From a virus, in IMG/VR virus record IMGVR_UViG_3300032431_000006, positions 1-64,000 of that record: 64,000 nucleotides of DNA. One strand, given 5' to 3'. Below, piece after piece: positions 1 to 64,000 of this stretch (within the stretch, counting starts at the first letter, position 1; each line of letters begins with the position of its first letter). The notes under the pieces were generated by a model. That model did not search any database, was not told where the DNA came from, and worked only from the letters and a program-made list of their open reading frames with translations. The position numbers were made by a program, and so were the translations under genes.

Positions 1-62
1 CTAGCTACCAGCACACAAAATGGGTAGAGTCGATGGTTGAGACTGTTCGAGATTTGATGTAA
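1..62 (+). CDS. partial CDS, 3' end of a gene continuing left of the window
   Basis: Frame open from window edge to TAA 60-62; followed by a hairpin-motif copy and a terminator, as at other plus-strand cassette ends. Confidence 0.3.
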   Translation, partial: SYQHTKWVESMVETVRDLM

Positions 63-83
63 TTCCCAATACTGGGATTAACC
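61..83. repeat. hairpin motif copy 1
   Basis: aattcccaatactgggattaacc; overlaps TAA 60-62. Confidence 0.85.
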
Positions 84-93
84 GTGAATAAAA

Positions 94-128
94 AACCCGC
101 AAATTCTTTTAAAAGTTTGCGGGTTTTA
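94..128 (+). terminator. rho-independent terminator
   Basis: AACCCGCAAA..TTTGCGGGTT plus a T-run; same terminator family as 59425-59460. Confidence 0.75.
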
Positions 129-209
129 AGTGTTTTGAAGAAGAAATCAACAAAGGTAAGTTATGTCTATTGTAGCACAATTATTGGGAATCCAATAATT
201 GCTTTAAAA

Positions 210-1817
210 TCAACCGTAGGACGTGCGACCGTACTTGCTTAGTGTTTCCTTGATAAAGACTTCAAAGTCGCGCTGACGCTCTCTGAGGGTGTCTATGATG
301 TCATCTTTGGAGGCTGTACCTTCAACATTCACGGTCGGGGAATAGGTGACAGTTTGCTGTTGGCTACCGCCACTGCCAGAGGAACCAAATAAATTAGAAG
401 AGCTAGCAGTAGGCATAGATGGCAGTACGCCGATCGCACTCATAAAGCCCTCTCTCAAAGGTCGGATTGTTGCTACCGCGATCGCGCCCGCCGCAGCTAC
501 GGCTAAAAGCGCTGTTGTAGCGCCGCCACCAAACACAGAGAAAGCTAACCCCGCAGCGGTCACAATGCCAGTTATAGCTGAAAAGAATAGGACTGTAGGG
601 GCGATCGCAGCAAGCGCCGCCCCAACGTATACGATCCCTTTAACAACTTTGGGGTTTTCTTTAGCCCAATCCGCTGTTTTCTGAACTAGCGGGATCATCT
701 TGTCTAACAAAGCGTTAATAGGCGGTAGCAAGGCATCACCAACAACGATCGCTAGCTTATTCATACTAACGCCCATCCGTGCGACTTCCGAGGCTGTAGT
801 ATTTGTTTGGATGTCAAATTCTCTCTGTAATGATGTTGCTGTTGCCTGTTCATCATTGGCAAGATTTAAAGCGCGTTGTAGCAAGTCTACATTAGTAGAC
901 ATCATCCCTAAATCGTCTGAGTATTCCCGACCACCTATTAAGGCAATAGCGCGCGATCGGGTAGCAGCGTCTAGTGAGTTAATCTTAGTTAGAAAATCAG
1001 TAATAGCCGCAGACCCGCGCGACCTGACATCTTCCTCCATCTCTCTAGCCGAATAACCTACCATTGCGATCCCGCGTTTAAATCGCGCCGATCCAACAGT
1101 TGCAGCGCTCATCGATCCAACTAGAAAATTAATCGCCGTGCCTGCTTTAGCTGGTACAATTCCCAGTGAAAGAATAGCGCCGGACAAAGCCGCGGTTTCT
1201 CGATAGGTTAACCCGGCTTGTGCAGCCAGACCGGAAACACGCGGCAACACTTTAGTTATCTCTTTTGCGCTTGCTGCCATATTATTAGAAAGTTCGTTTA
1301 TCGTTCCTCCCAAATCGTTCATTTCATCGACCGAAAGTTTGAAAATATTTCTGATTTTCGCCGCACTTTCCCCGGCTTCATCGGCTGGTAAATCAAAAGC
1401 AAACGCCATCTTTCCGACTGTTTCTGTAAATTTCAGAACCTCATCAGAAGCGATTCCGTATTGTGCCGCAGCAGCAGCAAGGGCGGCAATTTTATTCGGA
1501 TCAACTACTTTTAAAGTATTAGACAAGTCTAATATTTCCCCTTTCATTACTGCCAGTTTGTCGGGAGTCAAATCAAGGATTTTATTAATACTTGTGATAC
1601 TTGTCTCGAATTTTGTTGAGGCATCAAACGCCACAGCACCGAGCGCAACTAACGGCGCTGTAATGTACGTCTGTGCGCCTCCGACAACCTCATTCATTGC
1701 CCTTTGAGCTTCACTAATCCGCTTTAATTCATCCGCACCAGAACTAGCTAATTTTTGCAAACCGGGTGTTACGTTATCGGTTAGATCCGCTTGGACACCC
1801 AACTTTATTACGCCCAT
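210..1817 (-). CDS. tail tape measure protein
   Basis: 535 aa Ala/Gly-rich helical protein; block VLPRVSGLAAQAGLTYRETAALSGAILSLGIVPAKAGTAINFLV resembles the TP901-type tape-measure core; hydrophobic C-terminal segment; lies downstream of sheath- and tube-sized genes. Confidence 0.8.
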   Translation of the reverse strand: MGVIKLGVQADLTDNVTPGLQKLASSGADELKRISEAQRAMNEVVGGAQTYITAPLVALGAVAFDASTKFETSITSINKILDLTPDKLAVMKGEILDLSNTLKVVDPNKIAALAAAAAQYGIASDEVLKFTETVGKMAFAFDLPADEAGESAAKIRNIFKLSVDEMNDLGGTINELSNNMAASAKEITKVLPRVSGLAAQAGLTYRETAALSGAILSLGIVPAKAGTAINFLVGSMSAATVGSARFKRGIAMVGYSAREMEEDVRSRGSAAITDFLTKINSLDAATRSRAIALIGGREYSDDLGMMSTNVDLLQRALNLANDEQATATSLQREFDIQTNTTASEVARMGVSMNKLAIVVGDALLPPINALLDKMIPLVQKTADWAKENPKVVKGIVYVGAALAAIAPTVLFFSAITGIVTAAGLAFSVFGGGATTALLAVAAAGAIAVATIRPLREGFMSAIGVLPSMPTASSSNLFGSSGSGGSQQQTVTYSPTVNVEGTASKDDIIDTLRERQRDFEVFIKETLSKYGRTSYG

Positions 1818-1819
1818 TC

Positions 1820-1841
1820 ATTAATCCCAATGTTGGGAATT
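1820..1841. repeat. hairpin motif copy 2
   Basis: attaatcccaatgttgggaatt; 3 nt upstream of the tape-measure ATG. Confidence 0.85.
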
Positions 1842-1943
1842 ATTTCTGCCGTCGCCTCACCTCGGTTGCTTCTTCTTCCATCAGTGCGATCGCCTCAAGG
1901 ATAAATATCTCTTGAGTCTTTTGAGGTAACGGGGCTATTTGCG

Positions 1944-2570
1944 CTAAGAAATCGTATCCGCACCATTTGGAGAGGATAATAATGGTTCTGGGATCGATAA
2001 CTCGAACTTTCCCTGATTAATGCTTACCTTAAGCAAAATTGCAGCCAATAGCCAGCCTATCCCACCCTCGGTAACTGGTAGCTCAAAATGTTGGTTTAAG
2101 ACAGGCTGTCCGTTAATCTTGCAATAACTGGTAATATCGTTGATGTGAGCTAGCAAGCGCCCGGACTCTTCTACATTTTTTGCCCATAAAGTATTCTGGA
2201 AAATATCATTATCACTGTTTGCAAAAGTGATTTCTATTTCATCAAAAGTGAAGTGCTGAGAATTTACAATGTCTAATGAGTCGTCTAGTATCTTAAAGCG
2301 ATCGCCCTCGCAGAGCAAAACACAACCCATTAACCCGGTCATTTCTACCCCGTCACCTAATGATTTTCTACCAATACCCGCGCGCTGTAAATTGTCCGCC
2401 GTTGTAGGCAAACTTTTCCCGTCTATTTCAACAGTTGAAACAGCGCCTAAAAATGCAAGTTTTGACAATACATCTCGCGGCGCTAATTCGTAATCAAAAT
2501 AATGTTGCCCTGGTTTATCGTAGTCAAGAATTAAAGCACCCTTTGGGAGTTTTAGGCTAGCTAGTGACAT
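1944..2570 (-). CDS. hypothetical protein (possible tail assembly chaperone by position)
   Basis: 208 aa ORF directly upstream of the tape measure gene; no motif recognised. Confidence 0.55.
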   Translation of the reverse strand: MSLASLKLPKGALILDYDKPGQHYFDYELAPRDVLSKLAFLGAVSTVEIDGKSLPTTADNLQRAGIGRKSLGDGVEMTGLMGCVLLCEGDRFKILDDSLDIVNSQHFTFDEIEITFANSDNDIFQNTLWAKNVEESGRLLAHINDITSYCKINGQPVLNQHFELPVTEGGIGWLLAAILLKVSINQGKFELSIPEPLLSSPNGADTIS

Positions 2571-2605
2571 TGTTCGATCGCGCTAAGGTTCCCTGTCATT
2601 TTAGC

Positions 2606-2941
2606 CTAATATTGATTATATATTAAGTCCATATCTAGATCGTCGTCTTCTTTTTTCTTAGCTTTAGAATTGGTAGTTTTCCCTACTCGGTTTTTTTTGT
2701 CGATCACCCGCTGTTTCAAGGCTTCTTTTGTTTTCTTTTGGAGCGCTAGACTCGCTGCCAAATCTTCAGCCGTGCAGGCTTTGTGGCGTACAGTTAACGG
2801 TGCATTGAGGAAACATTCATCGCACCAATTCCAGTATGCCGTCCGGCTGTCGTTGTTTGAAAACATAAACCCGCAAATGCTACAATTTCTGGTAATGCAG
2901 GGTAACGGTGGATACACGATTTCCGATCCTTCAAAACTCAT
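2606..2941 (-). CDS. cysteine-rich zinc-ribbon-like protein
   Basis: 111 aa with Cys clusters (CITRNCSICG, WCDEC), then a Lys-rich and acidic tail. Confidence 0.55.
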   Translation of the reverse strand: MSFEGSEIVYPPLPCITRNCSICGFMFSNNDSRTAYWNWCDECFLNAPLTVRHKACTAEDLAASLALQKKTKEALKQRVIDKKNRVGKTTNSKAKKKEDDDLDMDLIYNQY

Positions 2942-3006
2942 TTATTTTTTCTCCGATTGTGCTATTACTATGTTATACTACAATAGTAAGAAGCAACTGG
3001 AGAATT

Positions 3007-3369
3007 ATGATTAGTTTAACTAATTTCGCAAGCCCTGAGCTAACTAAAGCTATTAACGAATTTGAGGAATGCAACGGCTCGATCGCCCGTATTTCTCGGT
3101 TTATTAATCTGTTTGGGCTTTGGGTAGAGGATTGTCTGATTAATCCTGACTATTTTATCGCGGCTGCTGTCGCCAATCCAAACAAACCATTTACTCCGAC
3201 AGATAGGGCTGAGGTTGTATACACTTTATTCTCGCAGGGTAATGTCACATCAAAATTACAAAGTGAGATCGATAAGTTTGAAGCTCGGTATCACACCATA
3301 GAAGACGGGGATGAGCTTGATAATTTGCTGAGTGCTTTGATACTTGAGATCGTCCGCAACGAAAACTAA
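3007..3369 (+). CDS. hypothetical protein (opposite-strand insert in the tail module)
   Basis: 120 aa from ATG 3007, preceded by GGAG; own terminator 3380-3410; the longer track ORF from 2908 overlaps the minus-strand gene. Confidence 0.6.
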   Translation: MISLTNFASPELTKAINEFEECNGSIARISRFINLFGLWVEDCLINPDYFIAAAVANPNKPFTPTDRAEVVYTLFSQGNVTSKLQSEIDKFEARYHTIEDGDELDNLLSALILEIVRNEN

Positions 3370-3379
3370 AATGCAATTT

Positions 3380-3410
3380 AAAACCCGATCGCGCGATCGG
3401 GTTTTGTTTC
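3380..3410 (+). terminator. rho-independent terminator
   Basis: AAACCCGATCGCGCGATCGGGTTTTGTTT. Confidence 0.8.
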
Positions 3411-3413
3411 ATT

Positions 3414-3430
3414 ATTCCCAGTGTTGGGAC
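3414..3430. repeat. hairpin motif copy 3
   Basis: attcccagtgttgggac; between terminator 3380-3410 and the tube gene stop. Confidence 0.85.
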
Positions 3431-3435
3431 TAGCA

Positions 3436-3927
3436 TTAACCGTACACTAATTCAACTCCTATTGTGTCTGACGACCCGGTTGGGAGTCTCCAAACCACAA
3501 CACCATTCTCTGTGCGCCAAGCATCGGTCACTTGTAATTTAATAGTGCCATCATCAGCCTTATCCGGGCTAACAGTACGCCCTGGTCTGCTAACATAACC
3601 TGAGTAGAACTCTCCATCGCTAGTCGCTACGGTAGGTGATGTCATATCTACATTTAATACCATCAGAGTAACAATCAACTTTGTATTAAATGCTTTTTCA
3701 ACAAACTTTAAAAAAGTAGGATTCCTTTTGTGATCCTTTAGTGACATGGTTAATTCTGCCGCTTGAATAGATCGAGGTTCTGGTTTTGTAAAGTCAGTCC
3801 CGACCACCATATCTGTGTCGTAATTTCTAGTAAATTCTGGTATTTCAATTGTCTTCACTTCACCGTTAACCAGAATCACTCCATTGTCATCAACAAACGC
3901 AACTTTGAGCATAAATTTAATCCACAA
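3436..3927 (-). CDS. putative tail tube protein
   Basis: 163 aa; start overlaps the sheath gene stop by 11 nt; size and position after the sheath-sized gene fit a tube protein; no motif recognised. Confidence 0.5.
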   Translation of the reverse strand: MWIKFMLKVAFVDDNGVILVNGEVKTIEIPEFTRNYDTDMVVGTDFTKPEPRSIQAAELTMSLKDHKRNPTFLKFVEKAFNTKLIVTLMVLNVDMTSPTVATSDGEFYSGYVSRPGRTVSPDKADDGTIKLQVTDAWRTENGVVVWRLPTGSSDTIGVELVYG

Positions 3928-5134
3928 ATATCGTTATTTCTGCAATGCGATCGCCCTGGTTATCACCTTCTAGCATAACATCATAAACAAGACTTCGCGC
4001 TGCTGTATCCGATTTTTCGACATTGAAATTAACGACGCTATAAGGTAATAGAGAGGCATCCGGTTCACGGTTTAAAGCGATCCGGATCGCTTGAGCAATG
4101 CCCTCTATATGCACTAAATCGAATGGTTTCTGTTGCCAGTTATAGGCAACTCTGTTAGCTAAAAATTGAGCTTTTGCTTTCAGTCTGGCAATATTAAACG
4201 GCAAGCCATTTGTCATAATAGAGGTCATGATCCGATCGCTTCCCCACGTTACGCCTTTAGCCTGTAATAGTGCCGAATCTGCAAGAGTTAGGGCAACAGC
4301 GGACTCTTTTAGTGTCTCGCCGTCTGGACTCTCCCAGTAATCTAATAATGCCACGGCTGCGACAAAATGAACGCCCGCACTCTCACCACCGCGATCGCTA
4401 GTGCGGATAGGGAATACCGCAGCGGCGTTAGCAGAATTGAGTAATGGGATCGCGGCAGTAGCACTTACGCCCGGCTGAGTGTACACCGCGATCGCGCTTA
4501 ATGCGATCGCCTTCTGATTCAAAGCAGAGGCAATAGGAACCGTAATTTCAACGCCCGCGGTAACAATCATGGTCGGGATCTGTCCGTCAACGGCTGCTAC
4601 CAAACCGATCGCAGCAACTAGATCGATTGTGTCATAGTTTGCGACTGAGTAGGTAACACGAACAGTTCCAAGCGCCGGAATTGTACTCGCAGCCGTGCGG
4701 GTTATTAGCCCTGTAAGCGGGGCGATCGTGTAATGTGTAGGGGATACATAGGTTATATCCTCTCCCACGTTAGTTACGATTATAGGCGCGACTATATTAG
4801 GGTGATCTAGCTTGATTGTTTGAAGAGCATTGAATGTGTAGCTTTTAGCTGCTACCGCTGCTACCGCGACCGACGGCGTGGCATTAATTGCGATAATAGG
4901 TACTTGGACATACTTTAAAATCGTCTCGATCGCGTCAACTAACCCGTAATCCTTAAGACCTTTACCTGACGCGGTAGATAATGACAAGCGCTCCCCGTAC
5001 TTCGCGATCGCCTCAGTTAGAGATTTAATCAAAGTCGGGTTGCCGTCACCCTTTGCAGCGTTTCCCACGACTGCAATAATATCCCACGGGGATCTTGGTC
5101 TTCTAATGCCTTGCTCTATTAAAATGCTAGTCAT
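3917..5134 (-). CDS. putative contractile tail sheath protein
   Basis: 405 aa; ATGA-coupled to the upstream gene; followed by a tube-sized gene and the tape measure. Confidence 0.55.
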   Translation of the reverse strand: MTSILIEQGIRRPRSPWDIIAVVGNAAKGDGNPTLIKSLTEAIAKYGERLSLSTASGKGLKDYGLVDAIETILKYVQVPIIAINATPSVAVAAVAAKSYTFNALQTIKLDHPNIVAPIIVTNVGEDITYVSPTHYTIAPLTGLITRTAASTIPALGTVRVTYSVANYDTIDLVAAIGLVAAVDGQIPTMIVTAGVEITVPIASALNQKAIALSAIAVYTQPGVSATAAIPLLNSANAAAVFPIRTSDRGGESAGVHFVAAVALLDYWESPDGETLKESAVALTLADSALLQAKGVTWGSDRIMTSIMTNGLPFNIARLKAKAQFLANRVAYNWQQKPFDLVHIEGIAQAIRIALNREPDASLLPYSVVNFNVEKSDTAARSLVYDVMLEGDNQGDRIAEITIFVD

Positions 5135-5607
5135 AGTATGTCGATCCTCATTGTTGATATTCCTGGACTGGTTCCTGCTATTTCATTAATTCGCTGTCTT
5201 CCCACTATATCAAAACTTTGTTCTAGCACCCATCTTTTTTGTTGGAAATATTCGCGGCGGGTATCAAAAGTTAAATCAAATAAAGCGCTTGTAACTTTTA
5301 GATTTTCAAGTGCTGATTCTACTCTTTCTGCTACTTTCCCCGCACCCATTGATTGATAGTATTCCGGCAAGCTTATTACTATTAATACTTTCTGAATTCG
5401 AGTTTGAAAGTTAGCCGAAAAAGTGCGATCGTTCTCGATCGTTCTCTCGCTAGGGAATAGGATCAAAATGTCACCAGCGTTATCTGCAATCGCTAGCTCT
5501 TGCACTTTGTTAGGGTGTATCCTAAGCAATACGTTAGGCGCAAGTGTCGCGCGCACGGGTGCTAAAGCTGCTGATATTTCCGTCCTGATTTGCTCAGAAT
5601 CAAACAT
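5131..5607 (-). CDS. hypothetical protein (neck or tail completion by position)
   Basis: 158 aa ORF translationally coupled to the sheath gene. Confidence 0.5.
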   Translation of the reverse strand: MFDSEQIRTEISAALAPVRATLAPNVLLRIHPNKVQELAIADNAGDILILFPSERTIENDRTFSANFQTRIQKVLIVISLPEYYQSMGAGKVAERVESALENLKVTSALFDLTFDTRREYFQQKRWVLEQSFDIVGRQRINEIAGTSPGISTMRIDIL

Positions 5608-5706
5608 AATGGGAGAAAGAGGCGGACAAGACCGCCTTAGAGCTTAACTACAACAACAAATCAATGTTTGCCTTCAAAGTGTAGCACGTTTTGCAGATTA
5701 ATTATT

Positions 5707-5725
5707 TATTCCCAACACTGAGAAT
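5707..5725. repeat. hairpin motif copy 4 (degenerate)
   Basis: tattcccaacactgagaat. Confidence 0.6.
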
Positions 5726-5734
5726 TTTAAAAAA

Positions 5735-5983
5735 ATGACAGATTCCGCGATCGGGCTAATCGCCGTAAGGCATGGAGAAATTAGAGAATTTGAAAGCTTC
5801 TTAAGAGGCGCTGGCTTTACGCCGGAAAGCATAGAATGCGATCGGACAATTATTTATAATTGCTATGATTCTAGGCGGATTTACGGGCGCGGGATGCTTC
5901 AAACCGGACTTACGATTATTCTGGTAGATAGCCGATTTATAAATAAAGAGAGAGTTGTAAAATATTGGCACATTAAGATATGA
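5735..5983 (+). CDS. hypothetical protein
   Basis: 82 aa; degenerate hairpin motif upstream; terminator 6038-6070 downstream. Confidence 0.5.
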   Translation: MTDSAIGLIAVRHGEIREFESFLRGAGFTPESIECDRTIIYNCYDSRRIYGRGMLQTGLTIILVDSRFINKERVVKYWHIKI

Positions 5984-6037
5984 TATCTGTGTAAACCTCT
6001 CGGAGACGCAAAACTCAAGGGTTTAAGAACTGAAGGA

Positions 6038-6070
6038 AAAAACCGCTGCTGATCCGGCGGTTTTTTATTT
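6038..6070 (+). terminator. rho-independent terminator
   Basis: AACCGCTGctgatCCGGCGGTTTTTTATTT. Confidence 0.75.
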
Positions 6071-6084
6071 TGCCCGATCGCCCC

Positions 6085-6208
6085 GTCACAGAATAGGGGG
6101 ATAAAGTCATAGGATATTCGATATATTTTATAATATATAGCGTTCTGTGACAGACTTAAACCTATACACAGTAACGATTTTACCCCAATATCAAAACGGG
6201 TCGGTGGC
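6085..6208 (+). repeat. composite element E1
   Basis: GTCACAGAA..GTCATAGGA..TATATTTTATAATATATA..TTCTGTGAC, then the conserved tail AGACTTAAACCTATACACAGTAACGATTTTACCCCAATATCAAAACGGGTCGG. Confidence 0.9.
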
Positions 6209-6254
6209 TGAGGTTTGAAGCGCGCGATCGGGCGATCGGGCGATCGGGAAAAAA

Positions 6255-6305
6255 ACTATTTTTGAATTATCCTGATAATCGGCAAAATGTATGCTATGGT
6301 ATAAT
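6255..6305 (+). promoter_or_regulatory. promoter (TGgTATAAT)
   Basis: Extended -10 at 6297-6305; upstream box AAACTATTTTTGAATTATCCTGATAATC is shared with 13250-13280. Confidence 0.65.
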
Positions 6306-6355
6306 AGTTAAGCAGACAAGCTTAGCAGGAATCAAATTATTTAGAGGTTGACTCA

Positions 6356-6679
6356 ATGGTTACAGTTAGAGACTACAAAGACTATACAGCAGGCGAACTG
6401 GCAAATGAACTAGAAAGATTGCAAATAATGGCCGCTAAAAAAATCCCACGTTTTGAAAGACAACTGACGGCAACTGCAACTGCGAGCGAAGCCGATCGGA
6501 TAATCGCAGAGATAAAAGCTATCGGGAATTTTGACGCGGCGCAAGTTGCAGACATTAACACAGCTATCCGCTTTTCGCCGTTCGGCGGCTCTAGCACCGC
6601 AACAGCACAATATATTAAGGATAAAGTGTCAGAAGGGAGTGACCTATCTACAATCTTAGATGACCTTATGAAGAGTTAG
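6356..6679 (+). CDS. hypothetical protein
   Basis: 107 aa; TGgTATAAT promoter 6297-6305; GAGG before the ATG; terminator 6703-6728. Confidence 0.65.
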   Translation: MVTVRDYKDYTAGELANELERLQIMAAKKIPRFERQLTATATASEADRIIAEIKAIGNFDAAQVADINTAIRFSPFGGSSTATAQYIKDKVSEGSDLSTILDDLMKS

Positions 6680-6702
6680 TGCGACTCAGCCTAAAAGAGA
6701 TG

Positions 6703-6728
6703 AACCCGCCCCGCGCGGGTTTTTGTTT
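6703..6728 (+). terminator. rho-independent terminator (shared family)
   Basis: AACCCGCCCCGCGCGGGTTTTTGTTT. Confidence 0.85.
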
Positions 6729-6730
6729 GG

Positions 6731-6755
6731 GTTCCCAACACTGGGATTAATCTTT
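6731..6755. repeat. hairpin motif copy 5
   Basis: gttcccaacactgggattaatcttt. Confidence 0.9.
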
Positions 6756-6770
6756 GCGCGCGATCGCCAT

Positions 6771-7514
6771 TCAACTAGCGGGTTCATCTATGTCGAAAAC
6801 TTTTCCCATTAAAGCCTCTAAAGGACTGCGTACACGCCCCGCTAAAGCGTCATCAGTACCGATTACGGTGTATGTGAGGTTGCGTTCATCAAACGAGTCA
6901 TAAAACGCCGTTTTCCCCGCGCTTTCAAGTATGTCTGATGTGGTAATGCGATCGACACTTTCAATTTGATTAACCTGTTCTAAAATCTGCCTTGATGCGA
7001 TCGGACTGCTAGCGCCTATCACATTGCGATCGAGTAGCTGCGAACTGCCACCTATCACCGATCTATTCTGATGCCATTCTAAGCCTCTGCTGATAATGTC
7101 GCTAGTAGTGCGATTGATAATCTTTTCCGGATCTATTTTCAGTATATAGTTATTAGGATCTGCAATCAGATTTCTACTTTCCCTATCGACAATATCGCCT
7201 GTATTATTTATTAATCTGTCGCTATAATACTGGATTAAATCTTCATTGATTAACGCATCTTTAACCTCAGCTTTCACAAAATCTTTAGCAGCGTCTCTAA
7301 GGGCATTACCAGGACTTTCTTTAAAGGCTGTTTGCCAGTCTTTAGACTCACCCGACGCCATCTTTTTTGCTTCATTAATCGCCTTTTCGGACACTTTTGT
7401 TGCAATATATTTTTTAGCAATACTGCCGCCCGCCCATTTTGCGATTACCTTAGTCGATCCCTTAGTTAAAGCGCCCGCTGCAACCTTGATTAAAATGGGA
7501 ATTATTGCTAACAT
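6771..7514 (-). CDS. hypothetical protein with hydrophobic N-terminus
   Basis: 247 aa ORF in the structural module; N-terminus MLAIIPILIKVAAGAL. Confidence 0.6.
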   Translation of the reverse strand: MLAIIPILIKVAAGALTKGSTKVIAKWAGGSIAKKYIATKVSEKAINEAKKMASGESKDWQTAFKESPGNALRDAAKDFVKAEVKDALINEDLIQYYSDRLINNTGDIVDRESRNLIADPNNYILKIDPEKIINRTTSDIISRGLEWHQNRSVIGGSSQLLDRNVIGASSPIASRQILEQVNQIESVDRITTSDILESAGKTAFYDSFDERNLTYTVIGTDDALAGRVRSPLEALMGKVFDIDEPAS

Positions 7515-7537
7515 TGTGCTATACCTAAATTAGAATT

Positions 7538-7786
7538 ATGTCTCAACAACTAAGCGCCGTAATCAGACTAATTAATCCTCATATCAACTGCTTTTTTAGC
7601 TGCGACTGTGGCTTAAATTGGTGTACAGGCTGCGTTATCGCGACTATTCGGTTGCCTCTAGCCGAACATTCTAATGAGTTTGTGCTGGTTTGCGATATTG
7701 GCAATGAGTTGCACTGGGTAGCTGCAAACCGGGTCAAATATGCCACAATTCCCAACACGGGGATTAGTGAAATTAAAGACTTTTAG
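7538..7786 (+). CDS. doubtful Cys-rich small ORF
   Basis: 82 aa; contains a degenerate hairpin-motif copy near its 3' end; no promoter seen. Confidence 0.3.
   Translation: MSQQLSAVIRLINPHINCFFSCDCGLNWCTGCVIATIRLPLAEHSNEFVLVCDIGNELHWVAANRVKYATIPNTGISEIKDF
7747..7766. repeat. hairpin motif copy 6 (degenerate)
   Basis: aattcccaacacggggatta. Confidence 0.6.
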
Positions 7787-8192
7787 AACTAGAAAACATA
7801 TTTAATTCTAGCCGTTCCCCAAAGTTTTCGGAGTAAGCAGGCATCGAAGTGCGATCGAGACTTAGCAATATAAAATCATAAGTCCGATCGCCCAATAAAC
7901 AACTACCACCAACACCGGGAACTATCCATAAAGGTAATATTTTGGGCTGTTGCGCGTGACCTTTATAAACTCTGTTTTGCTGTCCACTGTTAGGGCTAGC
8001 AAACGATTCTAGGCTAGTGGTGATGTATAAATGAGCTAATACCCCAAATAGCTCAGAACCCGTAGGATTGCCCAAAATATCAATAGTTCCCACCAACGAT
8101 TTCTCAAAAGTTAGCGTAACGAATTGGTAATCAGATTTTAAAAAAGGTACACTGGGTAGAGTGTTTTTTATCAATTGGTTCAATGATATCAT
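7773..8192 (-). CDS. hypothetical protein
   Basis: 139 aa ORF; its start lies in the palindrome ATGATATCAT shared with the divergent ORF. Confidence 0.55.
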   Translation of the reverse strand: MISLNQLIKNTLPSVPFLKSDYQFVTLTFEKSLVGTIDILGNPTGSELFGVLAHLYITTSLESFASPNSGQQNRVYKGHAQQPKILPLWIVPGVGGSCLLGDRTYDFILLSLDRTSMPAYSENFGERLELNMFSSSKSL

Positions 8193-8557
8193 ACTCTCAA
8201 TTTACCCTAAAATATGGTGCTGAGTTTAATGAGCTAATCTACTCCGATTGGCTACCAGTCGCCACGGCTAAAGCGTCAATTTTCCCGTTAGCTTTCCGAG
8301 AGTTAGCGACCGAATATTATCTGGGTTGGCTGCTTTGTACCACATCGGGCGATCGGGAAAATTCAGAGGTCAAAAGTTTTGAAGTCAAACCAGAGGGTTA
8401 CTCAGTAAGTTATGCTAAAAATGATATCCCAAAGTGCGATCGCTGGCTTAAATTTTTAGAACAGTTAGCGATCGCAGCGGGTTTTGAGCTTCCAGAACTT
8501 AAGCGCACTCGAACGTTTGGTGGTAATCGCACCGAGGTATTTGTACACCGATTTTGA
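8183..8557 (+). CDS. hypothetical protein
   Basis: 124 aa; the only long ORF covering this interval. Confidence 0.5.
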   Translation: MISYSQFTLKYGAEFNELIYSDWLPVATAKASIFPLAFRELATEYYLGWLLCTTSGDRENSEVKSFEVKPEGYSVSYAKNDIPKCDRWLKFLEQLAIAAGFELPELKRTRTFGGNRTEVFVHRF

Positions 8558-8559
8558 GC

Positions 8560-8946
8560 TTAAGCTAAGCCCTGTTTTAACTGGTTAATCCGAGTTGCAA
8601 TAATCCCTCGGACTGACTTTCTTTGTTCTACTTTTAGCCAAGCGTCAAGCGTTGTTAAATCCACAGTAGAATTAATGACGGTTGCCGAGTCCTCTATTGC
8701 GTAAGAGCCAAGATCGACAATTTCAGTGTTAGCCATCGGATCGACTGTTTCTGACTGCTGTACAAGCTCGATCGCCTTCAGCTTAGAAAATCTTTGATAA
8801 TCCGGGTGCTCTTGTAATTGTTGGATCTTGGTCGCTCCCAGTGCGTTTGTACCCGCGACTAGCGCGATCGAGTCAAACGATAAAACTGCACCCGGTTTCA
8901 TTCTTGGCTGGCATTTTTCGGGAGAAAAGATAACAACTTGTAACAT
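8560..8946 (-). CDS. hypothetical protein (head-associated by position)
   Basis: 128 aa ORF immediately downstream of the capsid gene. Confidence 0.55.
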   Translation of the reverse strand: MLQVVIFSPEKCQPRMKPGAVLSFDSIALVAGTNALGATKIQQLQEHPDYQRFSKLKAIELVQQSETVDPMANTEIVDLGSYAIEDSATVINSTVDLTTLDAWLKVEQRKSVRGIIATRINQLKQGLA

Positions 8947-8999
8947 GGTTTTTGGGGTTTCTCTTAATAGTTGAATGGGGCTATCAAAGCAGTCAAAAC

Positions 9000-9965
9000 C
9001 TAAACAGCTTTAACCACATCAATATATTTAATCCCTGCCGGATCGTGAATCATTGTACCGCTAGAACATGAGAAAAAAGGGAAGATTCGGGTTAATCCTT
9101 GTGTTGGTGCTAAAAATTGTTCATCAACTAACTGGGCAACTGTAGACTCGATCCGGCGACTGATTACCGCGGGATCTCTTGTGTAAACAATGATCCGATC
9201 GCGGTTAGTTGCAGCCGCAAAAACTCCGTATTTTTCGAGAATATCGCTCGAACTAAAGGGCGATCGGATAAAACTTGCAGAATTACCCGCTGCTGAGGTT
9301 CCCAGTTGCTCGATCGCAGCGTCTAAAGCTGAAACATCGCCATTTTGAGGGTTCATTATTCGAGATGCTAACACCCGCATCCGCTGCGATAACAGAATTG
9401 TGTCAGGCTCTAAAACTGTCTCACCATCCGCACTCAGTCCGGCGCTCAAGATAGTATCAATTAGAAATTCTACCCACTGAGCATAAGTCGCAGTGTTAGG
9501 GTTAAATGCTGACACCGTAACACTGACGTTAGGATTGTTATACAATCCGGTATAACCTAGAACAGGTTCCCCGATCGCCGCGAACCTGTTTAAGCGCTTA
9601 GCTATCTCCGATCGAACTATGTCAATTTTCCGGTTTTCTACTATTTGCCTGATTTGTAGCGCGTCTTGTGTTCGAGCTTCTTGCCACATTACAGAATATC
9701 CTTTTGCTGCCATTACAACAGGATAATTATCTGTACTTAAATTCACGGGCGTTAACGGGATGTCAGCAGCGCCGGGCGCTAGCAATATTGCCTCTTCCCC
9801 TAAATTACCGCCCATAAAGATCGCGCCGACCTCATCCTTCCCAGGCGGTAGGTCGCCCGTAGTAGGGATCAGTGTTCCATTCTCAAAAGGATATTGAGGA
9901 AATCGGTAGTTATTCCGAATTTCTAATCCTTCCGATATGTATTGCCACAAAGCAGAAACTGGCAT
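9000..9965 (-). CDS. putative major capsid protein
   Basis: 321 aa; follows the protease-scaffold gene and a small decoration-like gene; order and size are typical, and from memory it resembles DUF2184-type capsid proteins. Confidence 0.65.
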   Translation of the reverse strand: MPVSALWQYISEGLEIRNNYRFPQYPFENGTLIPTTGDLPPGKDEVGAIFMGGNLGEEAILLAPGAADIPLTPVNLSTDNYPVVMAAKGYSVMWQEARTQDALQIRQIVENRKIDIVRSEIAKRLNRFAAIGEPVLGYTGLYNNPNVSVTVSAFNPNTATYAQWVEFLIDTILSAGLSADGETVLEPDTILLSQRMRVLASRIMNPQNGDVSALDAAIEQLGTSAAGNSASFIRSPFSSSDILEKYGVFAAATNRDRIIVYTRDPAVISRRIESTVAQLVDEQFLAPTQGLTRIFPFFSCSSGTMIHDPAGIKYIDVVKAV

Positions 9966-9978
9966 TTTTTAACCTCTA

Positions 9979-10000
9979 AATTCCCATCAATGGGATTAAT
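9979..10000. repeat. hairpin motif copy 7
   Basis: aattcccatcaatgggattaat; loop TCAA; upstream of the capsid gene start. Confidence 0.85.
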
Positions 10001-10025
10001 AATTTGAGCTTTCAACTGTTAAGAA

Positions 10026-10484
10026 TTAAACCATGTTGAGCGAACAGATTGCCACTTCACCCGCGCCGATCGTAGACAAGAATCGAGCGTTAGGGACTAA
10101 TACAGCATTAGCGCCTGCTACATTTGTTGCTTGACCTTGTGTTGCTCCCACTGTAAAAATAGCGTAAACCGGATCACCCGATTTTACAGCAGCTACAACG
10201 GGGACGCCTATTACACCACGGAAATAATAGGCTATTTGGTCATCGGGCGGATGTTCATCTTTCAGATACCAGCGCTTACAAGCCCCCACAATGATAGATG
10301 AGGCATTAACTGGTAAAATCACACCGCGGCGTTCTAGATTGCCTTCTAAAGCAGTCGCGATCGCCACAAAATGACCGGGTTTTATCGCTGCGGTAATTTC
10401 TGCATTATAAGCAGTACGTCCGCTGTCTTCCTGTCCTGACATTGCTAGCTCACCAGCAACAATCTTATTAAATAGCTCAGGCAT
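10026..10484 (-). CDS. putative head decoration or cement protein (DUF2190-like)
   Basis: 152 aa Gly/Ala/Val-rich protein between the protease and capsid genes. Confidence 0.45.
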   Translation of the reverse strand: MPELFNKIVAGELAMSGQEDSGRTAYNAEITAAIKPGHFVAIATALEGNLERRGVILPVNASSIIVGACKRWYLKDEHPPDDQIAYYFRGVIGVPVVAAVKSGDPVYAIFTVGATQGQATNVAGANAVLVPNARFLSTIGAGEVAICSLNMV

Positions 10485-10501
10485 TGATTACTCCTTTTGA
10501 T

Positions 10502-11584
10502 TTATTTTTTCCAAGCATTCTCATAGCTGATGATTGCTGCTTTACCGTTCGCTAGATCACCTTTTTCTGAGATCGTATCATCTGGCATTTCTGCGGGTAT
10601 TTTTGAGCTTTTTTTGTTTAGTGCAGCCGATCGCTTTTTAGCCATATTGACTACAATCTCGATCGCTCTCAATTCTGCCGTAGCATCCGGTGTTACCAGA
10701 AAGTCCGCGAGCGATCGAGCGAATAACTCGTCAAACTCATGACTGGGCATTTTAGTTTCATTAACCAAAGCTTCAGCCGCCGATCTCAGACTAGCGTATT
10801 TTTGGCTAATCTCAGCATCTTTCTGATATTTTGATACTGACGCTTGCAAAGCTAGCACCTGTGTCTTTAAAGCCTCATTCTCTGCCTTGTGTGTGATTAA
10901 TTCAGCCTGTGATTGTCTGTACTTATCATCTAGATCCAAGTATGCCGGGTCTCTTTTGATATCGTCTACTCTTTCTGTCATTTTTTCTAAAGCTTCCTTA
11001 ACTTTCTGTACTCCGACGGTTTTAATAACTTGCTGCAAGCTATCAGGAAAGCCGCGATCGGCGCGCCCTATTCCTACTGTAGCATCCGCCGGAATAGAAA
11101 CTACACTGATCTCGAAAATTTCCCATTCGATCGCTTTTACTTTTTTTGGGCTGACTAATTTAGAATTCCACTCGTCACTTTCCCAAACCGCATTGCTCAA
11201 TACCTCATGTTTATACACTCGATAGCCTACACTAATTCCCCTGATAATGCCGTCTTTAACATTTTGATACAATTCCTCTGTAGCGGGCGATCGCGACATC
11301 TTAGCCACAGCTAAACCTCGATCGCCTTCCCATTTTATCGAACTAATAACGCCTCGAACCTGATCCGGATCATGATTCCATAAAAATGGAATTAAACCCG
11401 AATTAAGCCGATCGCCCTTAATTGCTTCTTCCCGACAATCTAAAACCTCTTCTACCACCTCCCATAGCTCCCAGTCCATACGGCGATGTGGGGTATTGCT
11501 AGCAAAGCTAAATTCTAGCGTTTTTATCCCTTCAGTATCGATCCCCGCGATCGCCCCGGACACGTCCCGATAGTTCATGTTCAT
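10502..11584 (-). CDS. prohead protease (HK97/S78-type) fused to a coiled-coil scaffold region
   Basis: LWNHD, GISVGYRV and EISVVSIPAD blocks in the N-terminal half; Ala/Glu/Lys coiled coil in the C-terminal half. Start moved to ATG 11584 because the track N-terminus MRFPTLGF is the translated hairpin motif. Confidence 0.8.
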   Translation of the reverse strand: MNMNYRDVSGAIAGIDTEGIKTLEFSFASNTPHRRMDWELWEVVEEVLDCREEAIKGDRLNSGLIPFLWNHDPDQVRGVISSIKWEGDRGLAVAKMSRSPATEELYQNVKDGIIRGISVGYRVYKHEVLSNAVWESDEWNSKLVSPKKVKAIEWEIFEISVVSIPADATVGIGRADRGFPDSLQQVIKTVGVQKVKEALEKMTERVDDIKRDPAYLDLDDKYRQSQAELITHKAENEALKTQVLALQASVSKYQKDAEISQKYASLRSAAEALVNETKMPSHEFDELFARSLADFLVTPDATAELRAIEIVVNMAKKRSAALNKKSSKIPAEMPDDTISEKGDLANGKAAIISYENAWKK

Positions 11585-11590
11585 ATCGCA

Positions 11591-11610
11591 AAATCCCAGT
11601 GTTGGGAATC
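11591..11610. repeat. hairpin motif copy 8
   Basis: aaatcccagtgttgggaatc. Confidence 0.9.
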
Positions 11611-11716
11611 TCATTAACCTTTAACAATTTAGCATAGAGAGGCGGGTTGTAGCGCGTTCGCCCCGTTTTTCAAGACGGATTTATTTTCCTGATTTTCCTG
11701 ATTCTCCATTTTGTTA

Positions 11717-11725
11717 TGATATAAT
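11717..11725 (+). promoter_or_regulatory. promoter (TGaTATAAT)
   Basis: 30 nt upstream of ATG 11756. Confidence 0.6.
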
Positions 11726-11755
11726 ATAAATATCATTGAAAATTGAGGCAATCAA

Positions 11756-12118
11756 ATGCTATTTCTGCCTGTTGACACTTCTTTAGGAACTTTGGAGATT
11801 TCCGAGGTTTATGATTATTACGATCGCCCATGCTTTTTTTCTTGCCACAATACGGTCGGCGATTTGTTTCTCGCTCTTTCTATTGATGAGAATTGCCTGT
11901 TTCATCGGTGGCTATATCTTGCCGTAACGGGCGATCGGTTGCAAGCTATTAAATCGGCAAATATTGCCCTCAAATCTGCTTTTATTGGTGCTGGGAATAG
12001 CGAACTATTCGATGTCAAAATCTTCTGCAACAATACCAGCACGGTCAAATTAATAATCGGTGCAGACTTACCGGACGATCTACTGCCTGCGGATAATGTT
12101 TTTTTGAGTTGCTATTAG
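11756..12118 (+). CDS. hypothetical protein
   Basis: 120 aa; TGaTATAAT promoter 11717-11725. Confidence 0.55.
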   Translation: MLFLPVDTSLGTLEISEVYDYYDRPCFFSCHNTVGDLFLALSIDENCLFHRWLYLAVTGDRLQAIKSANIALKSAFIGAGNSELFDVKIFCNNTSTVKLIIGADLPDDLLPADNVFLSCY

Positions 12119-12126
12119 GAAATACT

Positions 12127-12360
12127 ATGCCATATCAAATCGTCTATTTACACCGGGTCATTGCAGAACGTACAATCTGCCGACCGCTTAAGAAAGGAGA
12201 GGTTGTGCATCATTTGAATGGCATCTCAGAAGACAATAGCCCCGAAAACTTAGAGGTTTGCTCTAGCGCCTCGGTTCATCGGTTGCACCATCGAAAACCG
12301 CACTCCGATAATTTCCAGTCCGATCGCCCTTTAGAACGCGACGGCGACCTCTGGCTTTAA
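12127..12360 (+). CDS. HNH endonuclease
   Basis: VVHHLNGISEDNSPENLEV...HRLHH matches the H-N-H signature; AGGAAA before ATG 12127. Confidence 0.75.
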   Translation: MPYQIVYLHRVIAERTICRPLKKGEVVHHLNGISEDNSPENLEVCSSASVHRLHHRKPHSDNFQSDRPLERDGDLWL

Positions 12361-12366
12361 TGGGAA

Positions 12367-12465
12367 GTCACAGAATACTGTCATATTTATATAATATATG
12401 ACGTTCTGTGACAGCCTCAAACCTATACAGTGTAACGATTTTACCCCAATATCAAAATAGGTCGG
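12367..12465 (+). repeat. composite element E2 (short left arm)
   Basis: GTCACAGAAtacTGTCATATttatataaTATATGACgTTCTGTGAC nested palindrome plus the conserved tail. Confidence 0.9.
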
Positions 12466-12538
12466 GGCGATCGGGCGATCGCCCTAAAAGATTTCTACGA
12501 TCGCCACAGTCAGTATCGGGAATTTAGAGTTTGAAGGT

Positions 12539-13165
12539 TTGATGCTAGAAGATGGGAGTTTTGCGATTGGCGTTCCCCAAATAGGCATCAACTGGCTAAA
12601 TCAAGACACGCAAAATTATACGGCTCAAACCTTGAAACGCTTACTAGCTAAGGGTTCCAAGACACACAAAATCGTCTTTTTTGAGTGTAAGACCGAATTT
12701 AACAAAAATAAGACTTTAGCCGTAAATTTGCTAGATTTCCAGCGCATACTCAGAGTGTTGGACAAATCCGGGTATCAATCGGCAACAGATACCTGTGACG
12801 ACCTAATTGGTGTCGCAATAGATCAGCTTTGGGCGGATGCTTTCAACATCAAACGTGAGAAAGAAGACCGCCAGCGTGTGATTGTTGCGCGTCAAACTCA
12901 TCGGCAACAGTTTCGCGAGATGTTCACCGATTGGCTAAAAAAAGACGGCGACAAACTCTCAATTAGTGTCAACTATGGGGCTGAGGTTAATAAATTAAAG
13001 ACAGCAGCGGGATTATCTTTGAGACTTATTGACGAATACAACCCAGAGGACTATGCACTAATGGAGAAATTAAATCGCACCTACTACAGCTATTCTATGC
13101 TGCGATCGGCTGGACACAATCACGATGAGACGATCGCCCTGATAGACTCAATATCTGCCAAATAG
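12539..13165 (+). CDS. paralog family A protein (N-terminally shortened copy)
   Basis: Shares LMLEDGS and WADAFNIKREKEDRQR...VNYGAEVNKLKT...YNPEDY...LNRTYYSYSMLR with 13363..14049 and 56048..56719; lacks the conserved leader. Confidence 0.65.
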   Translation: MMLEDGSFAIGVPQIGINWLNQDTQNYTAQTLKRLLAKGSKTHKIVFFECKTEFNKNKTLAVNLLDFQRILRVLDKSGYQSATDTCDDLIGVAIDQLWADAFNIKREKEDRQRVIVARQTHRQQFREMFTDWLKKDGDKLSISVNYGAEVNKLKTAAGLSLRLIDEYNPEDYALMEKLNRTYYSYSMLRSAGHNHDETIALIDSISAK

Positions 13166-13174
13166 ACAGCACCT

Positions 13175-13200
13175 AACCCGCCCCGCGCGGGTTTTTGTTT
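13175..13200 (+). terminator. rho-independent terminator (shared family)
   Basis: AACCCGCCCCGCGCGGGTTTTTGTTT. Confidence 0.85.
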
Positions 13201-13207
13201 GGGTAGA

Positions 13208-13231
13208 CTCCCAACACTGGGATTAATCTTT
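13208..13231. repeat. hairpin motif copy 9
   Basis: ctcccaacactgggattaatcttt. Confidence 0.9.
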
Positions 13232-13290
13232 GCGGGCGATCGGGTGAAAGAAAACTATTTTTGAATTATCCTGATAATCTGCTGAGGTTG

Positions 13291-13362
13291 TGCTATAATA
13301 TAGGAAACACCGCGAAGCGCAAACTTCCGGTGCATGAGCAAACCTACCTAAGAGGTCAACTA
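13291..13362 (+). promoter_or_regulatory. promoter TGcTATAAT plus conserved 5' leader L1
   Basis: Leader ..CACCGCGAAGCGCAAACTTCCGGTGCATGAGCAAACCTACCTAAGAGGTCAACTA-ATG; stem CACCG/CGGTG. Confidence 0.7.
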
Positions 13363-14049
13363 ATGCCTAATATAACACAGAAAGCAATCGTAACGCAAGT
13401 CCCGATCGGAACTTTGCAAATAGAGGGCTTGATGTTGGAGGATGGGAGCTACGCGGTCGCGCAACAGCAGGTCGCCAGCCTTTTTGGCTTAACCACAAAT
13501 CACGTCACGAGAGACCTCAAAGCTATACTAGGAGCGGGTTCTGGCTTAACCAAGGTAAGTACAAACCGGAATACAGGCGACGCAAAAAACGCAACCGAAG
13601 TCGCATTAAACCTTGTGCAATTTCAAATTGTAATAGTCAAGTTATCGGCAAAAGGACATCTGTTTGCTCTCGAACTGAATCTGGCTTTAGTCGGTTTGGC
13701 ATTGACTCAGTTATTCTCGGATGCGTTTGGGGTTAAGTTCGAGAAAGAGGAACGCCAGCGTCATTTATTAGCGCTTCAAACTCATCGTGAACAGTTTCGC
13801 GTTAAGTTTACCGACTGGCTAAAAGAAGACGGCGAGAAATTCTCACTTACTGTCAACTATGGGGCTGAGGTTAACAAGCTAAAAACATCCGCAAATCTAC
13901 CATTAACACATCTGCACGATTACAAACCAGAGGACTATCCAATAATGGAGGAATTGAATCGCACGTATCACAGCTATTCTATGCTGCGATTGGCTGGTAA
14001 AACTCACGATGAGACGATCGCCCTGATAACTTTAGCTTCTACCAAATAG
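13363..14049 (+). CDS. paralog family A protein
   Basis: ATG 13363 preceded by the conserved leader and AAGAGG; the track ORF start at 13261 lies inside the promoter and leader. Confidence 0.75.
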   Translation: MPNITQKAIVTQVPIGTLQIEGLMLEDGSYAVAQQQVASLFGLTTNHVTRDLKAILGAGSGLTKVSTNRNTGDAKNATEVALNLVQFQIVIVKLSAKGHLFALELNLALVGLALTQLFSDAFGVKFEKEERQRHLLALQTHREQFRVKFTDWLKEDGEKFSLTVNYGAEVNKLKTSANLPLTHLHDYKPEDYPIMEELNRTYHSYSMLRLAGKTHDETIALITLASTK

Positions 14050-14058
14050 ACAGCACCT

Positions 14059-14084
14059 AACCCGCCCCGCGCGGGTTTTTGTTT
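14059..14084 (+). terminator. rho-independent terminator (shared family)
   Basis: AACCCGCCCCGCGCGGGTTTTTGTTT. Confidence 0.85.
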
Positions 14085-14090
14085 GGGTAG

Positions 14091-14115
14091 GTTCCCAACA
14101 CTGGGATTAATCTTT
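14091..14115. repeat. hairpin motif copy 10
   Basis: gttcccaacactgggattaatcttt. Confidence 0.9.
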
Positions 14116-14131
14116 ACGGGCGATCGCCCCG

Positions 14132-15268
14132 CTAAATGCCAGCCAATTCTGCAATCCGACTTCCGACAGTCTCAGCATCTAGGATCGAATTTTCAACAGT
14201 TTTCTGTAGCGCGGTAATTAATCCGTTAGGATCGCGCGGTTCATCTATTCTCAATGGGAATTTACCCCAATCCCCAATGTCGCCATAATTAAACTGAATA
14301 ATCGGGCGGATTAGTTGCTCTACCAATTCCTCCCCAAAAATACCCGCATCGGTGCGGCTAGCCATTCTCAATATCTCAGTGTGTCCGCTGTTTAAATTCG
14401 AGTCGCCCGACCCGGATTCGCCTTGTCCTAAAATCGTCTCAGGTATTAAAAAACTCATCAAAATTCCTTGCCTGAGTAGTCTTAAAACTGAAACAAAAAA
14501 AGCGCCGTCTGTCTGTTGCGCGATCACCAAAATCTCATCAAGCAAGTCGATTACCATTACCCCACTGTTGCGGGCCTCTTCTAATTTTTCAAGCATAACT
14601 TTTGCCGCCTCATCGGTTCCGGCGTTACTTTTGCCAACTAACAGCGGCGTTGCTTGCCGTTGCGCTGCGATCGCCATTGAAAGCATCACTAACCTGTATT
14701 GCTCCCAAAATGGGATCGCTCTTTCTAGCGTAGCAACACCCGCCGGATTATTCCCAAGATTAAAACACTCTTCATTTTTGATATGTAAAAAATCGGTTAA
14801 TTCGATGTCTAATTCACCTTTTTTAAACCTAGTTTCTAAGCTTAAATCGTCTCTCAGCTTAAATTTTATAAACCGCGGATCGACCCAATTCAAACCCGCT
14901 AGCACTGCTTTTCTTGCTCTGATTTCGTGCCATTTTTCAGTAATCGAAAAGCCGTAATAAATTGATGACGCAATCTTGCTTTGATGAGTTTTAAAACTAC
15001 CTGGTAAATCTTCAATTTGCTTTAGAATATCTTGCTTAATTTGGGGATCTTCATGCGAGTATCCCTGCAAATATGAAAGCATTAATAAAATGCGAACCTT
15101 AGCCGCGGCCGCGATCCAAGGCTGCTTAAGCATGGCTGCATAATCGTTAACGTAATAATTGCTTCTCTTCCCGTACCAGCCATTCTTAAACCAGTGGGAA
15201 GAGGACTCGCCATAGCCTAGACTTTGACCTATAAGCGAGACTAATGGGGTGAGTGCTGATGTCTGCAT
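14132..15268 (-). CDS. putative portal protein
   Basis: 378 aa; next minus-strand gene after the large terminase; position-based call, no motif recognised. Confidence 0.5.
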   Translation of the reverse strand: MQTSALTPLVSLIGQSLGYGESSSHWFKNGWYGKRSNYYVNDYAAMLKQPWIAAAAKVRILLMLSYLQGYSHEDPQIKQDILKQIEDLPGSFKTHQSKIASSIYYGFSITEKWHEIRARKAVLAGLNWVDPRFIKFKLRDDLSLETRFKKGELDIELTDFLHIKNEECFNLGNNPAGVATLERAIPFWEQYRLVMLSMAIAAQRQATPLLVGKSNAGTDEAAKVMLEKLEEARNSGVMVIDLLDEILVIAQQTDGAFFVSVLRLLRQGILMSFLIPETILGQGESGSGDSNLNSGHTEILRMASRTDAGIFGEELVEQLIRPIIQFNYGDIGDWGKFPLRIDEPRDPNGLITALQKTVENSILDAETVGSRIAELAGI

Positions 15269-15278
15269 AATTGTGATG

Positions 15279-15296
15279 ATTCCCAGTGTTGGGAAT
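15279..15296. repeat. hairpin motif copy 11
   Basis: attcccagtgttgggaat; perfect 7-bp arms; 10 nt upstream of the portal ATG. Confidence 0.9.
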
Positions 15297-15343
15297 ACCG
15301 ATATAGTATGTTATGCTGTAATCTAACATACAGGATACAACTC

Positions 15344-15640
15344 ATGATATCAGGAATTTTAAAGAAATGGTTTCAGCCGTTAGCGAAGCCCTCGCAGAGG
15401 ATCGCCCCGAACGATTCTAACGAATGCCTACCGGAGCGCAAATCGTGGGAATTGAAGCCGGGCGATCGAGTATTTGTTGGCATTTGTCAAGGCGGCGCGA
15501 CGATCGAGTCGATCGCAGTCGATCGGGTAATGGGGACGGCTACGATCGTATGGGATAATGAACACGATCGGAGGCGATTAATCTCGGTCTTCAACAGTAA
15601 AGAAAAGTTTTTTATTCACTCAGTTTCTGCTGAGTTTTAA
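15344..15640 (+). CDS. hypothetical protein
   Basis: 98 aa from ATG 15344; TATAGT at 15302-15307; contains a 29-nt dispersed-repeat insert. Confidence 0.4.
   Translation: MISGILKKWFQPLAKPSQRIAPNDSNECLPERKSWELKPGDRVFVGICQGGATIESIAVDRVMGTATIVWDNEHDRRRLISVFNSKEKFFIHSVSAEF
15379..15408 (+). repeat. 29-nt dispersed repeat GTTAGCGAAGCCCTCGCAGAGGATCGCC
   Basis: Same sequence at 28085-28113, and inverted at 18814-18842. Confidence 0.8.
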
Positions 15641-17073
15641 AATGTGGGATGGGCAAACTGTACGCCAACACTAGGGGCGATCGGATCTCTAGCGTGTACC
15701 AAATCAAAACAAGCAAAAGCGCTAGCAGCCGCCATCACTAAGTCATCATGCCCTGAGACGGCGCGCCGATCGTCTTTTGAAAACTTTTTAAACTCTTCTA
15801 TCCCTTCCCAACTTTTAGGGTAATTTATCGATCCTTCCTCTACAAATAGCTTTAATCTGTCAGTGTTGATAATTTTACTCGACTTAGTTGAAAGTATGCC
15901 TTGTATGCGAATATCAGGCATTTTTTCAGCTAAGTTTTCAGCTATTACCTTACCGCCTGAGTTAATTTCCACTCCGATGATTAGCGGGGGATATCGCCTT
16001 ATAAATGGAATTAAAGCCCTGATTGATGTTGACACTGGGGTTTTGTTTTTGTGGTACTCATAAGCCAAATTATAGGGAACTGTGGAGATATCCCAAGCTT
16101 GAGCCGTGAAGTAATCATCCCCGCCATAGTTGGGATCTATCCCCCACAAATAGCGGCGATTGTGAATAGGTGAAGCATAGTTGCCGATCGCACAAGCATC
16201 AACAGCCTCGACATCGAATAGCATAGATTCTGCTTTTTTAACGTGCCAGTTGCCATATAAAAGCCGATCGCGATCTACTGAGTTTTGAGCTTGTAAGTTT
16301 GCTAAATAGCCGGGATCTGCTTTTAGCAAGGTCGGGTTATCTTCTACGGTCGCGCCAATAAAAGTAAAACTTTTTGGTAGGCAACCCGGATATTTTATCT
16401 GCAATTCCTGCTTTGTGTCACCCCAAATAATAATATCATCAACTACGATAAAAAACCTTATTTTCCCTGCTTTTTTGGGGTCTGCATAGCCGTCTTCACC
16501 TATCCACCAATTAACCAACTCAGCAACCCAACTATCGGCATCCGGGTTGCAAGTTGCCCTCATTTTTGGCTCAAAACCGTGGGGCGATCGTAACCTAGAA
16601 AGTAAGTAAAAAAACTGTTTTTTAGTAAAATGCGTAACTTCATCAAAGCCTACATAGGGTAATTGTGCGCCCTGCCAATTATTCACGTTTTTTTCGTGCT
16701 GTAAATGCGAGAATCTGATTGTAGCACCGCTGGGAAAAGTCCACTCTAAACGGGTCTGATGAGCCGTCGCGCCCTTCAAAGGATACCATCTCTGAGACTC
16801 ATCCCACAAGCCGCCCTCATTGCATATTTCTGGGTATGTCCTACGCAAGATAACGGCGCTATAAATGCCATTATCAATATGTTTTGCAGCATCCCAAAGC
16901 AACCATGTAGTTTTACCGGGCCCCGCGCCGCCTCCAAACAATAAAACTTCTGCTTTACTTTTGAGTGCCAGCGCTTGCTTAGGGTGTGGCGGCGGAAAAT
17001 CTGCGAACTTTTGCCGCTTTCCTCTGGCAATTTCTGCCATTTTTCTTAGCTGCAAGGCTTTAGCTAAAGGCAT
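15637..17073 (-). CDS. terL: terminase large subunit
   Basis: 478 aa; Walker A LLFGGGAGPGKTT; overall layout typical of phage large terminases; overlaps the upstream small gene by 10 nt. Confidence 0.9.
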   Translation of the reverse strand: MPLAKALQLRKMAEIARGKRQKFADFPPPHPKQALALKSKAEVLLFGGGAGPGKTTWLLWDAAKHIDNGIYSAVILRRTYPEICNEGGLWDESQRWYPLKGATAHQTRLEWTFPSGATIRFSHLQHEKNVNNWQGAQLPYVGFDEVTHFTKKQFFYLLSRLRSPHGFEPKMRATCNPDADSWVAELVNWWIGEDGYADPKKAGKIRFFIVVDDIIIWGDTKQELQIKYPGCLPKSFTFIGATVEDNPTLLKADPGYLANLQAQNSVDRDRLLYGNWHVKKAESMLFDVEAVDACAIGNYASPIHNRRYLWGIDPNYGGDDYFTAQAWDISTVPYNLAYEYHKNKTPVSTSIRALIPFIRRYPPLIIGVEINSGGKVIAENLAEKMPDIRIQGILSTKSSKIINTDRLKLFVEEGSINYPKSWEGIEEFKKFSKDDRRAVSGHDDLVMAAASAFACFDLVHARDPIAPSVGVQFAHPTF

Positions 17074-17549
17074 GATTCAACCTCGCTAGCTGGTAATAAG
17101 TATTGCTCTGATTCGGCTGAAACATCTATAATTTCATGCTTAACGGCATCCAATTCGATGCCTTCCGGCGCGATCGCCGTGGCACTGACTGAAATATCAC
17201 CTAATACCTCTGCCGCCCTTACTAGCTCTCGCAACTGTAGCAAATTAATCTCATCTTCACCGATCGTCTCAGTGATTTTAGCAAGTGTTGCGGACATTGT
17301 TTCGCCCAATTGATTCATCCACCGTTTCGCGATCGAATTTCTGTACTGCCAGTAAACCGCATCTAAATGCGGCGATGTTTTCACTTTTGCACTAATCGGA
17401 ATCTGCTTTTTTGCCGGAATATTAAAGTGATTTTCAGCCGCTTTGATGCCTAGCACATCTCGCATCGCCGTCATCATGCAGCATTGCTCATCGGTCAATT
17501 TTGGGTGTAACCTACGCAAAAAAGGATCTTTCTTCCTCATTAGTTTCAA
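17064..17549 (-). CDS. putative terminase small subunit
   Basis: 161 aa gene overlapping the terL start; call by position only. Confidence 0.5.
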   Translation of the reverse strand: MKLMRKKDPFLRRLHPKLTDEQCCMMTAMRDVLGIKAAENHFNIPAKKQIPISAKVKTSPHLDAVYWQYRNSIAKRWMNQLGETMSATLAKITETIGEDEINLLQLRELVRAAEVLGDISVSATAIAPEGIELDAVKHEIIDVSAESEQYLLPASEVESCL

Positions 17550-17642
17550 CTGAGATTAATTGCAAATATATCTAAAAGTAACACACAAACACAATAAATG
17601 CGATCGAGATTTTAGTCCCGATCGCCCTGGTTATTGCTGGTT

Positions 17643-17661
17643 AATTCCCAACACTGGGAAT
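17643..17661. repeat. hairpin motif copy 12
   Basis: aattcccaacactgggaat. Confidence 0.9.
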
Positions 17662-17662
17662 G

Positions 17663-18715
17663 CTAAAACGGTACTAACTCCGAGAATACTTCTTTTGTTA
17701 GCGCGGTTAAAGCGTCAAGATTCTCGATCGTTAAAGCTTCTGATCTGAGCAACTTATCAAATTTCTCAAGCGCTTTGTGTCCGGGTAGTTTGTCTTGTAT
17801 TAGCTCTATTACCAGGCTAATCGTAACCTGCTTTTTACGGAATAAGCTCAACTCGCCAAAGGTTTTAGCTTTTGCTGCTTCTAAAAACTTATCCATCCGA
17901 TTTTGGTCGATCGTCACTGCATTTAGGTCATACACACCCTCAATCATCAGCATAAATTCATCGTACATCCCACTGAGGAATTCCATTGCTTTTATCTGAT
18001 CCGGTGTCGGTTGCTTTGCAGTATCGGATGGCGATTGTGTTTGGGGTTCTTGAGCTTTTAAAGGTACGTTAGGGTAAGTTATGCCCGATCGCCCGGTTGT
18101 TGGTGCTTGACTGCTGAAACCCGATTTAGAGGCAACTGATGGCTGGCTGTTAGTTTTGCCTTCATCATCGCTGAACACCCAAGATGCGGGGATCTCTGCG
18201 ATCGGATAATCGCAGTTATTAGCTTTACTTAGAGCGATTTGTGCTATTATTTGCCAGTCCGGACGCCCTTCCCCGCCAAAAAATGGCAACTCGACACCAT
18301 CACACAGCATATTGCAGTATAAAATACTGCCTGGGTTTGCCGATTTTGTTTTCGCGGGATCGGCGGGTGTCGGATTAATGCCTATTTGTCCGTTTTGCGC
18401 TTGTTCAGTAGTCAGGCTAGCCATTGCCCATATCATGCCCCGTGCAAAGCTAGTTCCTGATCCCGTCTCAAACTTGTATACTTGGTTTTGCTCGTCTTCC
18501 AGCATTAACCCGACTTTCCAGCCGTCTTTACCGCCGCGATTAGCCTCATAGATATTCAAACCTCGCAACCCGCCCGCTTTACTTTGAAAGCTTACCGCGT
18601 CCACCTTTACAGGCTCACCGTTTGAAACGGTAAACCATAAACCGCCTTTGGTGCGGTTGCAGTATACGGTCTGAACGCCTAATCTAAATGTCAAAAATCC
18701 TGTTTGCTTAGTCAT
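17663..18715 (-). CDS. hypothetical protein
   Basis: 350 aa ORF with no competing frame; function not recognised. Confidence 0.65.
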   Translation of the reverse strand: MTKQTGFLTFRLGVQTVYCNRTKGGLWFTVSNGEPVKVDAVSFQSKAGGLRGLNIYEANRGGKDGWKVGLMLEDEQNQVYKFETGSGTSFARGMIWAMASLTTEQAQNGQIGINPTPADPAKTKSANPGSILYCNMLCDGVELPFFGGEGRPDWQIIAQIALSKANNCDYPIAEIPASWVFSDDEGKTNSQPSVASKSGFSSQAPTTGRSGITYPNVPLKAQEPQTQSPSDTAKQPTPDQIKAMEFLSGMYDEFMLMIEGVYDLNAVTIDQNRMDKFLEAAKAKTFGELSLFRKKQVTISLVIELIQDKLPGHKALEKFDKLLRSEALTIENLDALTALTKEVFSELVPF

Positions 18716-18813
18716 GTTTGGTTCCGTTTAGTTTGTTTGCTTCTGTCCAACTATTTAACTATACCATAGCATTCTGCAAAATCCGCAAAAAATAAAAAAA
18801 ATATTTTTGGTCG

Positions 18814-18842
18814 GGGCGATCCTCTGCGAGGGCTTCGCTAAC
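18814..18842 (-). repeat. 29-nt dispersed repeat (inverted copy)
   Basis: ggggcgatcctctgcgagggcttcgctaac. Confidence 0.8.
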
Positions 18843-18867
18843 GGCGCTTTTTTTGCCCGATCGCCCC

Positions 18868-19012
18868 GTCACAGAATAGGGGATAAAGTCATAGAATATT
18901 CGGTATATTTTATAATATATAGCGTTTTGTGACAGACTTAAACCTATACACAGTAACGCTTGCAGCCATTTTGAAAACTCGATGCCAAATAGCACTAATA
19001 TCCCCAATATTG
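18868..19012 (+). repeat. composite element E3 (long tail variant)
   Basis: Same head as E1; the tail carries about 40 extra nt between GTAACG and CCCCAATATT. Confidence 0.9.
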
Positions 19013-19068
19013 CGCGGGCGATCGCTCTAAAAGATTTCTACTATTTTCCTGATATTCCACTAGAGCTA

Positions 19069-19141
19069 TGCTATAATACAGATAGCACCGCAAAGCTACT
19101 GACTTCCGGTGCATGAGCTAACCTACCTAAGAGGCTAACTA
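19069..19141 (+). promoter_or_regulatory. promoter TGcTATAAT plus conserved 5' leader L2
   Basis: GCACCGCAAAGCTACTGACTTCCGGTGCATGAGCTAACCTACCTAAGAGGCTAACTA-ATG. Confidence 0.7.
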
Positions 19142-19993
19142 ATGGCTATCATACCACACAATTTCAATGGCAAGGCGATCGGGCAAACATCTTCAGAGAC
19201 CGTGCTTAACGGCGTTAAAATCCCCAAAGGGTATGTCAATCTTAGTCAGATGTGCAAAGCAGGTGGCAAGAAGTTAAACGACTACTTAACGAAAGATAAG
19301 AAGCGCTTATCTTATTTTCACGCTGTCTTGAGAATTTTAGAGGCTGGAACCTATAGCCCGTCAGATGCGACTATACTCGCTTCTGACAACCATGCGGGTT
19401 GTAGCGATTGCCTAGCTTTTGGAATCACATCAGGGTTACTTATCAATCCGGGTAATGCCATCGGAGGTAAATCGGATTTATACGGACATCCACAAATCGC
19501 GATCTCGGTAGCAAGTTGGATTAGCTCGGAGTTTGAAGCGTGGGCGGGTTACACACTGCTATTAGTCCTCAGTGGGGAATTTAAGGCTCTTACCGATGAA
19601 GCTAAACAGGCAGAAAAGGAGCTACAGATAAGATGGGAAAAGATCCGATCGGCAACAATATTTACCCGCCGCGAACTTACCGACTCAATTAAAGCTTGGT
19701 ACGATCGCCCCGACACCCAGACGAATCTACCACTAGGAAAAATAATTGCCCAATGCACCAATCAACTCTATCTAGCCATGTGGGGAGTTACCGCAGCGCA
19801 AATCCGATCGCACTTCAATCTAACCAAAGATTCCCAATTGACCCGCGATTACCTCTCGGAACGCGCTTTAGACAAGCTAAAACTCCGTGAAGACTACGTG
19901 ATTGAGTTTATCGACTTTGAGGGTGCTATTCCCCACGAAAACGCCGTGCAGATGGCAAACATTGTCCGCTGCCGCGTTCACTTCACAGATTAA
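19142..19993 (+). CDS. KilA-N domain protein (paralog family B)
   Basis: N-terminus GYVNLSQMCKAGGKKLNDYL is KilA-N-like; C-terminus WYDRP...CTNQLYLAMWGVTAAQIRSHF is shared with 32607..33392; conserved leader upstream. Confidence 0.8.
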   Translation: MAIIPHNFNGKAIGQTSSETVLNGVKIPKGYVNLSQMCKAGGKKLNDYLTKDKKRLSYFHAVLRILEAGTYSPSDATILASDNHAGCSDCLAFGITSGLLINPGNAIGGKSDLYGHPQIAISVASWISSEFEAWAGYTLLLVLSGEFKALTDEAKQAEKELQIRWEKIRSATIFTRRELTDSIKAWYDRPDTQTNLPLGKIIAQCTNQLYLAMWGVTAAQIRSHFNLTKDSQLTRDYLSERALDKLKLREDYVIEFIDFEGAIPHENAVQMANIVRCRVHFTD

Positions 19994-20009
19994 TCCCACT
20001 GTTGGGAAT
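19988..20009. repeat. hairpin motif copy 13
   Basis: gattaatcccactgttgggaat; contains stop TAA 19991-19993. Confidence 0.85.
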
Positions 20010-20015
20010 ATTTGC

Positions 20016-20043
20016 AACCCGTCGCACTCAGACGGGTTTTTTG
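20016..20043 (+). terminator. rho-independent terminator
   Basis: ACCCGTCgcactcaGACGGGTTTTTTG. Confidence 0.8.
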
Positions 20044-20078
20044 TGGGGAATTGTTAGCTCAGACGGGCGATCGGGAAA

Positions 20079-20194
20079 GTCATACGAAAAAGTCATAATT
20101 TATATATATATATGCCTTCTATGACAAGCTTAAACCTATATACAGTAACGATTGCAGACATTGTAAAAACAGAGTGTCAAATTACCCCAATATT
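20079..20194 (+). repeat. composite element E4 (long tail variant, divergent head)
   Basis: GTCATACgaaaaaGTCATAAtttatatatatatatgccTTCTATGAC, plus a tail with an insert related to E3. Confidence 0.8.
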
Positions 20195-20414
20195 CCCATA
20201 ATCTGACTTCGGAGGCAGAGCAAATTAAGGGCGATCGGGTCATTCTCTGGCTGCATTTTAATAGGTTGCTACAGAAACAACCGGACTCTACCATTAACAG
20301 TTGGATGATATTTTTTATCAAAAATATTTTAAACATTTTGGCTTTTTGACTTTTGTTTTGTTTTGCTTTAATGTAGCTTCAGTATGTTAAATTTTCCTAG
20401 TTTTAAAAAATGCT

Positions 20415-20453
20415 CAGAGGGGGGGGTCTAGGGGGGTATGCTAGGGTAGCACT
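20415..20453 (+). repeat. G-run box 1
   Basis: TCAGAGGGGGGGGTCTAGGGGGGTATGCTAGGGTAGCAC. Confidence 0.8.
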
Positions 20454-20526
20454 TTTCAAGCTAAATCTAAAATGATTTATGATTCTAGCTTCAAAGTTTT
20501 ATAATCAAGATTAATTTTGATAAATC

Positions 20527-20568
20527 AAGAAAACTTTAAGAAACTTTAAGAAACTTTAAGAAACTTGC
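20527..20568 (+). repeat. 10-bp tandem repeat AAGAAACTTT, about 4 units
   Basis: Read directly, within an AT-rich segment. Confidence 0.85.
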
Positions 20569-20659
20569 AAAACTTCATTAAACAAAGTTTTGCTTTAAAA
20601 CTTTATTCATCATAATATTCAAACTTGCTTCTACTTTGAATTTGATATTAGGAAATAAT

Positions 20660-20697
20660 CTGAGGGGGGGGCTAGTGAGGGGGGGCTGGGTGCTACT
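20660..20697 (+). repeat. G-run box 2
   Basis: TCTGAGGGGGGGGCTAGTGAGGGGGGGCTGGGTGCTAC; paralogous to box 1. Confidence 0.8.
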
Positions 20698-20751
20698 ACT
20701 CTAAGTAAACTCAAAGCTAATTTTTTCTTGATGATAATATCTTGAAGCTTT

Positions 20752-20838
20752 CTTGATTTTAGATTTTAGATTTTAGATTTTAGATTTTAGATTTTAGATT
20801 TTAGATTTTAGATTTTGGATTTTGGATTTTGGATGTTC
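20752..20838 (+). repeat. 7-bp tandem repeat AGATTTT (about 8 units), then GGATTTT (3 units)
   Basis: Read directly. Confidence 0.9.
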
Positions 20839-20880
20839 AGATGTTTAAAAGTTTAAGAGTTTCTAGTTTCGATCGCCTCC

Positions 20881-21065
20881 CATACCTTACCTTACCTTAG
20901 CCATACCATACCTTACCTTACCTTAGCCATGCCATGCCATACCTTAGCCATGCCATACCTTAGCCATGCCATACCTTAGCCATGCCATACCTTAGCCATG
21001 CCATACCTTAGCCATGCCATACCTTAGCCATGCCATACCTTAGCCATGCCATGCCTTAGCCATGC
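20881..21065 (+). repeat. tandem repeat built from CCTTA/CCATA/CCATG; core 16-bp unit CCTTAGCCATGCCATA, about 7 units
   Basis: Read directly. Confidence 0.9.
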
Positions 21066-21173
21066 CTAGCGCGCGTGTAGTCTCGATCGCGCGCTATAGC
21101 CTACCTTCTAACCTTAGCTACCTTAGCCATGCCTAGCGCGCGTGTAGTCTCGATCGCGCGCTATAACCTACCT
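21054..21173 (+). repeat. two direct copies of about 53 bp, each with a GC-rich hairpin
   Basis: CCTTAGCCATGCCTAGCGCGCGtgtagtctcgatCGCGCGCTATA.CCTACCT at 21054-21107 and 21121-21173; the second abuts the stop of 21172..22128. Confidence 0.85.
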
Positions 21174-22128
21174 ATTGATAGTGTCTAACGCGCAAGAATG
21201 CCCAAGGCGTTGTTTCCCCTAAGCTACTCGATATGATTGCGCCGCTACTTAAGAATATTTGGGCGTTGTATACACGAGTGCTATTAATACTAAATGATGT
21301 CATTAGATGCGAGTAGATGCTAAGGCGATCGCTCCCTATAACTCCTGCATTGTCAGTACCTTTACCACTAGATCCTAAGTATCGAGTAGAACCTTGCAAT
21401 AATGACATCTGCACTAACTGGGTGTTAGTAGCTACGATATAGCCCTCGATCGAGTATTCCCCTGCACTTAACGTGAGATTGCGTGTAGCGCTGTTGTAGC
21501 TCACAACGTTGCTAGCATTGTTGAGTGTTTGAAGTAATGGCAAGTTAACCCAAACATCACCCGCGATCGAAGGTGATCCCGCGCTTGCTGCTAGTGTTGC
21601 TTGCAGTATAACATCTCGCATTCTAGTCCCCGTGCTGAGTTGTGGTGTAGCATAACTGATAACTGCACTAGGATCGCTGTATAGGTAATTGCTGGCACTC
21701 GCCGCCGCAGCGCCGATCGCGCTTAAATTCGAGTTAAACGCCTGATAAGTCGAGGGAGTGATAGAATCTAGCTTTGTATTGATCCCCGCAACTCTATTAG
21801 CCTCTGTTGTAGTTGTGCTAGTTAATGAAGTGATCCCCGACTCGACTGTTGATGCCTGAGTGTCAGCCGTTGCCGACTGGCTGCGTTCAGACTGTAGATT
21901 ATTCCTGAGTGCGATCGCCCCGTCTTTGAGACTTATCGCGTCTGCCAACTGTGTTAAGCGCGTCCCGATCGTCGCTTGTGTCGCTACGATCGCCTCTAAT
22001 TGTACGCTTATATCTAATGCCTGGTTCAGAAACCCTTGCGCGGGTACGTTTATCACGATCGCACTATTAGCGTCACCTGACTCGAATTTTCTAACTGGAT
22101 TGTTGCCTGCAATCGGTGTTAATGTCAT
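21172..22128 (-). CDS. fibre-like paralog (coiled-coil N-terminus, beta-rich C-terminus)
   Basis: 318 aa, Ser/Thr/Asn/Ala-rich; same architecture and C-terminal hydrophobic-R-hydrophobic ending (AFLRVRHYQ) as 48318..49304, 54315..55331 and the fibre 57305..59326. Confidence 0.65.
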   Translation of the reverse strand: MTLTPIAGNNPVRKFESGDANSAIVINVPAQGFLNQALDISVQLEAIVATQATIGTRLTQLADAISLKDGAIALRNNLQSERSQSATADTQASTVESGITSLTSTTTTEANRVAGINTKLDSITPSTYQAFNSNLSAIGAAAASASNYLYSDPSAVISYATPQLSTGTRMRDVILQATLAASAGSPSIAGDVWVNLPLLQTLNNASNVVSYNSATRNLTLSAGEYSIEGYIVATNTQLVQMSLLQGSTRYLGSSGKGTDNAGVIGSDRLSIYSHLMTSFSINSTRVYNAQIFLSSGAIISSSLGETTPWAFLRVRHYQ

Positions 22129-22155
22129 GACTGATCCCGCGTGTTTGTCCTCCTT

Positions 22156-22161
22156 ATTATA
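22156..22161 (-). promoter_or_regulatory. -10 TATAAT for 21172..22128
   Basis: Minus strand reads gtagtaTATAATaagg. Confidence 0.45.
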
Positions 22162-22192
22162 TACTACACTGCTAAATAGTTAATCCCGGATG

Positions 22193-22210
22193 GTTCCCAT
22201 TGTTGGGAAT
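22193..22210. repeat. hairpin motif copy 14
   Basis: gttcccattgttgggaat. Confidence 0.85.
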
Positions 22211-22252
22211 AGTGGGGCGATCGCTCGCCCGATTAAATCGAGGCGAACGCGC

Positions 22253-22738
22253 TTAAGCGTAATATTTGTTGTAGAACTCGGAGATGCGATTGTCAACTGT
22301 CAGGCATTCAAACTCACTGATAATATTTTTCAGCTTTTTCGCGATCGCGGGTAGAGTCTTAGCCGTTGCCATGTTGCGGTCGGCGTGGGCGCATTCATGA
22401 CGAATAATGAACTGATCCCCGTTGCCGATCACTTCCCAGCCGTAAATGTTGGCAACTTTTGCTAGACTAGCGCGTGTTACGGGTTCTTTCTTAGCTTTGG
22501 GTGCTTTGGCTGCTTTGGGGGCTTTAGGCGCGATCGAGGCTGTAGGGTAGCCATAATAAGCAGTCATAATCAAGTCGATTTTAAGAGCGCGGGTCGTTGC
22601 TTTAGAGCGTCCTTTAATTTCAGCACTCTTGAGGAACCAAGTCATGTCCTTGACAGACATAGACTCAACTACTGCGAGGTTTTGGGTGTAGTAGCTATCG
22701 ATCGGGCGGGCGGTTGTAGCGGTTGTTGTAGTTTTCAT
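22253..22738 (-). CDS. hypothetical protein with Lys/Ala/Pro linker
   Basis: Start moved to ATG 22738 (MKTTTT) because the track N-terminus MMVYYNKN is the translated TGGTATACTATAA promoter. Confidence 0.6.
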   Translation of the reverse strand: MKTTTTATTARPIDSYYTQNLAVVESMSVKDMTWFLKSAEIKGRSKATTRALKIDLIMTAYYGYPTASIAPKAPKAAKAPKAKKEPVTRASLAKVANIYGWEVIGNGDQFIIRHECAHADRNMATAKTLPAIAKKLKNIISEFECLTVDNRISEFYNKYYA

Positions 22739-22773
22739 GGTCTTTGTTTCCTTTGTCTCTGTGTTCTTATTAT

Positions 22774-22782
22774 AGTATACCA
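22774..22782 (-). promoter_or_regulatory. promoter (TGGTATACT)
   Basis: Minus strand reads TGATGGTATACTATAATAAGAACA. Confidence 0.65.
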
Positions 22783-22826
22783 TCAATCTCAGGGAATACC
22801 GGAAAGTTTTAAAACTATTTTCCGGT

Positions 22827-22845
22827 ATTCCCAGTGTTGGGATTA
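22827..22845. repeat. hairpin motif copy 15
   Basis: attcccagtgttgggatta; contains the minus-strand stop 22843-22845. Confidence 0.9.
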
Positions 22846-23808
22846 TTTGGGCATAGTCTTAATCAGAGAGGAATAGAACAGCGGCGGGACGCTATACCCA
22901 AACCCAGCCCCTACAAACCGCGCTGTGTTTGGGTATCGGAAGGTATCGGGAAAGCCGGACAGCCGTGCGTGAGCTTCTAAATTGAAATTAAGCCAATCCC
23001 CGCTAGCAGGGAAATAGAGGCATGATATTTTCGATCGCCCGTTTTCAGCACCGTCTCTAAATTTGGATTTAATCAAGGTCGGTATCAATTCCGATCGCCC
23101 GCGCGCTTTGGGTTTCTCGCCGCAAGTCACCCGCTCTACATAGAGAGGGCTTTTAAGCTGATCCGGATTGCGCGCTTGCCAATCGAGTACAGCTTGCCTT
23201 TGCCGCGGTGTAGGGACGATCGGGGCAAACGCGGGTATCAAATCTTCGACTACCTCATACCAGTCACGGCTAGCAGGCTGTATGGGTGACTCCCAGTTGC
23301 CATGCAGCGCAGCCGTGACGATAAGCCGGACGCGCGACTGTCCAAACGGTGATCCGACATTTAAGACTGTGCTATTGACTGTGTAGCCAAGCGCGATCGC
23401 CCGCGCTTTCATATAATCAAACTCAGGTGATTTTCTATACATAGGAACCTGTTCTAGTGTGAAGCACCGAGGCATCCCGATCTCGATCGCGTCCATAGAT
23501 GCCCGGATCATGGCTTGATTCTCATTTCTAGGCGCGCCCGACGTGGCTGCTGAGTAGTCTGCACAAACAGGGGATATGTGCGCTATTTGGGCATTGCGAG
23601 GCAAACCAGGGCATCCCCAATCCGCAAATTCTTGCACGGTCTCTAACCGGGTTCCTTGCCAGCCGTTCATCAGATGAATTTTAATAAAAGCCTCGGAGAG
23701 TTTGGGGTCGCGGGGATCGAACTCGACACCCAACACAGGTTTAATACCCGCTAAGGTCATCCCACATTTAACGCCGCCTATGCCTGAAAACAAATCCCAT
23801 CCAATCAT
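22843..23808 (-). CDS. DNA (cytosine-5) methyltransferase
   Basis: DLFSGIGG (motif I), ISPVCADYS (PC motif), LEQVP (ENV-like), GAGFGYSVPP (motif X-like); AAGGAA before ATG 23808. Confidence 0.85.
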   Translation of the reverse strand: MIGWDLFSGIGGVKCGMTLAGIKPVLGVEFDPRDPKLSEAFIKIHLMNGWQGTRLETVQEFADWGCPGLPRNAQIAHISPVCADYSAATSGAPRNENQAMIRASMDAIEIGMPRCFTLEQVPMYRKSPEFDYMKARAIALGYTVNSTVLNVGSPFGQSRVRLIVTAALHGNWESPIQPASRDWYEVVEDLIPAFAPIVPTPRQRQAVLDWQARNPDQLKSPLYVERVTCGEKPKARGRSELIPTLIKSKFRDGAENGRSKISCLYFPASGDWLNFNLEAHARLSGFPDTFRYPNTARFVGAGFGYSVPPLFYSSLIKTMPK

Positions 23809-23824
23809 TGCGATTCCTTTAAAA

Positions 23825-23856
23825 AAAAACAAAGGCGATCGAGCGATCGCCTATCA
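23825..23856 (-). terminator. rho-independent terminator
   Basis: Minus strand reads AGGCGATCGctcGATCGCCTTTGTTTTTTTTT. Confidence 0.75.
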
Positions 23857-23917
23857 AAGTAAGCTCTAATTAGCCAATTTCCAGTCGGTGATATTCAGTT
23901 GCCGACGTGCCAGGGGC

Positions 23918-23943
23918 GATTCCCATTGTTGGGAATTAATCCC
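23918..23943. repeat. hairpin motif copy 16
   Basis: gattcccattgttgggaattaatccc. Confidence 0.85.
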
Positions 23944-23978
23944 GATCGCTTCGATTTAATCGCCTCGATTTAATCGCG

Positions 23979-24398
23979 TTAATAGCGCTGCAATCTGCGG
24001 CTATAGTAGCAATTCGCGATAATTCTCACGATATAACCTTTACTTTCAAGTTGCGCGATAACCTCGCCCAGAGAATTCTCAAAAATACTCAATATGATGG
24101 TAGTAATATCCCGATCGTGAGTGCGAGAGCGGCAACCTATGCCCTCGATCGTGATAGCGTCATCGACAGTTATCGCCGTGCTGCCGTAACAATGATATTG
24201 ATTCATCCCCGCACTCTCCGACTCTGTAGTTACCAGGTAGATTTCATTGCTAGCGGCGGCGCGTTGTGCTGTTAACCAGCGCTTCTCATGCACTTTTATA
24301 GAGTGCGCTACTAAATCCATCGCTTTGTCTGCATTTGTTTTCTTTTCAGTATCATCCGAGAATTGCTCAAAAGTGACGCGGGCATTGTTAGGTTTCAT
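23979..24398 (-). CDS. hypothetical protein
   Basis: 139 aa; own TGGTATACT promoter and a downstream terminator; C-terminal LESKGYIVRII resembles 46754..47161. Confidence 0.6.
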   Translation of the reverse strand: MKPNNARVTFEQFSDDTEKKTNADKAMDLVAHSIKVHEKRWLTAQRAAASNEIYLVTTESESAGMNQYHCYGSTAITVDDAITIEGIGCRSRTHDRDITTIILSIFENSLGEVIAQLESKGYIVRIIANCYYSRRLQRY

Positions 24399-24438
24399 CG
24401 TGTTTCTCTCTCTTGTGTTGTTTTTTCTGTCTTATTAT

Positions 24439-24447
24439 AGTATACCA
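24439..24447 (-). promoter_or_regulatory. promoter (TGGTATACT)
   Basis: Minus strand reads AGTATGGTATACTATAATAAGACA. Confidence 0.65.
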
Positions 24448-24513
24448 TACTATCTCAGAGAATCCGTAAGGTTTTGAAAAGATTTCTGTAGGGCGATCGG
24501 GCGATCGGCCCAC

Positions 24514-24536
24514 AATTCCCAACACTGGGATTAATC
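24514..24536. repeat. hairpin motif copy 17
   Basis: aattcccaacactgggattaatc; contains the minus-strand stop 24531-24533. Confidence 0.9.
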
Positions 24537-25256
24537 TGTCAAGTTGTCAAAGTAGGCTTCGATCGCCAAATCCAAGTCCTCATTAACTAAGTAGACATTT
24601 ATTTTCCGAATAGTTCCATTGCAGAGTCGGTCTTCTCTCTTTTTGTTTAGGTCTAGTTTGGCGATCGCCATGCCCAAACTGACTCGCTTCTCTACTACCA
24701 GTCCTACGGGATAACCTAACTGCTCAGCACGTTCAGCAACACCACACCAACCCTCGCTATTTTCAGCTTTGAGCGCGGGTTGACCGACTCCTAGCATATC
24801 TAGCGCTAAATCCTGCAAACCCTGCTGAAATCGCGGGTTAGTTAGGTCTATCTTGAGGCGATCGAGCGCGGTTATCAGATTATTTAACCGGATGTCAGAG
24901 GGCGGTAGTTGGGGTTGCTGCGGGGCGATCGAGACAGTCCCGGTCGTCATCAGGGCTTTAATTTGCTGCGATACCCAAACTCGGAATTTGACATTGCACC
25001 ACGCCGCAAAGTCGATCGCCACTTCCTCAATTGCCCACGTCCCCTGACTAGCGGGGATGCCGCCTTGCACGGTTTCCGTTACGGGAAATCCCGTAACGCT
25101 CTCCATCTCTGCTAAAAACTCAACAGTAGCGCCAAGCCTGGTATAGTCATTAACTTTTTTTCCCGTCGCCTTAGCCATATCAGAAAGCGAAACCCACACC
25201 CGATCGCCCCGCTTCTCAAACCGGATCTTCTTACCACCAAAATCTAAATCTGTCAT
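24531..25256 (-). CDS. KilA-N domain protein (paralog family C)
   Basis: DFGGKKIRFEKRGDRVWVSLSDMAKATGKKVNDY...GTWAIEEVAIDFAAWCNVKFRVWV is KilA-N-like; stop TAA lies in the hairpin motif. Confidence 0.8.
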   Translation of the reverse strand: MTDLDFGGKKIRFEKRGDRVWVSLSDMAKATGKKVNDYTRLGATVEFLAEMESVTGFPVTETVQGGIPASQGTWAIEEVAIDFAAWCNVKFRVWVSQQIKALMTTGTVSIAPQQPQLPPSDIRLNNLITALDRLKIDLTNPRFQQGLQDLALDMLGVGQPALKAENSEGWCGVAERAEQLGYPVGLVVEKRVSLGMAIAKLDLNKKREDRLCNGTIRKINVYLVNEDLDLAIEAYFDNLTD

Positions 25257-25282
25257 AATCTCACTCGCTAAACTATCTCTAT

Positions 25283-25291
25283 ACTATACCA
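25283..25291 (-). promoter_or_regulatory. promoter (TGGTATAGT)
   Basis: Minus strand reads AGTATGGTATAGTATAGAG. Confidence 0.65.
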
Positions 25292-25344
25292 TACTCTCCC
25301 ATAAAATCCGTAAAGTTTTGAAAAGATTTTTAGGCGCGATCGCC

Positions 25345-25866
25345 CTACAATCCGATCGCCAGTTTTGCCTCAAGTGCGGCGGTGGCAAGGGCTGTATTCG
25401 CGTCGATCGCCTCTTTGAGTGACCCGAACCCTTGCGTCGCTAGCACTGCATAAATATGCTTGCAGGCGGGTGCTTTGAATGCCTCAGACAACATTTTAAA
25501 ATCCGTACAGCCACAAGTGTATTTGAGTAAACCTTTGGGAGCAACACTCAAAATCAGATAGGATTTTGTGTACTCAGCGGGGGGTTCTTGCGCGATCGGA
25601 CTTACTCTGTAAGTTTGACTGTCTGTTTTAACGACTGTGTAGTTGGTCGCCGCTTGTTTGCGGAAATTCGCGAAGTGCTTATCAAACAAAGATTTTTTGT
25701 AGAGGCGGGGGCTTCTACCTTTGATTAGAATCCAGAAGCCAGACCACCAAACCATAGTCCGTATGACGCGTTTGATAGTGACTCCCAGCAAGCGGGCGAT
25801 CGCTTCTTTAGTATAGATGAGAGCGTTCTGTAAATCTTTGCGGTTGGGCTTTAGTGTAGTTTTCAT
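25345..25866 (-). CDS. SWIM zinc-finger protein
   Basis: CGCTDFK...ACKH matches the CxC..CxH SWIM pattern. Start moved to ATG 25866 because the track N-terminus overlaps the helicase gene and translates the promoter (MVYYNKN). Confidence 0.65.
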   Translation of the reverse strand: MKTTLKPNRKDLQNALIYTKEAIARLLGVTIKRVIRTMVWWSGFWILIKGRSPRLYKKSLFDKHFANFRKQAATNYTVVKTDSQTYRVSPIAQEPPAEYTKSYLILSVAPKGLLKYTCGCTDFKMLSEAFKAPACKHIYAVLATQGFGSLKEAIDANTALATAALEAKLAIGL

Positions 25867-25904
25867 TGTGTTTATTTTCTCTGTTGTTTTGTTGTTCTTA
25901 TTAT

Positions 25905-25913
25905 AGTATACCA
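25905..25913 (-). promoter_or_regulatory. promoter (TGGTATACT)
   Basis: Minus strand reads AGTATGGTATACTATAATAAGAACA. Confidence 0.65.
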
Positions 25914-25974
25914 TACTTTTGAGGGAATCCCGGACAATCTCAAAACTATTTTTCGGGGCGGGCGATCGCCCCAC

Positions 25975-25998
25975 AATTCCCAACACTGGGATTAATCC
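25975..25998. repeat. hairpin motif copy 18
   Basis: aattcccaacactgggattaatcc. Confidence 0.9.
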
Positions 25999-26002
25999 GG
26001 CA

Positions 26003-27451
26003 TTAGAGAGGTAGTGCAAGCTGCCGCGATCGCCAATCGGCATTCAGCCTCAGCCCCTCAGTCAGTAGCCAGCCTTCGATTTCCGGTGATGGTCTGAAAT
26101 TTTGCCGCCATAGGATCGGGGGTGTATACCTGTAACGATTGTAAAATTCAACTCTGGCCGCTTGCGGGCGATCGCCCCGCTCAAAAGCCTCTAAAAGCAA
26201 TTCCTCATATATCGCCTTATGCTCTCTCTCATCACTATTAAGCAGCGCAAACACGTTACCCTCTGGGATGACAGTCCGGCGCTTTTTAATCTCAAACTCG
26301 CAGCCACAACGACAAAACCGCGCGCTAATATATGATTTGATGTCGCATTCTTCTCTCATACATGATTTCATCGGTACATCGCCTAACTGAATATCCGGCA
26401 ACTCTATGTCACTCGCAGTATATTCTAATTCCTCTACCCGACCGTGGCGTTCTACACAGCCAGTCAGATCGTATATATTAGCGTGAGTTTTTTTGGTTCC
26501 ATCTTTGTAGATAGCAGGTCTCAATACCCGACCTATACACTGCACATAACTACTGTGAGAATCCGGATCTATTGCCAATATTAAATTAGTGGCGATCGGT
26601 AGATCGATCCCTTCTCTGAGTACACAGCAATTTACTATTACAGGCAAGGTCTCAGCATTGAATTGTGCAAAGATGTCGCGCCGATCGTCCGTTGAGGTAC
26701 TACCCGTGACAACACGCGCTTTTATGCCCTCATCATTGAATCTCATAGCCATCATTATCGCTTTGGGTACACTAGGTGCAAACACGATCGTAGGGCGGCG
26801 ATCGGTTAACTTATAGGTTGCCAGAACGTAACCCGGATCAAATACCATCTTTCTTGTGACGGCATTAGGGCATACACCATAACTCGGTCGCACCAAATAC
26901 CCCATCCGGATTAGTTCTGCAATATTAGGTGCAAATACTATATTGTCAGGCAAGAATAACTCACCTAAGCTAGTGTGTTTGTCCGATCGCCGCGGTGTCG
27001 CCGTCACGCCGATCGTCCTATTTTTGTGCAACCAATAGTCGCTAACAGTAGGTATCCATCCCTTCACAGACTCAGGAAAAGCGCTCAAATGTGCCTCATC
27101 TAGTACCGTATAGTCCGGCTTTAGCCAGCTTATATCCCGCGATGCCATACTTTGATAAGTTGCCACCTGGACTCTTGCGCGCTTCGACTCTGGGAAATTT
27201 CCGGCGATCGCACCCGCATCAATCTCCCAGTCCGCTAACTCATCCATTGCCTGCACTACTAAACTTTTCCGAGGTACAATGACCAGGAATTTGTGCGCCC
27301 GATCGCGCTTTGATAATACTTTTATCAATTTGCACCACATCGCCGTCTTCCCTGATCCCGTAGGACTAATCAAAAGCGGATCTTGCCCACTGTCCAAAAT
27401 GCCTAAGATTTTATTAACACAATCTAACTGAAAAGACCTCATCCGTTTCAT
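26003..27451 (-). CDS. superfamily 2 DEAD/DEAH-box helicase
   Basis: SPTGSGKT Walker A, VLDEAH DEAH box, TATP and later helicase C-terminal blocks. Confidence 0.9.
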   Translation of the reverse strand: MKRMRSFQLDCVNKILGILDSGQDPLLISPTGSGKTAMWCKLIKVLSKRDRAHKFLVIVPRKSLVVQAMDELADWEIDAGAIAGNFPESKRARVQVATYQSMASRDISWLKPDYTVLDEAHLSAFPESVKGWIPTVSDYWLHKNRTIGVTATPRRSDKHTSLGELFLPDNIVFAPNIAELIRMGYLVRPSYGVCPNAVTRKMVFDPGYVLATYKLTDRRPTIVFAPSVPKAIMMAMRFNDEGIKARVVTGSTSTDDRRDIFAQFNAETLPVIVNCCVLREGIDLPIATNLILAIDPDSHSSYVQCIGRVLRPAIYKDGTKKTHANIYDLTGCVERHGRVEELEYTASDIELPDIQLGDVPMKSCMREECDIKSYISARFCRCGCEFEIKKRRTVIPEGNVFALLNSDEREHKAIYEELLLEAFERGDRPQAARVEFYNRYRYTPPILWRQNFRPSPEIEGWLLTEGLRLNADWRSRQLALPL

Positions 27452-27491
27452 ACCCTTTTCTCCCTTTTTAATCTCTCTACTATCTTAACAT

Positions 27492-27500
27492 ATTATACCA
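27492..27500 (-). promoter_or_regulatory. promoter (TGGTATAAT)
   Basis: Upstream of the SF2 helicase gene. Confidence 0.6.
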
Positions 27501-27542
27501 TTTATTGCAAGCGATCCCGGATAATTCTAAAGTAGTATTTAT

Positions 27543-27616
27543 GTAACACGTTTATACTACATACGATTAATCCCAGTGTTGGGAATATCTCATGCCCGTT
27601 AGTCTAAACGTGTTAC
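27543..27616. repeat. 12-bp inverted repeat enclosing hairpin-motif copy 19
   Basis: GTAACACGTTTA (27543-27554) and TAAACGTGTTAC (27605-27616). Confidence 0.8.
27565..27587. repeat. hairpin motif copy 19
   Basis: gattaatcccagtgttgggaata; enclosed by a 12-bp inverted repeat. Confidence 0.9.
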
Positions 27617-27621
27617 AAACC

Positions 27622-27639
27622 GTAGTACGTGTGTACTAC
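27622..27639. repeat. hairpin with GTGT loop
   Basis: GTAGTAC-gtgt-GTACTAC. Confidence 0.75.
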
Positions 27640-27643
27640 AAAA

Positions 27644-27668
27644 GGATTAATCCCAGTGTTGGGAATTA
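27644..27668. repeat. hairpin motif copy 20
   Basis: ggattaatcccagtgttgggaatta. Confidence 0.9.
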
Positions 27669-27831
27669 TCCGGGATTAACCGTGAGGAAGTGTAGATATA
27701 GATATACAAACAAAACGATCCCCGCTTCAACGGATCGAGGTTGTAGCGGGTAACGGCTGAGGCTATAGCAGCAAGGACTGCATTAAGGGCGATCGGATTT
27801 TAAAGGCGCGATCGACATCGCCCAGAAAGAG

Positions 27832-30800
27832 CTAGGAAGGCTCAGGAGGCAACCAATATAAGTCATCGCAAGCAATTAGCCACACCACGCCCTCGATCGT
27901 CACGCTAAAGCCTTCTCCTTCACAATCTATTAGCAATGCAGGCTCGATTTTAGGGCGATCGAGACTATTTGTTCGTACCCATACAGTTAAAAAATCACAA
28001 TCATCAGATTTATGCGAGTCCTCACCACCATTGACTCCTAGTGACTCGATCGCCCCGATCGCCCTCTCTGCAACCGTTTCACCCGTTAGCGAAGCCCTCG
28101 CAGAGGATCGCCCGCCGTTTTGTCCAAAAATGGGGCTATCGGGTGTATTTGTCGAATGATTATCATTTGTTTGTATATATATAGCAGGATCTTCGACTCC
28201 TGCTATAGTATGCCTTTGAAGCCCTTTGTAACGCTCAAAATCTATTGTTTCCGTTTGAGGTATATTACCATCATTAGAAGAAATCGGAACCTGTACGCTG
28301 TCCGGGTTTGGAGTTAACGGGCGCTGAATTTGGGGTAAATCTGAGATGTCTGCACCGAGTTTGAGTTGGAATCGGCGATCGACATATTGGATCAACTCTT
28401 CAAAATTGGCTGTGTGTGAGTGGGCGCGATCGTAATGATAGAAATTGACCCGCGCCCCTTCTACGCCTATAGTATGTACGGGTAGCCGTACTTGACGCTT
28501 TACGGGTTTAATGCCAAACATCGGCATGAGTATGCGGTTGATAAAATGCAAATTAGTAGCATCGCCGGGGTGTCCGGTAATTCGGGAAACGGTTTTATGC
28601 GATCGGATCTTGCCGATCAAATTCAGCACATCTTCAGACTGATCTGAGTAGCGATGCCCATCAGCCAATAGCTTAGGAAATCCCAAACGGTTTAAGGCTT
28701 CTATAATTACCCATCGATCGCCGATCCTGTCAGGTACGAAAAAATCTATGTCTTCTTTCCCCGCCCATTTTTGAGCTTGTAAAGCCTTAGACTCTTCTGG
28801 ATGAGTCAATAGCCAGAACATCTCAAGAGAGCTTGTTAAATCGCGTTCTGCATACCTCAGACGGTGAATAAGGTCGGCAGTCCACAAAAGAGAATCTTGC
28901 AAACCAGGAAATCGGTAGAGAATTTTGTATTTAAGAACGCTGCAACGTTCTATCCAAGTCGAGTCTATTTTTTTGCCGATCGCTTCGGCCTCTGAATCGG
29001 TAAGGTCGGGCGCGTTAAAAATCTGAGTGCATTCTACAATCTGTACTTCTAGCTTAGCAGTGCGATAGGCTTCTGAGTCTATCTCATAAGCCTCTACACG
29101 CTGCGGGGTCATGCCCATCGACTCAAAAGCAAGATATAGAAATTCTCGATAGTTGCGAGTTTCCAAATAGGAAATAGCCTGCATTTTTGCCCAGGCTTGT
29201 ACATGAGGACTGTCAAGTTGCGCGCGCAAAGTCGCCATAACTTTGTCCCCGATCGTACTTTCTGGAAACAAACCAGCTTCTGCTGTAATCCGCACTGCCA
29301 AATCTTCCATCAGCACCTGCTCAAACGCGCCCGCATTCCGTTTATGGTCGATCCCTACTTTGGGAGCGTATACAATAATCCGACCGGGATTCCTCACCCG
29401 TCGCGACATCTGCACGGCTTCATTTATTCCCACAACTCCGACAAACCAGCAAAACAGAGTATCAAACTTGCTGACTTTTTCAATAGACACACCGCTTTCT
29501 ACAGTGGGAGTGCATACCGCCCAATTAACGCGATCGGGATTAGCGTCAATATAATCGTCAGGCGCTCTCAGAAAGTCCCGAACCCATTTTTCGGTAACAG
29601 TTTTGCTAGTAATAAGTATGCCCTCACCTTTGAGTTTTCTCAATTGTTCTGCAATCGCTTCAGCCTTGATAATCGAGTCAACAACGATCGCGGGTAAAGC
29701 ACTCTCTAAAATTTGAAGATTAAGCCATTCCTCAGCCTTGCGTTTTGTAATAGTATTGTCATCTACAAAAAAGATCGGCGGGGTTTCCCGATCGCTAGTA
29801 TTTTCGTACAAATCGATCGTCTTTGTCGGGTCGATCGCCGCGACATAATCCACCATCCAGTCTGACATATTACCATCCATAAGTATTAGTCGGGCGCATA
29901 CCCTAACAATATACTCGAATCGAGTGATAATATCGAGACGCTTGCCTCGGAGTGTAGAGCTAGTTAGTAAATGTTTGATAGCCGTCATGGTTTCATCAAT
30001 CACCACGGTCGCGCCGTCAAAAATCTCGATCGGCAGTTTCAATAAACTATCAAAGCATAGGGCGACCCGTAGGTTGGGATCTTTGAAGCGCCCATAAGCA
30101 CTATGTATGTCAAGATGATCAAAATCCCATCTTTCACAAAGTTGCTCTTGTAAAGAATTCCTGTGTCCGATCGACACCATAACGCCGTCTGCCTCAGCTT
30201 TTTTAATAATCTTGCCGTTAATTTTGAAGGGTTTAACTTTACTAACAACATCACCAAACCATTGAGACTTACCTGAGTTGAGGTTAGATTTAACTATTGT
30301 GATGCTGTTTGCTTGCGGTTCTAAGGCTGCAAAAAAGCGATTGTGTGTCTTTTGACCTTTCTCATCAAAGCGTCTGTATTCGCGCCACATCCGTGTTTGC
30401 TCCATACTTTGCGCCGATCGCGAATCAGTCAAAGCTTTCTCTATGTCCGCAATCGCACCCGCTGCGAGATAATCATCGGCCCCTTTATAGGGGCCCGGTA
30501 AATTACAAATCTTGACGGTCGCTTTTTTGAATTGTCTGCTGAGTATGGCTGAGGCTTTAAATTCAACTGTCGCCTCAAAATCCTGATCAGGACGGCGATC
30601 GAACATTATATAAACCGTGCGACCGGGTTGGTCAAATTCTTTTAGCTCTTCCCGGATCAACCGCTCTTTAGTATTTCCCGATTCATCCCGAATCGCCTTA
30701 AACCCGGTAAATATACCAGGCAAACTTATCGCAGGTATTCCAGCACAAATTAACGCGGCCGCTTTTTTCTCGCCTTCTGTTATTACCACAGGCAAAAAAT

Positions 30801-31245
30801 AAGTTAAGACCCATTGCCAGTAAGTTAATGCGATCGGCTTAGGGATATTAAATCTTGCCTCAGCTAACTCGATCGCCCTTTGGGAAGGTGCAATAAATGT
30901 AATCGGGGTCGGCTTATCCGATGCGGCCATGTACCGCCGCGCGCTGCCATCACTATTTTTAAAAGGTGATCCGCCTAAGTGTCTAATTCTACCATTGCAG
31001 ATCCAGCCTGTAAAATCTTGCACCTTATATAGGCTTCTCATCCACGGTGCAGAAACTCCAAAACCGCCCTGCAACTTGCGCGCTTTGTCGCCGTACACAA
31101 AATCAAAAGCGTCTACGCCCGTTATAGGGGAAAAGTTTAAAGCTTGCGTCTCAGTGTCGATCGCGCTTGCATCTAAATCTTTCTTAATCAGTGCTAATAA
31201 TCTTGGGGTAGTATCTAGCTTGACATACTCAATAAAATCTGCCAT
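27832..31245 (-). CDS. Toprim-domain primase / P-loop helicase fusion
   Basis: 1137 aa; VITEGEKKAAALICAGIPAISLPG plus an acidic FD..D block (Toprim / DUF3854-like), then P-loop-like NSGKS and a helicase-sized central region. Confidence 0.7.
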   Translation of the reverse strand: MADFIEYVKLDTTPRLLALIKKDLDASAIDTETQALNFSPITGVDAFDFVYGDKARKLQGGFGVSAPWMRSLYKVQDFTGWICNGRIRHLGGSPFKNSDGSARRYMAASDKPTPITFIAPSQRAIELAEARFNIPKPIALTYWQWVLTYFLPVVITEGEKKAAALICAGIPAISLPGIFTGFKAIRDESGNTKERLIREELKEFDQPGRTVYIMFDRRPDQDFEATVEFKASAILSRQFKKATVKICNLPGPYKGADDYLAAGAIADIEKALTDSRSAQSMEQTRMWREYRRFDEKGQKTHNRFFAALEPQANSITIVKSNLNSGKSQWFGDVVSKVKPFKINGKIIKKAEADGVMVSIGHRNSLQEQLCERWDFDHLDIHSAYGRFKDPNLRVALCFDSLLKLPIEIFDGATVVIDETMTAIKHLLTSSTLRGKRLDIITRFEYIVRVCARLILMDGNMSDWMVDYVAAIDPTKTIDLYENTSDRETPPIFFVDDNTITKRKAEEWLNLQILESALPAIVVDSIIKAEAIAEQLRKLKGEGILITSKTVTEKWVRDFLRAPDDYIDANPDRVNWAVCTPTVESGVSIEKVSKFDTLFCWFVGVVGINEAVQMSRRVRNPGRIIVYAPKVGIDHKRNAGAFEQVLMEDLAVRITAEAGLFPESTIGDKVMATLRAQLDSPHVQAWAKMQAISYLETRNYREFLYLAFESMGMTPQRVEAYEIDSEAYRTAKLEVQIVECTQIFNAPDLTDSEAEAIGKKIDSTWIERCSVLKYKILYRFPGLQDSLLWTADLIHRLRYAERDLTSSLEMFWLLTHPEESKALQAQKWAGKEDIDFFVPDRIGDRWVIIEALNRLGFPKLLADGHRYSDQSEDVLNLIGKIRSHKTVSRITGHPGDATNLHFINRILMPMFGIKPVKRQVRLPVHTIGVEGARVNFYHYDRAHSHTANFEELIQYVDRRFQLKLGADISDLPQIQRPLTPNPDSVQVPISSNDGNIPQTETIDFERYKGLQRHTIAGVEDPAIYIQTNDNHSTNTPDSPIFGQNGGRSSARASLTGETVAERAIGAIESLGVNGGEDSHKSDDCDFLTVWVRTNSLDRPKIEPALLIDCEGEGFSVTIEGVVWLIACDDLYWLPPEPS
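28085..28113 (+). repeat. 29-nt dispersed repeat inside the primase-helicase CDS
   Basis: gttagcgaagccctcgcagaggatcgccc. Confidence 0.8.
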
Positions 31246-31365
31246 AATGTACCTACTATTTTAATTTTTCATTTGGGCGGTAGCTTTCAAGCGGTCGCCC
31301 ATTTTTTTTGCTGCATATAGTTTACACCAATTTTGACTTATTGGCAATGTCTATTCATTGCTGAT

Positions 31366-31384
31366 AATTCCCAACACTGGGAAC
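31366..31384. repeat. hairpin motif copy 21
   Basis: aattcccaacactgggaac. Confidence 0.9.
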
Positions 31385-31443
31385 CTATACGCTCTAAGGG
31401 TTTGAGCCGTTTTTGTGTCACCTTTTTAATCCTGTTCTATTCT

Positions 31444-31452
31444 ACTATACCA
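31444..31452 (-). promoter_or_regulatory. promoter (TGGTATAGT)
   Basis: Far upstream of the primase-helicase gene; implies a 5' UTR of about 190 nt. Confidence 0.5.
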
Positions 31453-31490
31453 TAGCATGAGACAAAACCCGGACGTTCGCTTCGATTTAA

Positions 31491-31565
31491 TCGCCTCGAC
31501 TCGATCGCCTCGACTCGATCGCCCCGACTCGATCGCCTCGACTCGATCGCCCCGACTCGATCGCC
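31491..31565 (+). repeat. 14-15 bp tandem repeat TCGCCYCGACTCGA, about 5 units
   Basis: Read directly, immediately upstream of E5. Confidence 0.85.
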
Positions 31566-31567
31566 CC

Positions 31568-31651
31568 GTCACAGAATAGGGAGAAAGTCACAGCACAAAC
31601 GTCATATTTATAATCTATATGACATTCTGTGACAGACTCAAACCTATACAG
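31568..31651 (+). repeat. composite element E5 (tail truncated by a gene)
   Basis: GTCACAGAATAGGGAGAAAGTCACAG...GTCATATTTATAATCTATATGACATTCTGTGACAGACTCAAACCTATACAG. Confidence 0.85.
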
Positions 31652-31658
31652 GGTATAG

Positions 31659-32123
31659 CTATCTCCCCTTTTTTTTGTAGCGCGCGGGTAGTTTTTGAGT
31701 TTTGGGAATAATGCCGGTGATACTTGACCAACTAATGCCACAGAGAATGCTGGAAATAGCGGCTCTAGAGACTTGATAGCGATCGGCAAGCTCGATCGCA
31801 CTAGATCCTGAGTCTGCCAAAGTCACAATGTCTCTAACTTGTGTCTCGGTTAGCTTAGCTTTTGGGTGATTCTCTCCCAGGTTGCAAGATTTAACGGTGC
31901 GATCGGGGGCGATCCTCTCCGTTGGCGCAGCCCCCGTAGGGGCGGGCTGCGCTAACGGGCCCGTGGCTAACTCAGAGATAAACCGAGTAAAGCTCACGTT
32001 GCAGCGGCGACAAACGAGCCGATAAAATCCATCTCCAGCGGTAGGGTAACGGCCCTTTCTGACTACCCGATCGCTAATCAAACATTGTGGGCAATTAACC
32101 GGGTATTTTGGAATGCCTGCCAT
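31659..32123 (-). CDS. zinc-ribbon plus helix-turn-helix DNA-binding protein
   Basis: N-terminal CPQC...CRRC; C-terminal NHPKAKLTETQVRDI...LADRYQVSRAAISSIL block, also present in 53898..54116; lies between two composite-element copies. Confidence 0.6.
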   Translation of the reverse strand: MAGIPKYPVNCPQCLISDRVVRKGRYPTAGDGFYRLVCRRCNVSFTRFISELATGPLAQPAPTGAAPTERIAPDRTVKSCNLGENHPKAKLTETQVRDIVTLADSGSSAIELADRYQVSRAAISSILCGISWSSITGIIPKTQKLPARYKKKGR

Positions 32124-32141
32124 ATTCAGTCAAATCTAAAC

Positions 32142-32189
32142 GTCATAGTTTATATTATATAGCATCATCTGTGACACCCCAAAATCCCC
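32142..32189 (+). repeat. composite element E6 (partial)
   Basis: GTCATAGTTTATATTATATAGCATCATCTGTGACACCCCAAAATCCCC. Confidence 0.6.
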
Positions 32190-32450
32190 ACAGACCAAAG
32201 GTTGCAAGCGCGGGGCGATCGGGAAATATTGAGAGGTTGCTTTGTAGTATACAGATGTTACAAGTAGTAGTATTAGGGGCGATTAAATCGAAGCGATCGC
32301 GCGATTTTGAGATGCAATTTGTAGGTGGAAACAAAACGCTGCACAAAATGGCTGAGTTCCTTATACAGCAAGGCGTTGAGGGTGGAAACTTTTCTAGCTA
32401 CGGAACCGATGGAGTGCCAGACATTGCCGCGGGTTAGTGCGATCGCCCGC

Positions 32451-32475
32451 AAAGATTAATCCCAGTGTTGGGAAG
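32451..32475. repeat. hairpin motif copy 22
   Basis: aaagattaatcccagtgttgggaag. Confidence 0.9.
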
Positions 32476-32532
32476 CGCGGGGCGATCGGGCGCAAAGATT
32501 TCTGAAACTGTCCTGATATTCTGCTGAAGTTC

Positions 32533-32606
32533 TGCTATAATATAAAAAACACCGCAAAGCTGTAAACTTCCGGTGCATTGAGCTAACCTACCTAAGAGGT
32601 CAACTA
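32533..32606 (+). promoter_or_regulatory. promoter TGcTATAAT plus conserved 5' leader L3
   Basis: ACACCGCAAAGCTGTAAACTTCCGGTGCATTGAGCTAACCTACCTAAGAGGTCAACTA-ATG. Confidence 0.7.
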
Positions 32607-33392
32607 ATGAGTATTATAACAGTTTTCAAGACAGAAATCCACATCGGCTCGATCACGATCGACGCTTACACTGGCAACCAAATCTCGTCAACTACCGGAA
32701 AATTTATCAACTATTTATCAGGTGCGGGGCTTGCAGCAAGTATCGGATTAGCCAATAGCACCACGTTGCAAAATCGGCTATCTGAAGACCTGAAAGCTAT
32801 GCTAGGAGCGGGTTTCACCACTATGCAAGGAACCTGCAAAAACGAATCAGGTGCTAAGTCAAAAATCAACCTGTGGGATACCACAAGCGCCGCAATCTAC
32901 TACCGATACCACGATAAAGAAAAAAATGTTTTAGCGGGCGCGATCGTGACTGCTTTGATTTCTACAACGATTGACATCATCATTGACGACTCAATGGGGC
33001 GGATGTATCAATCAGGAGAAGCAGCGGCGCGAGTAAAGGCAAGGCTAGCTGGGAAATATACCCGCCGATCGATTACCGATGCCTGTAAGTCTTGGTACGA
33101 TCGCCCGAATGTTGATTGCCCATTACCGCTTAAAGATGTTATTGCGAGTTGCACAAACCAGACCTACATGGCACGGTGGGGAGTAACCGCAGCGGAGATC
33201 CGATCGCATTTTGGACTCAAACCTGGTACTAATCCCCCAACACGCGACAGCCTCTCAGAACGCGCTTTAAAGGCTCTCGACTTTGCAGAGGCTAAAGTAT
33301 GCGAGGCGATCGATGAGTTCGATGCTATACCGCATATAGACGCTGTACAGATAGCGCGGGTAATGCCAGCCAAGGTTAAATTCTACGAATAG
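32607..33392 (+). CDS. paralog family B protein
   Basis: C-terminus KSWYDRPNVDCPLPLKDVIASCTNQTYMARWGVTAAEIRSHF is homologous to 19142..19993; conserved leader upstream. Confidence 0.75.
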   Translation: MSIITVFKTEIHIGSITIDAYTGNQISSTTGKFINYLSGAGLAASIGLANSTTLQNRLSEDLKAMLGAGFTTMQGTCKNESGAKSKINLWDTTSAAIYYRYHDKEKNVLAGAIVTALISTTIDIIIDDSMGRMYQSGEAAARVKARLAGKYTRRSITDACKSWYDRPNVDCPLPLKDVIASCTNQTYMARWGVTAAEIRSHFGLKPGTNPPTRDSLSERALKALDFAEAKVCEAIDEFDAIPHIDAVQIARVMPAKVKFYE

Positions 33393-33416
33393 CCCGCCCG
33401 ATCGCCCGCAACACCG

Positions 33417-33440
33417 AACCCGCCCCGCGCGGGTTTTTTC
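33417..33440 (+). terminator. rho-independent terminator (shared family)
   Basis: GAACCCGCCCCGCGCGGGTTTTTTC. Confidence 0.85.
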
Positions 33441-33458
33441 TTAGGTACGATCGCGCGC

Positions 33459-33482
33459 AAAGATTAATCCCAGTGTTGGGAG
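33459..33482. repeat. hairpin motif copy 23
   Basis: aaagattaatcccagtgttgggag. Confidence 0.9.
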
Positions 33483-33527
33483 TAACCGGAAACTTTTTTT
33501 AATGTTTCCGGTTTGTGTAACTTACTA

Positions 33528-33536
33528 TGGTATAGT
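33528..33536 (+). promoter_or_regulatory. promoter (TGgTATAGT)
   Basis: Preceded by hairpin AACCGGAAAC..GTTTCCGGTT. Confidence 0.6.
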
Positions 33537-33563
33537 ATAGCAGACACTAAAAAGCAAAAAACA

Positions 33564-33899
33564 ATGACACCATTATTAGCTCAGACTCGGATTGTGGTAC
33601 AAATTCAGTTTGTCGAAAAAGGATTCCCAGCCGCTTTAGGTGCTGATATTTTTGACGGCGTGACCAGAGATATTGAGGAAAATTGGTCTGAGGATCGCTT
33701 CATGGAGTGGACACAGGAACTAGAAGTAAGATATAACCGCTACACTCCTAAAGAATTAGTAAATGCTCATCACCTAGTAAATCGTATCACGGCTGATCAG
33801 GTCAAGCAATACCGGATCGAGGGTCACGCTGCTAAGCTTATCGATCGCGGTATGGAACCGCAAATAGCCACCGATGACGCGGTTAGCTTCTACTCTTAA
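33564..33899 (+). CDS. hypothetical protein
   Basis: Start moved to ATG 33564 because the track start overlaps promoter TGgTATAGT 33528-33536. Confidence 0.6.
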   Translation: MTPLLAQTRIVVQIQFVEKGFPAALGADIFDGVTRDIEENWSEDRFMEWTQELEVRYNRYTPKELVNAHHLVNRITADQVKQYRIEGHAAKLIDRGMEPQIATDDAVSFYS

Positions 33900-33928
33900 T
33901 TTCTAACCGCCCGATCGCCCGCAACACC

Positions 33929-33953
33929 GAACCCGCCCGGCGCGGGTTTTTTC
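33929..33953 (+). terminator. rho-independent terminator (shared family)
   Basis: GAACCCGCCCGGCGCGGGTTTTTTC. Confidence 0.8.
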
Positions 33954-33985
33954 TTGCCAGTCACGAGGCGATCGCGCGCAAAGAT

Positions 33986-34020
33986 AAAAAGCCTCTACCA
34001 GGAATGGTTAGAGGCTTTTT
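33986..34020. terminator. bidirectional terminator
   Basis: AAAAAGCCTCTAccaggaatggTTAGAGGCTTTTT, between convergent genes. Confidence 0.75.
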
Positions 34021-34024
34021 GTGA

Positions 34025-34327
34025 CTATTCGGTGTCGGTTGGCTCTTCAGTGTCGATATAGGTAAGGTCGGGCGCGATCGAGCCGTTCAGAATGCCCTCT
34101 CTGAGAGCTTGAGGCGTGATGCCCATTCTTTCTGCGAGTAGGGCTAACATCTCTCCCCGTTTGCCTTCACGCTCCCCTAGTTTAGAGCATAACAGAGATC
34201 CTGCCTCTTCTGGTAGCGATCGCCCTTTAAGCCAAGCTTCGATAGCCAGCATATACAGATAGTAGGGCGGTAGGTTGACATAGTACCGCCCGTGTTTGTT
34301 TGGGGCGATCGGGATTACTTTACTCAT
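34025..34327 (-). CDS. putative ribbon-helix-helix-like DNA-binding protein
   Basis: 100 aa from ATG 34327 (GGAG upstream); RYYVNLPPYYLYMLAIEAWLKGRSLPEEAGSLL fits a strand-helix-helix pattern; divergent from an HTH gene. Confidence 0.45.
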   Translation of the reverse strand: MSKVIPIAPNKHGRYYVNLPPYYLYMLAIEAWLKGRSLPEEAGSLLCSKLGEREGKRGEMLALLAERMGITPQALREGILNGSIAPDLTYIDTEEPTDTE

Positions 34328-34365
34328 TTTGGCTCCGAGATTAATTGGTATTTGTGCGGACATCT

Positions 34366-34371
34366 ATTATA
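34366..34371 (-). promoter_or_regulatory. -10 TATAAT for 34025..34327
   Basis: Minus strand reads gatacTATAATagatg, 38 nt upstream of ATG 34327. Confidence 0.45.
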
Positions 34372-34471
34372 GTATCACACACACCAAAGATTAATGATGC
34401 GATTTTGAAGCATGATTGTACCACGCTGGAATCAGGGTTGCAGCCAATTTGAACTATTTTTGATTTACCCC

Positions 34472-34500
34472 TTGACAGTTCCTGTTTAGTATGACATATT
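34472..34500 (+). promoter_or_regulatory. promoter TTGACA-17-CATATT with TG at -15/-14
   Basis: In the divergent region between the RHH-like and HTH genes. Confidence 0.5.
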
Positions 34501-34591
34501 AGTAGACATAGAGCGAAACGGCGACGGGCTAAGATTAGCACATCAAACGGGGGCTTTATAAAATACGCAATACAGAGTTAGACAGACAAAA

Positions 34592-34966
34592 ATGAGGTTA
34601 GCCCTTATGGAAACGGGGGAAGTGATCCCCCAAAGAAACACAAAACCGCAACAATGGACGCGCCGATCGCTCCAAAGACATCTAAAAGTATCGATCGAGA
34701 CTATTTACAAATGGGAATTTGAGATTCACTCGAATTTGTTAAAACTTCCCCACAGTTTCAATATCTGGCAATTCCTAGTAATGCAGTCAGAGGTAGAAAG
34801 AAAGAAACATCCACCGCTAGACGATTATCAAATTCATTGCTTGATTCTACTTTCTGAGCTAAGAAAAAAAGCATATCCAAACGATACGATCGCCCAAACA
34901 ATACAGGCTAATGAGCTTGCATTTTACAAGCTACACGAGAAATACAGCACAGCACACACACACTAA
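34592..34966 (+). CDS. putative HTH DNA-binding protein
   Basis: LQRHLKVSIETIYKWE helix-turn-helix-like segment; TTGACA-17-CATATT promoter upstream. Confidence 0.5.
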   Translation: MRLALMETGEVIPQRNTKPQQWTRRSLQRHLKVSIETIYKWEFEIHSNLLKLPHSFNIWQFLVMQSEVERKKHPPLDDYQIHCLILLSELRKKAYPNDTIAQTIQANELAFYKLHEKYSTAHTH

Positions 34967-34977
34967 GGAAAATTATC

Positions 34978-35463
34978 ATGTCTAAGAATCAACAGCCAAT
35001 GTCAGCACAACAATATAACACACTTAAAGCGGGTTATGCACAAAAGTTAGGATTCGATATCGACAAACTAACAGCCGACCAGGAGCACGAATTAGTAGAG
35101 TCGATGGCCGCAGCCGGGATATTGCGTCAGGACATCAAAGCACTACCAGGTAGCGGGGAGGTTAATGATGGTATTCCCAACACTGGGAATATAGAAGTCA
35201 GTTTGCATGAGGGAGTCAAATCAGCCACAGCAAAAAAAAGCAGAAGAGCGGCCGCTAGTACAGCCAGCCGTGACGCGGACATCAATCGGGTTTTAGTTAA
35301 TACGGCTCAACAATGGGATCAACTTGGTAATTTAGCAGCCGATGTCGCAGCGACCGCCTATAGCAATGCTTTTGATTCCAAGTTGACAGAGTTTATTGTT
35401 GAGGCTTTACCCGGTAGTCAATACACGGGAATGAGTGCAGCCGATTTTTTGTCAAGACATTAA
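34978..35463 (+). CDS. hypothetical protein
   Basis: 161 aa; carries an in-frame hairpin-motif copy (GIPNTGN). Confidence 0.6.
   Translation: MSKNQQPMSAQQYNTLKAGYAQKLGFDIDKLTADQEHELVESMAAAGILRQDIKALPGSGEVNDGIPNTGNIEVSLHEGVKSATAKKSRRAAASTASRDADINRVLVNTAQQWDQLGNLAADVAATAYSNAFDSKLTEFIVEALPGSQYTGMSAADFLSRH
35173..35190. repeat. hairpin motif copy 24 (inside a CDS)
   Basis: attcccaacactgggaat; translated in frame as IPNTGN. Confidence 0.9.
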
Positions 35464-35552
35464 GCACCCGCGATCGGGAGCAACTAGAGCAACTTAGGGC
35501 GCGCATAAGCGCCCTTGAAAACCAACTAACAACAGATAGGGAGCGATCGACT

Positions 35553-35663
35553 ATGCAATGGCTTAAACGCAAAATCAATGGGTTTCTAAAGCATCTACCG
35601 CCGGACAATCTGAGCAACATGGTATCACCAGTTAGTTTTTTTGAAGTAATGGGGTATATGTAA
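35553..35663 (+). CDS. small ORF (36 aa), or C-terminal extension reached by a -1 frameshift
   Basis: ATG 35553 with GGGAG upstream; stop abuts the next ATG; the frame is open from 35418. Confidence 0.3.
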   Translation: MQWLKRKINGFLKHLPPDNLSNMVSPVSFFEVMGYM

Positions 35664-35664
35664 C

Positions 35665-36378
35665 ATGGTTAAGGCAAAATCGACTAGCAAAAGCTCAAAA
35701 ATACCGGGATTAAATGCTGAGGATAGTTATGCAACCGGGCTAACTCTTAAAGTTCCTGTTACCAATGCCCAATATGCTGAGGTAGGCAATCTAACACCCG
35801 CAAAGGTTCGAGCTTTAAACATTAAGAAAGAGAATGCAAAATTACAGGTAGAGTGGGCCCGCGAATGGTTTGAGGCTGTTAAGGAATTAGAGGGAGCCAG
35901 AAAAGAAATAGAGGAAATTCGATCTAATATCGAAAAGTTACATTTCAAGACTGAGAAAGAAATTGACGAATACGTTTTAGCGTCGCTATTAGCTAAGGCG
36001 GCTTATGAAGAACATTTTAGGGAGTGGACAGCGCGAAAAACTGAAGAGTTAGGTCTGTTAACAAAAGTCACCGATGATGAGATCCGCGCGGTTAGTGCTG
36101 AATTTGCAGACAGAGTGCGGGTGTGGAAAGCGAAAACCGATCAACGTATTGCCGACAGTAGCGAAAAATCCGAGGCCTCGATCGCGCAATTTGGGAGGAA
36201 AAAAGACAACGGACAAGCGCAACGGGATGCTGAGGCTAGAGCGCGTTTAAAAGCTTTCACAAGTGGGAAGCCGATGGAATATGTCAATGCGATCGGATCA
36301 GAAAGTTCTGGTAATGGTTACACCCAAAATAGGGGGCAAAATTCATTGCTTGATAAATTATTCACTTTTGGCAATTAA
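35665..36378 (+). CDS. coiled-coil protein
   Basis: 237 aa, Glu/Lys/Ala-rich with heptad-like sequence. Confidence 0.65.
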   Translation: MVKAKSTSKSSKIPGLNAEDSYATGLTLKVPVTNAQYAEVGNLTPAKVRALNIKKENAKLQVEWAREWFEAVKELEGARKEIEEIRSNIEKLHFKTEKEIDEYVLASLLAKAAYEEHFREWTARKTEELGLLTKVTDDEIRAVSAEFADRVRVWKAKTDQRIADSSEKSEASIAQFGRKKDNGQAQRDAEARARLKAFTSGKPMEYVNAIGSESSGNGYTQNRGQNSLLDKLFTFGN

Positions 36379-36390
36379 TAGGACTAACTA

Positions 36391-36939
36391 ATGTTTGAAG
36401 TAGAGCAATATCAATATCAAAGCAATCGAGAGGTAAATGATCCTATCGAAGTGCAGGCAATAGAAGATTATGAGCAATTGCAGCGCGATTTCTCGCACTC
36501 GGAGAATCGCAAGAAATCCGAGGAAACTGTGAGGAATAGAAAGCTAAGTTTATACGATCGCATGGATTCACAATGGATAGTATTAGTTGAAATCGGCTTC
36601 ACTATTTCCACATTGTTAGGAACGGGGACGGCTATTTGCTTAATGAGGGTGTTTGGTGCAGGGTTTCTGGCAACAGGCGTAGCGTTAAGCGCGGTAGCAA
36701 GTGCTTTAGCGCTTATGGTGTGTTGTTGGAGGGAGCTAAACCATTCTGAATACAAATTAAGAGTATTTGTGATGTTGATTGCAATGACCGCGGGTTTAAT
36801 TGTTTCTATGTCTGACGCGGGGCTTGATTGGGGACGGGATAATTGGCGGGTATTAGCAACTACTTCGATACTTTTTACCACATCGGTTGTAGTTGTTTTA
36901 GGTTTAATCATTGCATCTAAAGGAATTAGTCGCGAATAA
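36391..36939 (+). CDS. integral membrane protein (about 4 TM segments)
   Basis: 182 aa with four long hydrophobic stretches after a polar N-terminus. Confidence 0.65.
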   Translation: MFEVEQYQYQSNREVNDPIEVQAIEDYEQLQRDFSHSENRKKSEETVRNRKLSLYDRMDSQWIVLVEIGFTISTLLGTGTAICLMRVFGAGFLATGVALSAVASALALMVCCWRELNHSEYKLRVFVMLIAMTAGLIVSMSDAGLDWGRDNWRVLATTSILFTTSVVVVLGLIIASKGISRE

Positions 36940-36990
36940 ATGCTAATAGTTTGCGATCGCACTGAGTGCGATCTCAGGCTGGCTGGCAAG

Positions 36991-37012
36991 GTTAATCCCA
37001 GTGTTGGGAATT
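36991..37012. repeat. hairpin motif copy 25
   Basis: gttaatcccagtgttgggaatt. Confidence 0.9.
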
Positions 37013-37041
37013 GAGAAAAACAAATAAAGGAAAATATCATC

Positions 37042-38937
37042 ATGAGCCGGAATCAGAAAGCAACATTAATGACAAGCGGATTTTATGGATTGGCATTGAT
37101 CCTCGGTTTATGGGGTGCTATACTCCAGCCTGAGACGCGGATCACGGGGACTATAGACAGTAAGCTGATTGATATTCCCGTCTGGCAACAAAAAGATCCA
37201 AAATATCAAAAAATCAAAGACGCAAAAGTGACTCAGGGTTGGGGCGGTTTACGGTTGTTAGTTTGGGCGGTTGGGGCGGCCGCGGGTATAACGGGGGTCA
37301 CATTATCAGCAGAGCGGCGATCGGAACTAGAAAGAGAAAGGATCGAATATGAACGCAATTGCCGCGAGGCTGATACTCAAGCCGACATTCAAGCCAGCTA
37401 TAACTTGAGTTTGCAGCGGGCTAAACTGCAAAAGCAAGGTGAAGCTCAGATGGCTTTATTTGAGGATAGCTTAGTAGAAGAGGTAGACGATATCCGCGCG
37501 GCTAACGGCTGGTTTGCGCCCGAACCGGAACCCAAACCAGCGATCGCACCCGCAGCACCTATACTGCAAAATACTGCTTTTGCAGGCATGAAAACACCAG
37601 AACAATATCAAGCTGAGATAGAGGCCGCGGCTGAGGGTGCAAAGTCAAGACTAAGAGAAGACGGAATTAATGGGGCTGAGGTTCCCGACGATCGCAAAAA
37701 ATTCTATCAAGATAACGGCGACAAAATTATGCGATCGCTCGCAGCGCTGCGGATGTCTATTCTGTCAGCCGCGCCTACAGGTGGCGGCAAAACCCACACC
37801 CTGTACCGCTGGTTAGGCGACTTGCAGACACTGTATCCGCAGGCTGAAGTCTATGTTATTGCCCACAAAAGAGATTCTTTTTTAGGTTTACTAGATCAAG
37901 GTAGAGTCACGATTTTTGACGATCTCAATCCAGAACCATCAATGGCTTATCTGGATAAAGTTTATTCTGAGATGAAGCGGAGACTAAATACCCCAGAGAG
38001 CGATCGGAAAAAGTTTGAAAAATTGCCTATTCGATTAATTCTTGATGATTGGTTTGCAAGTTTTGGAGTCCTGAGATTGTATCCGGCAATATGGAATATC
38101 ATCAAGACAAAAATCGCTGCGATTATCACTAAAGGACGCGAAGCTAACGTTTGTGTCTACATAGCAACACAGAGCTTTAATTTAGACGCTTTGGGCATTC
38201 AAGACAGCAATATCCGAGGCAACTTAGCCATAAGCTGCCAAGGCTTAGTAACCGAGCAAATAGACGTGAACGGCGATCTAGTTGAGCAAGGTAATTATGA
38301 GAGCTTGCAGCTACTGATTAACAATAGTTATATAGTGGCATCGAAGTTAGATCGCGATCGGCTGAATACTGAACTTGAGGAATTGGTTAAACTCTCAAGA
38401 CTCCATCAATTGCCTGCTATATTCTCTGCTGTTGGCAAACCTGTCCTGGCACTCGCTCCCTACTATCAGAAGCCTACAAATACGCCAGTTGCTGATAGTA
38501 AAGAAGATGAGGAAATAGCAAGGGAATTAAGGCAATTAAAAGCACACTTTGAGACGATCGAGCCAAGTGATACTCAGTCTCAGTCTCGGTCTGAGATTCC
38601 CACAGGAAACACCCCAAACAACGACAGCATCGACATCCCAGCGAGTGAGATTCCCCAAAGTGAGAGTGAGATTCCAGAGACTGAGAGCCAATTAAACCCA
38701 GAACTTGAGGGCTGGTATAAGTGGTTGCCTAGCAAAGCAGAAGTGATAAAATTGCTCGAAGATACCGACGGGGGGATTTACAATTTCACAAGTTTTATCA
38801 GGGCCAAACTAAAGAAAACAGAGACCGAGTATCACAAGAAAAGCAAAAATGCGGTAGTCGAGTTGCTGTTAACTTTAGAGCGATTTGACCTCATAACAAA
38901 ATACAAGATAGACACCACAAAATATCCGATCGAATAA
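37042..38937 (+). CDS. membrane-anchored FtsK/SpoIIIE-like P-loop ATPase
   Basis: N-terminal TM segments; AAPTGGGKTHT Walker A; RLILDDWF Walker B; KGREANVCVYIATQSFN block resembles the FtsK motor; last 78 aa shared with the next gene. Confidence 0.7.
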   Translation: MSRNQKATLMTSGFYGLALILGLWGAILQPETRITGTIDSKLIDIPVWQQKDPKYQKIKDAKVTQGWGGLRLLVWAVGAAAGITGVTLSAERRSELERERIEYERNCREADTQADIQASYNLSLQRAKLQKQGEAQMALFEDSLVEEVDDIRAANGWFAPEPEPKPAIAPAAPILQNTAFAGMKTPEQYQAEIEAAAEGAKSRLREDGINGAEVPDDRKKFYQDNGDKIMRSLAALRMSILSAAPTGGGKTHTLYRWLGDLQTLYPQAEVYVIAHKRDSFLGLLDQGRVTIFDDLNPEPSMAYLDKVYSEMKRRLNTPESDRKKFEKLPIRLILDDWFASFGVLRLYPAIWNIIKTKIAAIITKGREANVCVYIATQSFNLDALGIQDSNIRGNLAISCQGLVTEQIDVNGDLVEQGNYESLQLLINNSYIVASKLDRDRLNTELEELVKLSRLHQLPAIFSAVGKPVLALAPYYQKPTNTPVADSKEDEEIARELRQLKAHFETIEPSDTQSQSRSEIPTGNTPNNDSIDIPASEIPQSESEIPETESQLNPELEGWYKWLPSKAEVIKLLEDTDGGIYNFTSFIRAKLKKTETEYHKKSKNAVVELLLTLERFDLITKYKIDTTKYPIE

Positions 38938-38950
38938 CTCCGGATCTGTA

Positions 38951-38995
38951 GGCTGTCCCTGGTATATTATAATATAAAACATACCAGAGACAGCC
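38951..38995 (+). promoter_or_regulatory. inverted-repeat-embedded promoter
   Basis: GGCTGTCCCTGGTAT-attataatataaaac-ATACCAGAGACAGCC; 15-bp arms with 1 mismatch; TATAAT 38968-38973; the ATG follows at 38996. Confidence 0.55.
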
Positions 38996-39637
38996 ATGAA
39001 CGGATCGGTTTATATTCTGAAGATTGAAGGACAAAATGCCTACAAAATAGGTATGACGATTATTGGGTTGGCAGACAGGATCAGGGATTTACAAACGGGA
39101 TGTCCTTACAAGATTGTTGCAGTATTTCATGGTCAAGTAGAGGATGAATCGAGTTTAGAGCGATACTTGCACACACTTTTTTGCGAAAAAAAAATAAGAG
39201 GTGAATGGTTTTGCTTGTCAGAACTAGAGTTAAGTGAAGCCATCCAAGTCATTCAAGAGAATCAACTCTGTTTTTGTTTGAATAAAGCGAGTAAAAGTAA
39301 CTACGATTCAATAGATTTTGCCGTCACGAATACACGGCAAAACACGAAAAAGAGAGAAGAGCAAGCAAAAACTACACGTATTTTGTTTCTGGAAAGTGAG
39401 TTGACAAATTGGTACAAGTGGCTCCCAAGTAAAGCAGAAGTCTTGTTAATGATGGAGGACTTAGATGCAGGATTCTGCAACTTTACTTACTTAGTGAAAC
39501 ACAAGCTAAAGAAAACCGAGGCATTCTACAACCGCAAAGCTAAAGGCGCGATCGTTCGCTTGTTACTTGATTCAAATCGTACCGACTTGATGCAAAAGTT
39601 TCAAATAGACCCGGCACAATTCCCGTTCTTAGACTAA
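38996..39637 (+). CDS. T5orf172 (GIY-YIG-like) domain protein
   Basis: VYILKIEGQNAYKIGMT...RIRDLQTGCPYKI...LERYLHTLF...RGEWF matches the T5orf172 pattern; C-terminal 78 aa homologous to the ATPase C-terminus. Confidence 0.7.
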   Translation: MNGSVYILKIEGQNAYKIGMTIIGLADRIRDLQTGCPYKIVAVFHGQVEDESSLERYLHTLFCEKKIRGEWFCLSELELSEAIQVIQENQLCFCLNKASKSNYDSIDFAVTNTRQNTKKREEQAKTTRILFLESELTNWYKWLPSKAEVLLMMEDLDAGFCNFTYLVKHKLKKTEAFYNRKAKGAIVRLLLDSNRTDLMQKFQIDPAQFPFLD

Positions 39638-39641
39638 ACAA

Positions 39642-39676
39642 ACCCGGACGGATTTTAATTAAAAACCGTCCGGTTT
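39642..39676 (+). terminator. terminator-like hairpin
   Basis: CCGGACGG..CCGTCCGG, then TTTG. Confidence 0.55.
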
Positions 39677-39692
39677 GCAACCCGATCGCGAG

Positions 39693-39698
39693 TATAAT
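39693..39698 (+). promoter_or_regulatory. -10 TATAAT
   Basis: gagTATAATgt, after terminator 39642-39676. Confidence 0.45.
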
Positions 39699-39750
39699 GT
39701 ACTATATCAATACTTGCGATCGCCCTTTAAAACCTTTACCCAATACCAAA

Positions 39751-40077
39751 ATGGCAACCAAAAAACCATCAGAACCGGGCCCGCTAGAGAAGGCTTTAAG
39801 AGTGAATAGTAATGCCGATCGCGCTGCCAAACGTGCCACAGAAAATAAAAGCGAACCGCTTACCTTCAGCTTACCCGAAGCTTTTTTTTACACTCAACAA
39901 TCAAAACACAAGTATGGTACTTGCTGGCAGTGCGGCGATCCCAGAAATCATGCAGGCGGTATACCAGGCGGATCGGATGCCTATTGGTGCGATCGCTGCA
40001 AAGACTGGCTACCCGTTAGAGAGTGCCGATCCGATCCGGCAAAAGTGTCGATTCAGGTCGGGAAGTCGCGGGTATAG
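39751..40077 (+). CDS. zinc-ribbon protein
   Basis: CWQCG...CDRC. Start moved to ATG 39751 because the track start overlaps TATAAT 39693-39698. Confidence 0.5.
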   Translation: MATKKPSEPGPLEKALRVNSNADRAAKRATENKSEPLTFSLPEAFFYTQQSKHKYGTCWQCGDPRNHAGGIPGGSDAYWCDRCKDWLPVRECRSDPAKVSIQVGKSRV

Positions 40078-40096
40078 GCGCTCGATCGGACAGATA

Positions 40097-40162
40097 TCGA
40101 CACATAGGCTACAGCGTTTATTTTGCGTAGTTAGACACTTAGGGAGACACATATAGACACAT
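40097..40162 (+). promoter_or_regulatory. AGACAC iteron cluster
   Basis: tcGACACat, ttAGACACtt, ggAGACACat, atAGACACat; the last three start 12 and 10 bp apart. Confidence 0.55.
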
Positions 40163-40171
40163 CTCTCAAAC

Positions 40172-40201
40172 TTGCTTAGCACAAGCCTTTAAGGCTATAA
40201 T
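40172..40201 (+). promoter_or_regulatory. promoter TTGCTT-18-TATAAT for the candidate sRNA
   Basis: Preceded by AGACAC iterons at 40097-40162. Confidence 0.5.
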
Positions 40202-40202
40202 A

Positions 40203-40279
40203 CAGGCAATCATACTTGCTCCCAAAATCAAGGGATAGACACAGGGTAGACACAGCGAAATGTGTCTACCCTATTTTTT
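40203..40279 (+). ncRNA. candidate small RNA (promoter-to-terminator unit without an ORF)
   Basis: TTGCTT-18-TATAAT (40172-40201), then about 75 nt ending in terminator GGGTAGACAC-agcgaaat-GTGTCTACCC-TATTTTTT. Confidence 0.4.
40244..40279 (+). terminator. rho-independent terminator
   Basis: GGGTAGACACagcgaaatGTGTCTACCCTATTTTTT. Confidence 0.8.
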
Positions 40280-40293
40280 CCCAGTGTTGGGAA
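40278..40293. repeat. hairpin motif copy 26
   Basis: ttcccagtgttgggaa; directly after terminator 40244-40279. Confidence 0.85.
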
Positions 40294-40307
40294 TTTTCCG
40301 GATTTTA

Positions 40308-40316
40308 TGCTATAGT
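40308..40316 (+). promoter_or_regulatory. promoter (TGcTATAGT)
   Basis: Upstream of the Dam gene. Confidence 0.55.
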
Positions 40317-40354
40317 GTTGTAGGTTGGTTTAAGTCGTTAAGAGTTCCCAAAAA

Positions 40355-41197
40355 ATGCAGACAAAGTATATCAAAAGTTTTCTCAGTTGGCAAGGTGGGA
40401 AACTAAGACTTTTGCCCCAATTATTGCCGCTGTTTCCAGAAAAGATTAAGGCATATTATGAGCCGTTTTTAGGTGGCGGGGCGGTCGCGCTTAATATTGC
40501 CCCACGGTGTAAGGATCTGATCCTTAGTGATAAAAATGATTGTTTAATCAACGCTTGGCAGTGTATGAGGGAAGATCCGATCGGGCTAGGCGAATTATTG
40601 ATATGGCACAAAGCGCAACACGATCGAGGGCATTACCGAAAAAAGGATTTTTATTCGGGTCATTACTACAGTATGCGGGATGACTACAATGCAGACCGAG
40701 GTACGGGCCCGATCGCGGCCGCGCGTTTTATCTATTTAATCAAGGCTTGTTTCAATGGTACATGGCGATCGAACCGCTCAGGCAAAATAAATACGCCGTT
40801 AGGTACTCGATTTTATTTGCCTGAGCTAGACGGTCACGCCGCAAAACTCGCAAGCGCTGCTATTATTGCGACTGACTACACTATAATTAAGGGTGCGGGG
40901 CGGGGCGATGTTGTTTATCTCGATCCGCCTTATTATGCCGATCGGGAAATTGCCAGCGATTACGGGGTCGGCGGGTTTAGTGAAAGCGATCGAGTTGCTA
41001 TGGTTGCACTTGCAGCTAAAATCGGCAAGCGCGGGGCGATCGTCATAGGTTCCGACCTTGATACACCGATTACCCGCGAACTGTACGGCGGGGCGGGTTT
41101 TGTTTATGATACCTTCCCCTATACTTACTGTGTGGGAGGAACCGATAAGAGCCGATTCATAAGCTCAGAGTTAATATACCACAACATCCCATACTAA
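40355..41197 (+). CDS. Dam-class (D12) DNA N6-adenine methyltransferase
   Basis: SWQGGKLRLLPQLLP, YYEPFLGGGAV (FxGxG) and VVYLDPPY (DPPY) blocks. Confidence 0.9.
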   Translation: MQTKYIKSFLSWQGGKLRLLPQLLPLFPEKIKAYYEPFLGGGAVALNIAPRCKDLILSDKNDCLINAWQCMREDPIGLGELLIWHKAQHDRGHYRKKDFYSGHYYSMRDDYNADRGTGPIAAARFIYLIKACFNGTWRSNRSGKINTPLGTRFYLPELDGHAAKLASAAIIATDYTIIKGAGRGDVVYLDPPYYADREIASDYGVGGFSESDRVAMVALAAKIGKRGAIVIGSDLDTPITRELYGGAGFVYDTFPYTYCVGGTDKSRFISSELIYHNIPY

Positions 41198-41244
41198 TAT
41201 ATTATATCGCGTTAAATTTGCGGATTAAAGATTTAACTGTGGTA

Positions 41245-41253
41245 TGGTATATT
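41245..41253 (+). promoter_or_regulatory. promoter (TGgTATATT)
   Basis: Upstream of 41312..43387. Confidence 0.5.
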
Positions 41254-41269
41254 AAGAACAGCAAACAAC

Positions 41270-41289
41270 GATTCCCAGTAATGGGAATC
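41270..41289. repeat. hairpin motif copy 27
   Basis: gattcccagtaatgggaatc; perfect 8-bp arms; loop GTAA. Confidence 0.85.
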
Positions 41290-41311
41290 TACAAACTAAG
41301 GATCAAAAAAC

Positions 41312-43387
41312 ATGGCACGTCAAAGTAAGAAAGTCAACACCCAAACAGCATCTATCGCTGTGTTAGAGAATGAGCCAGAGTCTGACGTGTTGACTGTAGA
41401 TGCTGTTGTTAAAGCAGAGTCGCTAGAAATTTTTAGCACCGGGGACTATACTTTTGAGTATAATTTGCTAGCGTCTGGCACTTGCTACCCAGTTTTGAAA
41501 GTCAAAAATGATATTTTCTTTAGCGGTTGGGAGTGTAAGGATCTGGCATCTGCTGAGGCTTTACTCATCAGCCTGTACTATCAAATAACAGGAGTCCTAA
41601 AGGGATCGATCGCCAGTATACGACCTAGCCTATTGGCTAAGCACCCGCTATCTGACTTGATTTATACGGCAAACAATACGGCGACGATCTCAGAGTCGTT
41701 TGAGGCTCAGGGCAACCGGACAGATTTATTCCGAGTTGTAGTTAACCCGCACGGTTGGGCGCTTTCTGGTAACACCCGATTAGAGACGCTTAAAAATATT
41801 GAGAAAGCGACCGGGCTACCGCAACAAGTTCATGCTGTAGTTACTGATGGAAATAGCGACATAGAAGTTATTCTCGGAGGAAATACGCAACGAGAAAAAA
41901 CCGGACAAGATAAATTTAATGAAGCGATCGTCCGATCGGGCGCTAACGAATCCGATAAGCGTTACTGGACGATCGTCCGGGAAACCTATATCCGTGAAGG
42001 ATTCGGAGGCGGTGGCACTTTTGACGCGATGGCTGCGGTTAAAAAATATGTTGAAAAAAATCCGGGTTCGCCTTTTGCCGAGAATTTAAGTGAAATTGCT
42101 AAAAGCAATGAAACTATTGCATACGATTTAATGAAATTGCAGCAAGCAACACAGGATAAAGATGGTGACACATTAGCACCACAACAGGCAATAACAGAGT
42201 TAGGTAAAAAACTCTCTAAAATGGCACGGATTAAGAATGCGGAACCCGTGAATTTAGAGCAAGTATATGAGGGCATCCACCTTGATACTGCGGACATTCG
42301 CCGTTACTATACGGGTGAAACCTTAACCGAGATTTCACGGGTATTGATGGAATCGACAGAGGCAATTCGGGCGCAATTAATCGCAGCCAAACAAGACGGC
42401 GACAAACAAAAATTAAGTGTGCTTAAAGCGCAATTAGAGAACCCTCAAACTGAGGATGTCGAAAATAATGAAGACGGCGCTAGCCCAGACTGGAATAGTT
42501 TAAATGACTCAGATTCGGAAACTGAGGACGCAGTAACCGCCGTGACTGTACCAGATCCTGACTATTCCCAGAAGGAATACAATAAAGAAATGAGAAAGGC
42601 TGGCTACAGTGAGGATAATTGCTGGCTGCTAAACCAAAAAACGGCAGAAAGTTTACTACAGGCGATCGGTGGCGTGGCGGACGTTGATCCCTTTGCTGAG
42701 AGAGGGCAAAACTTGAAAGCAGACCGGTATATTCTGGCAACAGAAAGACCGTTAGACTTGAAAGAATGGGGCGGCGGGGCGCATGACGGCGGGGAAGGGT
42801 TAAGGGTTGCGACTTCATTACCATTAGTAGAGGGTTTGGTTTCTAGCGCTACTGAGTTATTTAAGCGGATCGAGTCAAAGGAGATCCGCGAGGCTGCTTT
42901 TGTAGTAGAGGCTAACGCTATATTCTACCCGCGTTTGGCAACCTATTTCAAAGCGATCCCGATGGCATGGGTTGTAGTTAGTCGCGAGAATGCTTTAGAA
43001 GCTACTGAGGGATTCGGTTTTGAGCCGTCAGCCTATCTGAAAAGTAACGCCCGTTTTAAAAATGTCACAGCCGATAACTGGAATGAAGCAAAGCGCGCTT
43101 ATCTCATTGTTTATTTTGGAGAGAATTACGATCGATTTGAAACCAGTTGTGGTAAGTATGGCGTAATCTGCTATAACAAAAAAGCAGCGCTTGCTAAGTC
43201 GATCGCCCTCGACTGGGAGGAAACCTCGCAAGGTGATCTAACCGCCAACCATGAGGGGAGCTTGTATGAAATCCAAAAAATTGGGGATACTTATTTCCTG
43301 AGTGTTGATGCCAAACGTCAGCCGGACGGGTTTAAAAAATTGCAACACGCGCAAGGAGCGGCTATTCTGGATTCTCTCGGTTTGTAA
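41312..43387 (+). CDS. ParB-like N-terminal domain protein with a methyltransferase-like C-terminal domain
   Basis: SGNTRLETLKNI resembles the ParB/Srx GxxR block. C-terminal VDPFAE...DLKEWGGG...AYLIVYFGENYDRF resembles phage Dam-type methylases, but the NPPY position reads TSLP. Confidence 0.5.
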   Translation: MARQSKKVNTQTASIAVLENEPESDVLTVDAVVKAESLEIFSTGDYTFEYNLLASGTCYPVLKVKNDIFFSGWECKDLASAEALLISLYYQITGVLKGSIASIRPSLLAKHPLSDLIYTANNTATISESFEAQGNRTDLFRVVVNPHGWALSGNTRLETLKNIEKATGLPQQVHAVVTDGNSDIEVILGGNTQREKTGQDKFNEAIVRSGANESDKRYWTIVRETYIREGFGGGGTFDAMAAVKKYVEKNPGSPFAENLSEIAKSNETIAYDLMKLQQATQDKDGDTLAPQQAITELGKKLSKMARIKNAEPVNLEQVYEGIHLDTADIRRYYTGETLTEISRVLMESTEAIRAQLIAAKQDGDKQKLSVLKAQLENPQTEDVENNEDGASPDWNSLNDSDSETEDAVTAVTVPDPDYSQKEYNKEMRKAGYSEDNCWLLNQKTAESLLQAIGGVADVDPFAERGQNLKADRYILATERPLDLKEWGGGAHDGGEGLRVATSLPLVEGLVSSATELFKRIESKEIREAAFVVEANAIFYPRLATYFKAIPMAWVVVSRENALEATEGFGFEPSAYLKSNARFKNVTADNWNEAKRAYLIVYFGENYDRFETSCGKYGVICYNKKAALAKSIALDWEETSQGDLTANHEGSLYEIQKIGDTYFLSVDAKRQPDGFKKLQHAQGAAILDSLGL

Positions 43388-43389
43388 TT

Positions 43390-43408
43390 AATTCCCAACA
43401 ATGAGAAC
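43390..43408. repeat. hairpin motif copy 28 (degenerate)
   Basis: aattcccaacaatgagaac. Confidence 0.55.
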
Positions 43409-43432
43409 CGGGCGCGATCGCTCGGTTTTCTT
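43404..43432 (+). terminator. rho-independent terminator
   Basis: AACCGGGCGcgatCGCTCGGTTTTC. Confidence 0.6.
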
Positions 43433-43489
43433 GTACCCGATCGCCTAAAGGATTAATCTTTGGAAATTCCCGGACAACCTCGGAATTTA

Positions 43490-43498
43490 TGGTATACT
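43490..43498 (+). promoter_or_regulatory. promoter (TGgTATACT)
   Basis: Upstream box TCCCGGAC. Confidence 0.6.
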
Positions 43499-43527
43499 AT
43501 ATTAAGCAACACTAGCAGTAGGACATC

Positions 43528-44571
43528 ATGGCAATCAAAACAGAAACAGGCGTTATTAATAGCAAGGCTTTAGCTAAGCAGGTCGTCAGTTGGGGTAAAA
43601 AGGGGATCGATGTTTCAAACTGCCGGGATGCTGAGGAAATGTTAGCAAAATCTGGCTTAGACTGGCACGTCGCCTTACAGGAAATCAGGACGGCTGACGG
43701 CACTCCCACACCCTGGAAACAATCGGTTAAAATCGATCCTGATGGTACTCAGACACCGCTCTCGATCGTGCCTGTGAAAAATTGGGAACCGCTCTCAAAT
43801 CACACTTTTTTAAACCGGGCGATCGGAGTTGCCGAAAGTTTTGGGGGTAGTGTATCGCGCGTTGGTTGGCTAAAAAAAGATACCGCCGCGGTAAATCAGC
43901 AGAGTTTTCTATGGGCAACTATATCGCCCGGTGAACTTGCGATCGAGTTGGGGCTTGACAAATACGAGGGTATCACTCCCAATATTCTCTTAAGCTCAGG
44001 GACTAGCTACGGGTGCGGGTATTCTTGCAAGATGCTATTAGTCCGCAACTGTTGCCAGAATGGTATGGTCGATCGACAATCGACTAGCCTAAAAAGCACA
44101 CATCAGACTAATGTAGCTTTTGAAAATTTCACTTTTGAACAAGTGCGCGACTCTATCAATTTGTACAAAATAGAGCGCGACCTATTACTCAATACTCAGA
44201 TAGCAGCCGATCGCGTTTATACCATGTTTATACACACTTTTGGGCATGAAGCTAAACTCAATCAGCCGATCGACAGACAGCCTCGCAAGGTGCAACTGCT
44301 ATGGGATATCTACAATGGAGAGGCCGATCGCACTTTTGAAGATGTCGGGATCGATTTAGGGCAAGCTCGGATCAGAGGTACTTACTACGGCGTTTTGCAG
44401 GCTGTTGTTGCGTACAATAATCATTTTGGAGAGTCTAGCGGCGACAATAAAATGATGGAAATTATGAACGCCGAACGCGGCAAGGAAATAGACAAGATTC
44501 GCGCTAGCCTGACAGCAGCGGCCGCTAAGCGCGTTAAAGAAACCGTATCGGTCGGTGTCCGTGCCTGGTAA
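43528..44571 (+). CDS. DUF932-like phage/plasmid protein
   Basis: N-terminal ...MLAKSGLDWHVALQEI... and overall size resemble the DUF932 / TIGR03299 family (from memory). Confidence 0.6.
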   Translation: MAIKTETGVINSKALAKQVVSWGKKGIDVSNCRDAEEMLAKSGLDWHVALQEIRTADGTPTPWKQSVKIDPDGTQTPLSIVPVKNWEPLSNHTFLNRAIGVAESFGGSVSRVGWLKKDTAAVNQQSFLWATISPGELAIELGLDKYEGITPNILLSSGTSYGCGYSCKMLLVRNCCQNGMVDRQSTSLKSTHQTNVAFENFTFEQVRDSINLYKIERDLLLNTQIAADRVYTMFIHTFGHEAKLNQPIDRQPRKVQLLWDIYNGEADRTFEDVGIDLGQARIRGTYYGVLQAVVAYNNHFGESSGDNKMMEIMNAERGKEIDKIRASLTAAAAKRVKETVSVGVRAW

Positions 44572-44582
44572 ATAATCCCCTA

Positions 44583-44604
44583 TTTCCCAACACTGGGATT
44601 AACC
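44583..44604. repeat. hairpin motif copy 29
   Basis: tttcccaacactgggattaacc. Confidence 0.9.
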
Positions 44605-44632
44605 GTCGCTACTCAAAAGCGGCGGTTTTTTG
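44602..44632 (+). terminator. rho-independent terminator
   Basis: CCGTCGCTactcaaaAGCGGCGGTTTTTTG. Confidence 0.75.
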
Positions 44633-44648
44633 TGGCGGGCGATCGCGC

Positions 44649-44679
44649 TTTGGGGGTGTCAATTTATTGACACCCCAAA
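44649..44679. repeat. G/C-clamped hairpin 1
   Basis: TTTGGGGG-TGTCAATTTATTGACA-CCCCAAA. Confidence 0.85.
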
Positions 44680-44703
44680 CGGGCGATCGGTAGCAAGTTT
44701 TGG

Positions 44704-44727
44704 GGTCTATGCAGATCCGCATAGACC
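44704..44727. repeat. GATC-loop hairpin H1
   Basis: GGTCTATGC-agatcc-GCATAGACC. Confidence 0.8.
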
Positions 44728-44750
44728 AAACATCAGGTCGCCCGATCGCG

Positions 44751-44788
44751 CTTAAAGTAAATACTGGGATCGCAGTATTTACTTTAAG
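44751..44788. repeat. GATC-loop hairpin H2
   Basis: CTTAAAGTAAATACTG-ggatcg-CAGTATTTACTTTAAG; 16-bp stem. Confidence 0.85.
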
Positions 44789-44807
44789 CTGATGCCGATC
44801 GCCCGCC

Positions 44808-44926
44808 GTCACACAATGGGGTAAAAAGTCATAGGACATTCACTGTATTTTATAATATATAGCGTCCTGTGACTAACCCAAACCTATACACTGTAACGAT
44901 TTTACCCCAATATCAAAACAGGTCGG
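44808..44926 (+). repeat. composite element E7
   Basis: GTCACACAATGGGGTAAAAAGTCATAGGACA...TATAAT...CCTGTGAC plus the conserved tail. Confidence 0.9.
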
Positions 44927-44936
44927 GCGATCGGGC

Positions 44937-44973
44937 TTTGGGGGGGGTGTGAATAAATGCACACCCCCCAAAA
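44937..44973. repeat. G/C-clamped hairpin 2
   Basis: TTTGGGGGGGG-TGTGAATAAATGCACA-CCCCCCAAAA. Confidence 0.85.
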
Positions 44974-44995
44974 CGGGCGATCGGGCTTTGGGCTA

Positions 44996-45145
44996 AGTCA
45001 AGTTTTCTTGACTCAGGTCGGTCTTGAAGCTGCCGTGCATTTATTCACATCAGGTCGCGCCGATCGCCCGCCGCGACCTGATGTCAATTTTCTGACATCA
45101 GGTCGCGCTTGAAGCTGGTACAAGAAAACTTGTATCAGGTCGCGC
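44996..45145 (+). repeat. array of short palindromes, each followed by ATCAGGTCGCG
   Basis: AGTCAAGTTTTCTTGACTCAGGTCGG / GTGCATTTATTCACATCAGGTCGCG / TGTCAATTTTCTGACATCAGGTCGCG / GTACAAGAAAACTTGTATCAGGTCGCG; TTGAAGCTG linkers. Confidence 0.8.
45048..45107. repeat. three-arm alternative hairpin
   Basis: ACATCAGGTCGCG (45048-45060), CGCGACCTGATGT (45072-45084), ACATCAGGTCGCG (45094-45106); the middle arm can pair with either neighbour. Confidence 0.8.
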
Positions 45146-45152
45146 TTAAGAC

Positions 45153-45174
45153 CATTATGCAGATTCCCATAATG
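45153..45174. repeat. hairpin related to H5
   Basis: CATTATG-cagattcc-CATAATG. Confidence 0.65.
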
Positions 45175-45300
45175 CTGTCTAACGCGCCGATCGCCCGCTA
45201 AAAAAGCCACCACTCGAACGCATTGATGTTTAAGGTTCTCAGTCATTTTGTGGGCATTTTACCACCACCTAAGAAAGCCGTCACCCGCCGATCGCCCGCC

Positions 45301-45419
45301 GTCAGATAATGGGGTAAAAAGTCATAGGACAAACGATATATTTTATAATATATACCCTTCTGTGACTAACCTAAACCTATACGCTGTAACGGTTTTACCC
45401 CAATTTCAAAACAGGTCGG
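45301..45419 (+). repeat. composite element E8
   Basis: GTCAGATAATGGGGTAAAAAGTCATAGGACA...TATAAT...TTCTGTGAC plus the conserved tail. Confidence 0.9.
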
Positions 45420-45432
45420 GCGATCGGGCTTT

Positions 45433-45462
45433 GGGGGGGTACAAGTTTTCTTGTACCCCCCC
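45433..45462. repeat. G/C-clamped hairpin 3
   Basis: GGGGGGG-TACAAGTTTTCTTGTA-CCCCCCC; perfect 13-bp stem. Confidence 0.9.
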
Positions 45463-45483
45463 GTCAATGGGCGATCGCCCACT

Positions 45484-45533
45484 AAAAAATACTTTCTAAA
45501 CCGTCCGGTTTTGTCGATATGTTATGGTATAAT
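45484..45533 (+). promoter_or_regulatory. promoter (TGgTATAAT) with an upstream box
   Basis: AAAAAATACTTTCTAAACCGTCCGGTTTTGTCGATATGTTATGGTATAAT. Confidence 0.65.
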
Positions 45534-45559
45534 ATAGAGACAGTTTAGCGAGTGACATT

Positions 45560-45916
45560 ATGACTGGTATCACGGGTTTGGATTTTGGTGGTAAGAAGAT
45601 CCGGTTTGAGAAGCGGGGCGATCGAGTGTGGGTTAGCTTGACCGATATGGCTAAGGCGACGGGTAAGTTGGTCGGCAACTGGAACCAGCTAGACGGTACG
45701 ATTAAGTACCTGAGCAAGCTTGAAGCCGTTATTGGAATCCCAATAACGGAAATAAATCAAGGCGGCATCCCTGAGAAACAAGGAACATGGGCAATTAAGC
45801 AGGTCGCAATCAAATCGGTTTTCCGACACCCCCCCCAAATCCCGATCGCGCTCAAAGATTCTTTTAAACCGTCCGGTTTTGTCGCCGTACTATGGTATAA
45901 TATAGAGATAGTTTAG
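45560..45916 (+). CDS. truncated KilA-N paralog (family C), possibly a pseudogene
   Basis: First 85 aa or so parallel 45928..46626; the frame then runs into the next promoter (AVLWYNIEIV translates TATGGTATAATATAGAG). Confidence 0.45.
   Translation: MTGITGLDFGGKKIRFEKRGDRVWVSLTDMAKATGKLVGNWNQLDGTIKYLSKLEAVIGIPITEINQGGIPEKQGTWAIKQVAIKSVFRHPPQIPIALKDSFKPSGFVAVLWYNIEIV
45857..45901 (+). promoter_or_regulatory. promoter (TGgTATAAT) with an upstream box
   Basis: GATTCTTTTAAACCGTCCGGTTTTGTCGCCGTACTATGGTATAAT. Confidence 0.65.
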
Positions 45917-45927
45917 CTAGTGACATC

Positions 45928-46626
45928 ATGACAGATTTAGATTTTGGTGGTAAGAAGATCCGGTTTGAGAAGCGGGGCGATCGGGTTTGGGTTTCGCTTT
46001 CTGATATGGCGGCGGCAACAGGCAAACAAGTTTACGGATACACTCGCAATAAAGAGACAAAAGAATTTCTGGCTGAGATGGAGAGCGTTACGCAAATTTG
46101 CGTAACGGAAACCGTGCAAGGCGGCATTCCTGCTAGTCAGGGAACATGGGCGATCGAGGAAGTGGCGATCGACTTCGCGGCGTGGTGCAATGTCAAATTC
46201 CGAGTTTGGGTATCTCAACAAATTAAAACCCTGATGATGACGACCGGGACTGTCACGATCGCCCCGCCCGATCGCCCTTGTTGGATCGAGGACTCTGCTA
46301 ATCCGTGGGTAGCGTTTTTTGACAAGGATTTTTGCGATCGGGTGTTTGGCTGGTACGGGGCACAGTTTTATTGGCAATTCGTGTACAAGGTATTAACGCC
46401 GGAAGAGGCTGCTAAAGTCAATCGGCTTAATCCGCCAGTTGCGGGTGTAAGGGCCCAGCGAATCCACCAATACCTAACACCGGAAGCAAAGACGCGCTTA
46501 ACTCCCTATATTGGGGTGCTAGTTGGCATGGTGTACGGCGCGCGATGCCGTGAGGACTTCCGGCTAGGCTATGCGGACAAGTTTGGAGGTAACGACCAAA
46601 AACGGATACCCGGATTTGATAAGTAA
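45928..46626 (+). CDS. KilA-N domain protein (paralog family C)
   Basis: N-terminal 100 aa nearly identical to 24531..25256. Confidence 0.8.
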   Translation: MTDLDFGGKKIRFEKRGDRVWVSLSDMAAATGKQVYGYTRNKETKEFLAEMESVTQICVTETVQGGIPASQGTWAIEEVAIDFAAWCNVKFRVWVSQQIKTLMMTTGTVTIAPPDRPCWIEDSANPWVAFFDKDFCDRVFGWYGAQFYWQFVYKVLTPEEAAKVNRLNPPVAGVRAQRIHQYLTPEAKTRLTPYIGVLVGMVYGARCREDFRLGYADKFGGNDQKRIPGFDK

Positions 46627-46642
46627 TTCCTTGTAATGGGAG
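46625..46642. repeat. hairpin motif copy 30 (degenerate)
   Basis: aattccttgtaatgggag. Confidence 0.5.
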
Positions 46643-46708
46643 CGGGGCGATCGCCCGATCGCCCACTAAACAATACTTTCTGAATTGTCCTGTTTTGTTA
46701 CTATACTA

Positions 46709-46717
46709 TGGTATAGT
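46709..46717 (+). promoter_or_regulatory. promoter (TGgTATAGT)
   Basis: Upstream box ATACTTTCTGAATTGTCCTGTTTTGT. Confidence 0.6.
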
Positions 46718-46753
46718 ATAATAGCAACCAAATAGCCCAAACAATCACCAAAA

Positions 46754-47161
46754 ATGGCAATATACACTCAGAAAGAAATAAATGCAGCCAATAAAACGAT
46801 CGCCCTTGCGGATTATCGTGATACTCCTGCGGAGGCTAAACACTGGGGTAGATACCGCAAGAATGCTCATGCAAAGACTCTTACTGCGATTATGTTGCTA
46901 GGCTACAAGAATAAATATGTTACGTTTGCGGGGGATGCCATGTTATTATCCCAATATACGGATCAAACCTTGATCCCTTACGAATACGGGAAAGCACCCG
47001 GTTATATTGCGGTTATAGACTGGATGGACACACTCAAGACGGTCGCCGCCCTTAAGGCTCATGGTTATATTATTGATTTCATAGTGCGAGAATATGAATA
47101 TGATGGACGGGAAGAGGGAGAGGAAGAGGGAGAGGAAGAGGGAGAGGAAGAGGAAGATTAA
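46754..47161 (+). CDS. small protein with poly-acidic tail
   Basis: 135 aa ending GREEGEEEGEEEGEEEED, encoded by 12-bp repeats; stop TAA lies in the hairpin motif. Confidence 0.65.
   Translation: MAIYTQKEINAANKTIALADYRDTPAEAKHWGRYRKNAHAKTLTAIMLLGYKNKYVTFAGDAMLLSQYTDQTLIPYEYGKAPGYIAVIDWMDTLKTVAALKAHGYIIDFIVREYEYDGREEGEEEGEEEGEEEED
47110..47157 (+). repeat. 12-bp coding repeat GAGGAAGAGGGA
   Basis: Encodes the EEGE tail of 46754..47161. Confidence 0.85.
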
Positions 47162-47177
47162 TCCCAGTAATGGGAAC
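47156..47177. repeat. hairpin motif copy 31
   Basis: gattaatcccagtaatgggaac; contains stop TAA 47159-47161. Confidence 0.85.
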
Positions 47178-47234
47178 GGGGCGATCGCCCGATCGCCCGC
47201 TAACAAATACTTTTCTAAATTGTCCGGTTAGGGC

Positions 47235-47262
47235 TTGACAATTTAGTATGGTATGATATGAT
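47235..47262 (+). promoter_or_regulatory. promoter TTGACA-16-TATGAT (also TGgTATGAT)
   Basis: Upstream box ATACTTTTCTAAATTGTCCGGTT. Confidence 0.6.
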
Positions 47263-47292
47263 AGAACAATCCAAACAACAGAGGACTAAATT

Positions 47293-47772
47293 ATGCCGAT
47301 CGCACTGACTGAATATACCCAATATCACCCAACACGCTTAACCCGTCAATCCGATAATCCTGTAATGTCTGGCACTTATACCTTAGAGGCGTTAACTGCA
47401 CTATACGGCGGGGATAATGAATATGAAACTTTGCGGGTTGCAGCCATGCAAGGTCAAGCCTTTTTTAAAAAGGCTGACGGCTTTACTGCGTTTAACCCAA
47501 TACCAGGGGAAACCGCCGACCTGCCTTTAGACGTTAATCCTACTACTGAGACTGAGGTTGATGCGATCGAGGTTGATGCGATCGAGGCTGAGGCTGAGAC
47601 TGAGGTTGAGACTGAGGTTGATGCGATCGAGGCTGAGGCGATCGAGGCTGAGGCTGAGGCTGACACCGATGAGGCGATCGAGGCTGAGGCTGAGGCTGAC
47701 ACCGATGAGGCGATCGAGGCTGACACCGAGGCTGACACTGATGATACCGATGAAGGTAACGATATTTTCTAA
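47293..47772 (+). CDS. highly acidic repeat protein
   Basis: 159 aa; C-terminal 80 aa are Asp/Glu/Ala/Thr/Ile repeats (EAEAEADTDEAIEA...); terminator downstream. Confidence 0.65.
   Translation: MPIALTEYTQYHPTRLTRQSDNPVMSGTYTLEALTALYGGDNEYETLRVAAMQGQAFFKKADGFTAFNPIPGETADLPLDVNPTTETEVDAIEVDAIEAEAETEVETEVDAIEAEAIEAEAEADTDEAIEAEAEADTDEAIEADTEADTDDTDEGNDIF
47536..47752 (+). repeat. coding tandem repeats (GAGGCTGAGGCT / GATGCGATCGAGG units)
   Basis: Encodes the acidic repeat region; explains the multiple overlapping track ORFs. Confidence 0.85.
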
Positions 47773-47787
47773 TTTGAAATAGCACCT

Positions 47788-47817
47788 AAACCGATCGCAC
47801 GGGCGATCGGTTTTTTG
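47788..47817 (+). terminator. rho-independent terminator
   Basis: AAACCGATCGCacggGCGATCGGTTTTTTG. Confidence 0.8.
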
Positions 47818-47821
47818 TGAC

Positions 47822-47840
47822 TTTTCCCATTGTTGGGAAA
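47822..47840. repeat. hairpin motif copy 32
   Basis: ttttcccattgttgggaaa. Confidence 0.85.
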
Positions 47841-48012
47841 TTTGCCGGATTCCTAGTTCGATCGTAGATAGCGTTGACAAGATTCGTGTAAAGAAAAGTT
47901 TACGGACTCTTCATACTTTGATTTAAAATTCCTCTATCTAAGGGAGTACAATGGAAAGTAGCAGGATGCGCTTTATACCAAAATCGGCTATGTAAATATA
48001 CGGAGAGTTAAT

Positions 48013-48255
48013 ATGTTAAAAGAGAATAGCGAGATTTTCCTAATTACTTTAAAGGGTTTCTATGAGGTAGTAAATACCAGACAAAAAGTCTGTCTATTTA
48101 TTCTCACTTGGATCATGCTTGGTGGCAGTTTGTTAGCTCACCGTATAGTGACTGTTGATGCGATCGAGCGCTTGATTGTAGTACCCCGCTACGAATATTT
48201 GAAAGAAAAAGGGCTGATCCCTTCACCTACTATAAGCCCAAAATCTAAAGGTTAA
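48013..48255 (+). CDS. small protein with one hydrophobic segment
   Basis: 80 aa; VCLFILTWIMLGGSLLA; strong terminator 48277-48307. Confidence 0.5.
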   Translation: MLKENSEIFLITLKGFYEVVNTRQKVCLFILTWIMLGGSLLAHRIVTVDAIERLIVVPRYEYLKEKGLIPSPTISPKSKG

Positions 48256-48276
48256 ACCATGTCTGAGCAAAACAGT

Positions 48277-48307
48277 AAAACCCGCTAGCTCTAGCGGTTT
48301 TTTTTTT
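48277..48307 (+). terminator. rho-independent terminator
   Basis: AACCCGCTAGctcTAGCGGTTTTTTTTTTT. Confidence 0.85.
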
Positions 48308-48317
48308 GGGCGGGCAA

Positions 48318-49304
48318 TTAAGCCAAGCGAATAAATCGCAATTTTGCAAAATCTTCCGGCATTGTGGGAGTGGTCACAGGCATCCCGCCGCTTAACGCCG
48401 CGGTACTATGTGGGGCTTTAAATTTATATTGCAATTCAATTTCACAAGCGGGTAGGACATAAGTATTCTTAAGATAGCTTTTTATCGTGACCGAAGCACC
48501 CAACGCCCCGCCTGATATCACTGTATGCGCTGTATTACCATTGCCTATTAGTGTCGCCGCCTCTCCCACAAATTGCACTAGCCGACACATGAACTCGACA
48601 CAACCAACACCGGAAACCTGAGCAAAAATATCATAAGTACCAGCCGTGACAATTACCCGTGATCCGCTGTGAGAATAGCCTGATCCTGCGTATATTAACG
48701 ACATAGGCAGTGCGATCCAAGTATTAGCCTGGCCAGCCGTGAAACCTGAGTTAGCACCCGATGCGACAGTCCAGGTGCTTTGATAAATAGAAGGAGGGAG
48801 AGCGCCGAAATTTGGGGGCGTAACAAGCCCTAAGACGTTTGAGGCGTTAGTCTGTAGCACTCGGTCTCCCATAGGCATTAAAGCTGCAATAGCCGCCAAA
48901 TCCGGGTCGTTTCTTTGGTAGTTTATGTCAATTCGTCTGATATTGCCTTTGCCCTCGATCGTGTTGGCATTAGTTGTTAAAGTGTTAACAGAAATTTCGG
49001 CTGTGTTGAGGTTAGGCACGATCGTATTCAGCCTAGAATTTAGTGCTGTATTTTGGGCAATTAACCCGTCAATTTCTGTCTGTATTTGTATTAGTAGCGG
49101 CGCGATCGTACTTGCACCCGTAGCCTGGTATTGTTGAATAAATAAGCTTTGCTGTTCTGCAATTTGCAGACTCAAATTATAGTTGTATTGCAGCCGATTT
49201 ACGATCGCCTGCACTTGCGCGTTAAGGTTTGCAGCGCTATTAGCTGAGGCGTTCGTAATAGCGGGGACGACCGCGTTGCGGTTTGGATTTCCAGTTGAAT
49301 ACAT
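48318..49304 (-). CDS. fibre-like paralog
   Basis: 328 aa; Asn/Ala/Thr-rich coiled-coil N-terminal half; beta-rich C-terminal half ending KLRFIRLA. Confidence 0.65.
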   Translation of the reverse strand: MYSTGNPNRNAVVPAITNASANSAANLNAQVQAIVNRLQYNYNLSLQIAEQQSLFIQQYQATGASTIAPLLIQIQTEIDGLIAQNTALNSRLNTIVPNLNTAEISVNTLTTNANTIEGKGNIRRIDINYQRNDPDLAAIAALMPMGDRVLQTNASNVLGLVTPPNFGALPPSIYQSTWTVASGANSGFTAGQANTWIALPMSLIYAGSGYSHSGSRVIVTAGTYDIFAQVSGVGCVEFMCRLVQFVGEAATLIGNGNTAHTVISGGALGASVTIKSYLKNTYVLPACEIELQYKFKAPHSTAALSGGMPVTTPTMPEDFAKLRFIRLA

Positions 49305-49308
49305 GGCA

Positions 49309-49333
49309 ACAAAAAACCGCGAAAATCGCGGTA
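49309..49333 (-). terminator. terminator-like hairpin abutting a start codon
   Basis: Minus strand reads ACCGCGAttttCGCGGTTTTTTGTTGCC-ATG (start of 48318..49304). Confidence 0.55.
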
Positions 49334-49472
49334 TCTAATCTAGGGTGAGTTCGTGCGCGACTATTGGCTGGTTGCCAAGTTAATTAATAATAGCATCTTT
49401 AAGTCTGCTAATATTAATTGTTAAGTACGGTTAACAATTCTATGGGCGATCGGCAAGGGCGATCGCCTTTTT

Positions 49473-49488
49473 ATTCCCAGTGCTAAGG
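49473..49488. repeat. hairpin motif copy 33 (half copy)
   Basis: attcccagtgctaagg; right arm replaced by the gene end. Confidence 0.45.
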
Positions 49489-49929
49489 TTTGGCTATTTC
49501 TCGATAACGATCGCGCCACGGCGTGATAAGAGAATAATCATTAAATCGGTTGGGCAATGACCTTACTAAATTACACCCGCCAAAAGTTTTACCATCAAAA
49601 TAATAGACTGGTTTGCCTCGGAATTTTGCGAATTGTTCTTCTTCCTTTGTGGAATCCCCAATATATCCACCGGGCGAGATTATTATAATCGCGTCGCTGT
49701 CTAGGATTTTCTGAAAGTGCAAATCTTTGACTTTTGCGATTTGCTCGGTCGTTAACAACAAATCAGAGTGAACCGAATTAAGCCAAAGACCACATAAATG
49801 CACGCCCCAATTCTCAAGAGTCAGCAGCAACATTGCTTGATGCGCCTCATCTCGAAAACGGGTAGAACCGCAGAGAGTGATTACGCCATTACCTTTTTCG
49901 ATGTATTCCTTGGCTGACAGATTAAACAT
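49483..49929 (-). CDS. nucleoside 2-deoxyribosyltransferase-like protein (tentative)
   Basis: 148 aa; ITLCGSTRF...DAIIIISPGGYIGDSTKEE...GKPVYY recalls the deoxyribosyltransferase-like fold family; own TGGTATAGT promoter. Confidence 0.4.
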   Translation of the reverse strand: MFNLSAKEYIEKGNGVITLCGSTRFRDEAHQAMLLLTLENWGVHLCGLWLNSVHSDLLLTTEQIAKVKDLHFQKILDSDAIIIISPGGYIGDSTKEEEQFAKFRGKPVYYFDGKTFGGCNLVRSLPNRFNDYSLITPWRDRYREIAKP

Positions 49930-49959
49930 TTTTGGCTCCTATTTTCTACTCGCTATTAT

Positions 49960-49968
49960 ACTATACCA
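49960..49968 (-). promoter_or_regulatory. promoter (TGGTATAGT)
   Basis: Minus strand reads ACTATGGTATAGTATAATAGC. Confidence 0.6.
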
Positions 49969-49974
49969 TAGTTT

Positions 49975-50285
49975 CAATACAAACCCGGACTATTGAAAAT
50001 TCCCGTTCGCTTCGATTTAATCGCCCGGCTTATATCAGGCTTATGTAATCGGAGGCGATCGGGCGATCGGGCGATCGCTGCTTTGGTTACAGAGTGCAAA
50101 CCGTTATCAGCAGACGGTTCCAGCGATTCTGAGGGTGATTTGGTTACAGGGTTCAAAATACTCTCACGGGACAAGTCCAAAGGCTTACCCCGCAAAGGTT
50201 TCAGCCATTTAGGGATGCTCTCACGGGACAAGCAAAAACCCGGCAATATTTACCGGGTTTTTTATAGCGGGCGATCGGGTTGTGT
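49975..50285 (-). pseudogene. decayed remnant of a family D paralog
   Basis: Minus-strand translation contains SESLEPSADNGL, resembling the SEWLEPPADNDL repeats of 51104..51724; internal duplications; no intact start. Confidence 0.35.
50234..50264 (+). terminator. rho-independent terminator
   Basis: AAAAACCCGGcaatatttaCCGGGTTTTTTA. Confidence 0.75.
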
Positions 50286-51077
50286 TTACTTCCCAGTGTT
50301 GGGATTAATCTGCAACTTCATTTTTAACTGTCTGTTGCCGAAAAATTCTAATTGATACATTGCATCAAAATCTTGACGATCTAATGCCTGATTGACTAAA
50401 ACAGCCAATTGGATCAAATACTTTTCAAGTCTGGGAAGTGTATCGGGACTGATGTGCTGATGAATGTAATTAATCCGCCCGTTGGGAGTTTGTTCGTTAA
50501 CCAGGTTTAGCTTGCAGCGCTCTGTCAGTGTTAGGAAATCATAACAGTAGTGCCAGTAAAAACCAACGCCCATCAACTCTATCGCTTTTTTGTACAACAG
50601 AGGCTCATAGAATACTTTGTAGGGCTTTGCATCATCTAAGATGCGATCGAGCGCTGTCCGCGATTCTTGGCTTGATTGAAGCGCGATCGGTAGCCAGCCA
50701 GTCACGCCTTGAATGTAGCTGGTAGCACCTATGATACCAAACGACCGATAAGTCTGCAAAGCTTTGCGTGTTTTTTGTTTGGACTCAAAAGCATAGTATT
50801 CCGCAAAACAAGCCCAAGTATCAGAACTAAGTATTTTTGCATTTTTGTAGGTTGCTTGCAACTGCAATTCCTTACCCCATAAGGGTTGCAGGCATTCTGG
50901 GAGGTCTTTGCTTGCATCTGAATTTGAGACAAATTCGATAAGCAGGGTAATTGCTTGACGACTTACTCCCAAACTCTTCCCAACACCGCTAGTATTTAAG
51001 CCTGATTCTCCGGTTGATGGATGTGTGTAAAACTCGATCCCATTGACTTTCGATCGTAAAAATTCTATGCTTGACAT
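50286..51077 (-). CDS. paralog family D protein (antirepressor-like N-terminus)
   Basis: Start at ATG 51077 (MSSIEFLRSKVNGIEFY); the track N-terminus translates the promoter; the last residues INPNTGK are encoded by the hairpin motif. Confidence 0.7.
   Translation of the reverse strand: MSSIEFLRSKVNGIEFYTHPSTGESGLNTSGVGKSLGVSRQAITLLIEFVSNSDASKDLPECLQPLWGKELQLQATYKNAKILSSDTWACFAEYYAFESKQKTRKALQTYRSFGIIGATSYIQGVTGWLPIALQSSQESRTALDRILDDAKPYKVFYEPLLYKKAIELMGVGFYWHYCYDFLTLTERCKLNLVNEQTPNGRINYIHQHISPDTLPRLEKYLIQLAVLVNQALDRQDFDAMYQLEFFGNRQLKMKLQINPNTGK
50289..50310. repeat. hairpin motif copy 34 (encodes a C-terminus)
   Basis: cttcccagtgttgggattaatc; minus strand translated as INPNTGK-stop. Confidence 0.9.
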
Positions 51078-51103
51078 ATTGCTACTCAAATGTTTTGTTG
51101 TAA

Positions 51104-51724
51104 TTACATTATAGCATAAAAACAAAACAAAACCCGGATATAATATTCGGGTTTTGTTTTAGGCTTTGCATCATCTAAGATGCGATCGAGCGCTGTCCGC
51201 GATTCTTGGCTAGACTGAAGCGCGATCGGTAGCCAGCCAGTCATGCCTTGAATATAGCTGGTTAGCCCGATCGCGGTTGTCGCCATCAAAACTTTTAAAG
51301 CCTTAGCGCGTCCCTTGCCTGCATAATGCCCTATTACTGCTGAGCAAAAGTCGGCTCGATAGACTACAACATCAACATTGCCTTTTTTGAAATTCCCTGA
51401 CAGGTGCAAGTCCTTACCTATAAAAGGTTCTAGCCATTCTGACGGTGCTTTCCCTGACGGTGACAAACCATTATCCTGCAAGGGTTCTAGCCATTCTGAC
51501 GGTGCTTTCCCTGACGGTGACAAATCATTATCAGCAGGCGGTTCTAGCCATTCTGACGGTGCTTTAGTCGCCAGGTTTGCTATTAACTCACATAGGGATT
51601 GTTTGCGGATACCACAAGCGCGCGCTAAACCCGATTGGCTCATGCCACATTCCCCGGTCGCGACGATCGTAAAATACTCGATCCCGTTTTGTTCGGTTCT
51701 GATAAACTCTGGTATACTAGACAT
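51104..51724 (-). CDS. paralog family D protein, C-terminally truncated, with 19-aa tandem repeats
   Basis: MSSIPEFIRTEQNGIEYF; three APSEWLEP..DN.LSPSGK repeats; homology with 50286..51077 ends at DDAKP, where a terminator-promoter cassette begins. Confidence 0.6.
   Translation of the reverse strand: MSSIPEFIRTEQNGIEYFTIVATGECGMSQSGLARACGIRKQSLCELIANLATKAPSEWLEPPADNDLSPSGKAPSEWLEPLQDNGLSPSGKAPSEWLEPFIGKDLHLSGNFKKGNVDVVVYRADFCSAVIGHYAGKGRAKALKVLMATTAIGLTSYIQGMTGWLPIALQSSQESRTALDRILDDAKPKTKPEYYIRVLFCFYAIM
51108..51116 (-). promoter_or_regulatory. promoter (TGCTATAAT)
   Basis: Part of a duplicated terminator-promoter cassette. Confidence 0.6.
51126..51160 (-). terminator. rho-independent terminator (cassette copy 1)
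   Basis: Minus strand reads AAAACCCGAATATTATATCCGGGTTTTGTTTTGTTTTT. Confidence 0.75.
51426..51566 (-). repeat. 57-bp in-frame tandem repeat, 2.5 units
   Basis: ggttctagccattctgacggtgctttccctgacggtgacaaa.cattatc... repeated; encodes the APSEWLEP repeats. Confidence 0.85.
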
Positions 51725-51752
51725 AGTGTTAAATGCGAGTGTGGTTGCTAAC

Positions 51753-51761
51753 ATTATAACA
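51753..51761 (-). promoter_or_regulatory. promoter (TGTTATAAT)
   Basis: Part of a duplicated terminator-promoter cassette. Confidence 0.6.
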
Positions 51762-51771
51762 TAAAAACAAA

Positions 51772-51806
51772 ACAAAACCCGGATATTTTATTCGGGTTTT
51801 GTTTTA
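51772..51806 (-). terminator. rho-independent terminator (cassette copy 2)
   Basis: Minus strand reads AAAACCCGAATAAAATATCCGGGTTTTGTTTTGTTTTT. Confidence 0.75.
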
Positions 51807-51825
51807 GGCGATCGGGTTTTGCTTA

Positions 51826-51849
51826 CTTCCCAGTGTTGGGATTAATCTT
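51826..51849. repeat. hairpin motif copy 35
   Basis: cttcccagtgttgggattaatctt. Confidence 0.9.
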
Positions 51850-51851
51850 GG

Positions 51852-52688
51852 TTAGATTCGATCGCGTCTCTCAGCAGAAAAATAAAGAAAGTTTTCGGAG
51901 TTCGACTCAGTAGGGAGTAACGGGTAAAGCTGGAAACTGATCTCTATCCTCCGAGTATCATCGCTTAGATGAGGTGAGTCATTGCAATGGGCATACCCTA
52001 GAGCATCTAAATTTTGCTGACTCATAAAGTATGTATTTTGAGAAAAATCCATCCAAGAAGCCAATCTGCAAGCTTCTAAAAATTCAGCTTGATTACATTT
52101 TTGTGTTTGAGATTCATAACCTTTAAACCATTCCCAGTCATGCCCTAACATGGCATCTAAGATCCTATCAATGGTCGGCTGTTTAGCATCCCACAATAAC
52201 ATTTTATCTGACTCTGTAGGCTTGAAAACATCATTATGGAAATCTGCATATATCCAGTCATAGTAAGGGATAAAAGTTGAGTTTATGACTTTTATTACAT
52301 TTTTCAGTGCTGAAATATTGTTTGTTTGCTGGTATTTTGTCAACTTAGCGATCGCACGTTTGAGCCGTAATCTTGGCACGTCTAGCGCTTTAAAGCCTAT
52401 GTCTAACACCATATCTACTATCTCAGCAGCAAACATTGATCGGGGATCTTTCCCGACGCTTTCTAATACTCCGCAAGCGTAAGCGATTGATTTCCTTGCC
52501 TCTTCTATATTCTCGGTTGGAACCTTACCTAGCACAACGTTATTGTAGCCGTGCGTCATACAGAATACTGAGAATTTGCGGAATTTTATCAAGTGATCCG
52601 CTTTATTCCATGTGCTATTAATTTTGTTGGCAATATCGAGCAAGCGCTCAATCTCAGGAGTCAAAGGTAAAGACTTTATAACAGTCAT
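51852..52688 (-). CDS. hypothetical protein
   Basis: 278 aa ORF with its own TGtTATAGT promoter. Confidence 0.65.
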   Translation of the reverse strand: MTVIKSLPLTPEIERLLDIANKINSTWNKADHLIKFRKFSVFCMTHGYNNVVLGKVPTENIEEARKSIAYACGVLESVGKDPRSMFAAEIVDMVLDIGFKALDVPRLRLKRAIAKLTKYQQTNNISALKNVIKVINSTFIPYYDWIYADFHNDVFKPTESDKMLLWDAKQPTIDRILDAMLGHDWEWFKGYESQTQKCNQAEFLEACRLASWMDFSQNTYFMSQQNLDALGYAHCNDSPHLSDDTRRIEISFQLYPLLPTESNSENFLYFSAERRDRI

Positions 52689-52730
52689 AATTTAGAACCC
52701 AGTAAAGCGAGTGTTACTACCTACTACTAT

Positions 52731-52739
52731 ACTATAACA
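52731..52739 (-). promoter_or_regulatory. promoter (TGTTATAGT)
   Basis: Directly after terminator 52741-52776. Confidence 0.6.
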
Positions 52740-52740
52740 T

Positions 52741-52776
52741 AAAACCCGGCAACTATCTAAAATTGCCGGGTTTAAA
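52741..52776 (-). terminator. rho-independent terminator
   Basis: Minus strand reads AAACCCGGCAATTTTAGATAGTTGCCGGGTTTT. Confidence 0.8.
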
Positions 52777-52926
52777 TTATTTCTTGCCCTTGCCTGGTTT
52801 GTTTTTGTTGCGTCGCTTAAGCCTAATTTTACGTTGCAGCGCGTCGATCGCCCCGATTCTGTACGTCTGCAACTCTTCAAAAGTTAAGTCACTTTCACGC
52901 GCCGTCAATCCTTTTAGTCTAGTCAT
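52777..52926 (-). CDS. small basic protein (49 aa)
   Basis: Below the track cutoff; sits between promoter TGcTATAAT 52952-52960 and terminator 52741-52776; MTRLKGLTARESDLTFEELQTYRIGAIDALQRKIRLKRRNKNKPGKGKK. Confidence 0.4.
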   Translation of the reverse strand: MTRLKGLTARESDLTFEELQTYRIGAIDALQRKIRLKRRNKNKPGKGKK

Positions 52927-52951
52927 GATATTTGTTCTAACTTGCTACCAT

Positions 52952-52960
52952 ATTATAGCA
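52952..52960 (-). promoter_or_regulatory. promoter (TGCTATAAT)
   Basis: Upstream of small ORF 52777..52926. Confidence 0.55.
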
Positions 52961-53000
52961 TGGTATCCGAAGGGAATCCGGATCGTTCAGAAATTTTTTA

Positions 53001-53022
53001 AATTCCCAGTGTTGGGATTAAC
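53001..53022. repeat. hairpin motif copy 36
   Basis: aattcccagtgttgggattaac; contains the minus-strand stop 53018-53020. Confidence 0.9.
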
Positions 53023-53806
53023 GCGCGAATACGGTCGGGCGACCGTCAATACGGGTAACAACACGTCCCCATCCGCCCGAACCTCCAACTAGCCATAGTT
53101 TTGTCATTGAGGCGATCGAATAAACGTCAAATTTCCCGGCTTCTGACAGATTCGATAGCCAGTAATCGGTAGTACCTTCACGCGCCCCAAACGGGTCATG
53201 TACGATAATTTTATCTCGCAATTCAAAACCGACACCACAAACGATATGACCCGCGGTCTTGTAATCTAGTCCTAATACCATCGGGATAGAATTGCGAATA
53301 GACAGATAATAATCGTCAAAGGTTAATGATGTTGACCAATAGCTATCGACACCAAACTGGTTTAAAGCCTCTGTGTTGGCATTGTGATCTATAGTGTCGC
53401 CGTATCGTTTGAGCACGTCTAAATAGATAGATTCTGGCTGAGCTATATTATTTTTCGCTGCGGTAGCGTCTAATTTTCCATTGAGCACATAGTTGAGCAT
53501 TATCGCGTTACAAGTGCCGTTACACTCTCGATAGCCGTATCCGCTAAGGTTGTCGGTTTGGTAATAATACTCCGCAGGCAGAACTATATTTGTCGGTTTG
53601 TAATCCCAGTGTGGGGCGTAAACAAATCCCTGATTAAATTCGCTATGAACCAAATCTAAAGCAAGGTGCTGATGAGGGGCGGGCGTAATCTTTGAAACCT
53701 GCAATACTTCCCCTTTTATAATGTTGATTTTCTCATGCGCTTGTAGCTGTTCTGATGGCAGATTGCGCGCTTTGAGAATTGTTGAAACTTTAGCTGTAAT
53801 TGTCAT
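53018..53806 (-). CDS. C39-like cysteine peptidase, putative endolysin
   Basis: RECNGTCNAIMLNYVL (catalytic Cys context) and TAGHIVCGVGF...VHDPFG (His context) resemble the Peptidase_C39-like family. Confidence 0.55.
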   Translation of the reverse strand: MTITAKVSTILKARNLPSEQLQAHEKINIIKGEVLQVSKITPAPHQHLALDLVHSEFNQGFVYAPHWDYKPTNIVLPAEYYYQTDNLSGYGYRECNGTCNAIMLNYVLNGKLDATAAKNNIAQPESIYLDVLKRYGDTIDHNANTEALNQFGVDSYWSTSLTFDDYYLSIRNSIPMVLGLDYKTAGHIVCGVGFELRDKIIVHDPFGAREGTTDYWLSNLSEAGKFDVYSIASMTKLWLVGGSGGWGRVVTRIDGRPTVFAR

Positions 53807-53835
53807 TTTTTATCCTTAATTATGGGTTAAAATAA

Positions 53836-53872
53836 AGCCAGCAATTTAATAGCTGCTGGCACTACTTTAAAC
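53836..53872 (-). terminator. rho-independent terminator
   Basis: Minus strand reads GCCAGCAGCTATTAAATTGCTGGCTTTATTTT. Confidence 0.7.
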
Positions 53873-53897
53873 AGTAGGTAGCTTTTCCCATTTTAGC

Positions 53898-54116
53898 TTA
53901 GTTTTGCTTTAAAACGTTTCCCCAAGTTCTGCCAGTCAATATGCTACCGATCGCGCTTTTGGACACCCCAAATAGCTCTACCAGTGATTTTCTGCTTACG
54001 CCTTCTGCTGACATTCGCCGGATATCTAGCACGTCTTGCTCTGTCAATTTAGCATTAGTATGATCCGCGCCTTTACGGGTAGTTGGTCGGCAATTGTTAA
54101 TGTATTGTTTAGGCAT
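53898..54116 (-). CDS. small HTH DNA-binding protein
   Basis: HTNAKLTEQDVLDIRRM...LVELFGVSKSAIGSILTGRTW; same block as the C-terminus of 31659..32123. Confidence 0.6.
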   Translation of the reverse strand: MPKQYINNCRPTTRKGADHTNAKLTEQDVLDIRRMSAEGVSRKSLVELFGVSKSAIGSILTGRTWGNVLKQN

Positions 54117-54314
54117 TGTTTTATTCTCCGATCGGGTGTCCTACTTTTAAGTATAATAGCAAAATGGAAATTAGCTTGCTAATTCCTATTTTTTCTGCTA
54201 CATTTAGTTAGGCGGGCGTTTGCTGCTAAATCCGAATGTCCGATCGCGAATTGTGAATTTGTAGGGGAATCTTAGTGGTATCTCCTGCAAATTCATTTTA
54301 AATTTTAATAACCG

Positions 54315-55331
54315 ATGGCAGATTATATTCCCTTGTCTCAGTGGGCAATTCCCAACGTATTTGTAAATACAACGCAACAATCAGCCGCAGAAATAAACAG
54401 TAGGTATCAAAGAATTGCCAACTGTGGGGAATTTTTGCGTAATCAAGCCGTGACTCTGGCTAATGCTGCGATCGTTCTATTAGCAGAGATAGACGCGGCG
54501 CTGGCTAATTTTGCATCACAACAGACTGCATTTAATTTGATGGCTACTGATGCCGGAAACAGAGTAAGCACCGCTAACACTTTACAAGCTAGCGCGGCGA
54601 CTTCTGTTGCTAAATTAAATACTAATAATGCAGCGGTAGTTACTGCTAGAGGCAAGTTGACCACAGCAGACAGTAATGCTAACGGCGTTATTAATAATGG
54701 CATGGTAAAATCGGGGACTAACTTGGATGCCATAGCATCAGCAATTAGAGCCAATCCGGGTATTCTTGGACTCAATGGTTCTAGCGTTTGGACTTGGTAT
54801 TCTGCACCTAGTGGGGCCCCGTTTGTTATCGAATTTCAAACTTTTGCGGGACAGTACGCGAGTACATCAAACGGCGGTTCCGTAACTGCGGGGGCTTGGA
54901 ATCTTGTAGATATTAACAGCGCGGGTTATGGTAGCTTTAAAAACGCGATCGGGTTTCCTCAGAATGTAGTTGAGGAATTTTCCGATCGCCTCAATTTGAA
55001 AGAATTTACCCATTATTGGCAAGCGGTTATATTAGGCTCAAATACTGATTCGATGCGCGCGCGGTTTACACTTGATGGAGTAGGTATAGATAGGTCGTTA
55101 TCGACTCAAATGGGAACTGATAGCAACACCAACACATTAAGACATTATAATCAAGATTTGATTATAGATGCTGTAATTATTCCCACGATCGAGACAGCAT
55201 ACCTCAGACTAGAAACCTATCACCCCGCGGTTAATACTGCTATTAGTACAGCCGCTAAGGGCTTATCAGGTAATAAAGGCATCGAAAACGTGTACATGAT
55301 AGGATATGGATTTAGAGTTAGAAACATTTAA
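54315..55331 (+). CDS. fibre-like paralog
   Basis: 338 aa; Ala/Asn/Thr-rich helical N-terminal half; beta-rich C-terminal half ending YGFRVRNI; stop TAA lies in the hairpin motif. Confidence 0.65.
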   Translation: MADYIPLSQWAIPNVFVNTTQQSAAEINSRYQRIANCGEFLRNQAVTLANAAIVLLAEIDAALANFASQQTAFNLMATDAGNRVSTANTLQASAATSVAKLNTNNAAVVTARGKLTTADSNANGVINNGMVKSGTNLDAIASAIRANPGILGLNGSSVWTWYSAPSGAPFVIEFQTFAGQYASTSNGGSVTAGAWNLVDINSAGYGSFKNAIGFPQNVVEEFSDRLNLKEFTHYWQAVILGSNTDSMRARFTLDGVGIDRSLSTQMGTDSNTNTLRHYNQDLIIDAVIIPTIETAYLRLETYHPAVNTAISTAAKGLSGNKGIENVYMIGYGFRVRNI

Positions 55332-55348
55332 TCCCAGTGTTGGGAATT
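55327..55348. repeat. hairpin motif copy 37
   Basis: tttaatcccagtgttgggaatt; contains stop TAA 55329-55331; GGAG of the next gene follows. Confidence 0.9.
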
Positions 55349-55356
55349 GTGGAGAT

Positions 55357-55860
55357 ATGCAGAGAGAAACGCGCCCAAATATTACTAAGGTCGGTCTGAA
55401 GGCTGCAAAAAAAGCACCGGGCGATCGAACCCAAAAAGAGCATAAACAGGCTAAACGAGTTGAGAATGCGATCGCGCGCAAAAACAAGCTGTTAAAAGAG
55501 AAGGAAACAGCCAATAAATCCCGAATCAATCAAGCTTTAAAACAGCTATCTAAACAGTGCAGGAAGGGCGATAAAGGGTTAACTAGGTTAGCTTATCGGG
55601 TCAAGTTATTCTGGTTAATTCCTAACACTAAGCCCCGCCGATTCTACCCGCCGGGGACTGAAATTGACAATGATATTTTCGACATTCTCAAAGCAGCGAC
55701 GATCGCGCTGGCTAATCAGTGCATTGAAGATTACGAATACGGCGATCGGGCGATCGAGATATTATTAATTCTTGAGAATCCGCCCTACAAAGCTAAAAGA
55801 ACTAATCTTGCAGTAAGCTGTCGCAATTTTGCGGATCTAGTGCTTAGTAACGAAAACTGA
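55357..55860 (+). CDS. basic hypothetical protein
   Basis: Start at ATG 55357 after GGAG; the track N-terminus translates the hairpin motif. Confidence 0.5.
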   Translation: MQRETRPNITKVGLKAAKKAPGDRTQKEHKQAKRVENAIARKNKLLKEKETANKSRINQALKQLSKQCRKGDKGLTRLAYRVKLFWLIPNTKPRRFYPPGTEIDNDIFDILKAATIALANQCIEDYEYGDRAIEILLILENPPYKAKRTNLAVSCRNFADLVLSNEN

Positions 55861-55861
55861 A

Positions 55862-55885
55862 GCATTATTGTGATCCCAATAATGC
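55862..55885. repeat. GATC-loop hairpin H3
   Basis: GCATTATTG-tgatcc-CAATAATGC. Confidence 0.8.
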
Positions 55886-55886
55886 C

Positions 55887-55910
55887 CAATTATCGGGATC
55901 ACGATAATTG
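55887..55910. repeat. GATC-loop hairpin H4
   Basis: CAATTATCG-ggatca-CGATAATTG. Confidence 0.8.
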
Positions 55911-55917
55911 CCGATCG

Positions 55918-55943
55918 CCCGTTATGGGAATCCTCATAACGGG
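55918..55943. repeat. hairpin H5
   Basis: CCCGTTATG-ggaatcct-CATAACGGG. Confidence 0.75.
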
Positions 55944-55953
55944 CGATCGGGTA

Positions 55954-56047
55954 TTGACAAGTCGCAGAACTAGAGTATAATATAAATAGCACCGCAAAGC
56001 TACTAACTTTGGGTGCATTGAGTCAACCTTAACTAACAAGGCAACTA
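55954..56047 (+). promoter_or_regulatory. promoter TTGACA-16-TATAAT plus conserved 5' leader L4
   Basis: TTGACA 55954-55959; TATAAT 55976-55981; leader GCACCGCAAAGCTACTAACTTTGGGTGCATTGAGTCAACC... Confidence 0.75.
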
Positions 56048-56719
56048 ATGAGTATTATAGCACGGAAAGCAACAGTCGCGATCGTCAAAATGGGAATCTT
56101 GGAAATAGAAGGTCTCAGGTTTGATGACAATGGGGAGTATGCGGTAGCGGTTCCACAAATCTGTAGTCTATTTTCAATCGACACAAACCAGGCTGCAAGA
56201 AGCCTCAAAAGTATACTGGGTAAAGGTTTGTCAATCGACAAAGCGCGTACTACATTACACTCGAACCCTGTCAATTGTATTACACTTCTAGACTTCGATC
56301 GGTTGATAACCGAACTGACAATAAAGCAAAACCCAACCGCGATCGGGTTCAGTCGAGCATTAAACGGTTTGGCATTAACTCAGTTATTCTCAGACGCTTT
56401 TGGGATCAAGTTTGAGAAGGAAGATCGCCAGCAATATTTGATTAAGCGTCAGACACATAAAGAGCAATTTCATCCCAAGTTCACGGCATGGCTAAAGAAG
56501 GATGCAGGTGGCGATAGTAGCGCCGTCAAATGGGGTTTAAAGGTGGATGAACTCAAACTAGCTGCTGGGGTTCCATTGACCTTTATTGATGAATACAACC
56601 CGGCTGAGTATGCGACGATCGACAAACTGAATCAAGCTTATGCCTCATACCATTCGCTACGTTTGGCGGGTATTTCTCATGAAGGGGCGATCGGGGTTTT
56701 GAAATTGCAAAATAATTAA
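56048..56719 (+). CDS. paralog family A protein
   Basis: ILEIEGLRFDDNGEY and FSDAFGIKFEKEDRQQ blocks; canonical TTGACA-16-TATAAT promoter and conserved leader. Confidence 0.75.
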   Translation: MSIIARKATVAIVKMGILEIEGLRFDDNGEYAVAVPQICSLFSIDTNQAARSLKSILGKGLSIDKARTTLHSNPVNCITLLDFDRLITELTIKQNPTAIGFSRALNGLALTQLFSDAFGIKFEKEDRQQYLIKRQTHKEQFHPKFTAWLKKDAGGDSSAVKWGLKVDELKLAAGVPLTFIDEYNPAEYATIDKLNQAYASYHSLRLAGISHEGAIGVLKLQNN

Positions 56720-56739
56720 TTCCCAATACTGGGATTAAC
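56717..56739. repeat. hairpin motif copy 38
   Basis: taattcccaatactgggattaac; begins with stop TAA 56717-56719. Confidence 0.85.
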
Positions 56740-56746
56740 TAATAGA

Positions 56747-56776
56747 AACCTGTGAATAATTTCACAGGTTTTTTAT
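56747..56776. terminator. bidirectional terminator
   Basis: AACCTGTGAAtaatTTCACAGGTTTTTT, between convergent genes. Confidence 0.8.
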
Positions 56777-57267
56777 TAGCTGAGAGTAGTCGATCCGTCA
56801 AATAGTCGAGTGCCATCTAATAGTATGGCTGCAAAGTTTTGAATACTGGTTAAGACGCGCCCGACAGGTTTAAAGTAGTTGACAATCGCCGTCACTTCAG
56901 CAAGGTTAAAAGCCTGGACTATTCTAACATGAAAAGTGCCAGCAACACTACCAGGATTTTCGACTAATTCCGCCGTATATCCAAATAATTCTAAAGTTCT
57001 AACAACACTGTGATTAGTGCCAGCCAGCCTCAAAAGCCCCGGCAATTCACGCAATAAAACACGCCGATCGCCTGCTGATAATCTAGCAGCAAACGGCGCG
57101 ATCGATGGCGTGAAAGCTGCGATAGATTGTATTAGGTATTCGTCATCTTCTAGCTGCCAAGCAAACGATCCGGTCTGTGTTTCTGTCCAAATAATATCGG
57201 CAAAATATTTGGCGCGATCGTCGGAATAAGCAGGGGGGATTAAGTTGATAGCGTCTTGTTTTTGCAT
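56776..57267 (-). CDS. tail protein I-like (P2 gpI-like), tentative
   Basis: 163 aa; LIPPAYSDD... and DRRVLLRELPGLLRLAGTNHSVVRTLELFGY recall gpI-family blocks; adjacent to the fibre gene. Confidence 0.45.
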   Translation of the reverse strand: MQKQDAINLIPPAYSDDRAKYFADIIWTETQTGSFAWQLEDDEYLIQSIAAFTPSIAPFAARLSAGDRRVLLRELPGLLRLAGTNHSVVRTLELFGYTAELVENPGSVAGTFHVRIVQAFNLAEVTAIVNYFKPVGRVLTSIQNFAAILLDGTRLFDGSTTLS

Positions 57268-57304
57268 AATTCCTGTTAGTTTATTGGGGCGATCGTATAA
57301 ATTT

Positions 57305-59326
57305 TTAAAGAAGTCTTATAAAAGTGATTCTATAATAGCTATTAGCGCCCCCCGCAAAAGTTAAGGCTTTGTCAAAAGCTAACTGCACTACTCGATTTCC
57401 TACTGCGGTATTAAGCCTAACAGAGCAGTTATAGTCATTCCCTGCATAATCTTCGATCTTGAATGTTGTCGGTGATTGTGATCCAGCAAACTTCCATAAG
57501 ATATTAGCTAATATCCCCGCCCCGTGGTGTTGCCAGTTTCCAAAATTTTGATTTGAAGCGTCTGATACCTGAAAATAAACAGAAACAATCCAAACAGACT
57601 CTATAAAGTTCAGTCCAGCATTATTTAGAGTGCCAAAAGTAGTATAAGTATTTGCTGCTATCGAACCGGGCAAAGTTCCACTAAGTATAACTTTAGCTGA
57701 TACGGTTGCATCAACATTATTGCTGATTCGCCGCCATCTTTCACCGTCGGAGTATGTTAAGTCACCCGTAGAATTAACTACTGTCGATGCCGTACTACCA
57801 ACCAAAACATTAGGTATGGTAAGGTCACTACGAAAATACAAAGCCCCCGGTACGAATGTCGCGCCTGTAAATGCGGTCGCACCGCTACCAGGCCTCATCG
57901 TGCCGTTTGTTAGAACATTTCCTGATGCTGTATGCTCTAGTACGTTGCCATCACTTAAATCGTCATTATGATGTCGGATTTGCACATTCCCATTGTTGGC
58001 TACTGTGATGCTTTTGATGCGACTATTTACAGGTGCGACTGAATTTACCAGCCAATATCTAGGAAGACCGTTAGCATCAACACCAGCCTGAGTTATTGAT
58101 GGAGTATTCGCAGGGGAAGATCCGGCTCTAAAGCTAGCACCTGCTGTAAAAGGGAAGAAATTATTTAAAGGTAGGTTCGCGATCGGGACAAAACTATTAA
58201 CATCTAAAGGTGCAACACCGTTAGCAGTCGATCGCGCGCTGGCATCTAATTTTAATGCTAGTCCTGCTGTATAAGTTGATGTTGATACCGCCCCCAAACT
58301 TGCAAGCGTAGGATAAGCGGGTAGGTTTGCTGTAGGGACTAAGCTGTTAACATTTAAAGGTGCAACACCGTTAGCAGCCGATCGCGCGCTGGCATCTAAT
58401 TTGAGTGCTAGCCCGTCTGTATAAGTTGATGTTGATACCGCCCCCAAACTTGCAAGCGTAGGATAAGCGGGTAGGTTTGCTATCAACAAATAATTGTTTA
58501 GTTGGGAGATCGAAGCCCCGCCCAAACTTGCGAGTGTGGGATAAGCGGGTAAGTCCGCAATCAATAAATAATTGGCTAGTTGTGTCAGTGATGGCACTCC
58601 TAGATTTGTCCGTGCTGTTGCAGCGTCTAGCGCGTTTGTACCGCCTTGTGCAACAGTAATGGGAAATGTAACGTTACCGCCACCGCCGCCACTACCAGAG
58701 GGTAAGAATATAGCTGAAACTTTCCCATCCGCTCCTAACGGCGCTACCCCAAAGGGCAAACCTTTGCTAGCTGAACTAATCGCGCCTAAGTTAATTAATG
58801 CTATTACCGGATCACTCGCACCCGTACCGCCCAAACTCACAGGAAGTACGGCAGGGGAAATATTATCATCACTTGCACTAGCGATCTCAGTATTGCCTAC
58901 TTTCCAGCTTTCTGCGATCGGGTTTATCTTTCTTCCGGCTGCGATTATAGCGCCGTCTGTTTGCTCTAAATTCTGCGATAAAGCGATTAAATCGTGCCGC
59001 CATTTGTATACCGGGATCTCGTCTTGAGGTACGTCCGATCGCTCACATTCTTTCAATTCTAACCGTGTCCGATATCGATCGCCATCCCATTCCTGGGATA
59101 CATTACCGATGACAAAATAACCTACATATTTTTTCTGCCAATATACCCGCCTAACTTTTTTGACTGGTTTAAATTTGTTGCCTTTAATCGTCACTTCTAA
59201 AGTTAGCGGCTCTGTACTTTGTACCGCTACGGGTAACGCGAACAAGCGCGCGATCGTGCTGTTGTAACTTCCCCTCACTCTGAATGACTCGCACTCGACT
59301 TCTTCACGCCCGATCGTTAATGTCAT
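57305..59326 (-). CDS. tail fibre protein
   Basis: 673 aa; GGTGA...NLG fibre-repeat signatures; internal repeats LPAYPTLASLGAVSTSTYT.GLALKLDASARS; C-terminus YYRITFIRLL. Confidence 0.8.
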   Translation of the reverse strand: MTLTIGREEVECESFRVRGSYNSTIARLFALPVAVQSTEPLTLEVTIKGNKFKPVKKVRRVYWQKKYVGYFVIGNVSQEWDGDRYRTRLELKECERSDVPQDEIPVYKWRHDLIALSQNLEQTDGAIIAAGRKINPIAESWKVGNTEIASASDDNISPAVLPVSLGGTGASDPVIALINLGAISSASKGLPFGVAPLGADGKVSAIFLPSGSGGGGGNVTFPITVAQGGTNALDAATARTNLGVPSLTQLANYLLIADLPAYPTLASLGGASISQLNNYLLIANLPAYPTLASLGAVSTSTYTDGLALKLDASARSAANGVAPLNVNSLVPTANLPAYPTLASLGAVSTSTYTAGLALKLDASARSTANGVAPLDVNSFVPIANLPLNNFFPFTAGASFRAGSSPANTPSITQAGVDANGLPRYWLVNSVAPVNSRIKSITVANNGNVQIRHHNDDLSDGNVLEHTASGNVLTNGTMRPGSGATAFTGATFVPGALYFRSDLTIPNVLVGSTASTVVNSTGDLTYSDGERWRRISNNVDATVSAKVILSGTLPGSIAANTYTTFGTLNNAGLNFIESVWIVSVYFQVSDASNQNFGNWQHHGAGILANILWKFAGSQSPTTFKIEDYAGNDYNCSVRLNTAVGNRVVQLAFDKALTFAGGANSYYRITFIRLL

Positions 59327-59389
59327 AGTTCATATTGCTATTTTTCTATACTTTTAGCTTAGCATTTTTTGGCTAGCCCGATCGCCCGC

Positions 59390-59416
59390 AAAGATTCCCA
59401 ACACTGGGATTAATCC
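59390..59416. repeat. hairpin motif copy 39
   Basis: aaagattcccaacactgggattaatcc. Confidence 0.9.
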
Positions 59417-59424
59417 TCAAGAAT

Positions 59425-59460
59425 AAACCCGCAAATTCTTTTAAGAACGTGCGGGTTTTT
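59425..59460 (+). terminator. rho-independent terminator
   Basis: AAACCCGCAaattcttttaagaacgTGCGGGTTTTT. Confidence 0.75.
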
Positions 59461-59470
59461 AATATTAGTA

Positions 59471-59479
59471 TGTTATAAT
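59471..59479 (+). promoter_or_regulatory. promoter (TGtTATAAT)
   Basis: Upstream of the Bro-N gene. Confidence 0.55.
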
Positions 59480-59542
59480 ATTATTAGGCGATCGGGAATT
59501 TGGCAATACGCGATCGCCCTTGCAAACTTACAAAAAACTATC

Positions 59543-60271
59543 ATGACCTTAGCATTTTTTCAATTCCAAAGCAATCAAGTCCGGGTTGTTGCGATCAACG
59601 GCGAACCCTGGTTTGTGGCTAAAGATTTGTGTGCAGTGTTGGGAATCAGTAATTCCCGTGATGCTGTTGAACGTTTGGATGAGGATGAGAAGGGTGTCGT
59701 TACTACCGACACCCTTGGTGGAAAACAAGAGCTAGTAACGGTTTCAGAGTCTGGGATGTACTCGCTGGTGTTGACTTCCCGTAAACCGCAGGCTAAAGTT
59801 TTTAAACGCTGGATTACTCACGATGTTGTACCCACTATCCGCCAGACTGGGAAATATGAAATCGAGCCGATCGCTCCTACCGAACACCAACTACCAGCTA
59901 CCTATATAGAAGCCTTGAAAGCACTTGTAATAGCGGAGGAAGAGAAAGAGGCATTGATACAAGCAAACGCGCTTCTAAGTGCAACTAACGAATGCTTGCA
60001 AGAGGATATTGAGCTATTTACCGAAGTAGTGGATGAGCTTTTTAACTACTCTTCAATTATTCGGATTGCCAAGTTTAACGAAGTTAATGAAAAAATCTTC
60101 AATTGGTACAGCTTGAAAGCCGCTAGCAAAATGTTAAAAGTAGAGGTAAAAACAGCACCTTGCCCACGCTACGGAAAGAAAAACCTTTACAGCCACGATG
60201 CTTGGCGACTAGCCTATCCCGATGCTAAATTGCCTGAGACTACTACACTAACGATCGCCCGCAAAGATTAA
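59543..60271 (+). CDS. Bro-N domain antirepressor-like protein
   Basis: FQFQSNQVRVVAINGEPWFVAKDLCAVLGI...MYSLVLTSRKPQAKVFKRWITHDVVPTIRQTGKY is a typical Bro-N domain. Confidence 0.85.
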   Translation: MTLAFFQFQSNQVRVVAINGEPWFVAKDLCAVLGISNSRDAVERLDEDEKGVVTTDTLGGKQELVTVSESGMYSLVLTSRKPQAKVFKRWITHDVVPTIRQTGKYEIEPIAPTEHQLPATYIEALKALVIAEEEKEALIQANALLSATNECLQEDIELFTEVVDELFNYSSIIRIAKFNEVNEKIFNWYSLKAASKMLKVEVKTAPCPRYGKKNLYSHDAWRLAYPDAKLPETTTLTIARKD

Positions 60272-60286
60272 TTCCCAACACTGAGA
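60263..60286. repeat. hairpin motif copy 40 (degenerate)
   Basis: aaagattaattcccaacactgaga; contains stop TAA 60269-60271. Confidence 0.6.
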
Positions 60287-60311
60287 TGGGTACGTTAGTA
60301 ACGTACCCATC
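60285..60311. repeat. 27-nt perfect palindrome
   Basis: GATGGGTACGTTA-g-TAACGTACCCATC. Confidence 0.85.
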
Positions 60312-60349
60312 TTAGACGGTCTAAATCGGGAACACTGCCGATCGCCCGC

Positions 60350-60376
60350 AAAGATTCCCAACACTGGGATTAATCC
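60350..60376. repeat. hairpin motif copy 41
   Basis: aaagattcccaacactgggattaatcc; identical to copy 39. Confidence 0.9.
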
Positions 60377-60471
60377 TCAAGAATAAACCCGCAAATTCTT
60401 TGAAGTGCTAAGCCTAAGCTCGTCTATTTTCGATTAGTTCGAGTTTAGAATCCCCACGCCTTTAGGCTGGG

Positions 60472-61167
60472 GTGTATGTCAAACACACTGAGCAAGAATT
60501 TTTGAGCTTCATTCGAGATCAGGCAATGCCTAACGGAAATTTGAGCATCCGTGGTGTCGCGCGCTGCTGTAGTGTTGATGATACTAGCATCATCCGAGGT
60601 GCTGACTTCAAGTCGGCAAAATTAGGTCAAACCCTTACAGAGTATGGGTTTAAGCCTGCTGACTTGGTAGAGAATGGCTTTTCCCCGCAGGCTGTTTGGC
60701 TAGCGATCGAATACTTCGCTTATGAATCAAAAGCAGCCGCCCCGATGGCTAAGCAGTTGGCTCGAACGTTTGGGGCGATCGGGATAAAACACGTTGTCAG
60801 CCAACTAACAGCACCCACGCCAGAACCGCCCCGACAGTTGCCGACATCTTTTGAGGTATTAATAGAAGCTACAAAACTGTTGCCAAGTATCACTAACCCA
60901 ATAATCAAAGCAGCGTTTGAGCAGCGCTTAGCAGAGGAATTGGGAGCAAACAACGCTCTACCAGGAAGTCAAGCTAAACCCGTCATAGCAGCCGTTTTAG
61001 CGCGGGATCTTGGCTATTCTTTAAAACCCGGTGAAGATGCAAAATTGGGTAAGTGGGTGAGGACTTCTCACGAACCTTTGGGGCAAACTCAACACGGACG
61101 CTATCAAGTCAATGTGTACGATCGCACCCCAGAATTAGAGGCAACGATTCGCGGGTTTTTTGACTAA
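60472..61167 (+). CDS. paralog family D-related protein (GTG start)
   Basis: EFLSFIRDQ and AIEYFAYESKAAAPMAKQLARTFGAIG parallel 50286..51077; no ATG upstream of the homologous region. Confidence 0.55.
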   Translation: MYVKHTEQEFLSFIRDQAMPNGNLSIRGVARCCSVDDTSIIRGADFKSAKLGQTLTEYGFKPADLVENGFSPQAVWLAIEYFAYESKAAAPMAKQLARTFGAIGIKHVVSQLTAPTPEPPRQLPTSFEVLIEATKLLPSITNPIIKAAFEQRLAEELGANNALPGSQAKPVIAAVLARDLGYSLKPGEDAKLGKWVRTSHEPLGQTQHGRYQVNVYDRTPELEATIRGFFD

Positions 61168-61180
61168 CCCGATCGCCCGC

Positions 61181-61212
61181 AAAGATTAATCCCAACGCTG
61201 GGATTAATCTTT
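61181..61212. repeat. hairpin motif copy 42 (fullest form)
   Basis: aaagattaatccca-acgc-tgggattaatcttt; perfect 14-bp arms. Confidence 0.9.
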
Positions 61213-61909
61213 AAATAATTGTTGTAACGATCGTAACAGTTCCTATTTTGGGGAATTGATTTGCTGCTGTAATTAAATTAGATATAGGTGCTGAAATTGC
61301 CACGTCATCAATACCCGCGATCGAGCGGATAGCTGCTGTTAAATCACTAGGACGGATGGTCGCGCCTAATTTCAGTTTAGACACGGCATAGTTGCTTACA
61401 GCGGTTGTGGCTAGAGCTTGTAAGGCGATCGGATTACCGCTTACGGTAATAGTTGCATTAAAATTCCATGTGACCTGAGTTGCTGCGGATACGGTGTAAG
61501 TATCACAGATATTTTTAACTGTAGGGCTATTCAAATAAGCCTGTAACCCGGCAATTTGACCCGCGCTGGGTGTACCTGTTTTTGCTAATAGAAAGACCTG
61601 TATACTCATCGGAGTGTTCGTGTTAGCAACATTCACATCCGCCACATCAGTATATGCTCGTGATAAAGCAATAATTGCCTCTTTATTCCCCGCGCCATAA
61701 GGGAGTAAATATATCTCGGTTTTATACTTCTCATACGCTGCAACAATTGCCGTCTCAGTGTCAATTTTTGCCCATGACGCAATTAAAACTAAAACCTCTC
61801 TATAAGCCCATTCTAGCGATCCGATCGTCAAGTTTTGACCGGATAATTCAAACCATTTTGTAGCTATGCGATCGCGCAAAGCTGCTAAATTCAAATCAGA
61901 TTGAAACAT
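61211..61909 (-). CDS. baseplate J-like protein
   Basis: 232 aa; C-terminal IRPSDLTAAIRSIAGIDDVAISAP resembles Baseplate_J family ends; follows the gp25-like gene. Confidence 0.5.
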   Translation of the reverse strand: MFQSDLNLAALRDRIATKWFELSGQNLTIGSLEWAYREVLVLIASWAKIDTETAIVAAYEKYKTEIYLLPYGAGNKEAIIALSRAYTDVADVNVANTNTPMSIQVFLLAKTGTPSAGQIAGLQAYLNSPTVKNICDTYTVSAATQVTWNFNATITVSGNPIALQALATTAVSNYAVSKLKLGATIRPSDLTAAIRSIAGIDDVAISAPISNLITAANQFPKIGTVTIVTTII

Positions 61910-62189
61910 TTATTTGTTTGCCATTTAAATAAACACTAACCCGATCGCCTTCGACTTCTATACTATCGATCGAGAATGGTAAATATCTCTCAATCATAGC
62001 GGTAATTTGTTCTACCGGATCGACGGCATCCCGATCGCGCCCAAAATCCCAGTTAAACGGAATTTCCCAGTGATGGGAATTTAAACAAAGCGTTAATATC
62101 TGACGTTGAGATTGAAACCCAGAAACAGGCTCATTTATTTTCCCGAATTGCATCATCATGTCTTGTATTGTGGTATAGTGGAATAACAA
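61896..62189 (-). CDS. gp25/W-like baseplate wedge protein
   Basis: 97 aa; size and position between the gpD-like and J-like genes; contains an in-frame hairpin-motif copy. Confidence 0.45.
   Translation of the reverse strand: MLFHYTTIQDMMMQFGKINEPVSGFQSQRQILTLCLNSHHWEIPFNWDFGRDRDAVDPVEQITAMIERYLPFSIDSIEVEGDRVSVYLNGKQINVSI
62064..62079. repeat. hairpin motif copy 43 (inside a CDS)
   Basis: ttcccagtgatgggaa; inside the gp25-like gene. Confidence 0.7.
62171..62179 (+). promoter_or_regulatory. promoter (TGgTATAGT)
   Basis: Upstream of 62208..62489; lies inside the start of the divergent gene. Confidence 0.45.
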
Positions 62190-62207
62190 ACTAAAGAGAA
62201 TAAAGTC

Positions 62208-62489
62208 ATGGGAAAATTTAAGAAAGAAGAAGACCGATTAATTGCCGTTAACTGCACTATTAGCAAAAGTGATCTAGAGTTGGCAGAAATGATGGGGAGT
62301 AAATTAGTAGACGGCAAAACGGTCGTCAATACTTCTTTAGGTCTCAGGCAAGTCTTTGATGCTGTCAGAAGGTTTGGGCAAGCTCTGCAAGTCTTGGAGA
62401 ATATCAGAGCTAACCCGCGTCAATCTAGAAAGTTAGTCGATGCTTTTTTGGGGCCTCTTGAAATTAAGGAGGCAAGTAGCGACAGCTAA
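62208..62489 (+). CDS. hypothetical protein (opposite-strand insert)
   Basis: 93 aa; TGgTATAGT promoter 62171-62179. Confidence 0.45.
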   Translation: MGKFKKEEDRLIAVNCTISKSDLELAEMMGSKLVDGKTVVNTSLGLRQVFDAVRRFGQALQVLENIRANPRQSRKLVDAFLGPLEIKEASSDS

Positions 62490-63402
62490 GGGACGCAACC
62501 CAATCCAGTTTATCCTGAGTGTCGATCGTGTGAATAACGCGATCGACAAAAGCCGATCGCCCGTCTAACGTAAAAACACTGCCTGCTATCATTCTCCAGT
62601 CTCCCAGAATTTCAAAGTCGAATAAATAGTTAGCCCCGTTGATCCGCCTTAATTGGTCGCGCGCTGCTATTACCATTAAGTTTTCGTCATCCGCTCCGAC
62701 ACCCGCTCCCCTATAGGTGATTATTTTACCATTAGAAACGCGGGTATCTTCAACTCTGATATATTCCCTATCTCCAAATAATACCACCTCATAATCAATA
62801 TATTGATAAGTTTCTGTACCTAAAATTGTCTCCGAATAATTTATAAATTGTGTTGAATTAATAGCAAATAACGGCGGGCGGGTTTCTAAGTCTATAAGCA
62901 ATGTAAAAATTAACTCTCTGTTTTCTATCTTGAAAACAGCGCCGATCCTATTTGCCAACCCGTTTAAAAAATCAAGGTCTGACTGGTTAGTCTGTGCTAT
63001 TTGCGAAAATTCTATATCAGGTAAATCAAGGGTAAATACTGACAATTGATAGCGTTCTGCTATCTCTTCGAGTATGTCTATTAATCTATATTCTGAATAA
63101 TCCGCATCCCGTTTGAGCTTCAACTGAGGATCTGACAATGGCAACCCGGTCGCTGCGATCGTTCTTAGGTTATTTTGCAGGCTGATCCGATCGACTTCAA
63201 ATAAACCCGCTTTAAGCCTGTATACCGAGTCTACACGCCCTATTTCTAACTCGATAGTAGCTTTAGGCGCGATCGGGATTATGCCTCTGTCAATGACGCT
63301 TAACTCGATATCCGGCGATCCTCCTGTTAGCGGGTCACTATAGCTGAGTTTTACAACGTCTGTTATCAATCTGGGATAGTTGAGTCTGATTAAACTTGGC
63401 AT
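62464..63402 (-). CDS. gpD-like baseplate hub / late control D-like protein
   Basis: 312 aa; N-terminal layout (short edge strand, IELEIGRVDS...GLFEVDRISL, DILEEIAERYQL) resembles the P2 gpD / Mu gp44 family. Confidence 0.6.
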   Translation of the reverse strand: MPSLIRLNYPRLITDVVKLSYSDPLTGGSPDIELSVIDRGIIPIAPKATIELEIGRVDSVYRLKAGLFEVDRISLQNNLRTIAATGLPLSDPQLKLKRDADYSEYRLIDILEEIAERYQLSVFTLDLPDIEFSQIAQTNQSDLDFLNGLANRIGAVFKIENRELIFTLLIDLETRPPLFAINSTQFINYSETILGTETYQYIDYEVVLFGDREYIRVEDTRVSNGKIITYRGAGVGADDENLMVIAARDQLRRINGANYLFDFEILGDWRMIAGSVFTLDGRSAFVDRVIHTIDTQDKLDWVASLSCRYLPP

Positions 63403-63407
63403 ACTTT

Positions 63408-63435
63408 AGATCCCAGTGTTGGGAATAATTAATCC
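63408..63435. repeat. hairpin motif copy 44
   Basis: agatcccagtgttgggaataattaatcc; 6 nt upstream of the gpD-like ATG. Confidence 0.85.
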
Positions 63436-63482
63436 TAGTATACCGCGCGCCGTTCGCCTCGATTTAATCGCCCGATCGCCCC

Positions 63483-63610
63483 GTCACCCGCCGTCACAGG
63501 ATAGGGAGAAAGTCATACAACATACTGATATTTATAATATATATGACGTTCTATGACAGCATCAAACCTATACGCTGTAACGGTTTTACCCCAATATCAA
63601 AACGGGTCGG
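63483..63610 (+). repeat. composite element E9
   Basis: GTCACCCGCCGTCACAGGATAGGGAGAAAGTCATAC...TATAAT...TTCTATGAC plus the conserved tail. Confidence 0.9.
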
Positions 63611-63627
63611 TGGCTGAGGGCGATCGG

Positions 63628-63651
63628 CCGTTACTGGGATCGCAGTAACGG
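63628..63651. repeat. GATC-loop hairpin H6
   Basis: CCGTTACTG-ggatcg-CAGTAACGG. Confidence 0.8.
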
Positions 63652-63680
63652 GATCTAACGCGGGCGATCGCCTTTAAAAC

Positions 63681-63702
63681 CATTACTCGGATCTGAGTAA
63701 TG
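63681..63702. repeat. GATC-loop hairpin H7
   Basis: CATTACTC-ggatct-GAGTAATG. Confidence 0.8.
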
Positions 63703-63718
63703 CTCAGCCGATCGCCCC

Positions 63719-63830
63719 GTCACAGAATAGGGAGAAAGTCATAGGACACACGATATATTTTATAATATATGACATCCTGTGACAGACTAAAACCTATACA
63801 GTGTAACGGTTTTACCCCAATATTAAAACA
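63719..63830 (+). repeat. composite element E10
   Basis: GTCACAGAATAGGGAGAAAGTCATAGGACA...TATAAT...TCCTGTGAC plus the conserved tail. Confidence 0.9.
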
Positions 63831-63872
63831 GCTTTAAAAATACTTTGCTAAAACACTTGACATCTTTTAGGA

Positions 63873-63881
63873 TGGTATAGT
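63873..63881 (+). promoter_or_regulatory. promoter (TGgTATAGT)
   Basis: Upstream box AAATACTTTGCTAAAACACTTGACA; possible ATG at 63988 at the window edge. Confidence 0.5.
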
Positions 63882-64000
63882 ATATTAAATGTATTCCCAC
63901 CGGGAGCGAAAGCTTGCCAAATAGCAGTGTAAATCGGGATGGAACTAGAGGCTAAGCCTTGCGCTGCTACATCAAAAATACAATTGAATGACCGAGCAAA

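Follow-up and report, generated by a model that had tools for sequence, protein, structure and literature searches.

The gene coding for a T5orf172 nuclease-like protein directly downstream of an FtsK-like ATPase gene is probably a cassette of the homing-endonuclease kind whose targeting domain was borrowed, and not part of a fixed two-protein machine. Comparison of related loci showed that the nuclease gene is optional and that it apparently has its own phage promoter, located in a hairpin abutting the start codon.

Gene block and ATPase

The window (the whole stretch of DNA analysed, 64,000 nt of a phage genome of ~66 kb) encodes terminase, portal, capsid and tail genes of a tailed phage. 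The phage has a cyanobacterial host; its DNA also encodes a replication protein of the CyRepA type and is rich in HIP1 sites. The comparison sample consisted of ~13 distinct loci, all metagenomic. The main features are the following, all on the plus strand.

35665-36378, +: charged, probably coiled-coil protein, 237 aa (ORF; 32% charged residues, no TM segment)
36391-36939, +: integral membrane protein, 182 aa, with 3-4 TM segments (hydrophobic segments)
37042-38937, +: membrane-anchored FtsK/TcpA-like P-loop ATPase, 631 aa (AlphaFold fold, Walker motifs)
38701-38934, +: module A, C-terminal four-helix domain of the ATPase (BLASTP to the nuclease C-terminus, AlphaFold)
38939-38968, +: putative promoter of the T5orf172 gene (motif recurrence)
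38951-38995, +: hairpin around the promoter -10 element (inverted repeat, RNA fold)
38996-39637, +: T5orf172 (GIY-YIG superfamily) nuclease-like protein, 213 aa (Pfam)
39398-39634, +: module B, C-terminal module of the nuclease (homology to module A)
39641-39676, +: palindrome, probably a terminator-like stem-loop (21-nt arms, 90% complementary)
39697-40077, +: zinc-ribbon-like CxxC...CxxC protein, 126 aa, the first conserved backbone gene past the variable slot

The four plus-strand genes listed by an earlier note on this DNA, ending with the nuclease gene, were all found as described. The ATPase starts with two TM helices (aa 9-28 and 70-90) and a long helix reaching to aa ~155. Its motor core (aa ~216-475, nt 37687-38466; AlphaFold core pLDDT ~90) contains the Walker A motif AAPTGGGKT (nt 37768-37794) and the Walker B motif RLILDDW (nt 38032-38052), and is followed by a disordered, acidic/polar linker (aa ~476-552) and the C-terminal module. 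When the AlphaFold model was searched with Foldseek, the best PDB matches were TcpA (6o1w, 1.9e-5), the FtsK motor (2iut, 2.3e-5) and EccC (4nh0, 2.5e-5), whereas no FtsK model of Pfam or NCBIfam matched the sequence. The label "FtsK-like" given in the earlier note is thus supported by the predicted fold only. Full-length orthologues of the ATPase numbered 20, and its core was 28-43% identical to proteins encoded by 30 plasmids of filamentous cyanobacteria, some of them named T4CP.

The gene of the 237-aa protein is the first of those preceding the ATPase gene in the block, and all related phage loci have an equally long gene at the corresponding place. The protein had no match in Pfam, NCBIfam, PHROG or PADLOC, and no BLASTP similarity to the product of the equally placed plasmid gene. 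The 182-aa protein, with hydrophobic stretches at aa ~80-114, 121-145 and 152-180, gave only sub-threshold matches to Pfam.

The shared C-terminal module

The homology between the last ~78 amino acids of the ATPase and of the nuclease, noticed earlier, was confirmed with the peptides as quoted. In BLASTP the two proteins aligned with E=1e-27 and 44% identity over 111 aa, and modules A and B were 51-53% identical over ~80 aa, a similarity far above chance. The module measures ~75 aa. AlphaFold predicted four helices for module A (residues 12-21, 29-36, 42-58 and 62-67; pLDDT 85), and identical helices were present in the model of the full-length ATPase. No match to the module was found in Pfam, PDB or BFVD. 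The winged-helix or FtsK-gamma-like fold that the earlier note suggested testing for was not borne out: the predicted structure is all-alpha, without a structural match or detectable HTH.

A profile search of 1.84 billion representative proteins at a threshold of E<=1e-3 returned 15 proteins. The ten strongest belonged to this phage lineage; nine were placed by locus or ATPase orthology and one came from a 1-kb contig fragment too short to be informative. The remaining five (one at E 5e-12) were multi-stretch matches to repetitive proteins and were taken as spurious. Among these representatives the module is thus private to the lineage, as had been suggested. It was found in three contexts: in the ATPase, in T5orf172 proteins and in solo genes just downstream of the ATPase gene. 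The dN/dS ratio of 0.10 between module B and the ATPase module of the relative L009 (78% identity) points to purifying selection in both protein contexts.

The copies differ widely in charge, their pI ranging from 4.1 to 9.6. Several are acidic, and in the solo-module clade (pI 4.1-4.3) the basic patch KLKKT..RKAK has been lost. This range fits protein binding at least as well as DNA binding. The module could accordingly be a protein-protein docking or oligomerisation domain, through which the downstream module proteins dock on the ATPase hexamer or a common partner as adaptors, regulators or decoys, the nuclease domain having been recruited as cargo. The module has no match to a DNA-binding fold, and solo-module genes are present at 6/12 of the loci compared below, four of them lacking any nuclease. 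A parallel is offered by coupling proteins such as TraD, which bind accessory proteins through their C-terminal tails. Yet conservation of the module's surface residues from clade to clade is poor, most of the invariant positions being core hydrophobics, and the plasmid relatives of the ATPase carry other small helical C-terminal domains that give weak HTH-like matches. Moreover, homing nucleases of the GIY-YIG type do not normally work without a DNA-binding domain, and the 213-aa protein offers no other candidate for one. We consider docking rather unlikely.

The nuclease gene occupies a hypervariable slot

The T5orf172 assignment was upheld by Pfam matches to MUG113 (1.1e-15) and T5orf172 (2.7e-08), each past its cut-off. 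The protein consists of a catalytic domain (aa 3-90), a linker (aa ~91-134) and the module (aa 135-213), and the motifs VYI..YKIG.T..R..LQTG.P..E..LH..F..GEWF were kept in 6/6 nucleases at the orthologous position.

The gene lies in a hypervariable slot between the ATPase gene and the conserved zinc-ribbon gene, which directly followed the slot in 12/12 backbone loci. Beyond it, contig permitting, come genes for a Dam methylase, a ~700-aa protein and DUF932. The contents of the slot were as follows, those of L007 being assigned by motif.

T5orf172-module gene only: 4 loci of 12
T5orf172-module gene plus solo module gene: 2 loci of 12
solo module gene only: 4 loci of 12
empty: 2 loci of 12

An extra module-bearing gene therefore adjoins the ATPase gene in 10/12 genomes, and the pair of ATPase and T5orf172-module genes recurs, identically placed, in five distinct genomes besides that of the window. 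In the near relatives L005 and L009 the nuclease gene was absent and the ATPase genes were intact. L005 corresponds to the window minus 38979-39666, and only the right half of the 39641-39676 palindrome remains, exactly at the empty-site junction. In L009 the ATPase continues straight into the window's module B and downstream flank; the module B region is colinear with L009 4880-5573 at the DNA level (83%), and the palindrome also follows the ATPase module there. In the window the 3' arm of this palindrome, the right edge of the cassette, holds the TCCGG of the next promoter. The nuclease of another relative, L010, was 90% identical to that of the window over the first ~50 codons and divergent thereafter. 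These loci show that the cassette was gained, lost and swapped between sibling phages, and that its breakpoints lie at the promoter/stem-loop units and at the module domain boundary. A like pattern was seen in a second slot, where the window ORF 34025-34363 (minus strand) corresponds to the C-terminal domain of 205-aa T5orf172 proteins of L018 and L019.

Two or more module exchanges have also taken place between ATPase and nuclease genes: besides the window/L009 pair, the nuclease module of L018 was 65% identical to the ATPase module of L022. Within single genomes the ATPase and nuclease modules were only 19-53% identical. The ATPase module of L010 was 99% identical to that of the window and its nuclease module only 21%, indicating that the two modules of a genome do not co-vary.

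Promoter and hairpin

Upstream of the nuclease gene, a -35-like TCCGG (38939-38943) is followed 16 nt on by the extended -10-like TGGTATATT (38960-38968). The window contains 22 copies of TGGTATANT, where 2.1 would be expected, and ~14 of the 22 have TCCGG 15-16 nt upstream and are oriented toward a downstream gene. TCCGG-N15-16-TGGTATAnT thus appears to be the general promoter motif of the phage; in the relatives, too, each T5orf172 gene is preceded by these elements in this order. A scan with the sigma-70 consensus did not call the T5orf172 promoter.

The -10-like element sits atop the 5' arm of a hairpin, adjoining the loop. The arms (38951-38971 and 38975-38995) are 21 nt long and 86% complementary, and end one base before the ATG at 38996. 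The predicted RNA fold (-26.6 kcal/mol, z -6.3) was stronger than at any other of the window's 22 promoter sites. The inverted repeat reported earlier, with a promoter inside and its end at an ATG, is thus real, but it precedes the T5orf172 gene, the second of the pair and not the second of the four; no inverted repeat was found at 36391, the start of the 182-aa gene. A hairpin between ATPase stop and nuclease ATG was present in 6/6 T5orf172 loci (dG -20 to -29 kcal/mol). Stem sequences vary from locus to locus, with compensatory changes, but the extended -10 TG-n-TATAnT is kept inside: TGGTATAnT in five loci and TGCTATATT in L018.

Interpretation

The earlier note had proposed that ATPase and nuclease are arms of one machine, brought by the shared module to the same DNA site or partner, with possible roles in superinfection exclusion or in destroying or exporting competing DNA. 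The nuclease gene does lie directly downstream of the ATPase gene in 6/6 genomes having it, the ATPase is folded like a DNA translocase or coupling protein, and the restriction of the module to this lineage and the selection on both copies would fit. An obligate machine on one target is not supported, in view of the dispensability of the nuclease in L005 and L009, its replacement by solo-module genes in four others, the absence of module co-variation, and a separate promoter whose hairpin is predicted to silence read-through and to uncouple expression from the ATPase operon. Matches in PADLOC and PHROGs were confined to the T5orf172 domain and a single weak match of the ATPase to mad8 (E 0.0015), in keeping with the remark that no system with this pairing has been described; the lack of any further defence-system match also weighs against the machine. 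A single machine is distinctly improbable.

Still less probable, to the point of being very doubtful, is a reading in which the T5orf172 protein has been domesticated into a DNA-binding regulator that does not cut, such as a repressor of neighbouring promoters, the module duplication being a by-product of local recombination. The gene lies amid closely spaced promoters, and one account of a phage satellite describes domesticated T5orf172 or homing-endonuclease-derived regulators (PMC8096241). Against this, the catalytic-type motifs are fully kept in six divergent copies, and active selfish nucleases typically show such presence/absence patterns and mosaic boundaries, T5orf172 genes being located at recombination boundaries (PMC10448857).

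We favour a free-standing homing-endonuclease-like gene in the slot, whose product has a T5orf172 catalytic domain joined by a linker to its own copy of the module at the C-terminus. Read-through mRNA from the ATPase operon would fold the hairpin and not be translated, and transcripts starting within the hairpin would be. The module would be a targeting domain in both proteins, with DNA a likelier ligand than protein. The nuclease may have borrowed this domain from the ATPase and may use it to cleave the genomes of relatives, in homing or in competition with them, without being a fixed partner of the ATPase of its own phage. The lasting association of the ATPase gene with an extra module gene could nevertheless reflect functional partnership rather than selfish hitch-hiking.

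Comparison with known systems

The ATPase resembles FtsK-like conjugative translocases and coupling proteins (TcpA of pCW3, Streptomyces TraB) and FtsK itself in its architecture: it is anchored in the membrane at the N-terminus, has a linker and a motor with the FtsK-type fold, and carries a small C-terminal domain on a flexible linker. It also has plasmid-borne relatives. It differs in lacking a Pfam FtsK_SpoIIIE or T4CP sequence match, in having an all-helical C-terminal domain instead of a winged helix of the gamma or TraB type, and in being encoded by a tailed phage with its own terminase. Neither a relaxase nor a clt or KOPS-like site was found.

The closest parallel to the proposed borrowing is Odn (Gp88) of ICP1, which borrowed the DNA-binding domain of PLE RepA. 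In this chimeric origin-directed nuclease the T5orf172 domain is combined with a domain sharing 42% identity with RepA_N, and the enzyme cuts the RepA site (PMC8263062). In both cases a T5orf172 domain is fused to a domain ~40-50% identical to that of a different, non-nuclease protein; Odn is thought to derive from a homing endonuclease gene, and shuffling of a donor protein domain is evident (PMC8263062). The borrowed domain of Odn is N-terminal, of known DNA-binding type and taken from a parasite of the phage, whereas that of the present nuclease is C-terminal, a putative targeting domain and common to the phage's own neighbouring ATPase.

Free-standing GIY-YIG homing genes of T4 (I-TevI, mobE, segB) likewise encode an N-terminal catalytic domain, a linker and a C-terminal targeting domain, are optional genes between conserved ones, and have a hairpin with an internal late promoter that sequesters the RBS and start codon region (PMC3014915). 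Here the nuclease belongs to the T5orf172 subfamily, the promoter is of the TCCGG-N15-16-TGGTATAnT type, the host is cyanobacterial, homing is a predicted role, and the C-terminal domain has its homologue in the protein encoded by the adjacent host gene. In the PeSL cassettes that shuffle genes in T4-type phages (PMC2839356, PMC4122927), conserved promoter and stem-loop units also flank variable genes and coincide with breakpoints of insertion, deletion or replacement; the present units belong to an unrelated phage lineage, have another motif sequence and appear to gate translation of the nuclease.

The four-gene block and its genome

The four plus-strand open reading frames reported in an earlier note on this DNA were all found at the places claimed for them. 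The products of the third and the fourth, an ATPase and a T5orf172 nuclease-like protein, end in a common domain, here called the module (module A, nt 38701-38934, in the ATPase; module B, nt 39398-39634, in the nuclease).

Genes of the block
35665-36378, plus strand: first (coiled-coil) gene, 237 aa; 32% charged residues, no hydrophobic segment
36391-36939, plus strand: second (TM-protein) gene, 182 aa; three to four hydrophobic segments of TM length
37042-38937, plus strand: ATPase gene, 631 aa; two segments of TM length (aa 9-28 and 70-90)
38996-39637, plus strand: T5orf172 gene, 213 aa; Pfam matches to MUG113 and T5orf172

The window is a tailed-phage genome. It encodes a T4-type large terminase, a Mu-type portal, a prohead protease, the major capsid protein and a minor tail (tape-measure-type) protein, and among its non-structural genes are those for a 1137-aa DUF3854 CyRepA-like replication protein, a helicase, Dam and C5 methylases, KilA-N, Bro-N and DUF932 proteins. 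The HIP1 sequence (GCGATCGC) is abundant all over the window, which indicates a cyanobacterial host. No relatives at the DNA level were detected in phage and plasmid collections. About a dozen sibling genomes (56-66 kb) were found in metagenomes, one of them in a MAG bin labelled 'uncultured cyanobacterium'. In some siblings a gene for a 168-aa PNK3P/HAD-type phosphatase, absent from the window, lies between the TM-protein and ATPase genes (L003:9432-9938, L020:4435-4941 and L021:4430-4936; L numbers denote related phage loci from metagenomes).

Repeats and duplicated genes were noted elsewhere in the window. A tandem array of 14-bp iterons just upstream of the DUF3854 gene is a probable replication origin, and the repeats between ORFs at 20531-21066 could be a centromere-like, packaging or binding-site array. 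A KilA-N gene start and the promoter unit belonging to it form a tandem duplication (45494-45811 versus 45862-46170, 74-87% identity). Clustered short repeats were considered as a clt/KOPS-like target of the module; arrays are present elsewhere in the window and nothing ties them to the module.

Repeats, replication gene and KilA-N genes of the window
19142-19993: KilA-N gene
20531-21066: dense non-coding repeats; a 10-bp unit in 3.6 copies, the 7-bp GATTTTA in 13 copies, the 16-bp TACCTTAGCCATGCCA in 10.9 copies
23945-23977: 2.4 copies of a 14-mer related to the iteron
24531-25256: KilA-N gene
27832-31245, minus strand: DUF3854 CyRepA-like replication gene, 1137 aa
31490-31565: 14-bp iterons (ATCGCCTCGACTCG), 5.4 copies
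44571-45928: ORF-poor segment of 1.3 kb; dispersed ACATCAGGTCGC (three to four times) and CGGGCGATCGGGCTTTGGGGG (three times)
45928-46626: KilA-N gene

A private C-terminal domain in the ATPase and the nuclease

The C-termini of the two proteins are homologous, as had been proposed (BLASTP E=1e-27, 44% identity over 111 aa), and the coordinates and peptides assigned to the module in the earlier note proved exact. Modules A and B are 51-53% identical over ~80 aa. When a profile built from the two copies was searched against 1.84 billion representative proteins, 15 proteins were obtained at E<=1e-3. The ten strongest matches all belong to this phage lineage and consist of ATPase orthologues, T5orf172 proteins of 188-213 aa and short solo proteins, in which the module stands without a nuclease domain. 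The other five, of which one reached E 5e-12, are multi-stretch matches to repetitive proteins and are probably spurious. With the strongest matches in such a search confined to one lineage, the alternative that the module is a promiscuous domain of many unrelated proteins was rejected. Searching for homologues by word index, with either the module by itself or the nuclease as query, returned nothing, or the query itself only. Every T5orf172-module protein with readable context is encoded directly downstream of the ATPase.

The AlphaFold model of the module consists of four helices without any strand (pLDDT 85). Foldseek comparison with PDB and BFVD yielded no match below E=1.9 (best PDB E-value 4.4), nor did profile searches of PDB and Pfam turn up a significant one; the module defines a new domain family of ~75 aa. 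The winged-helix or FtsK-gamma fold considered earlier is not borne out by this all-alpha model or by the Foldseek and profile searches; a gamma or TraB-type winged-helix DNA-recognition domain at the ATPase C-terminus was rejected on the four-helix, strand-free prediction. A basic patch, KLKKT..Y.RKAK, is kept in the main module clade and lost in an acidic clade of solo modules, and the pI of the modules ranges from 4.1 to 9.6.

The ATPase has an FtsK-type motor fold

The description of the ATPase as FtsK-like held for the fold, as judged by Foldseek on the predicted model, and failed for membership in family models. Searches against Pfam, NCBIfam, PHROG and PDB sequences recognised nothing beyond the Walker A loop, and FtsK_SpoIIIE and related Pfam/NCBIfam models gave only sub-threshold Walker A matches (e.g. 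T2SSE, 0.014). In the AlphaFold model made from 21 orthologues, two N-terminal TM helices, the predicted membrane anchor, are followed by a long helix, a confidently modelled core (pLDDT ~90 over aa ~220-475), a disordered linker (aa ~476-552) and a small helical C-terminal domain. Among PDB structures the core was closest to TcpA, the FtsK-like coupling protein of pCW3, to the motor domain of FtsK and to EccC, with E values of 2e-5 to 2e-4 and a probability of 1.00, so that an FtsK-type motor fold is supported by the model. The gene is mosaic at its own domain boundaries (P0005 versus P0001). Among orthologues the linker is the part varying most in length; in the window it holds a 21-bp tandem duplication (38643-38687) coding for a repeated SEIP(Q/E)(S/T)E peptide.

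The ATPase core is 28-43% identical to proteins encoded on 30 plasmids (PLSDB), all of filamentous cyanobacteria (Nostoc, Oscillatoria, Tolypothrix, Leptolyngbya, Calothrix and others). These plasmid homologues do not carry the module and have a P/Q/E-rich linker followed by other small C-terminal domains. Some of them are named type IV coupling proteins by PGAP; no T4CP match in Pfam or NCBIfam was obtained for these or for the phage ATPase, and a scan of ~50 ORFs of the window showed neither a relaxase nor VirB4. The plasmid genes often lie near genes for CyRepA1 and ParM. A conserved three-gene block on the plasmids was considered and rejected: the ATPase core alone is similar in sequence, and the coiled-coil and TM genes agree only in size and position.

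The T5orf172 protein and its variable slot

The 213-aa protein matched the Pfam models MUG113 (PF13455; 1.1e-15, 58.3 bits, cut-off 22.3) and T5orf172 (PF10544; 2.7e-08, 34.7 bits, cut-off 20), and its counterparts in L010, L013 and L018 likewise exceeded the curated cut-offs of T5orf172/MUG113. In all six proteins at this position the motifs Y..Y, R and the E of GEWF are intact; we take these to be the catalytic-type residues. Behind the nuclease domain follow a linker and the C-terminal domain, where fold searches gave no DNA-binding fold. PADLOC revealed no known defence system, only domain-level T5orf172 matches (PDC-S57, PD-Lambda-1) and a weak mad8 match on the ATPase.

Twelve loci share a backbone of coiled-coil gene, TM gene, ATPase-module gene, a variable slot and a Zn-ribbon gene, followed, as far as the contigs reach, by Dam, a ~700-aa protein and DUF932.

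Contents of the slot in the 12 loci (T5orf172 confirmed by Pfam; L007 assigned by motif only)
T5orf172-module gene: window, L003, L010, L013
T5orf172-module gene plus solo module gene: L018, L022
solo module gene only: L019, L020, L021, L007
empty: L005, L009

Comparison at the DNA level showed that L005 equals the window minus 38979-39666, and the empty-site junction of this type carries …GAATAACGTCCGGTTTGCAACC…. In the other empty locus, L009, the ATPase gene continues straight into sequence orthologous to window 39398-40073 (83% identity), which comprises the nuclease module and the region 3' of it. L010 holds a variant allele: the 3' end of its ATPase gene and the first ~50 nuclease codons are like those of the window (90% identity), and the C-terminal half of its nuclease differs, with a module only 21% identical. 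The nuclease gene is thus polymorphic for presence and absence at one locus, an optional, mosaic cassette.

A second slot repeats the pattern of a T5orf172 domain present or absent ahead of a small domain. In the window this slot has a 111-aa ORF (34025-34363, minus strand); at the equivalent position siblings have genes for 205-aa T5orf172 proteins (L018:871-1488 and L019:490-1107), whose C-terminal domain is homologous to the product of that ORF (40% identity, E 1e-14).

Modules have moved between the two genes. Twice in a tree of 26 modules, a nuclease module is sister to the ATPase module of another locus: that of the window to that of L009 (78% identity), and that of L018 to that of L022 (65% identity). 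For the first pair dN/dS was 0.10, which together with the cross-context pairing indicates that the module is functional in both contexts and interchangeable. The ATPase copy and the downstream copy of one genome are only 19-53% identical. A recent tandem duplication was ruled out, since no identical run between the window's two DNA copies exceeds 11 nt and synonymous sites are saturated.

A putative promoter buried in a predicted hairpin

The inverted repeat assigned earlier to the start of the second gene is real and does end at an ATG, that of the nuclease gene; none was found at 36391, where the TM-protein gene starts.

Inverted repeat
38951-38971 and 38975-38995, plus strand: arms of the inverted repeat preceding the nuclease gene

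A strong hairpin was predicted at this position in 6/6 T5orf172 loci (dG -20 to -29 kcal/mol, z -2.6 to -6.7). The stems differ in sequence among the loci, compensatory changes occur in 4/8 consensus pairs even by structure-blind alignment, and an extended -10 motif, TG-n-TATAnT, is kept inside the hairpin (TGGTATAnT in five loci, TGCTATATT in L018). The solo-module genes of relatives have the same promoter-in-hairpin unit.

TGGTATANT is the general extended -10 motif of the phage: the window has 22 copies against 2.1 expected, mostly intergenic, pointing at the downstream gene and located in the non-structural region at 18-50 kb.

Examples of TGGTATANT copies
22774-22782, minus strand
27492-27500, minus strand
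31444-31452, minus strand
43490-43498, plus strand
45893-45901, plus strand
49960-49968, minus strand

About 14 copies are preceded, 15-16 nt upstream, by TCCGG, giving a phage-specific promoter-like consensus TCCGG-N15-16-TGGTATAnT. Its -35-like part does not resemble TTGACA and thereby points to a dedicated sigma factor or an activator. The edges of the cassette fall on TCCGG elements. Among the TGGTATANT sites the nuclease's alone is buried in a strong hairpin (-31.6 kcal/mol versus -6 to -23). A scan with the sigma-70 consensus did not pick up the hairpin promoter, whose assignment comes from motif enrichment and conservation. A predicted start-site hairpin and an own promoter motif, kept in six loci, suggest that the nuclease gene is under tight expression control.

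Discussion

The nuclease would be a homing-endonuclease-like selfish or competitive element targeted by its module, a domain either borrowed from the ATPase or common to both. We do not favour the obligate machine of pump and nuclease proposed in the earlier note, since relatives do without the nuclease, its expression is predicted to be separate and the modules do not co-vary. As the target of the module we place DNA somewhat ahead of protein, because nucleases of the GIY-YIG type depend on a DNA-binding domain and the 213-aa protein offers no other candidate. DNA is also put ahead because FtsK and TraB have DNA-recognition domains at the position equivalent to that of the module.

A more elaborate reading, which we think unlikely, makes the module the DNA-recognition domain of a phage- or plasmid-borne TraB/FtsK-like translocase with many specificity alleles. 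The nucleases would bear the alleles of rival ATPases, never their own, and cut rivals at the translocase recognition site, and the acidic solo modules would serve as decoys or immunity factors. If true, this would amount to allele-specific 'non-self' inter-phage warfare and homing, made by stealing the address domain of a motor.

A T5orf172 homing-endonuclease-like gene, control by hairpin and promoter, promoter-mediated cassette shuffling and an FtsK-like ATPase are all of known kinds. The novelty lies in the domain family, in the fact that a membrane motor and a nuclease share and exchange it, in the series of intermediates, and in the occurrence of such an ATPase in a tailed cyanophage. 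The intermediates survive in nature as empty site, solo domain, fused domain and domain moved back to the ATPase. If DNA recognition by the module is allele-specific, the locus would be a compact model of how selfish nucleases gain or change specificity. It also defines a phage promoter motif and a conserved promoter-in-hairpin switch that is directly testable, and brings to light an unstudied membrane FtsK/TcpA-like ATPase common to a tailed-phage lineage and to plasmids of filamentous cyanobacteria.

By analogy, these plasmid homologues call to mind the FtsK-like TraB of mycelial Streptomyces. Two precedents bear on the regulation of the cassette. In T4 homing-endonuclease genes a hairpin masks the start site in read-through mRNA and is combined with an internal promoter (PMC3014915). 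The promoter/stem-loop (PeSL) cassettes of T4-type phages mediate gene shuffling (PMC2839356, PMC4122927), and T5orf172 genes have been documented at boundaries of genetic exchange (PMC10448857). The closest precedent is Odn of phage ICP1, which combines a T5orf172 nuclease domain with one that is 42% identical to the DNA-binding domain of RepA of the ICP1 parasite PLE, and which cuts the RepA site (PMC8263062). Here, at the sequence level, the non-nuclease domain is likewise homologous to a domain of another protein. The locus would be a second independent example, after Odn, of a T5orf172 nuclease taking its address domain from another protein, the source here being a neighbouring motor protein, in cyanophages.

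Follow-up and report, generated by a model that had tools for sequence, protein, structure and literature searches.

A Mosaic of Small Palindromic Cassettes at a Hypervariable Intergenic Junction of an Uncultivated Cyanophage

The stretch at positions 44572-45559 of the window (the whole 64-kb stretch of DNA analysed, originating from an uncultivated tailed cyanophage of ~66 kb) is a gene-free region of ~1 kb densely pieced together from small palindromic cassettes that can form hairpins, and it is flanked by the terminator of a DUF932 gene on the 5' side and by the promoter of a KilA-N gene on the 3' side. Since related phages are empty or differently filled at the same spot, the region is best regarded as a dispensable, recombination-prone spacer and not as a replication origin, a packaging site or an RNA switch. 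Sequence comparison makes it probable that this non-coding spacer is hypervariable, lies at the left edge of a hyperplastic region and is put together from CGATCG-delimited palindromic cassettes. Any function would be at most accessory, for instance that of a recombination hotspot or of a spacer/insulator between two transcription units, and no origin, packaging, RNA-family or transposase signals were found at the region. What is new is best read as a variant of the BIME, SDR and PeSL kinds of element.

Setting of the Junction and Phage Context

The abundance of HIP1 (54 copies in the window vs. 1.2 expected) and of CGATCG (360 copies in 64 kb, i.e., 5.6 per kb), together with the encoded terminase, portal, capsid and tail genes, identifies the window as cyanophage DNA. 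With the terminase, the identity to GenBank phages does not exceed 48%, so that no cultured relative is helpful. The sequence of 44572-45559, with a GC content of 0.47, agrees with its description in the earlier note. It recurs unchanged in two public assemblies made independently of each other (ENA ERZ27246954 and JGI 3300007517) and, therefore, does not represent an assembly artefact; a further source sample is SRR5468153.

At the 5' edge, the gene-end palindrome TCCCAACACTGGGA (44585-44598) is one of 39 TCCCA-N4-TGGGA copies in the window (vs. 0.03 expected), which are mostly located 1-80 nt past the stop codons. It is followed by the intrinsic terminator of the DUF932 gene (44601-44631; + strand; a stem with T6), which is kept in all relatives and whose part 44601-44627 is the sole terminator-like site with a T-tract downstream of a gene, and by the HIP1-type anchor GGGCGATCGCG (44638-44648), the divergence point of all six alleles. 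Further CGATCG cores of the region lie at 44684, 44743, 44796, 44928, 44978, 45061, 45188, 45289, 45421 and 45472. The unique 90-nt spacer at 45199-45288, preceded by the promoter-upstream motif CGATCGCCCGCTAAAAAA, has no relative anywhere. At the 3' edge, the promoter P1 (AAACCGTCCGGTTTTGTCG...TGGTATAAT, 45498-45533, + strand), with a putative extended -10 recognised by eye, has a copy at 45866-45901 ahead of the full-length KilA-N gene. The truncated duplicate of the KilA-N gene (45560-45916, + strand, 118 aa) enters with its 3' end a half A module, situated at the breakpoint of the copy (45825-45851, GACACCCCCCCCAAATCC plus CGATCG), and then the promoter P2.

Folding Potential and Anatomy of the Modules

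Folded as DNA, the region reaches -236.8 kcal/mol vs. -127.4 +/- 5.7 kcal/mol for the shuffled sequences (z = -19.2), and as RNA it departs from the shuffles with z = -16.2, the folding check advised in the earlier note having thus placed the region well beyond chance. Hairpins with perfect stems of at least 8 bp were counted over the whole 64-kb window, and 6 of the 47 fall in the region (1.5% of the window), with ~0.7 expected. The three open reading frames of the region, previously suspected to be spurious, match no Pfam or PHROGs family and cross repeats that are missing in the relatives, in keeping with that suspicion, and the coding reading was rejected. A known RNA family was likewise rejected, as the region has no Rfam match at the gathering score and none at E < 1; the tRNA and tmRNA search found none. 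The hairpins of the region have no U-tracts and, therefore, the palindromes are not intrinsic terminators.

The modules of type A are the G/C-clamped hairpins A1 (44649-44680; TTTGGGGG, core TGTCAATTTATTGACA, CCCCAAAC), A2 (44937-44974; TTTG8, core TGTGAATAAATGCACA, C6AAAAC) and A3 (45430-45468; TTTG7, core TACAAGTTTTCTTGTA, C7GTCAAT). All three hairpins that had been described as sharing one clamp scaffold are present at their sites, but the third ends with CCCCCCCGTCAAT, without the 3' AAA. The tandem array, noticed before at 44996-45145, spans 44987-45145 and consists of four D units of exactly 37 nt each (D1 44987-45023, D2 45024-45060, D3 45072-45108, D4 45109-45145); the first unit departs from the earlier description in having TCAGGTCGGTC. 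In each unit, a palindromic core is set between a left arm, either TTGAAGCTG or TTTGGGCTAA, and the right arm TCAGGTCGCGC, and the 11-nt CGATCGCCCGC separates the units 2 and 3; ATCAGGTCGCG occurs in four exact copies in the window, all inside this region, and CGATCG is missing from the tandem D units. A CRISPR array or solitary repeat unit was considered and rejected, as the 37-nt units are composed of a ~20-nt scaffold and related palindromic cores of 14-17 nt and match no CRISPR-DR family.

The reuse of the inserts in two scaffolds, to which the earlier note had drawn attention, is exact: 45117-45134 and 45440-45457 are 100% complementary over 18 nt, and 44948-44962 and 45035-45049 over 15 nt. 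The modularity of scaffold and insert extends to the relatives, where L004 carries a hybrid of the left G-clamp with the right CAGGTCGCGC. The A and D scaffolds have in common a limited set of cores that resemble one another (GTCAAG-N4-CTTGAC, GTACAAG-N4-CTTGTAC, GTCAATTTATTGAC and GTGCATTTATTCAC), which are confined to this junction both in the window and in the relatives. The A and D modules were not found in other IMG/VR phages, in PLSDB plasmids (the cyanobacterial ones included) or in GenBank phages; the IMG/VR scan with CGATCGGGCTTTGGGG returned a known relative and chance matches only, the scan with GTACAAGWWWWCTTGTAC chance matches only, and ATCAGGTCGCGCTTRA was too unspecific as a query. 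The region itself had no match by megablast/blastn among the GenBank phages and the PLSDB plasmids, those of Nostocaceae included.

The unit D3 bears a copy of the right arm in inverted orientation, so that two alternative, mutually exclusive stems arise, at 45047-45084 (-26.2 kcal/mol) and at 45072-45107 (-28.7 kcal/mol). With their near-equal energies, these stems might let the three-arm segment at 45047-45107 serve as an attenuator or RNA switch for the read-through into the KilA-N genes. The exclusive stems noted earlier do exist, but their reading as a switch is extremely improbable and was rejected: three D arms of the same kind, one of them inverted, are enough to produce the arrangement, which is present in the window allele only (0 of the 5 others), neither stem is followed by a U-tract, and the segment, to which no Rfam family corresponds at E < 1, lies ~450 nt upstream of the promoter that it would have to control.

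The modules B, C and E are members of one dispersed palindrome family, designated the E family. Module B (44698-44742) has the hairpin GGTCTATGCAGATCCGCATAGACC, clamped by TTTTGG..CCAAAC, and then ATCAGGTCGCC, with the core identical at 17 of 18 positions to the KilA-N intragenic palindrome of L139. Module C (44750-44789) is a palindrome with a 17-bp stem and a GGATCG centre, its 14-nt centre ACTGGGATCGCAGT being common with the palindrome at 63628, while module E (45146-45187) consists of CATTATGCAGATTCCCATAATG and the tail CTGTCTAACGCGC and has the same sequence in L140. An integron attC array was rejected, since there is no integrase and the GTCTAAC of module E stands at the 3' end instead of the 5' end.

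Two copies of a composite element, a lineage-specific repeat of ~130 nt, complete the region: E7 (44795-44933, + strand), with the central hairpin GTCATAGGA..TCCTGTGAC around TATTTTATAATATATA, and E8 (45288-45426, + strand), the block E8+A3 being a duplicate of E7+A2 with 91% identity over a 153-nt stretch. All the 20 copies of the composite have the same orientation. Composites sit upstream of + strand accessory genes; CGATCG flanks them on both sides, the inverted repeats are internal only, and neither terminal inverted repeats nor target-site duplications are evident. Cyanobacterial MITEs, such as Nezha of ~130-170 bp (PMC3184786), resemble the composite in being multi-copy, non-coding, intergenic, of the same size and provided with internal inverted repeats; however, the composite has no evident terminal inverted repeats or target-site duplication, is co-oriented and has no cognate transposase encoded. 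Its origin as a host MITE was rejected because the only match in a set of 185,579 species genomes lies on a contig of a related phage that had been placed in the bin of a cyanobacterial MAG, and a structured RNA was rejected because the covariation term is +0.25 and any double change was seen in only 2 of 27 pairs.

Allelic Series in Related Phages

Six allelic states were found at the junction, all beginning at one HIP1-type site, GGGCGATCG, after the conserved terminator. The allele of L005 and L141 is empty, with a 153-nt spacer; L138 has three HIP sites and a composite; L139 has D, a composite and D'; L140 has D, E, a composite and A; L004 has the A/D hybrid, D, a composite and E; and the window allele, with ten small modules and two composites, has the largest set of the six, the sets of four others being smaller and different from it. 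The composite is thereby kept at the junction in 5 of the 6 alleles and small palindromes in four, so some benefit of their retention may be conceived. The gene content downstream of the junction is different in every relative. The search for related loci with KilA-N, by a single protein and an alignment, found only L005.

L004 and L005 differ by a clean exchange. In the 7122 nt ahead of the GGGCGATCG site they have an identity of 99.4%, past which 227 nt of repeats in L004 replace 769 nt with a promoter and a KilA-N gene in L005, and then the identity resumes at 97.6%; HIP1-type repeats delimit the exchanged stretch. Divergence of the alleles sets in 3 nt past CGATCG, and most module boundaries fall at CGATCG, itself present here at 5.6 per kb. 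The comparison with relatives, one of the checks proposed in the earlier note, found the region missing in L005 and different in the others, an outcome that the note itself had counted against its functional proposals.

The spacer is composed of cassettes that are mostly delimited by HIP1-type CGATCG sites and that include the long imperfect, locus-specific A and D palindromes, the three members of the dispersed family (B, C, E) and the two composites of ~130 nt. Recombination between the short CGATCG-containing repeats may lead to the gain, loss and swap of cassettes, including whole promoter-gene cassettes, and tandem duplication may have produced the four 37-nt D units and the E7+A2/E8+A3 duplicate. 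Fold-back or template-switch copying would make and perfect the inverted arms and flip the loops, of which D3, the cores in both orientations and the hybrid scaffolds may be examples. Quasipalindrome template-switch mutagenesis and minute hairpin-loop inversions are established mutational mechanisms; they would explain the cores in both orientations, the symmetric differences between cores and the perfected arms of D3, but they are mechanisms rather than an element family, and here they are proposed. The core differences are largely symmetric (GTCAAG/CTTGAC vs. GTACAAG/CTTGTAC vs. GTCAAT/ATTGAC), and the modules are near-perfect palindromes, which might be due to selective maintenance of a hairpin or of a site bound by a dimer instead of a mutational mechanism.

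An empty site together with five different fillings of a palindrome mosaic is a rare allelic series within a virus, and it illustrates the way in which cyanophages can exchange genes as modules by means of palindromes and short repeats of the HIP1 type. For 30 years HIP1 has remained puzzling; to our knowledge, site-specific recombination is the one activity of HIP1 that has experimental support. The junction, with cassette swaps ending exactly at CGATCG, is a usable natural test case for HIP1.

Origin and Packaging Signals

A region with many closely spaced hairpins and repeats but no supported open reading frames could be expected to be a replication origin, a packaging (pac/cos) site or an integration site, and the first two had been put forward in the earlier note. 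Such a role is very improbable and was rejected, because L005 lacks the region, the other relatives have non-homologous sequence in its place, and the cumulative GC skew, calculated as had been suggested, has no inflection at 44-46 kb. The minimum of the skew lies at ~31-32 kb beside the DUF3854 primase/helicase gene and an iteron array (14 nt x 5.4), the origin-like iteron repeats being at 31490-31565, and an AT-rich 1.2-kb tandem-repeat region is located at 20-21 kb, with origin-like repeats at 20.3-21.1 kb. Judging by these features, the sites at 31.5 kb and at 20-21 kb are better origin candidates than 44572-45559. The terminase genes lie at 15.6-17.5 kb, ~28 kb away, which together with the absence in L005 disfavours the packaging site. 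The transposase, integrase and RAYT (Y1_Tnp) genes were not found past the Pfam cut-off among the 64 ORFs, with a weak sub-threshold InsA/HTH_7 match at 31659-32123. The earlier designation as a recombination site holds in a broad sense only, since the related phages differ there by whole cassettes. For hairpin-dense, ORF-free kilobases of phage genomes, comparative evidence is needed before an origin or a packaging site is called.

Comparison with Known Palindromic Elements and Mobility

The opinion that the reused inserts belong to no known element class is overstated, as in its architecture the region resembles BIMEs, SDRs and PeSLs. Like the enterobacterial BIMEs with their REP units, the region is an extragenic mosaic of short imperfect palindromes in both orientations with few conserved linker motifs, placed after a terminator between transcription units, tandem-expandable and strain-variable. 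However, BIME/REP elements have hundreds of dispersed copies and a RAYT, whereas the A and D modules occupy one locus of a phage genome that encodes no RAYT and have their boundaries at CGATCG (HIP1-type) sites. In terms of the REP/BIME-REPIN definition, palindromic units in both orientations, linkers and the extragenic position are all present, while no Y1_Tnp was detected in the 64 ORFs and the modules lack the GTAG head.

The SDR1-8 repeats of Nostocaceae, as far as their descriptions go, are similar in being very small hairpin-capable repeats in HIP1-rich cyanobacterial DNA. They are reportedly nested or in tandem and contained in larger repeats. By the same descriptions, the SDRs are 21-27 nt long and genome-wide, in contrast to the locus-specific modules of 32-45 nt here; no dispersal of the A and D cores and arms was seen, their occurrence within the 64 kb and the relatives being limited to this junction. 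The PeSL cassettes, the promoter-early stem-loops of T4-type phages (PMC2839356, PMC4122927), are short conserved non-coding motifs flanking non-essential genes in hyperplastic regions, and recombination between them results in insertions, deletions and replacements in close relatives, which is exactly the pattern of L004 vs. L005. Here, too, the element flanks variable genes and the replacements end in the motif. However, PeSL is one promoter-plus-terminator unit of demonstrated function, whereas here the CGATCG-type sites and the 130-nt element appear to recombine, the palindromes are not terminators, and a unit of a sigma-70 promoter plus a stem-loop terminator was not recognised, the hairpins being devoid of U-tracts.

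The small modules might also be tiny non-autonomous mobile elements of the SDR or REPIN type, moved in trans by an enzyme of the host or of the phage, with the region as a HIP1 insertion hotspot of nested and tandem copies. The coexistence of empty and filled sites, the position of the boundaries and the nested palindromes (e.g., the E-type within the double-HIP palindrome at 55911-55950) would agree with such mobility, and a precedent is given by SDR5, which is described as inserting precisely within HIP1 in Nostocaceae (Elhai et al. 2008, Genome Res 18:1484, cited in PMC4390886, PMC5861425). This mobility is, nevertheless, rather unlikely, as the A and D cores and scaffolds are confined to this junction, both in the 64-kb genome and in the relatives, and are absent from the IMG/VR, PLSDB and GenBank phage sets searched above, and no transposase or RAYT is encoded. 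Flanking by CGATCG is weak evidence at its density here, and the strict 37-nt tandem period suits duplication over independent insertions.

Dispersed Palindromes and the KilA-N Family

The E family has the consensus half-sites CCRTTAYnGGGA and TCCCnRTAAYGG, which are conserved and covary in their positions, with 128 of 150 Watson-Crick pairs vs. 79 +/- 6 when the halves are permuted. Its palindromes cluster at 55862-55950, including the double-HIP palindrome with the E-type one at its centre, and at 63628-63702, in both cases upstream of + strand genes. The family conservation with covariation inside genes argues that at least the B, C and E palindromes are functional somewhere.

On this basis, the palindromes could be functional cis elements, i.e., KilA-N/Bro operator-like sites or transcript-stabilising/processing RNA hairpins, the array being upstream of the KilA-N promoter. 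The covarying half-sites and the two clusters point in this direction, as do the palindromes conserved inside the KilA-N genes of distant homologues and the match of KilA-N to PHROG 129, 'transcriptional regulator'. For the junction such a role is quite unlikely, because close relatives with the same promoter have from 0 to 10 sites there, the A and D modules are found at no other promoter, and the hairpins without U-tracts are not intrinsic terminators. It would be similarly improbable that the palindromes are cis-acting sites of a phage system around an expanded KilA-N/Bro family, used for cassette exchange or regulation at CGATCG-bounded junctions. If it were so, the KilA-N/Bro proteins would recognise the E family either in the form of RNA hairpins or at the DNA level, where it would act as a cruciform or a dimer site. 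Through the intragenic site, the protein sequence of each paralogue would be coupled to its own target sequence, and the A and D modules would have arisen from such sites by local diversification.

The KilA-N intragenic palindrome could matter more than the spacer itself. KilA-N proteins are encoded at 45928-46626, 24531-25256 and 19142-19993, and their homologues number ~58. An E-family palindrome is also located within the KilA-N genes, near codon 53, its palindromy being preserved there by nonsynonymous changes that compensate one another, and these intragenic palindromes are conserved in distant homologues.

Structure of the palindromic region

The region 44572-45559 is best taken as a mosaic of palindromic cassettes bounded by CGATCG sites, hypervariable and dispensable, at the boundary of a cyanophage hyperplastic region. 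It is akin to BIME/REP mosaics, cyanobacterial SDRs and phage PeSL-type shuffling cassettes, and is a variant of these, not a new class. Its sequence is as the earlier note had read it and is identical in two independent assemblies; a third contig stops at 44650, at the start of the repeats. The gene-end palindrome TCCCAACACTGGGA (44585-44598) and the intrinsic terminator of the DUF932 gene (44601-44631) are followed by the modules A1 (a G/C-clamped hairpin, 44649-44680), B (44698-44742) and C (44750-44789), a copy E7 of the composite element (44795-44933), module A2 (44937-44974), four D units, each exactly 37 nt long (starting at 44987, 45024, 45072 and 45109), module E (45146-45187), a unique 90-nt spacer (45199-45288) for which the searches returned no relative anywhere, the composite copy E8 (45288-45426), module A3 (45430-45468) and an extended -10 promoter (45498-45533), repeated at 45866-45901 before the second KilA-N gene.

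The reported reuse of inserts in two scaffolds is exact, with 100% complementarity over 18 nt and 15 nt. The region has four exact copies of ATCAGGTCGCG, the only ones in the window. Two details differ slightly from the earlier note: A3 is without the 3' AAA, and D1 ends in TCAGGTCGGTC. The alternative stems around 45072-45086 are present and mutually exclusive (-26.2 and -28.7 kcal/mol), and folding is strong against dinucleotide shuffles (z = -19 as DNA, z = -16 as RNA). Of the 47 perfect hairpins in the window, 6 lie in the region, which spans 1.5% of the window length, and the three ORFs that had been doubted are indeed without family support. The pattern of palindromes and repeats is real and non-random.

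Alleles of the junction in related phages

The source virus is an uncultivated tailed cyanophage, the window being 64 kb out of a 66-kb metagenomic contig, with genes for the large terminase, Mu-type portal, capsid protease, major capsid protein, tail and baseplate proteins, a DUF3854 primase/helicase and one helicase, at least four KilA-N genes and one Bro-N gene. Its terminase has at most 48% identity to any GenBank phage terminase, and no nucleotide match to the window was found among GenBank phages or PLSDB plasmids. HIP1 (GCGATCGC) occurs 54 times in the window, vs 1.2 expected, and its core CGATCG 360 times, or 5.6 per kb. HIP1 was linked by Elhai (PMC4390886) to Dam-type N6-adenine and C5 cytosine methyltransferase specificities, both of which are encoded by the phage (the D12, Dam-type, enzyme at 40355-41197 and the C5 enzyme at 22843-23832).

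Five distinct relatives (88-95% amino-acid identity) were found by DUF932 protein search, and all of them keep the terminator and the following anchor ...GGTTTTTTGTG(G/A)CGGGCGATCG, with divergence beginning three bases past its CGATCG. The allele of L005 (= L141) is empty, the anchor passing directly into TCAAAGATTCTTTTAAACCGTCCGG..., the promoter and a KilA-N gene, with an intergenic spacer of 153 nt. L138 has three CGATCG repeats, one composite element and then a different gene; L139 (= L142) has a D module, a composite and a D-like module before the promoter and KilA-N; L140 (D, E, composite, A) and L004 (a hybrid module with a G-clamp left arm and CAGGTCGCGC right arm, then D, composite, E) are without the KilA-N gene. 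The window has the fullest set, with ten small modules and two composites. L004 and L005 are 99.4% identical over 7122 nt upstream of the site, at which 227 nt of repeats in L004 stand against 769 nt of promoter and KilA-N gene in L005, and identity is back at 97.6% beyond it.

Since the region is empty in L005 and differently filled in each relative, it is dispensable; it is rebuilt in a different form in each lineage, and variable gene content begins at its edge. The relatives speak against an essential role, as an origin, a terminus or other, since they show the absence and divergence that the earlier note had named among the signs of decaying repeat debris. An attenuator or switch, suggested from the three-arm topology, fails as well, because the arrangement occurs in none of the other alleles, the hairpins are without U-tracts and the region has no Rfam match. 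The structure read in the earlier note stands, but its functional reading is right only in part, the origin/packaging and RNA-switch functions being rejected.

The cumulative GC skew shows no inflection at 44-46 kb and has its minimum at ~31-32 kb, adjoining the primase/helicase gene and an iteron array at 31490-31565. This array, a 14-nt x 5.4 tandem repeat (ATCGCCTCGACTCG) beside the DUF3854 gene at a gene-orientation switch, with a 2.4-copy relative at 23945-23977, is a better origin candidate than the region. A 1.2-kb AT-rich, ORF-free stretch between convergent genes (19994-21171), rich in tandem repeats (GATTTTA x13, a 16-nt unit x11, AAACTTTAAG x3.6, paired G7-8 runs), could be an origin or packaging site.

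Probable growth of the mosaic

Modules A, C, D and E fold or read as long imperfect palindromes extending towards flanking GC-rich or CGATCG sequence. The cores, i.e., the central palindromes of A and D, are present in both orientations (TTTT and AAAA loops; GTGCATTTATTCAC and its complement) and differ mostly symmetrically. The D units keep a strict 37-nt period, the D right arm recurs in perfect inverted form within D3, E8+A3 duplicates E7+A2 at 91%, and half an A module lies exactly at the truncation of the 118-aa KilA-N copy (45560-45916), at its join to the next promoter. The mosaic probably grows in place by recombination between short repeats that contain CGATCG and are very frequent, by tandem duplication, and by fold-back or template-switch copying; recombination at HIP1 sites has published support, as cited in PMC9239245 and PMC4390886. 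The small modules are unlikely to be dispersed mobile elements, despite the precedent of SDR5 inside HIP1 (cited in PMC4390886), because the four core types and both scaffolds (A, D) are confined to this junction in the window and all related loci examined, with none found in other IMG/VR contigs, PLSDB plasmids or GenBank phages, and because the 64 ORFs gave no transposase, integrase or RAYT, the one InsA/HTH_7 match (31659-32123) being sub-threshold.

Palindromes of the KilA-N genes

Modules B, C and E are not confined to this locus; when centre-aligned, they group with twelve other palindromes under the consensus CCRTTAYnGGGA|TCCCnRTAAYGG. In this set 128 of 150 pairs are Watson-Crick, vs 79 +/- 6 with right halves permuted, the pairing being maintained via covarying positions. 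Five of the set fall within KilA-N genes, all at codon ~53 and each with its own sequence: CGTTACGCAAATTTGCGTAACG (46086-46107, gene 45928-46626, peptide SVTQICVTE), CATTACGCAAATTTGCGTAATG (L005 7356-7377, SITQICVMV), CGTTACGGGATTTCCCGTAACG (25077-25098, gene 24531-25256, SVTGFPVTE), CCGTTATTGGAATCCCAATAACGG (45726-45749, gene 45560-45916) and a 13-bp-stem version in L139 (4026-4057). KilA-N genes of L160 (2657-2694) and L163 (2667-2690) also have a palindrome at this codon. These palindromes are perfect, with stems of 9-17 bp, and their substitutions are compensatory in DNA and nonsynonymous in protein. The palindrome persists in more distant homologues, in one of them with a 17-bp stem over 38 nt of coding sequence. 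The E module of L004 with its tail GGATCTAACG matches the coding sequence that a 'SITGIPVMVSN' KilA-N gene would have, and therefore the E modules are either fragments of KilA-N genes or one element taken up in genic and intergenic settings alike. The intragenic palindromes are a lead reaching beyond the region itself and give a basis for reading such palindromes as cis-acting sites of a KilA-N/Bro system, a distinctly long shot.

Palindromes of different sequence occupy a similar domain position in the KilA-N gene 19142-19993 (19293-19313, codon ~51) and the Bro-N gene 59543-60271 (59690-59716, codon ~50). Three E-family palindromes stand in tandem at 55862-55950, directly upstream of the gene 56048-56719, with the third embedded in the middle of a double-HIP palindrome, CCGATCGCC...GGCGATCGG.

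The composite element and other repeats

The composite element, a ~130-nt lineage-specific repeat distinct from module E, has nine copies in the window (6074, 12383, 18857, 20076, 31558, 44795, 45288, 63491 and 63708) and 20 with those of relatives (L004, L137-L140). All 20 are co-oriented irrespective of the neighbouring gene strand, and each follows a gene end and precedes a + strand promoter, which often belongs to an accessory gene of KilA-N type. They have a conserved central hairpin around TATTTTATAATATATA, with no covariation indicative of structured RNA. A stringent pattern scan over 185,579 species genomes gave a single match, on the contig of a related phage that had been placed in the bin of an uncultured cyanobacterium. 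In its behaviour the element resembles a boundary of cassettes specific to this lineage, and its closest functional parallel is the PeSL elements of T4-type phages (PMC2839356).

The motif TCCCA-N4-TGGGA, mostly TCCCAACACTGGGA or its complement, has 39 sites in the window vs 0.03 expected (e.g., 3416, 13209, 14093, 17646, 22829, 24517, 44585, 47162, 53004, 55332 and 56721), most of them 1-80 nt 3' of stop codons on both strands, with loop orientation independent of gene strand. The motif resembles a site that marks gene boundaries, and mycobacteriophage 'stoperators' are similar to it in number and placement.

In L160, a 63.9-kb contig of a different cyanophage lineage, a 1.4-kb ORF-free stretch (3280-4712) directly after a KilA-N gene contains four copies of its own-lineage ~130-nt repeat and many GTCTGAACG repeats; therefore, repeat-filled spacers beside KilA-N genes may be common in these phages. 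Downstream of the variable region lies a gene for an acidic protein that contains an in-frame tandem repeat of high variability (GAGGCTGAG... or GAAGAATCYGAG...; window 47547-47744, L140 3080-3300, L005 8320-8460); its unit and copy number vary between relatives.
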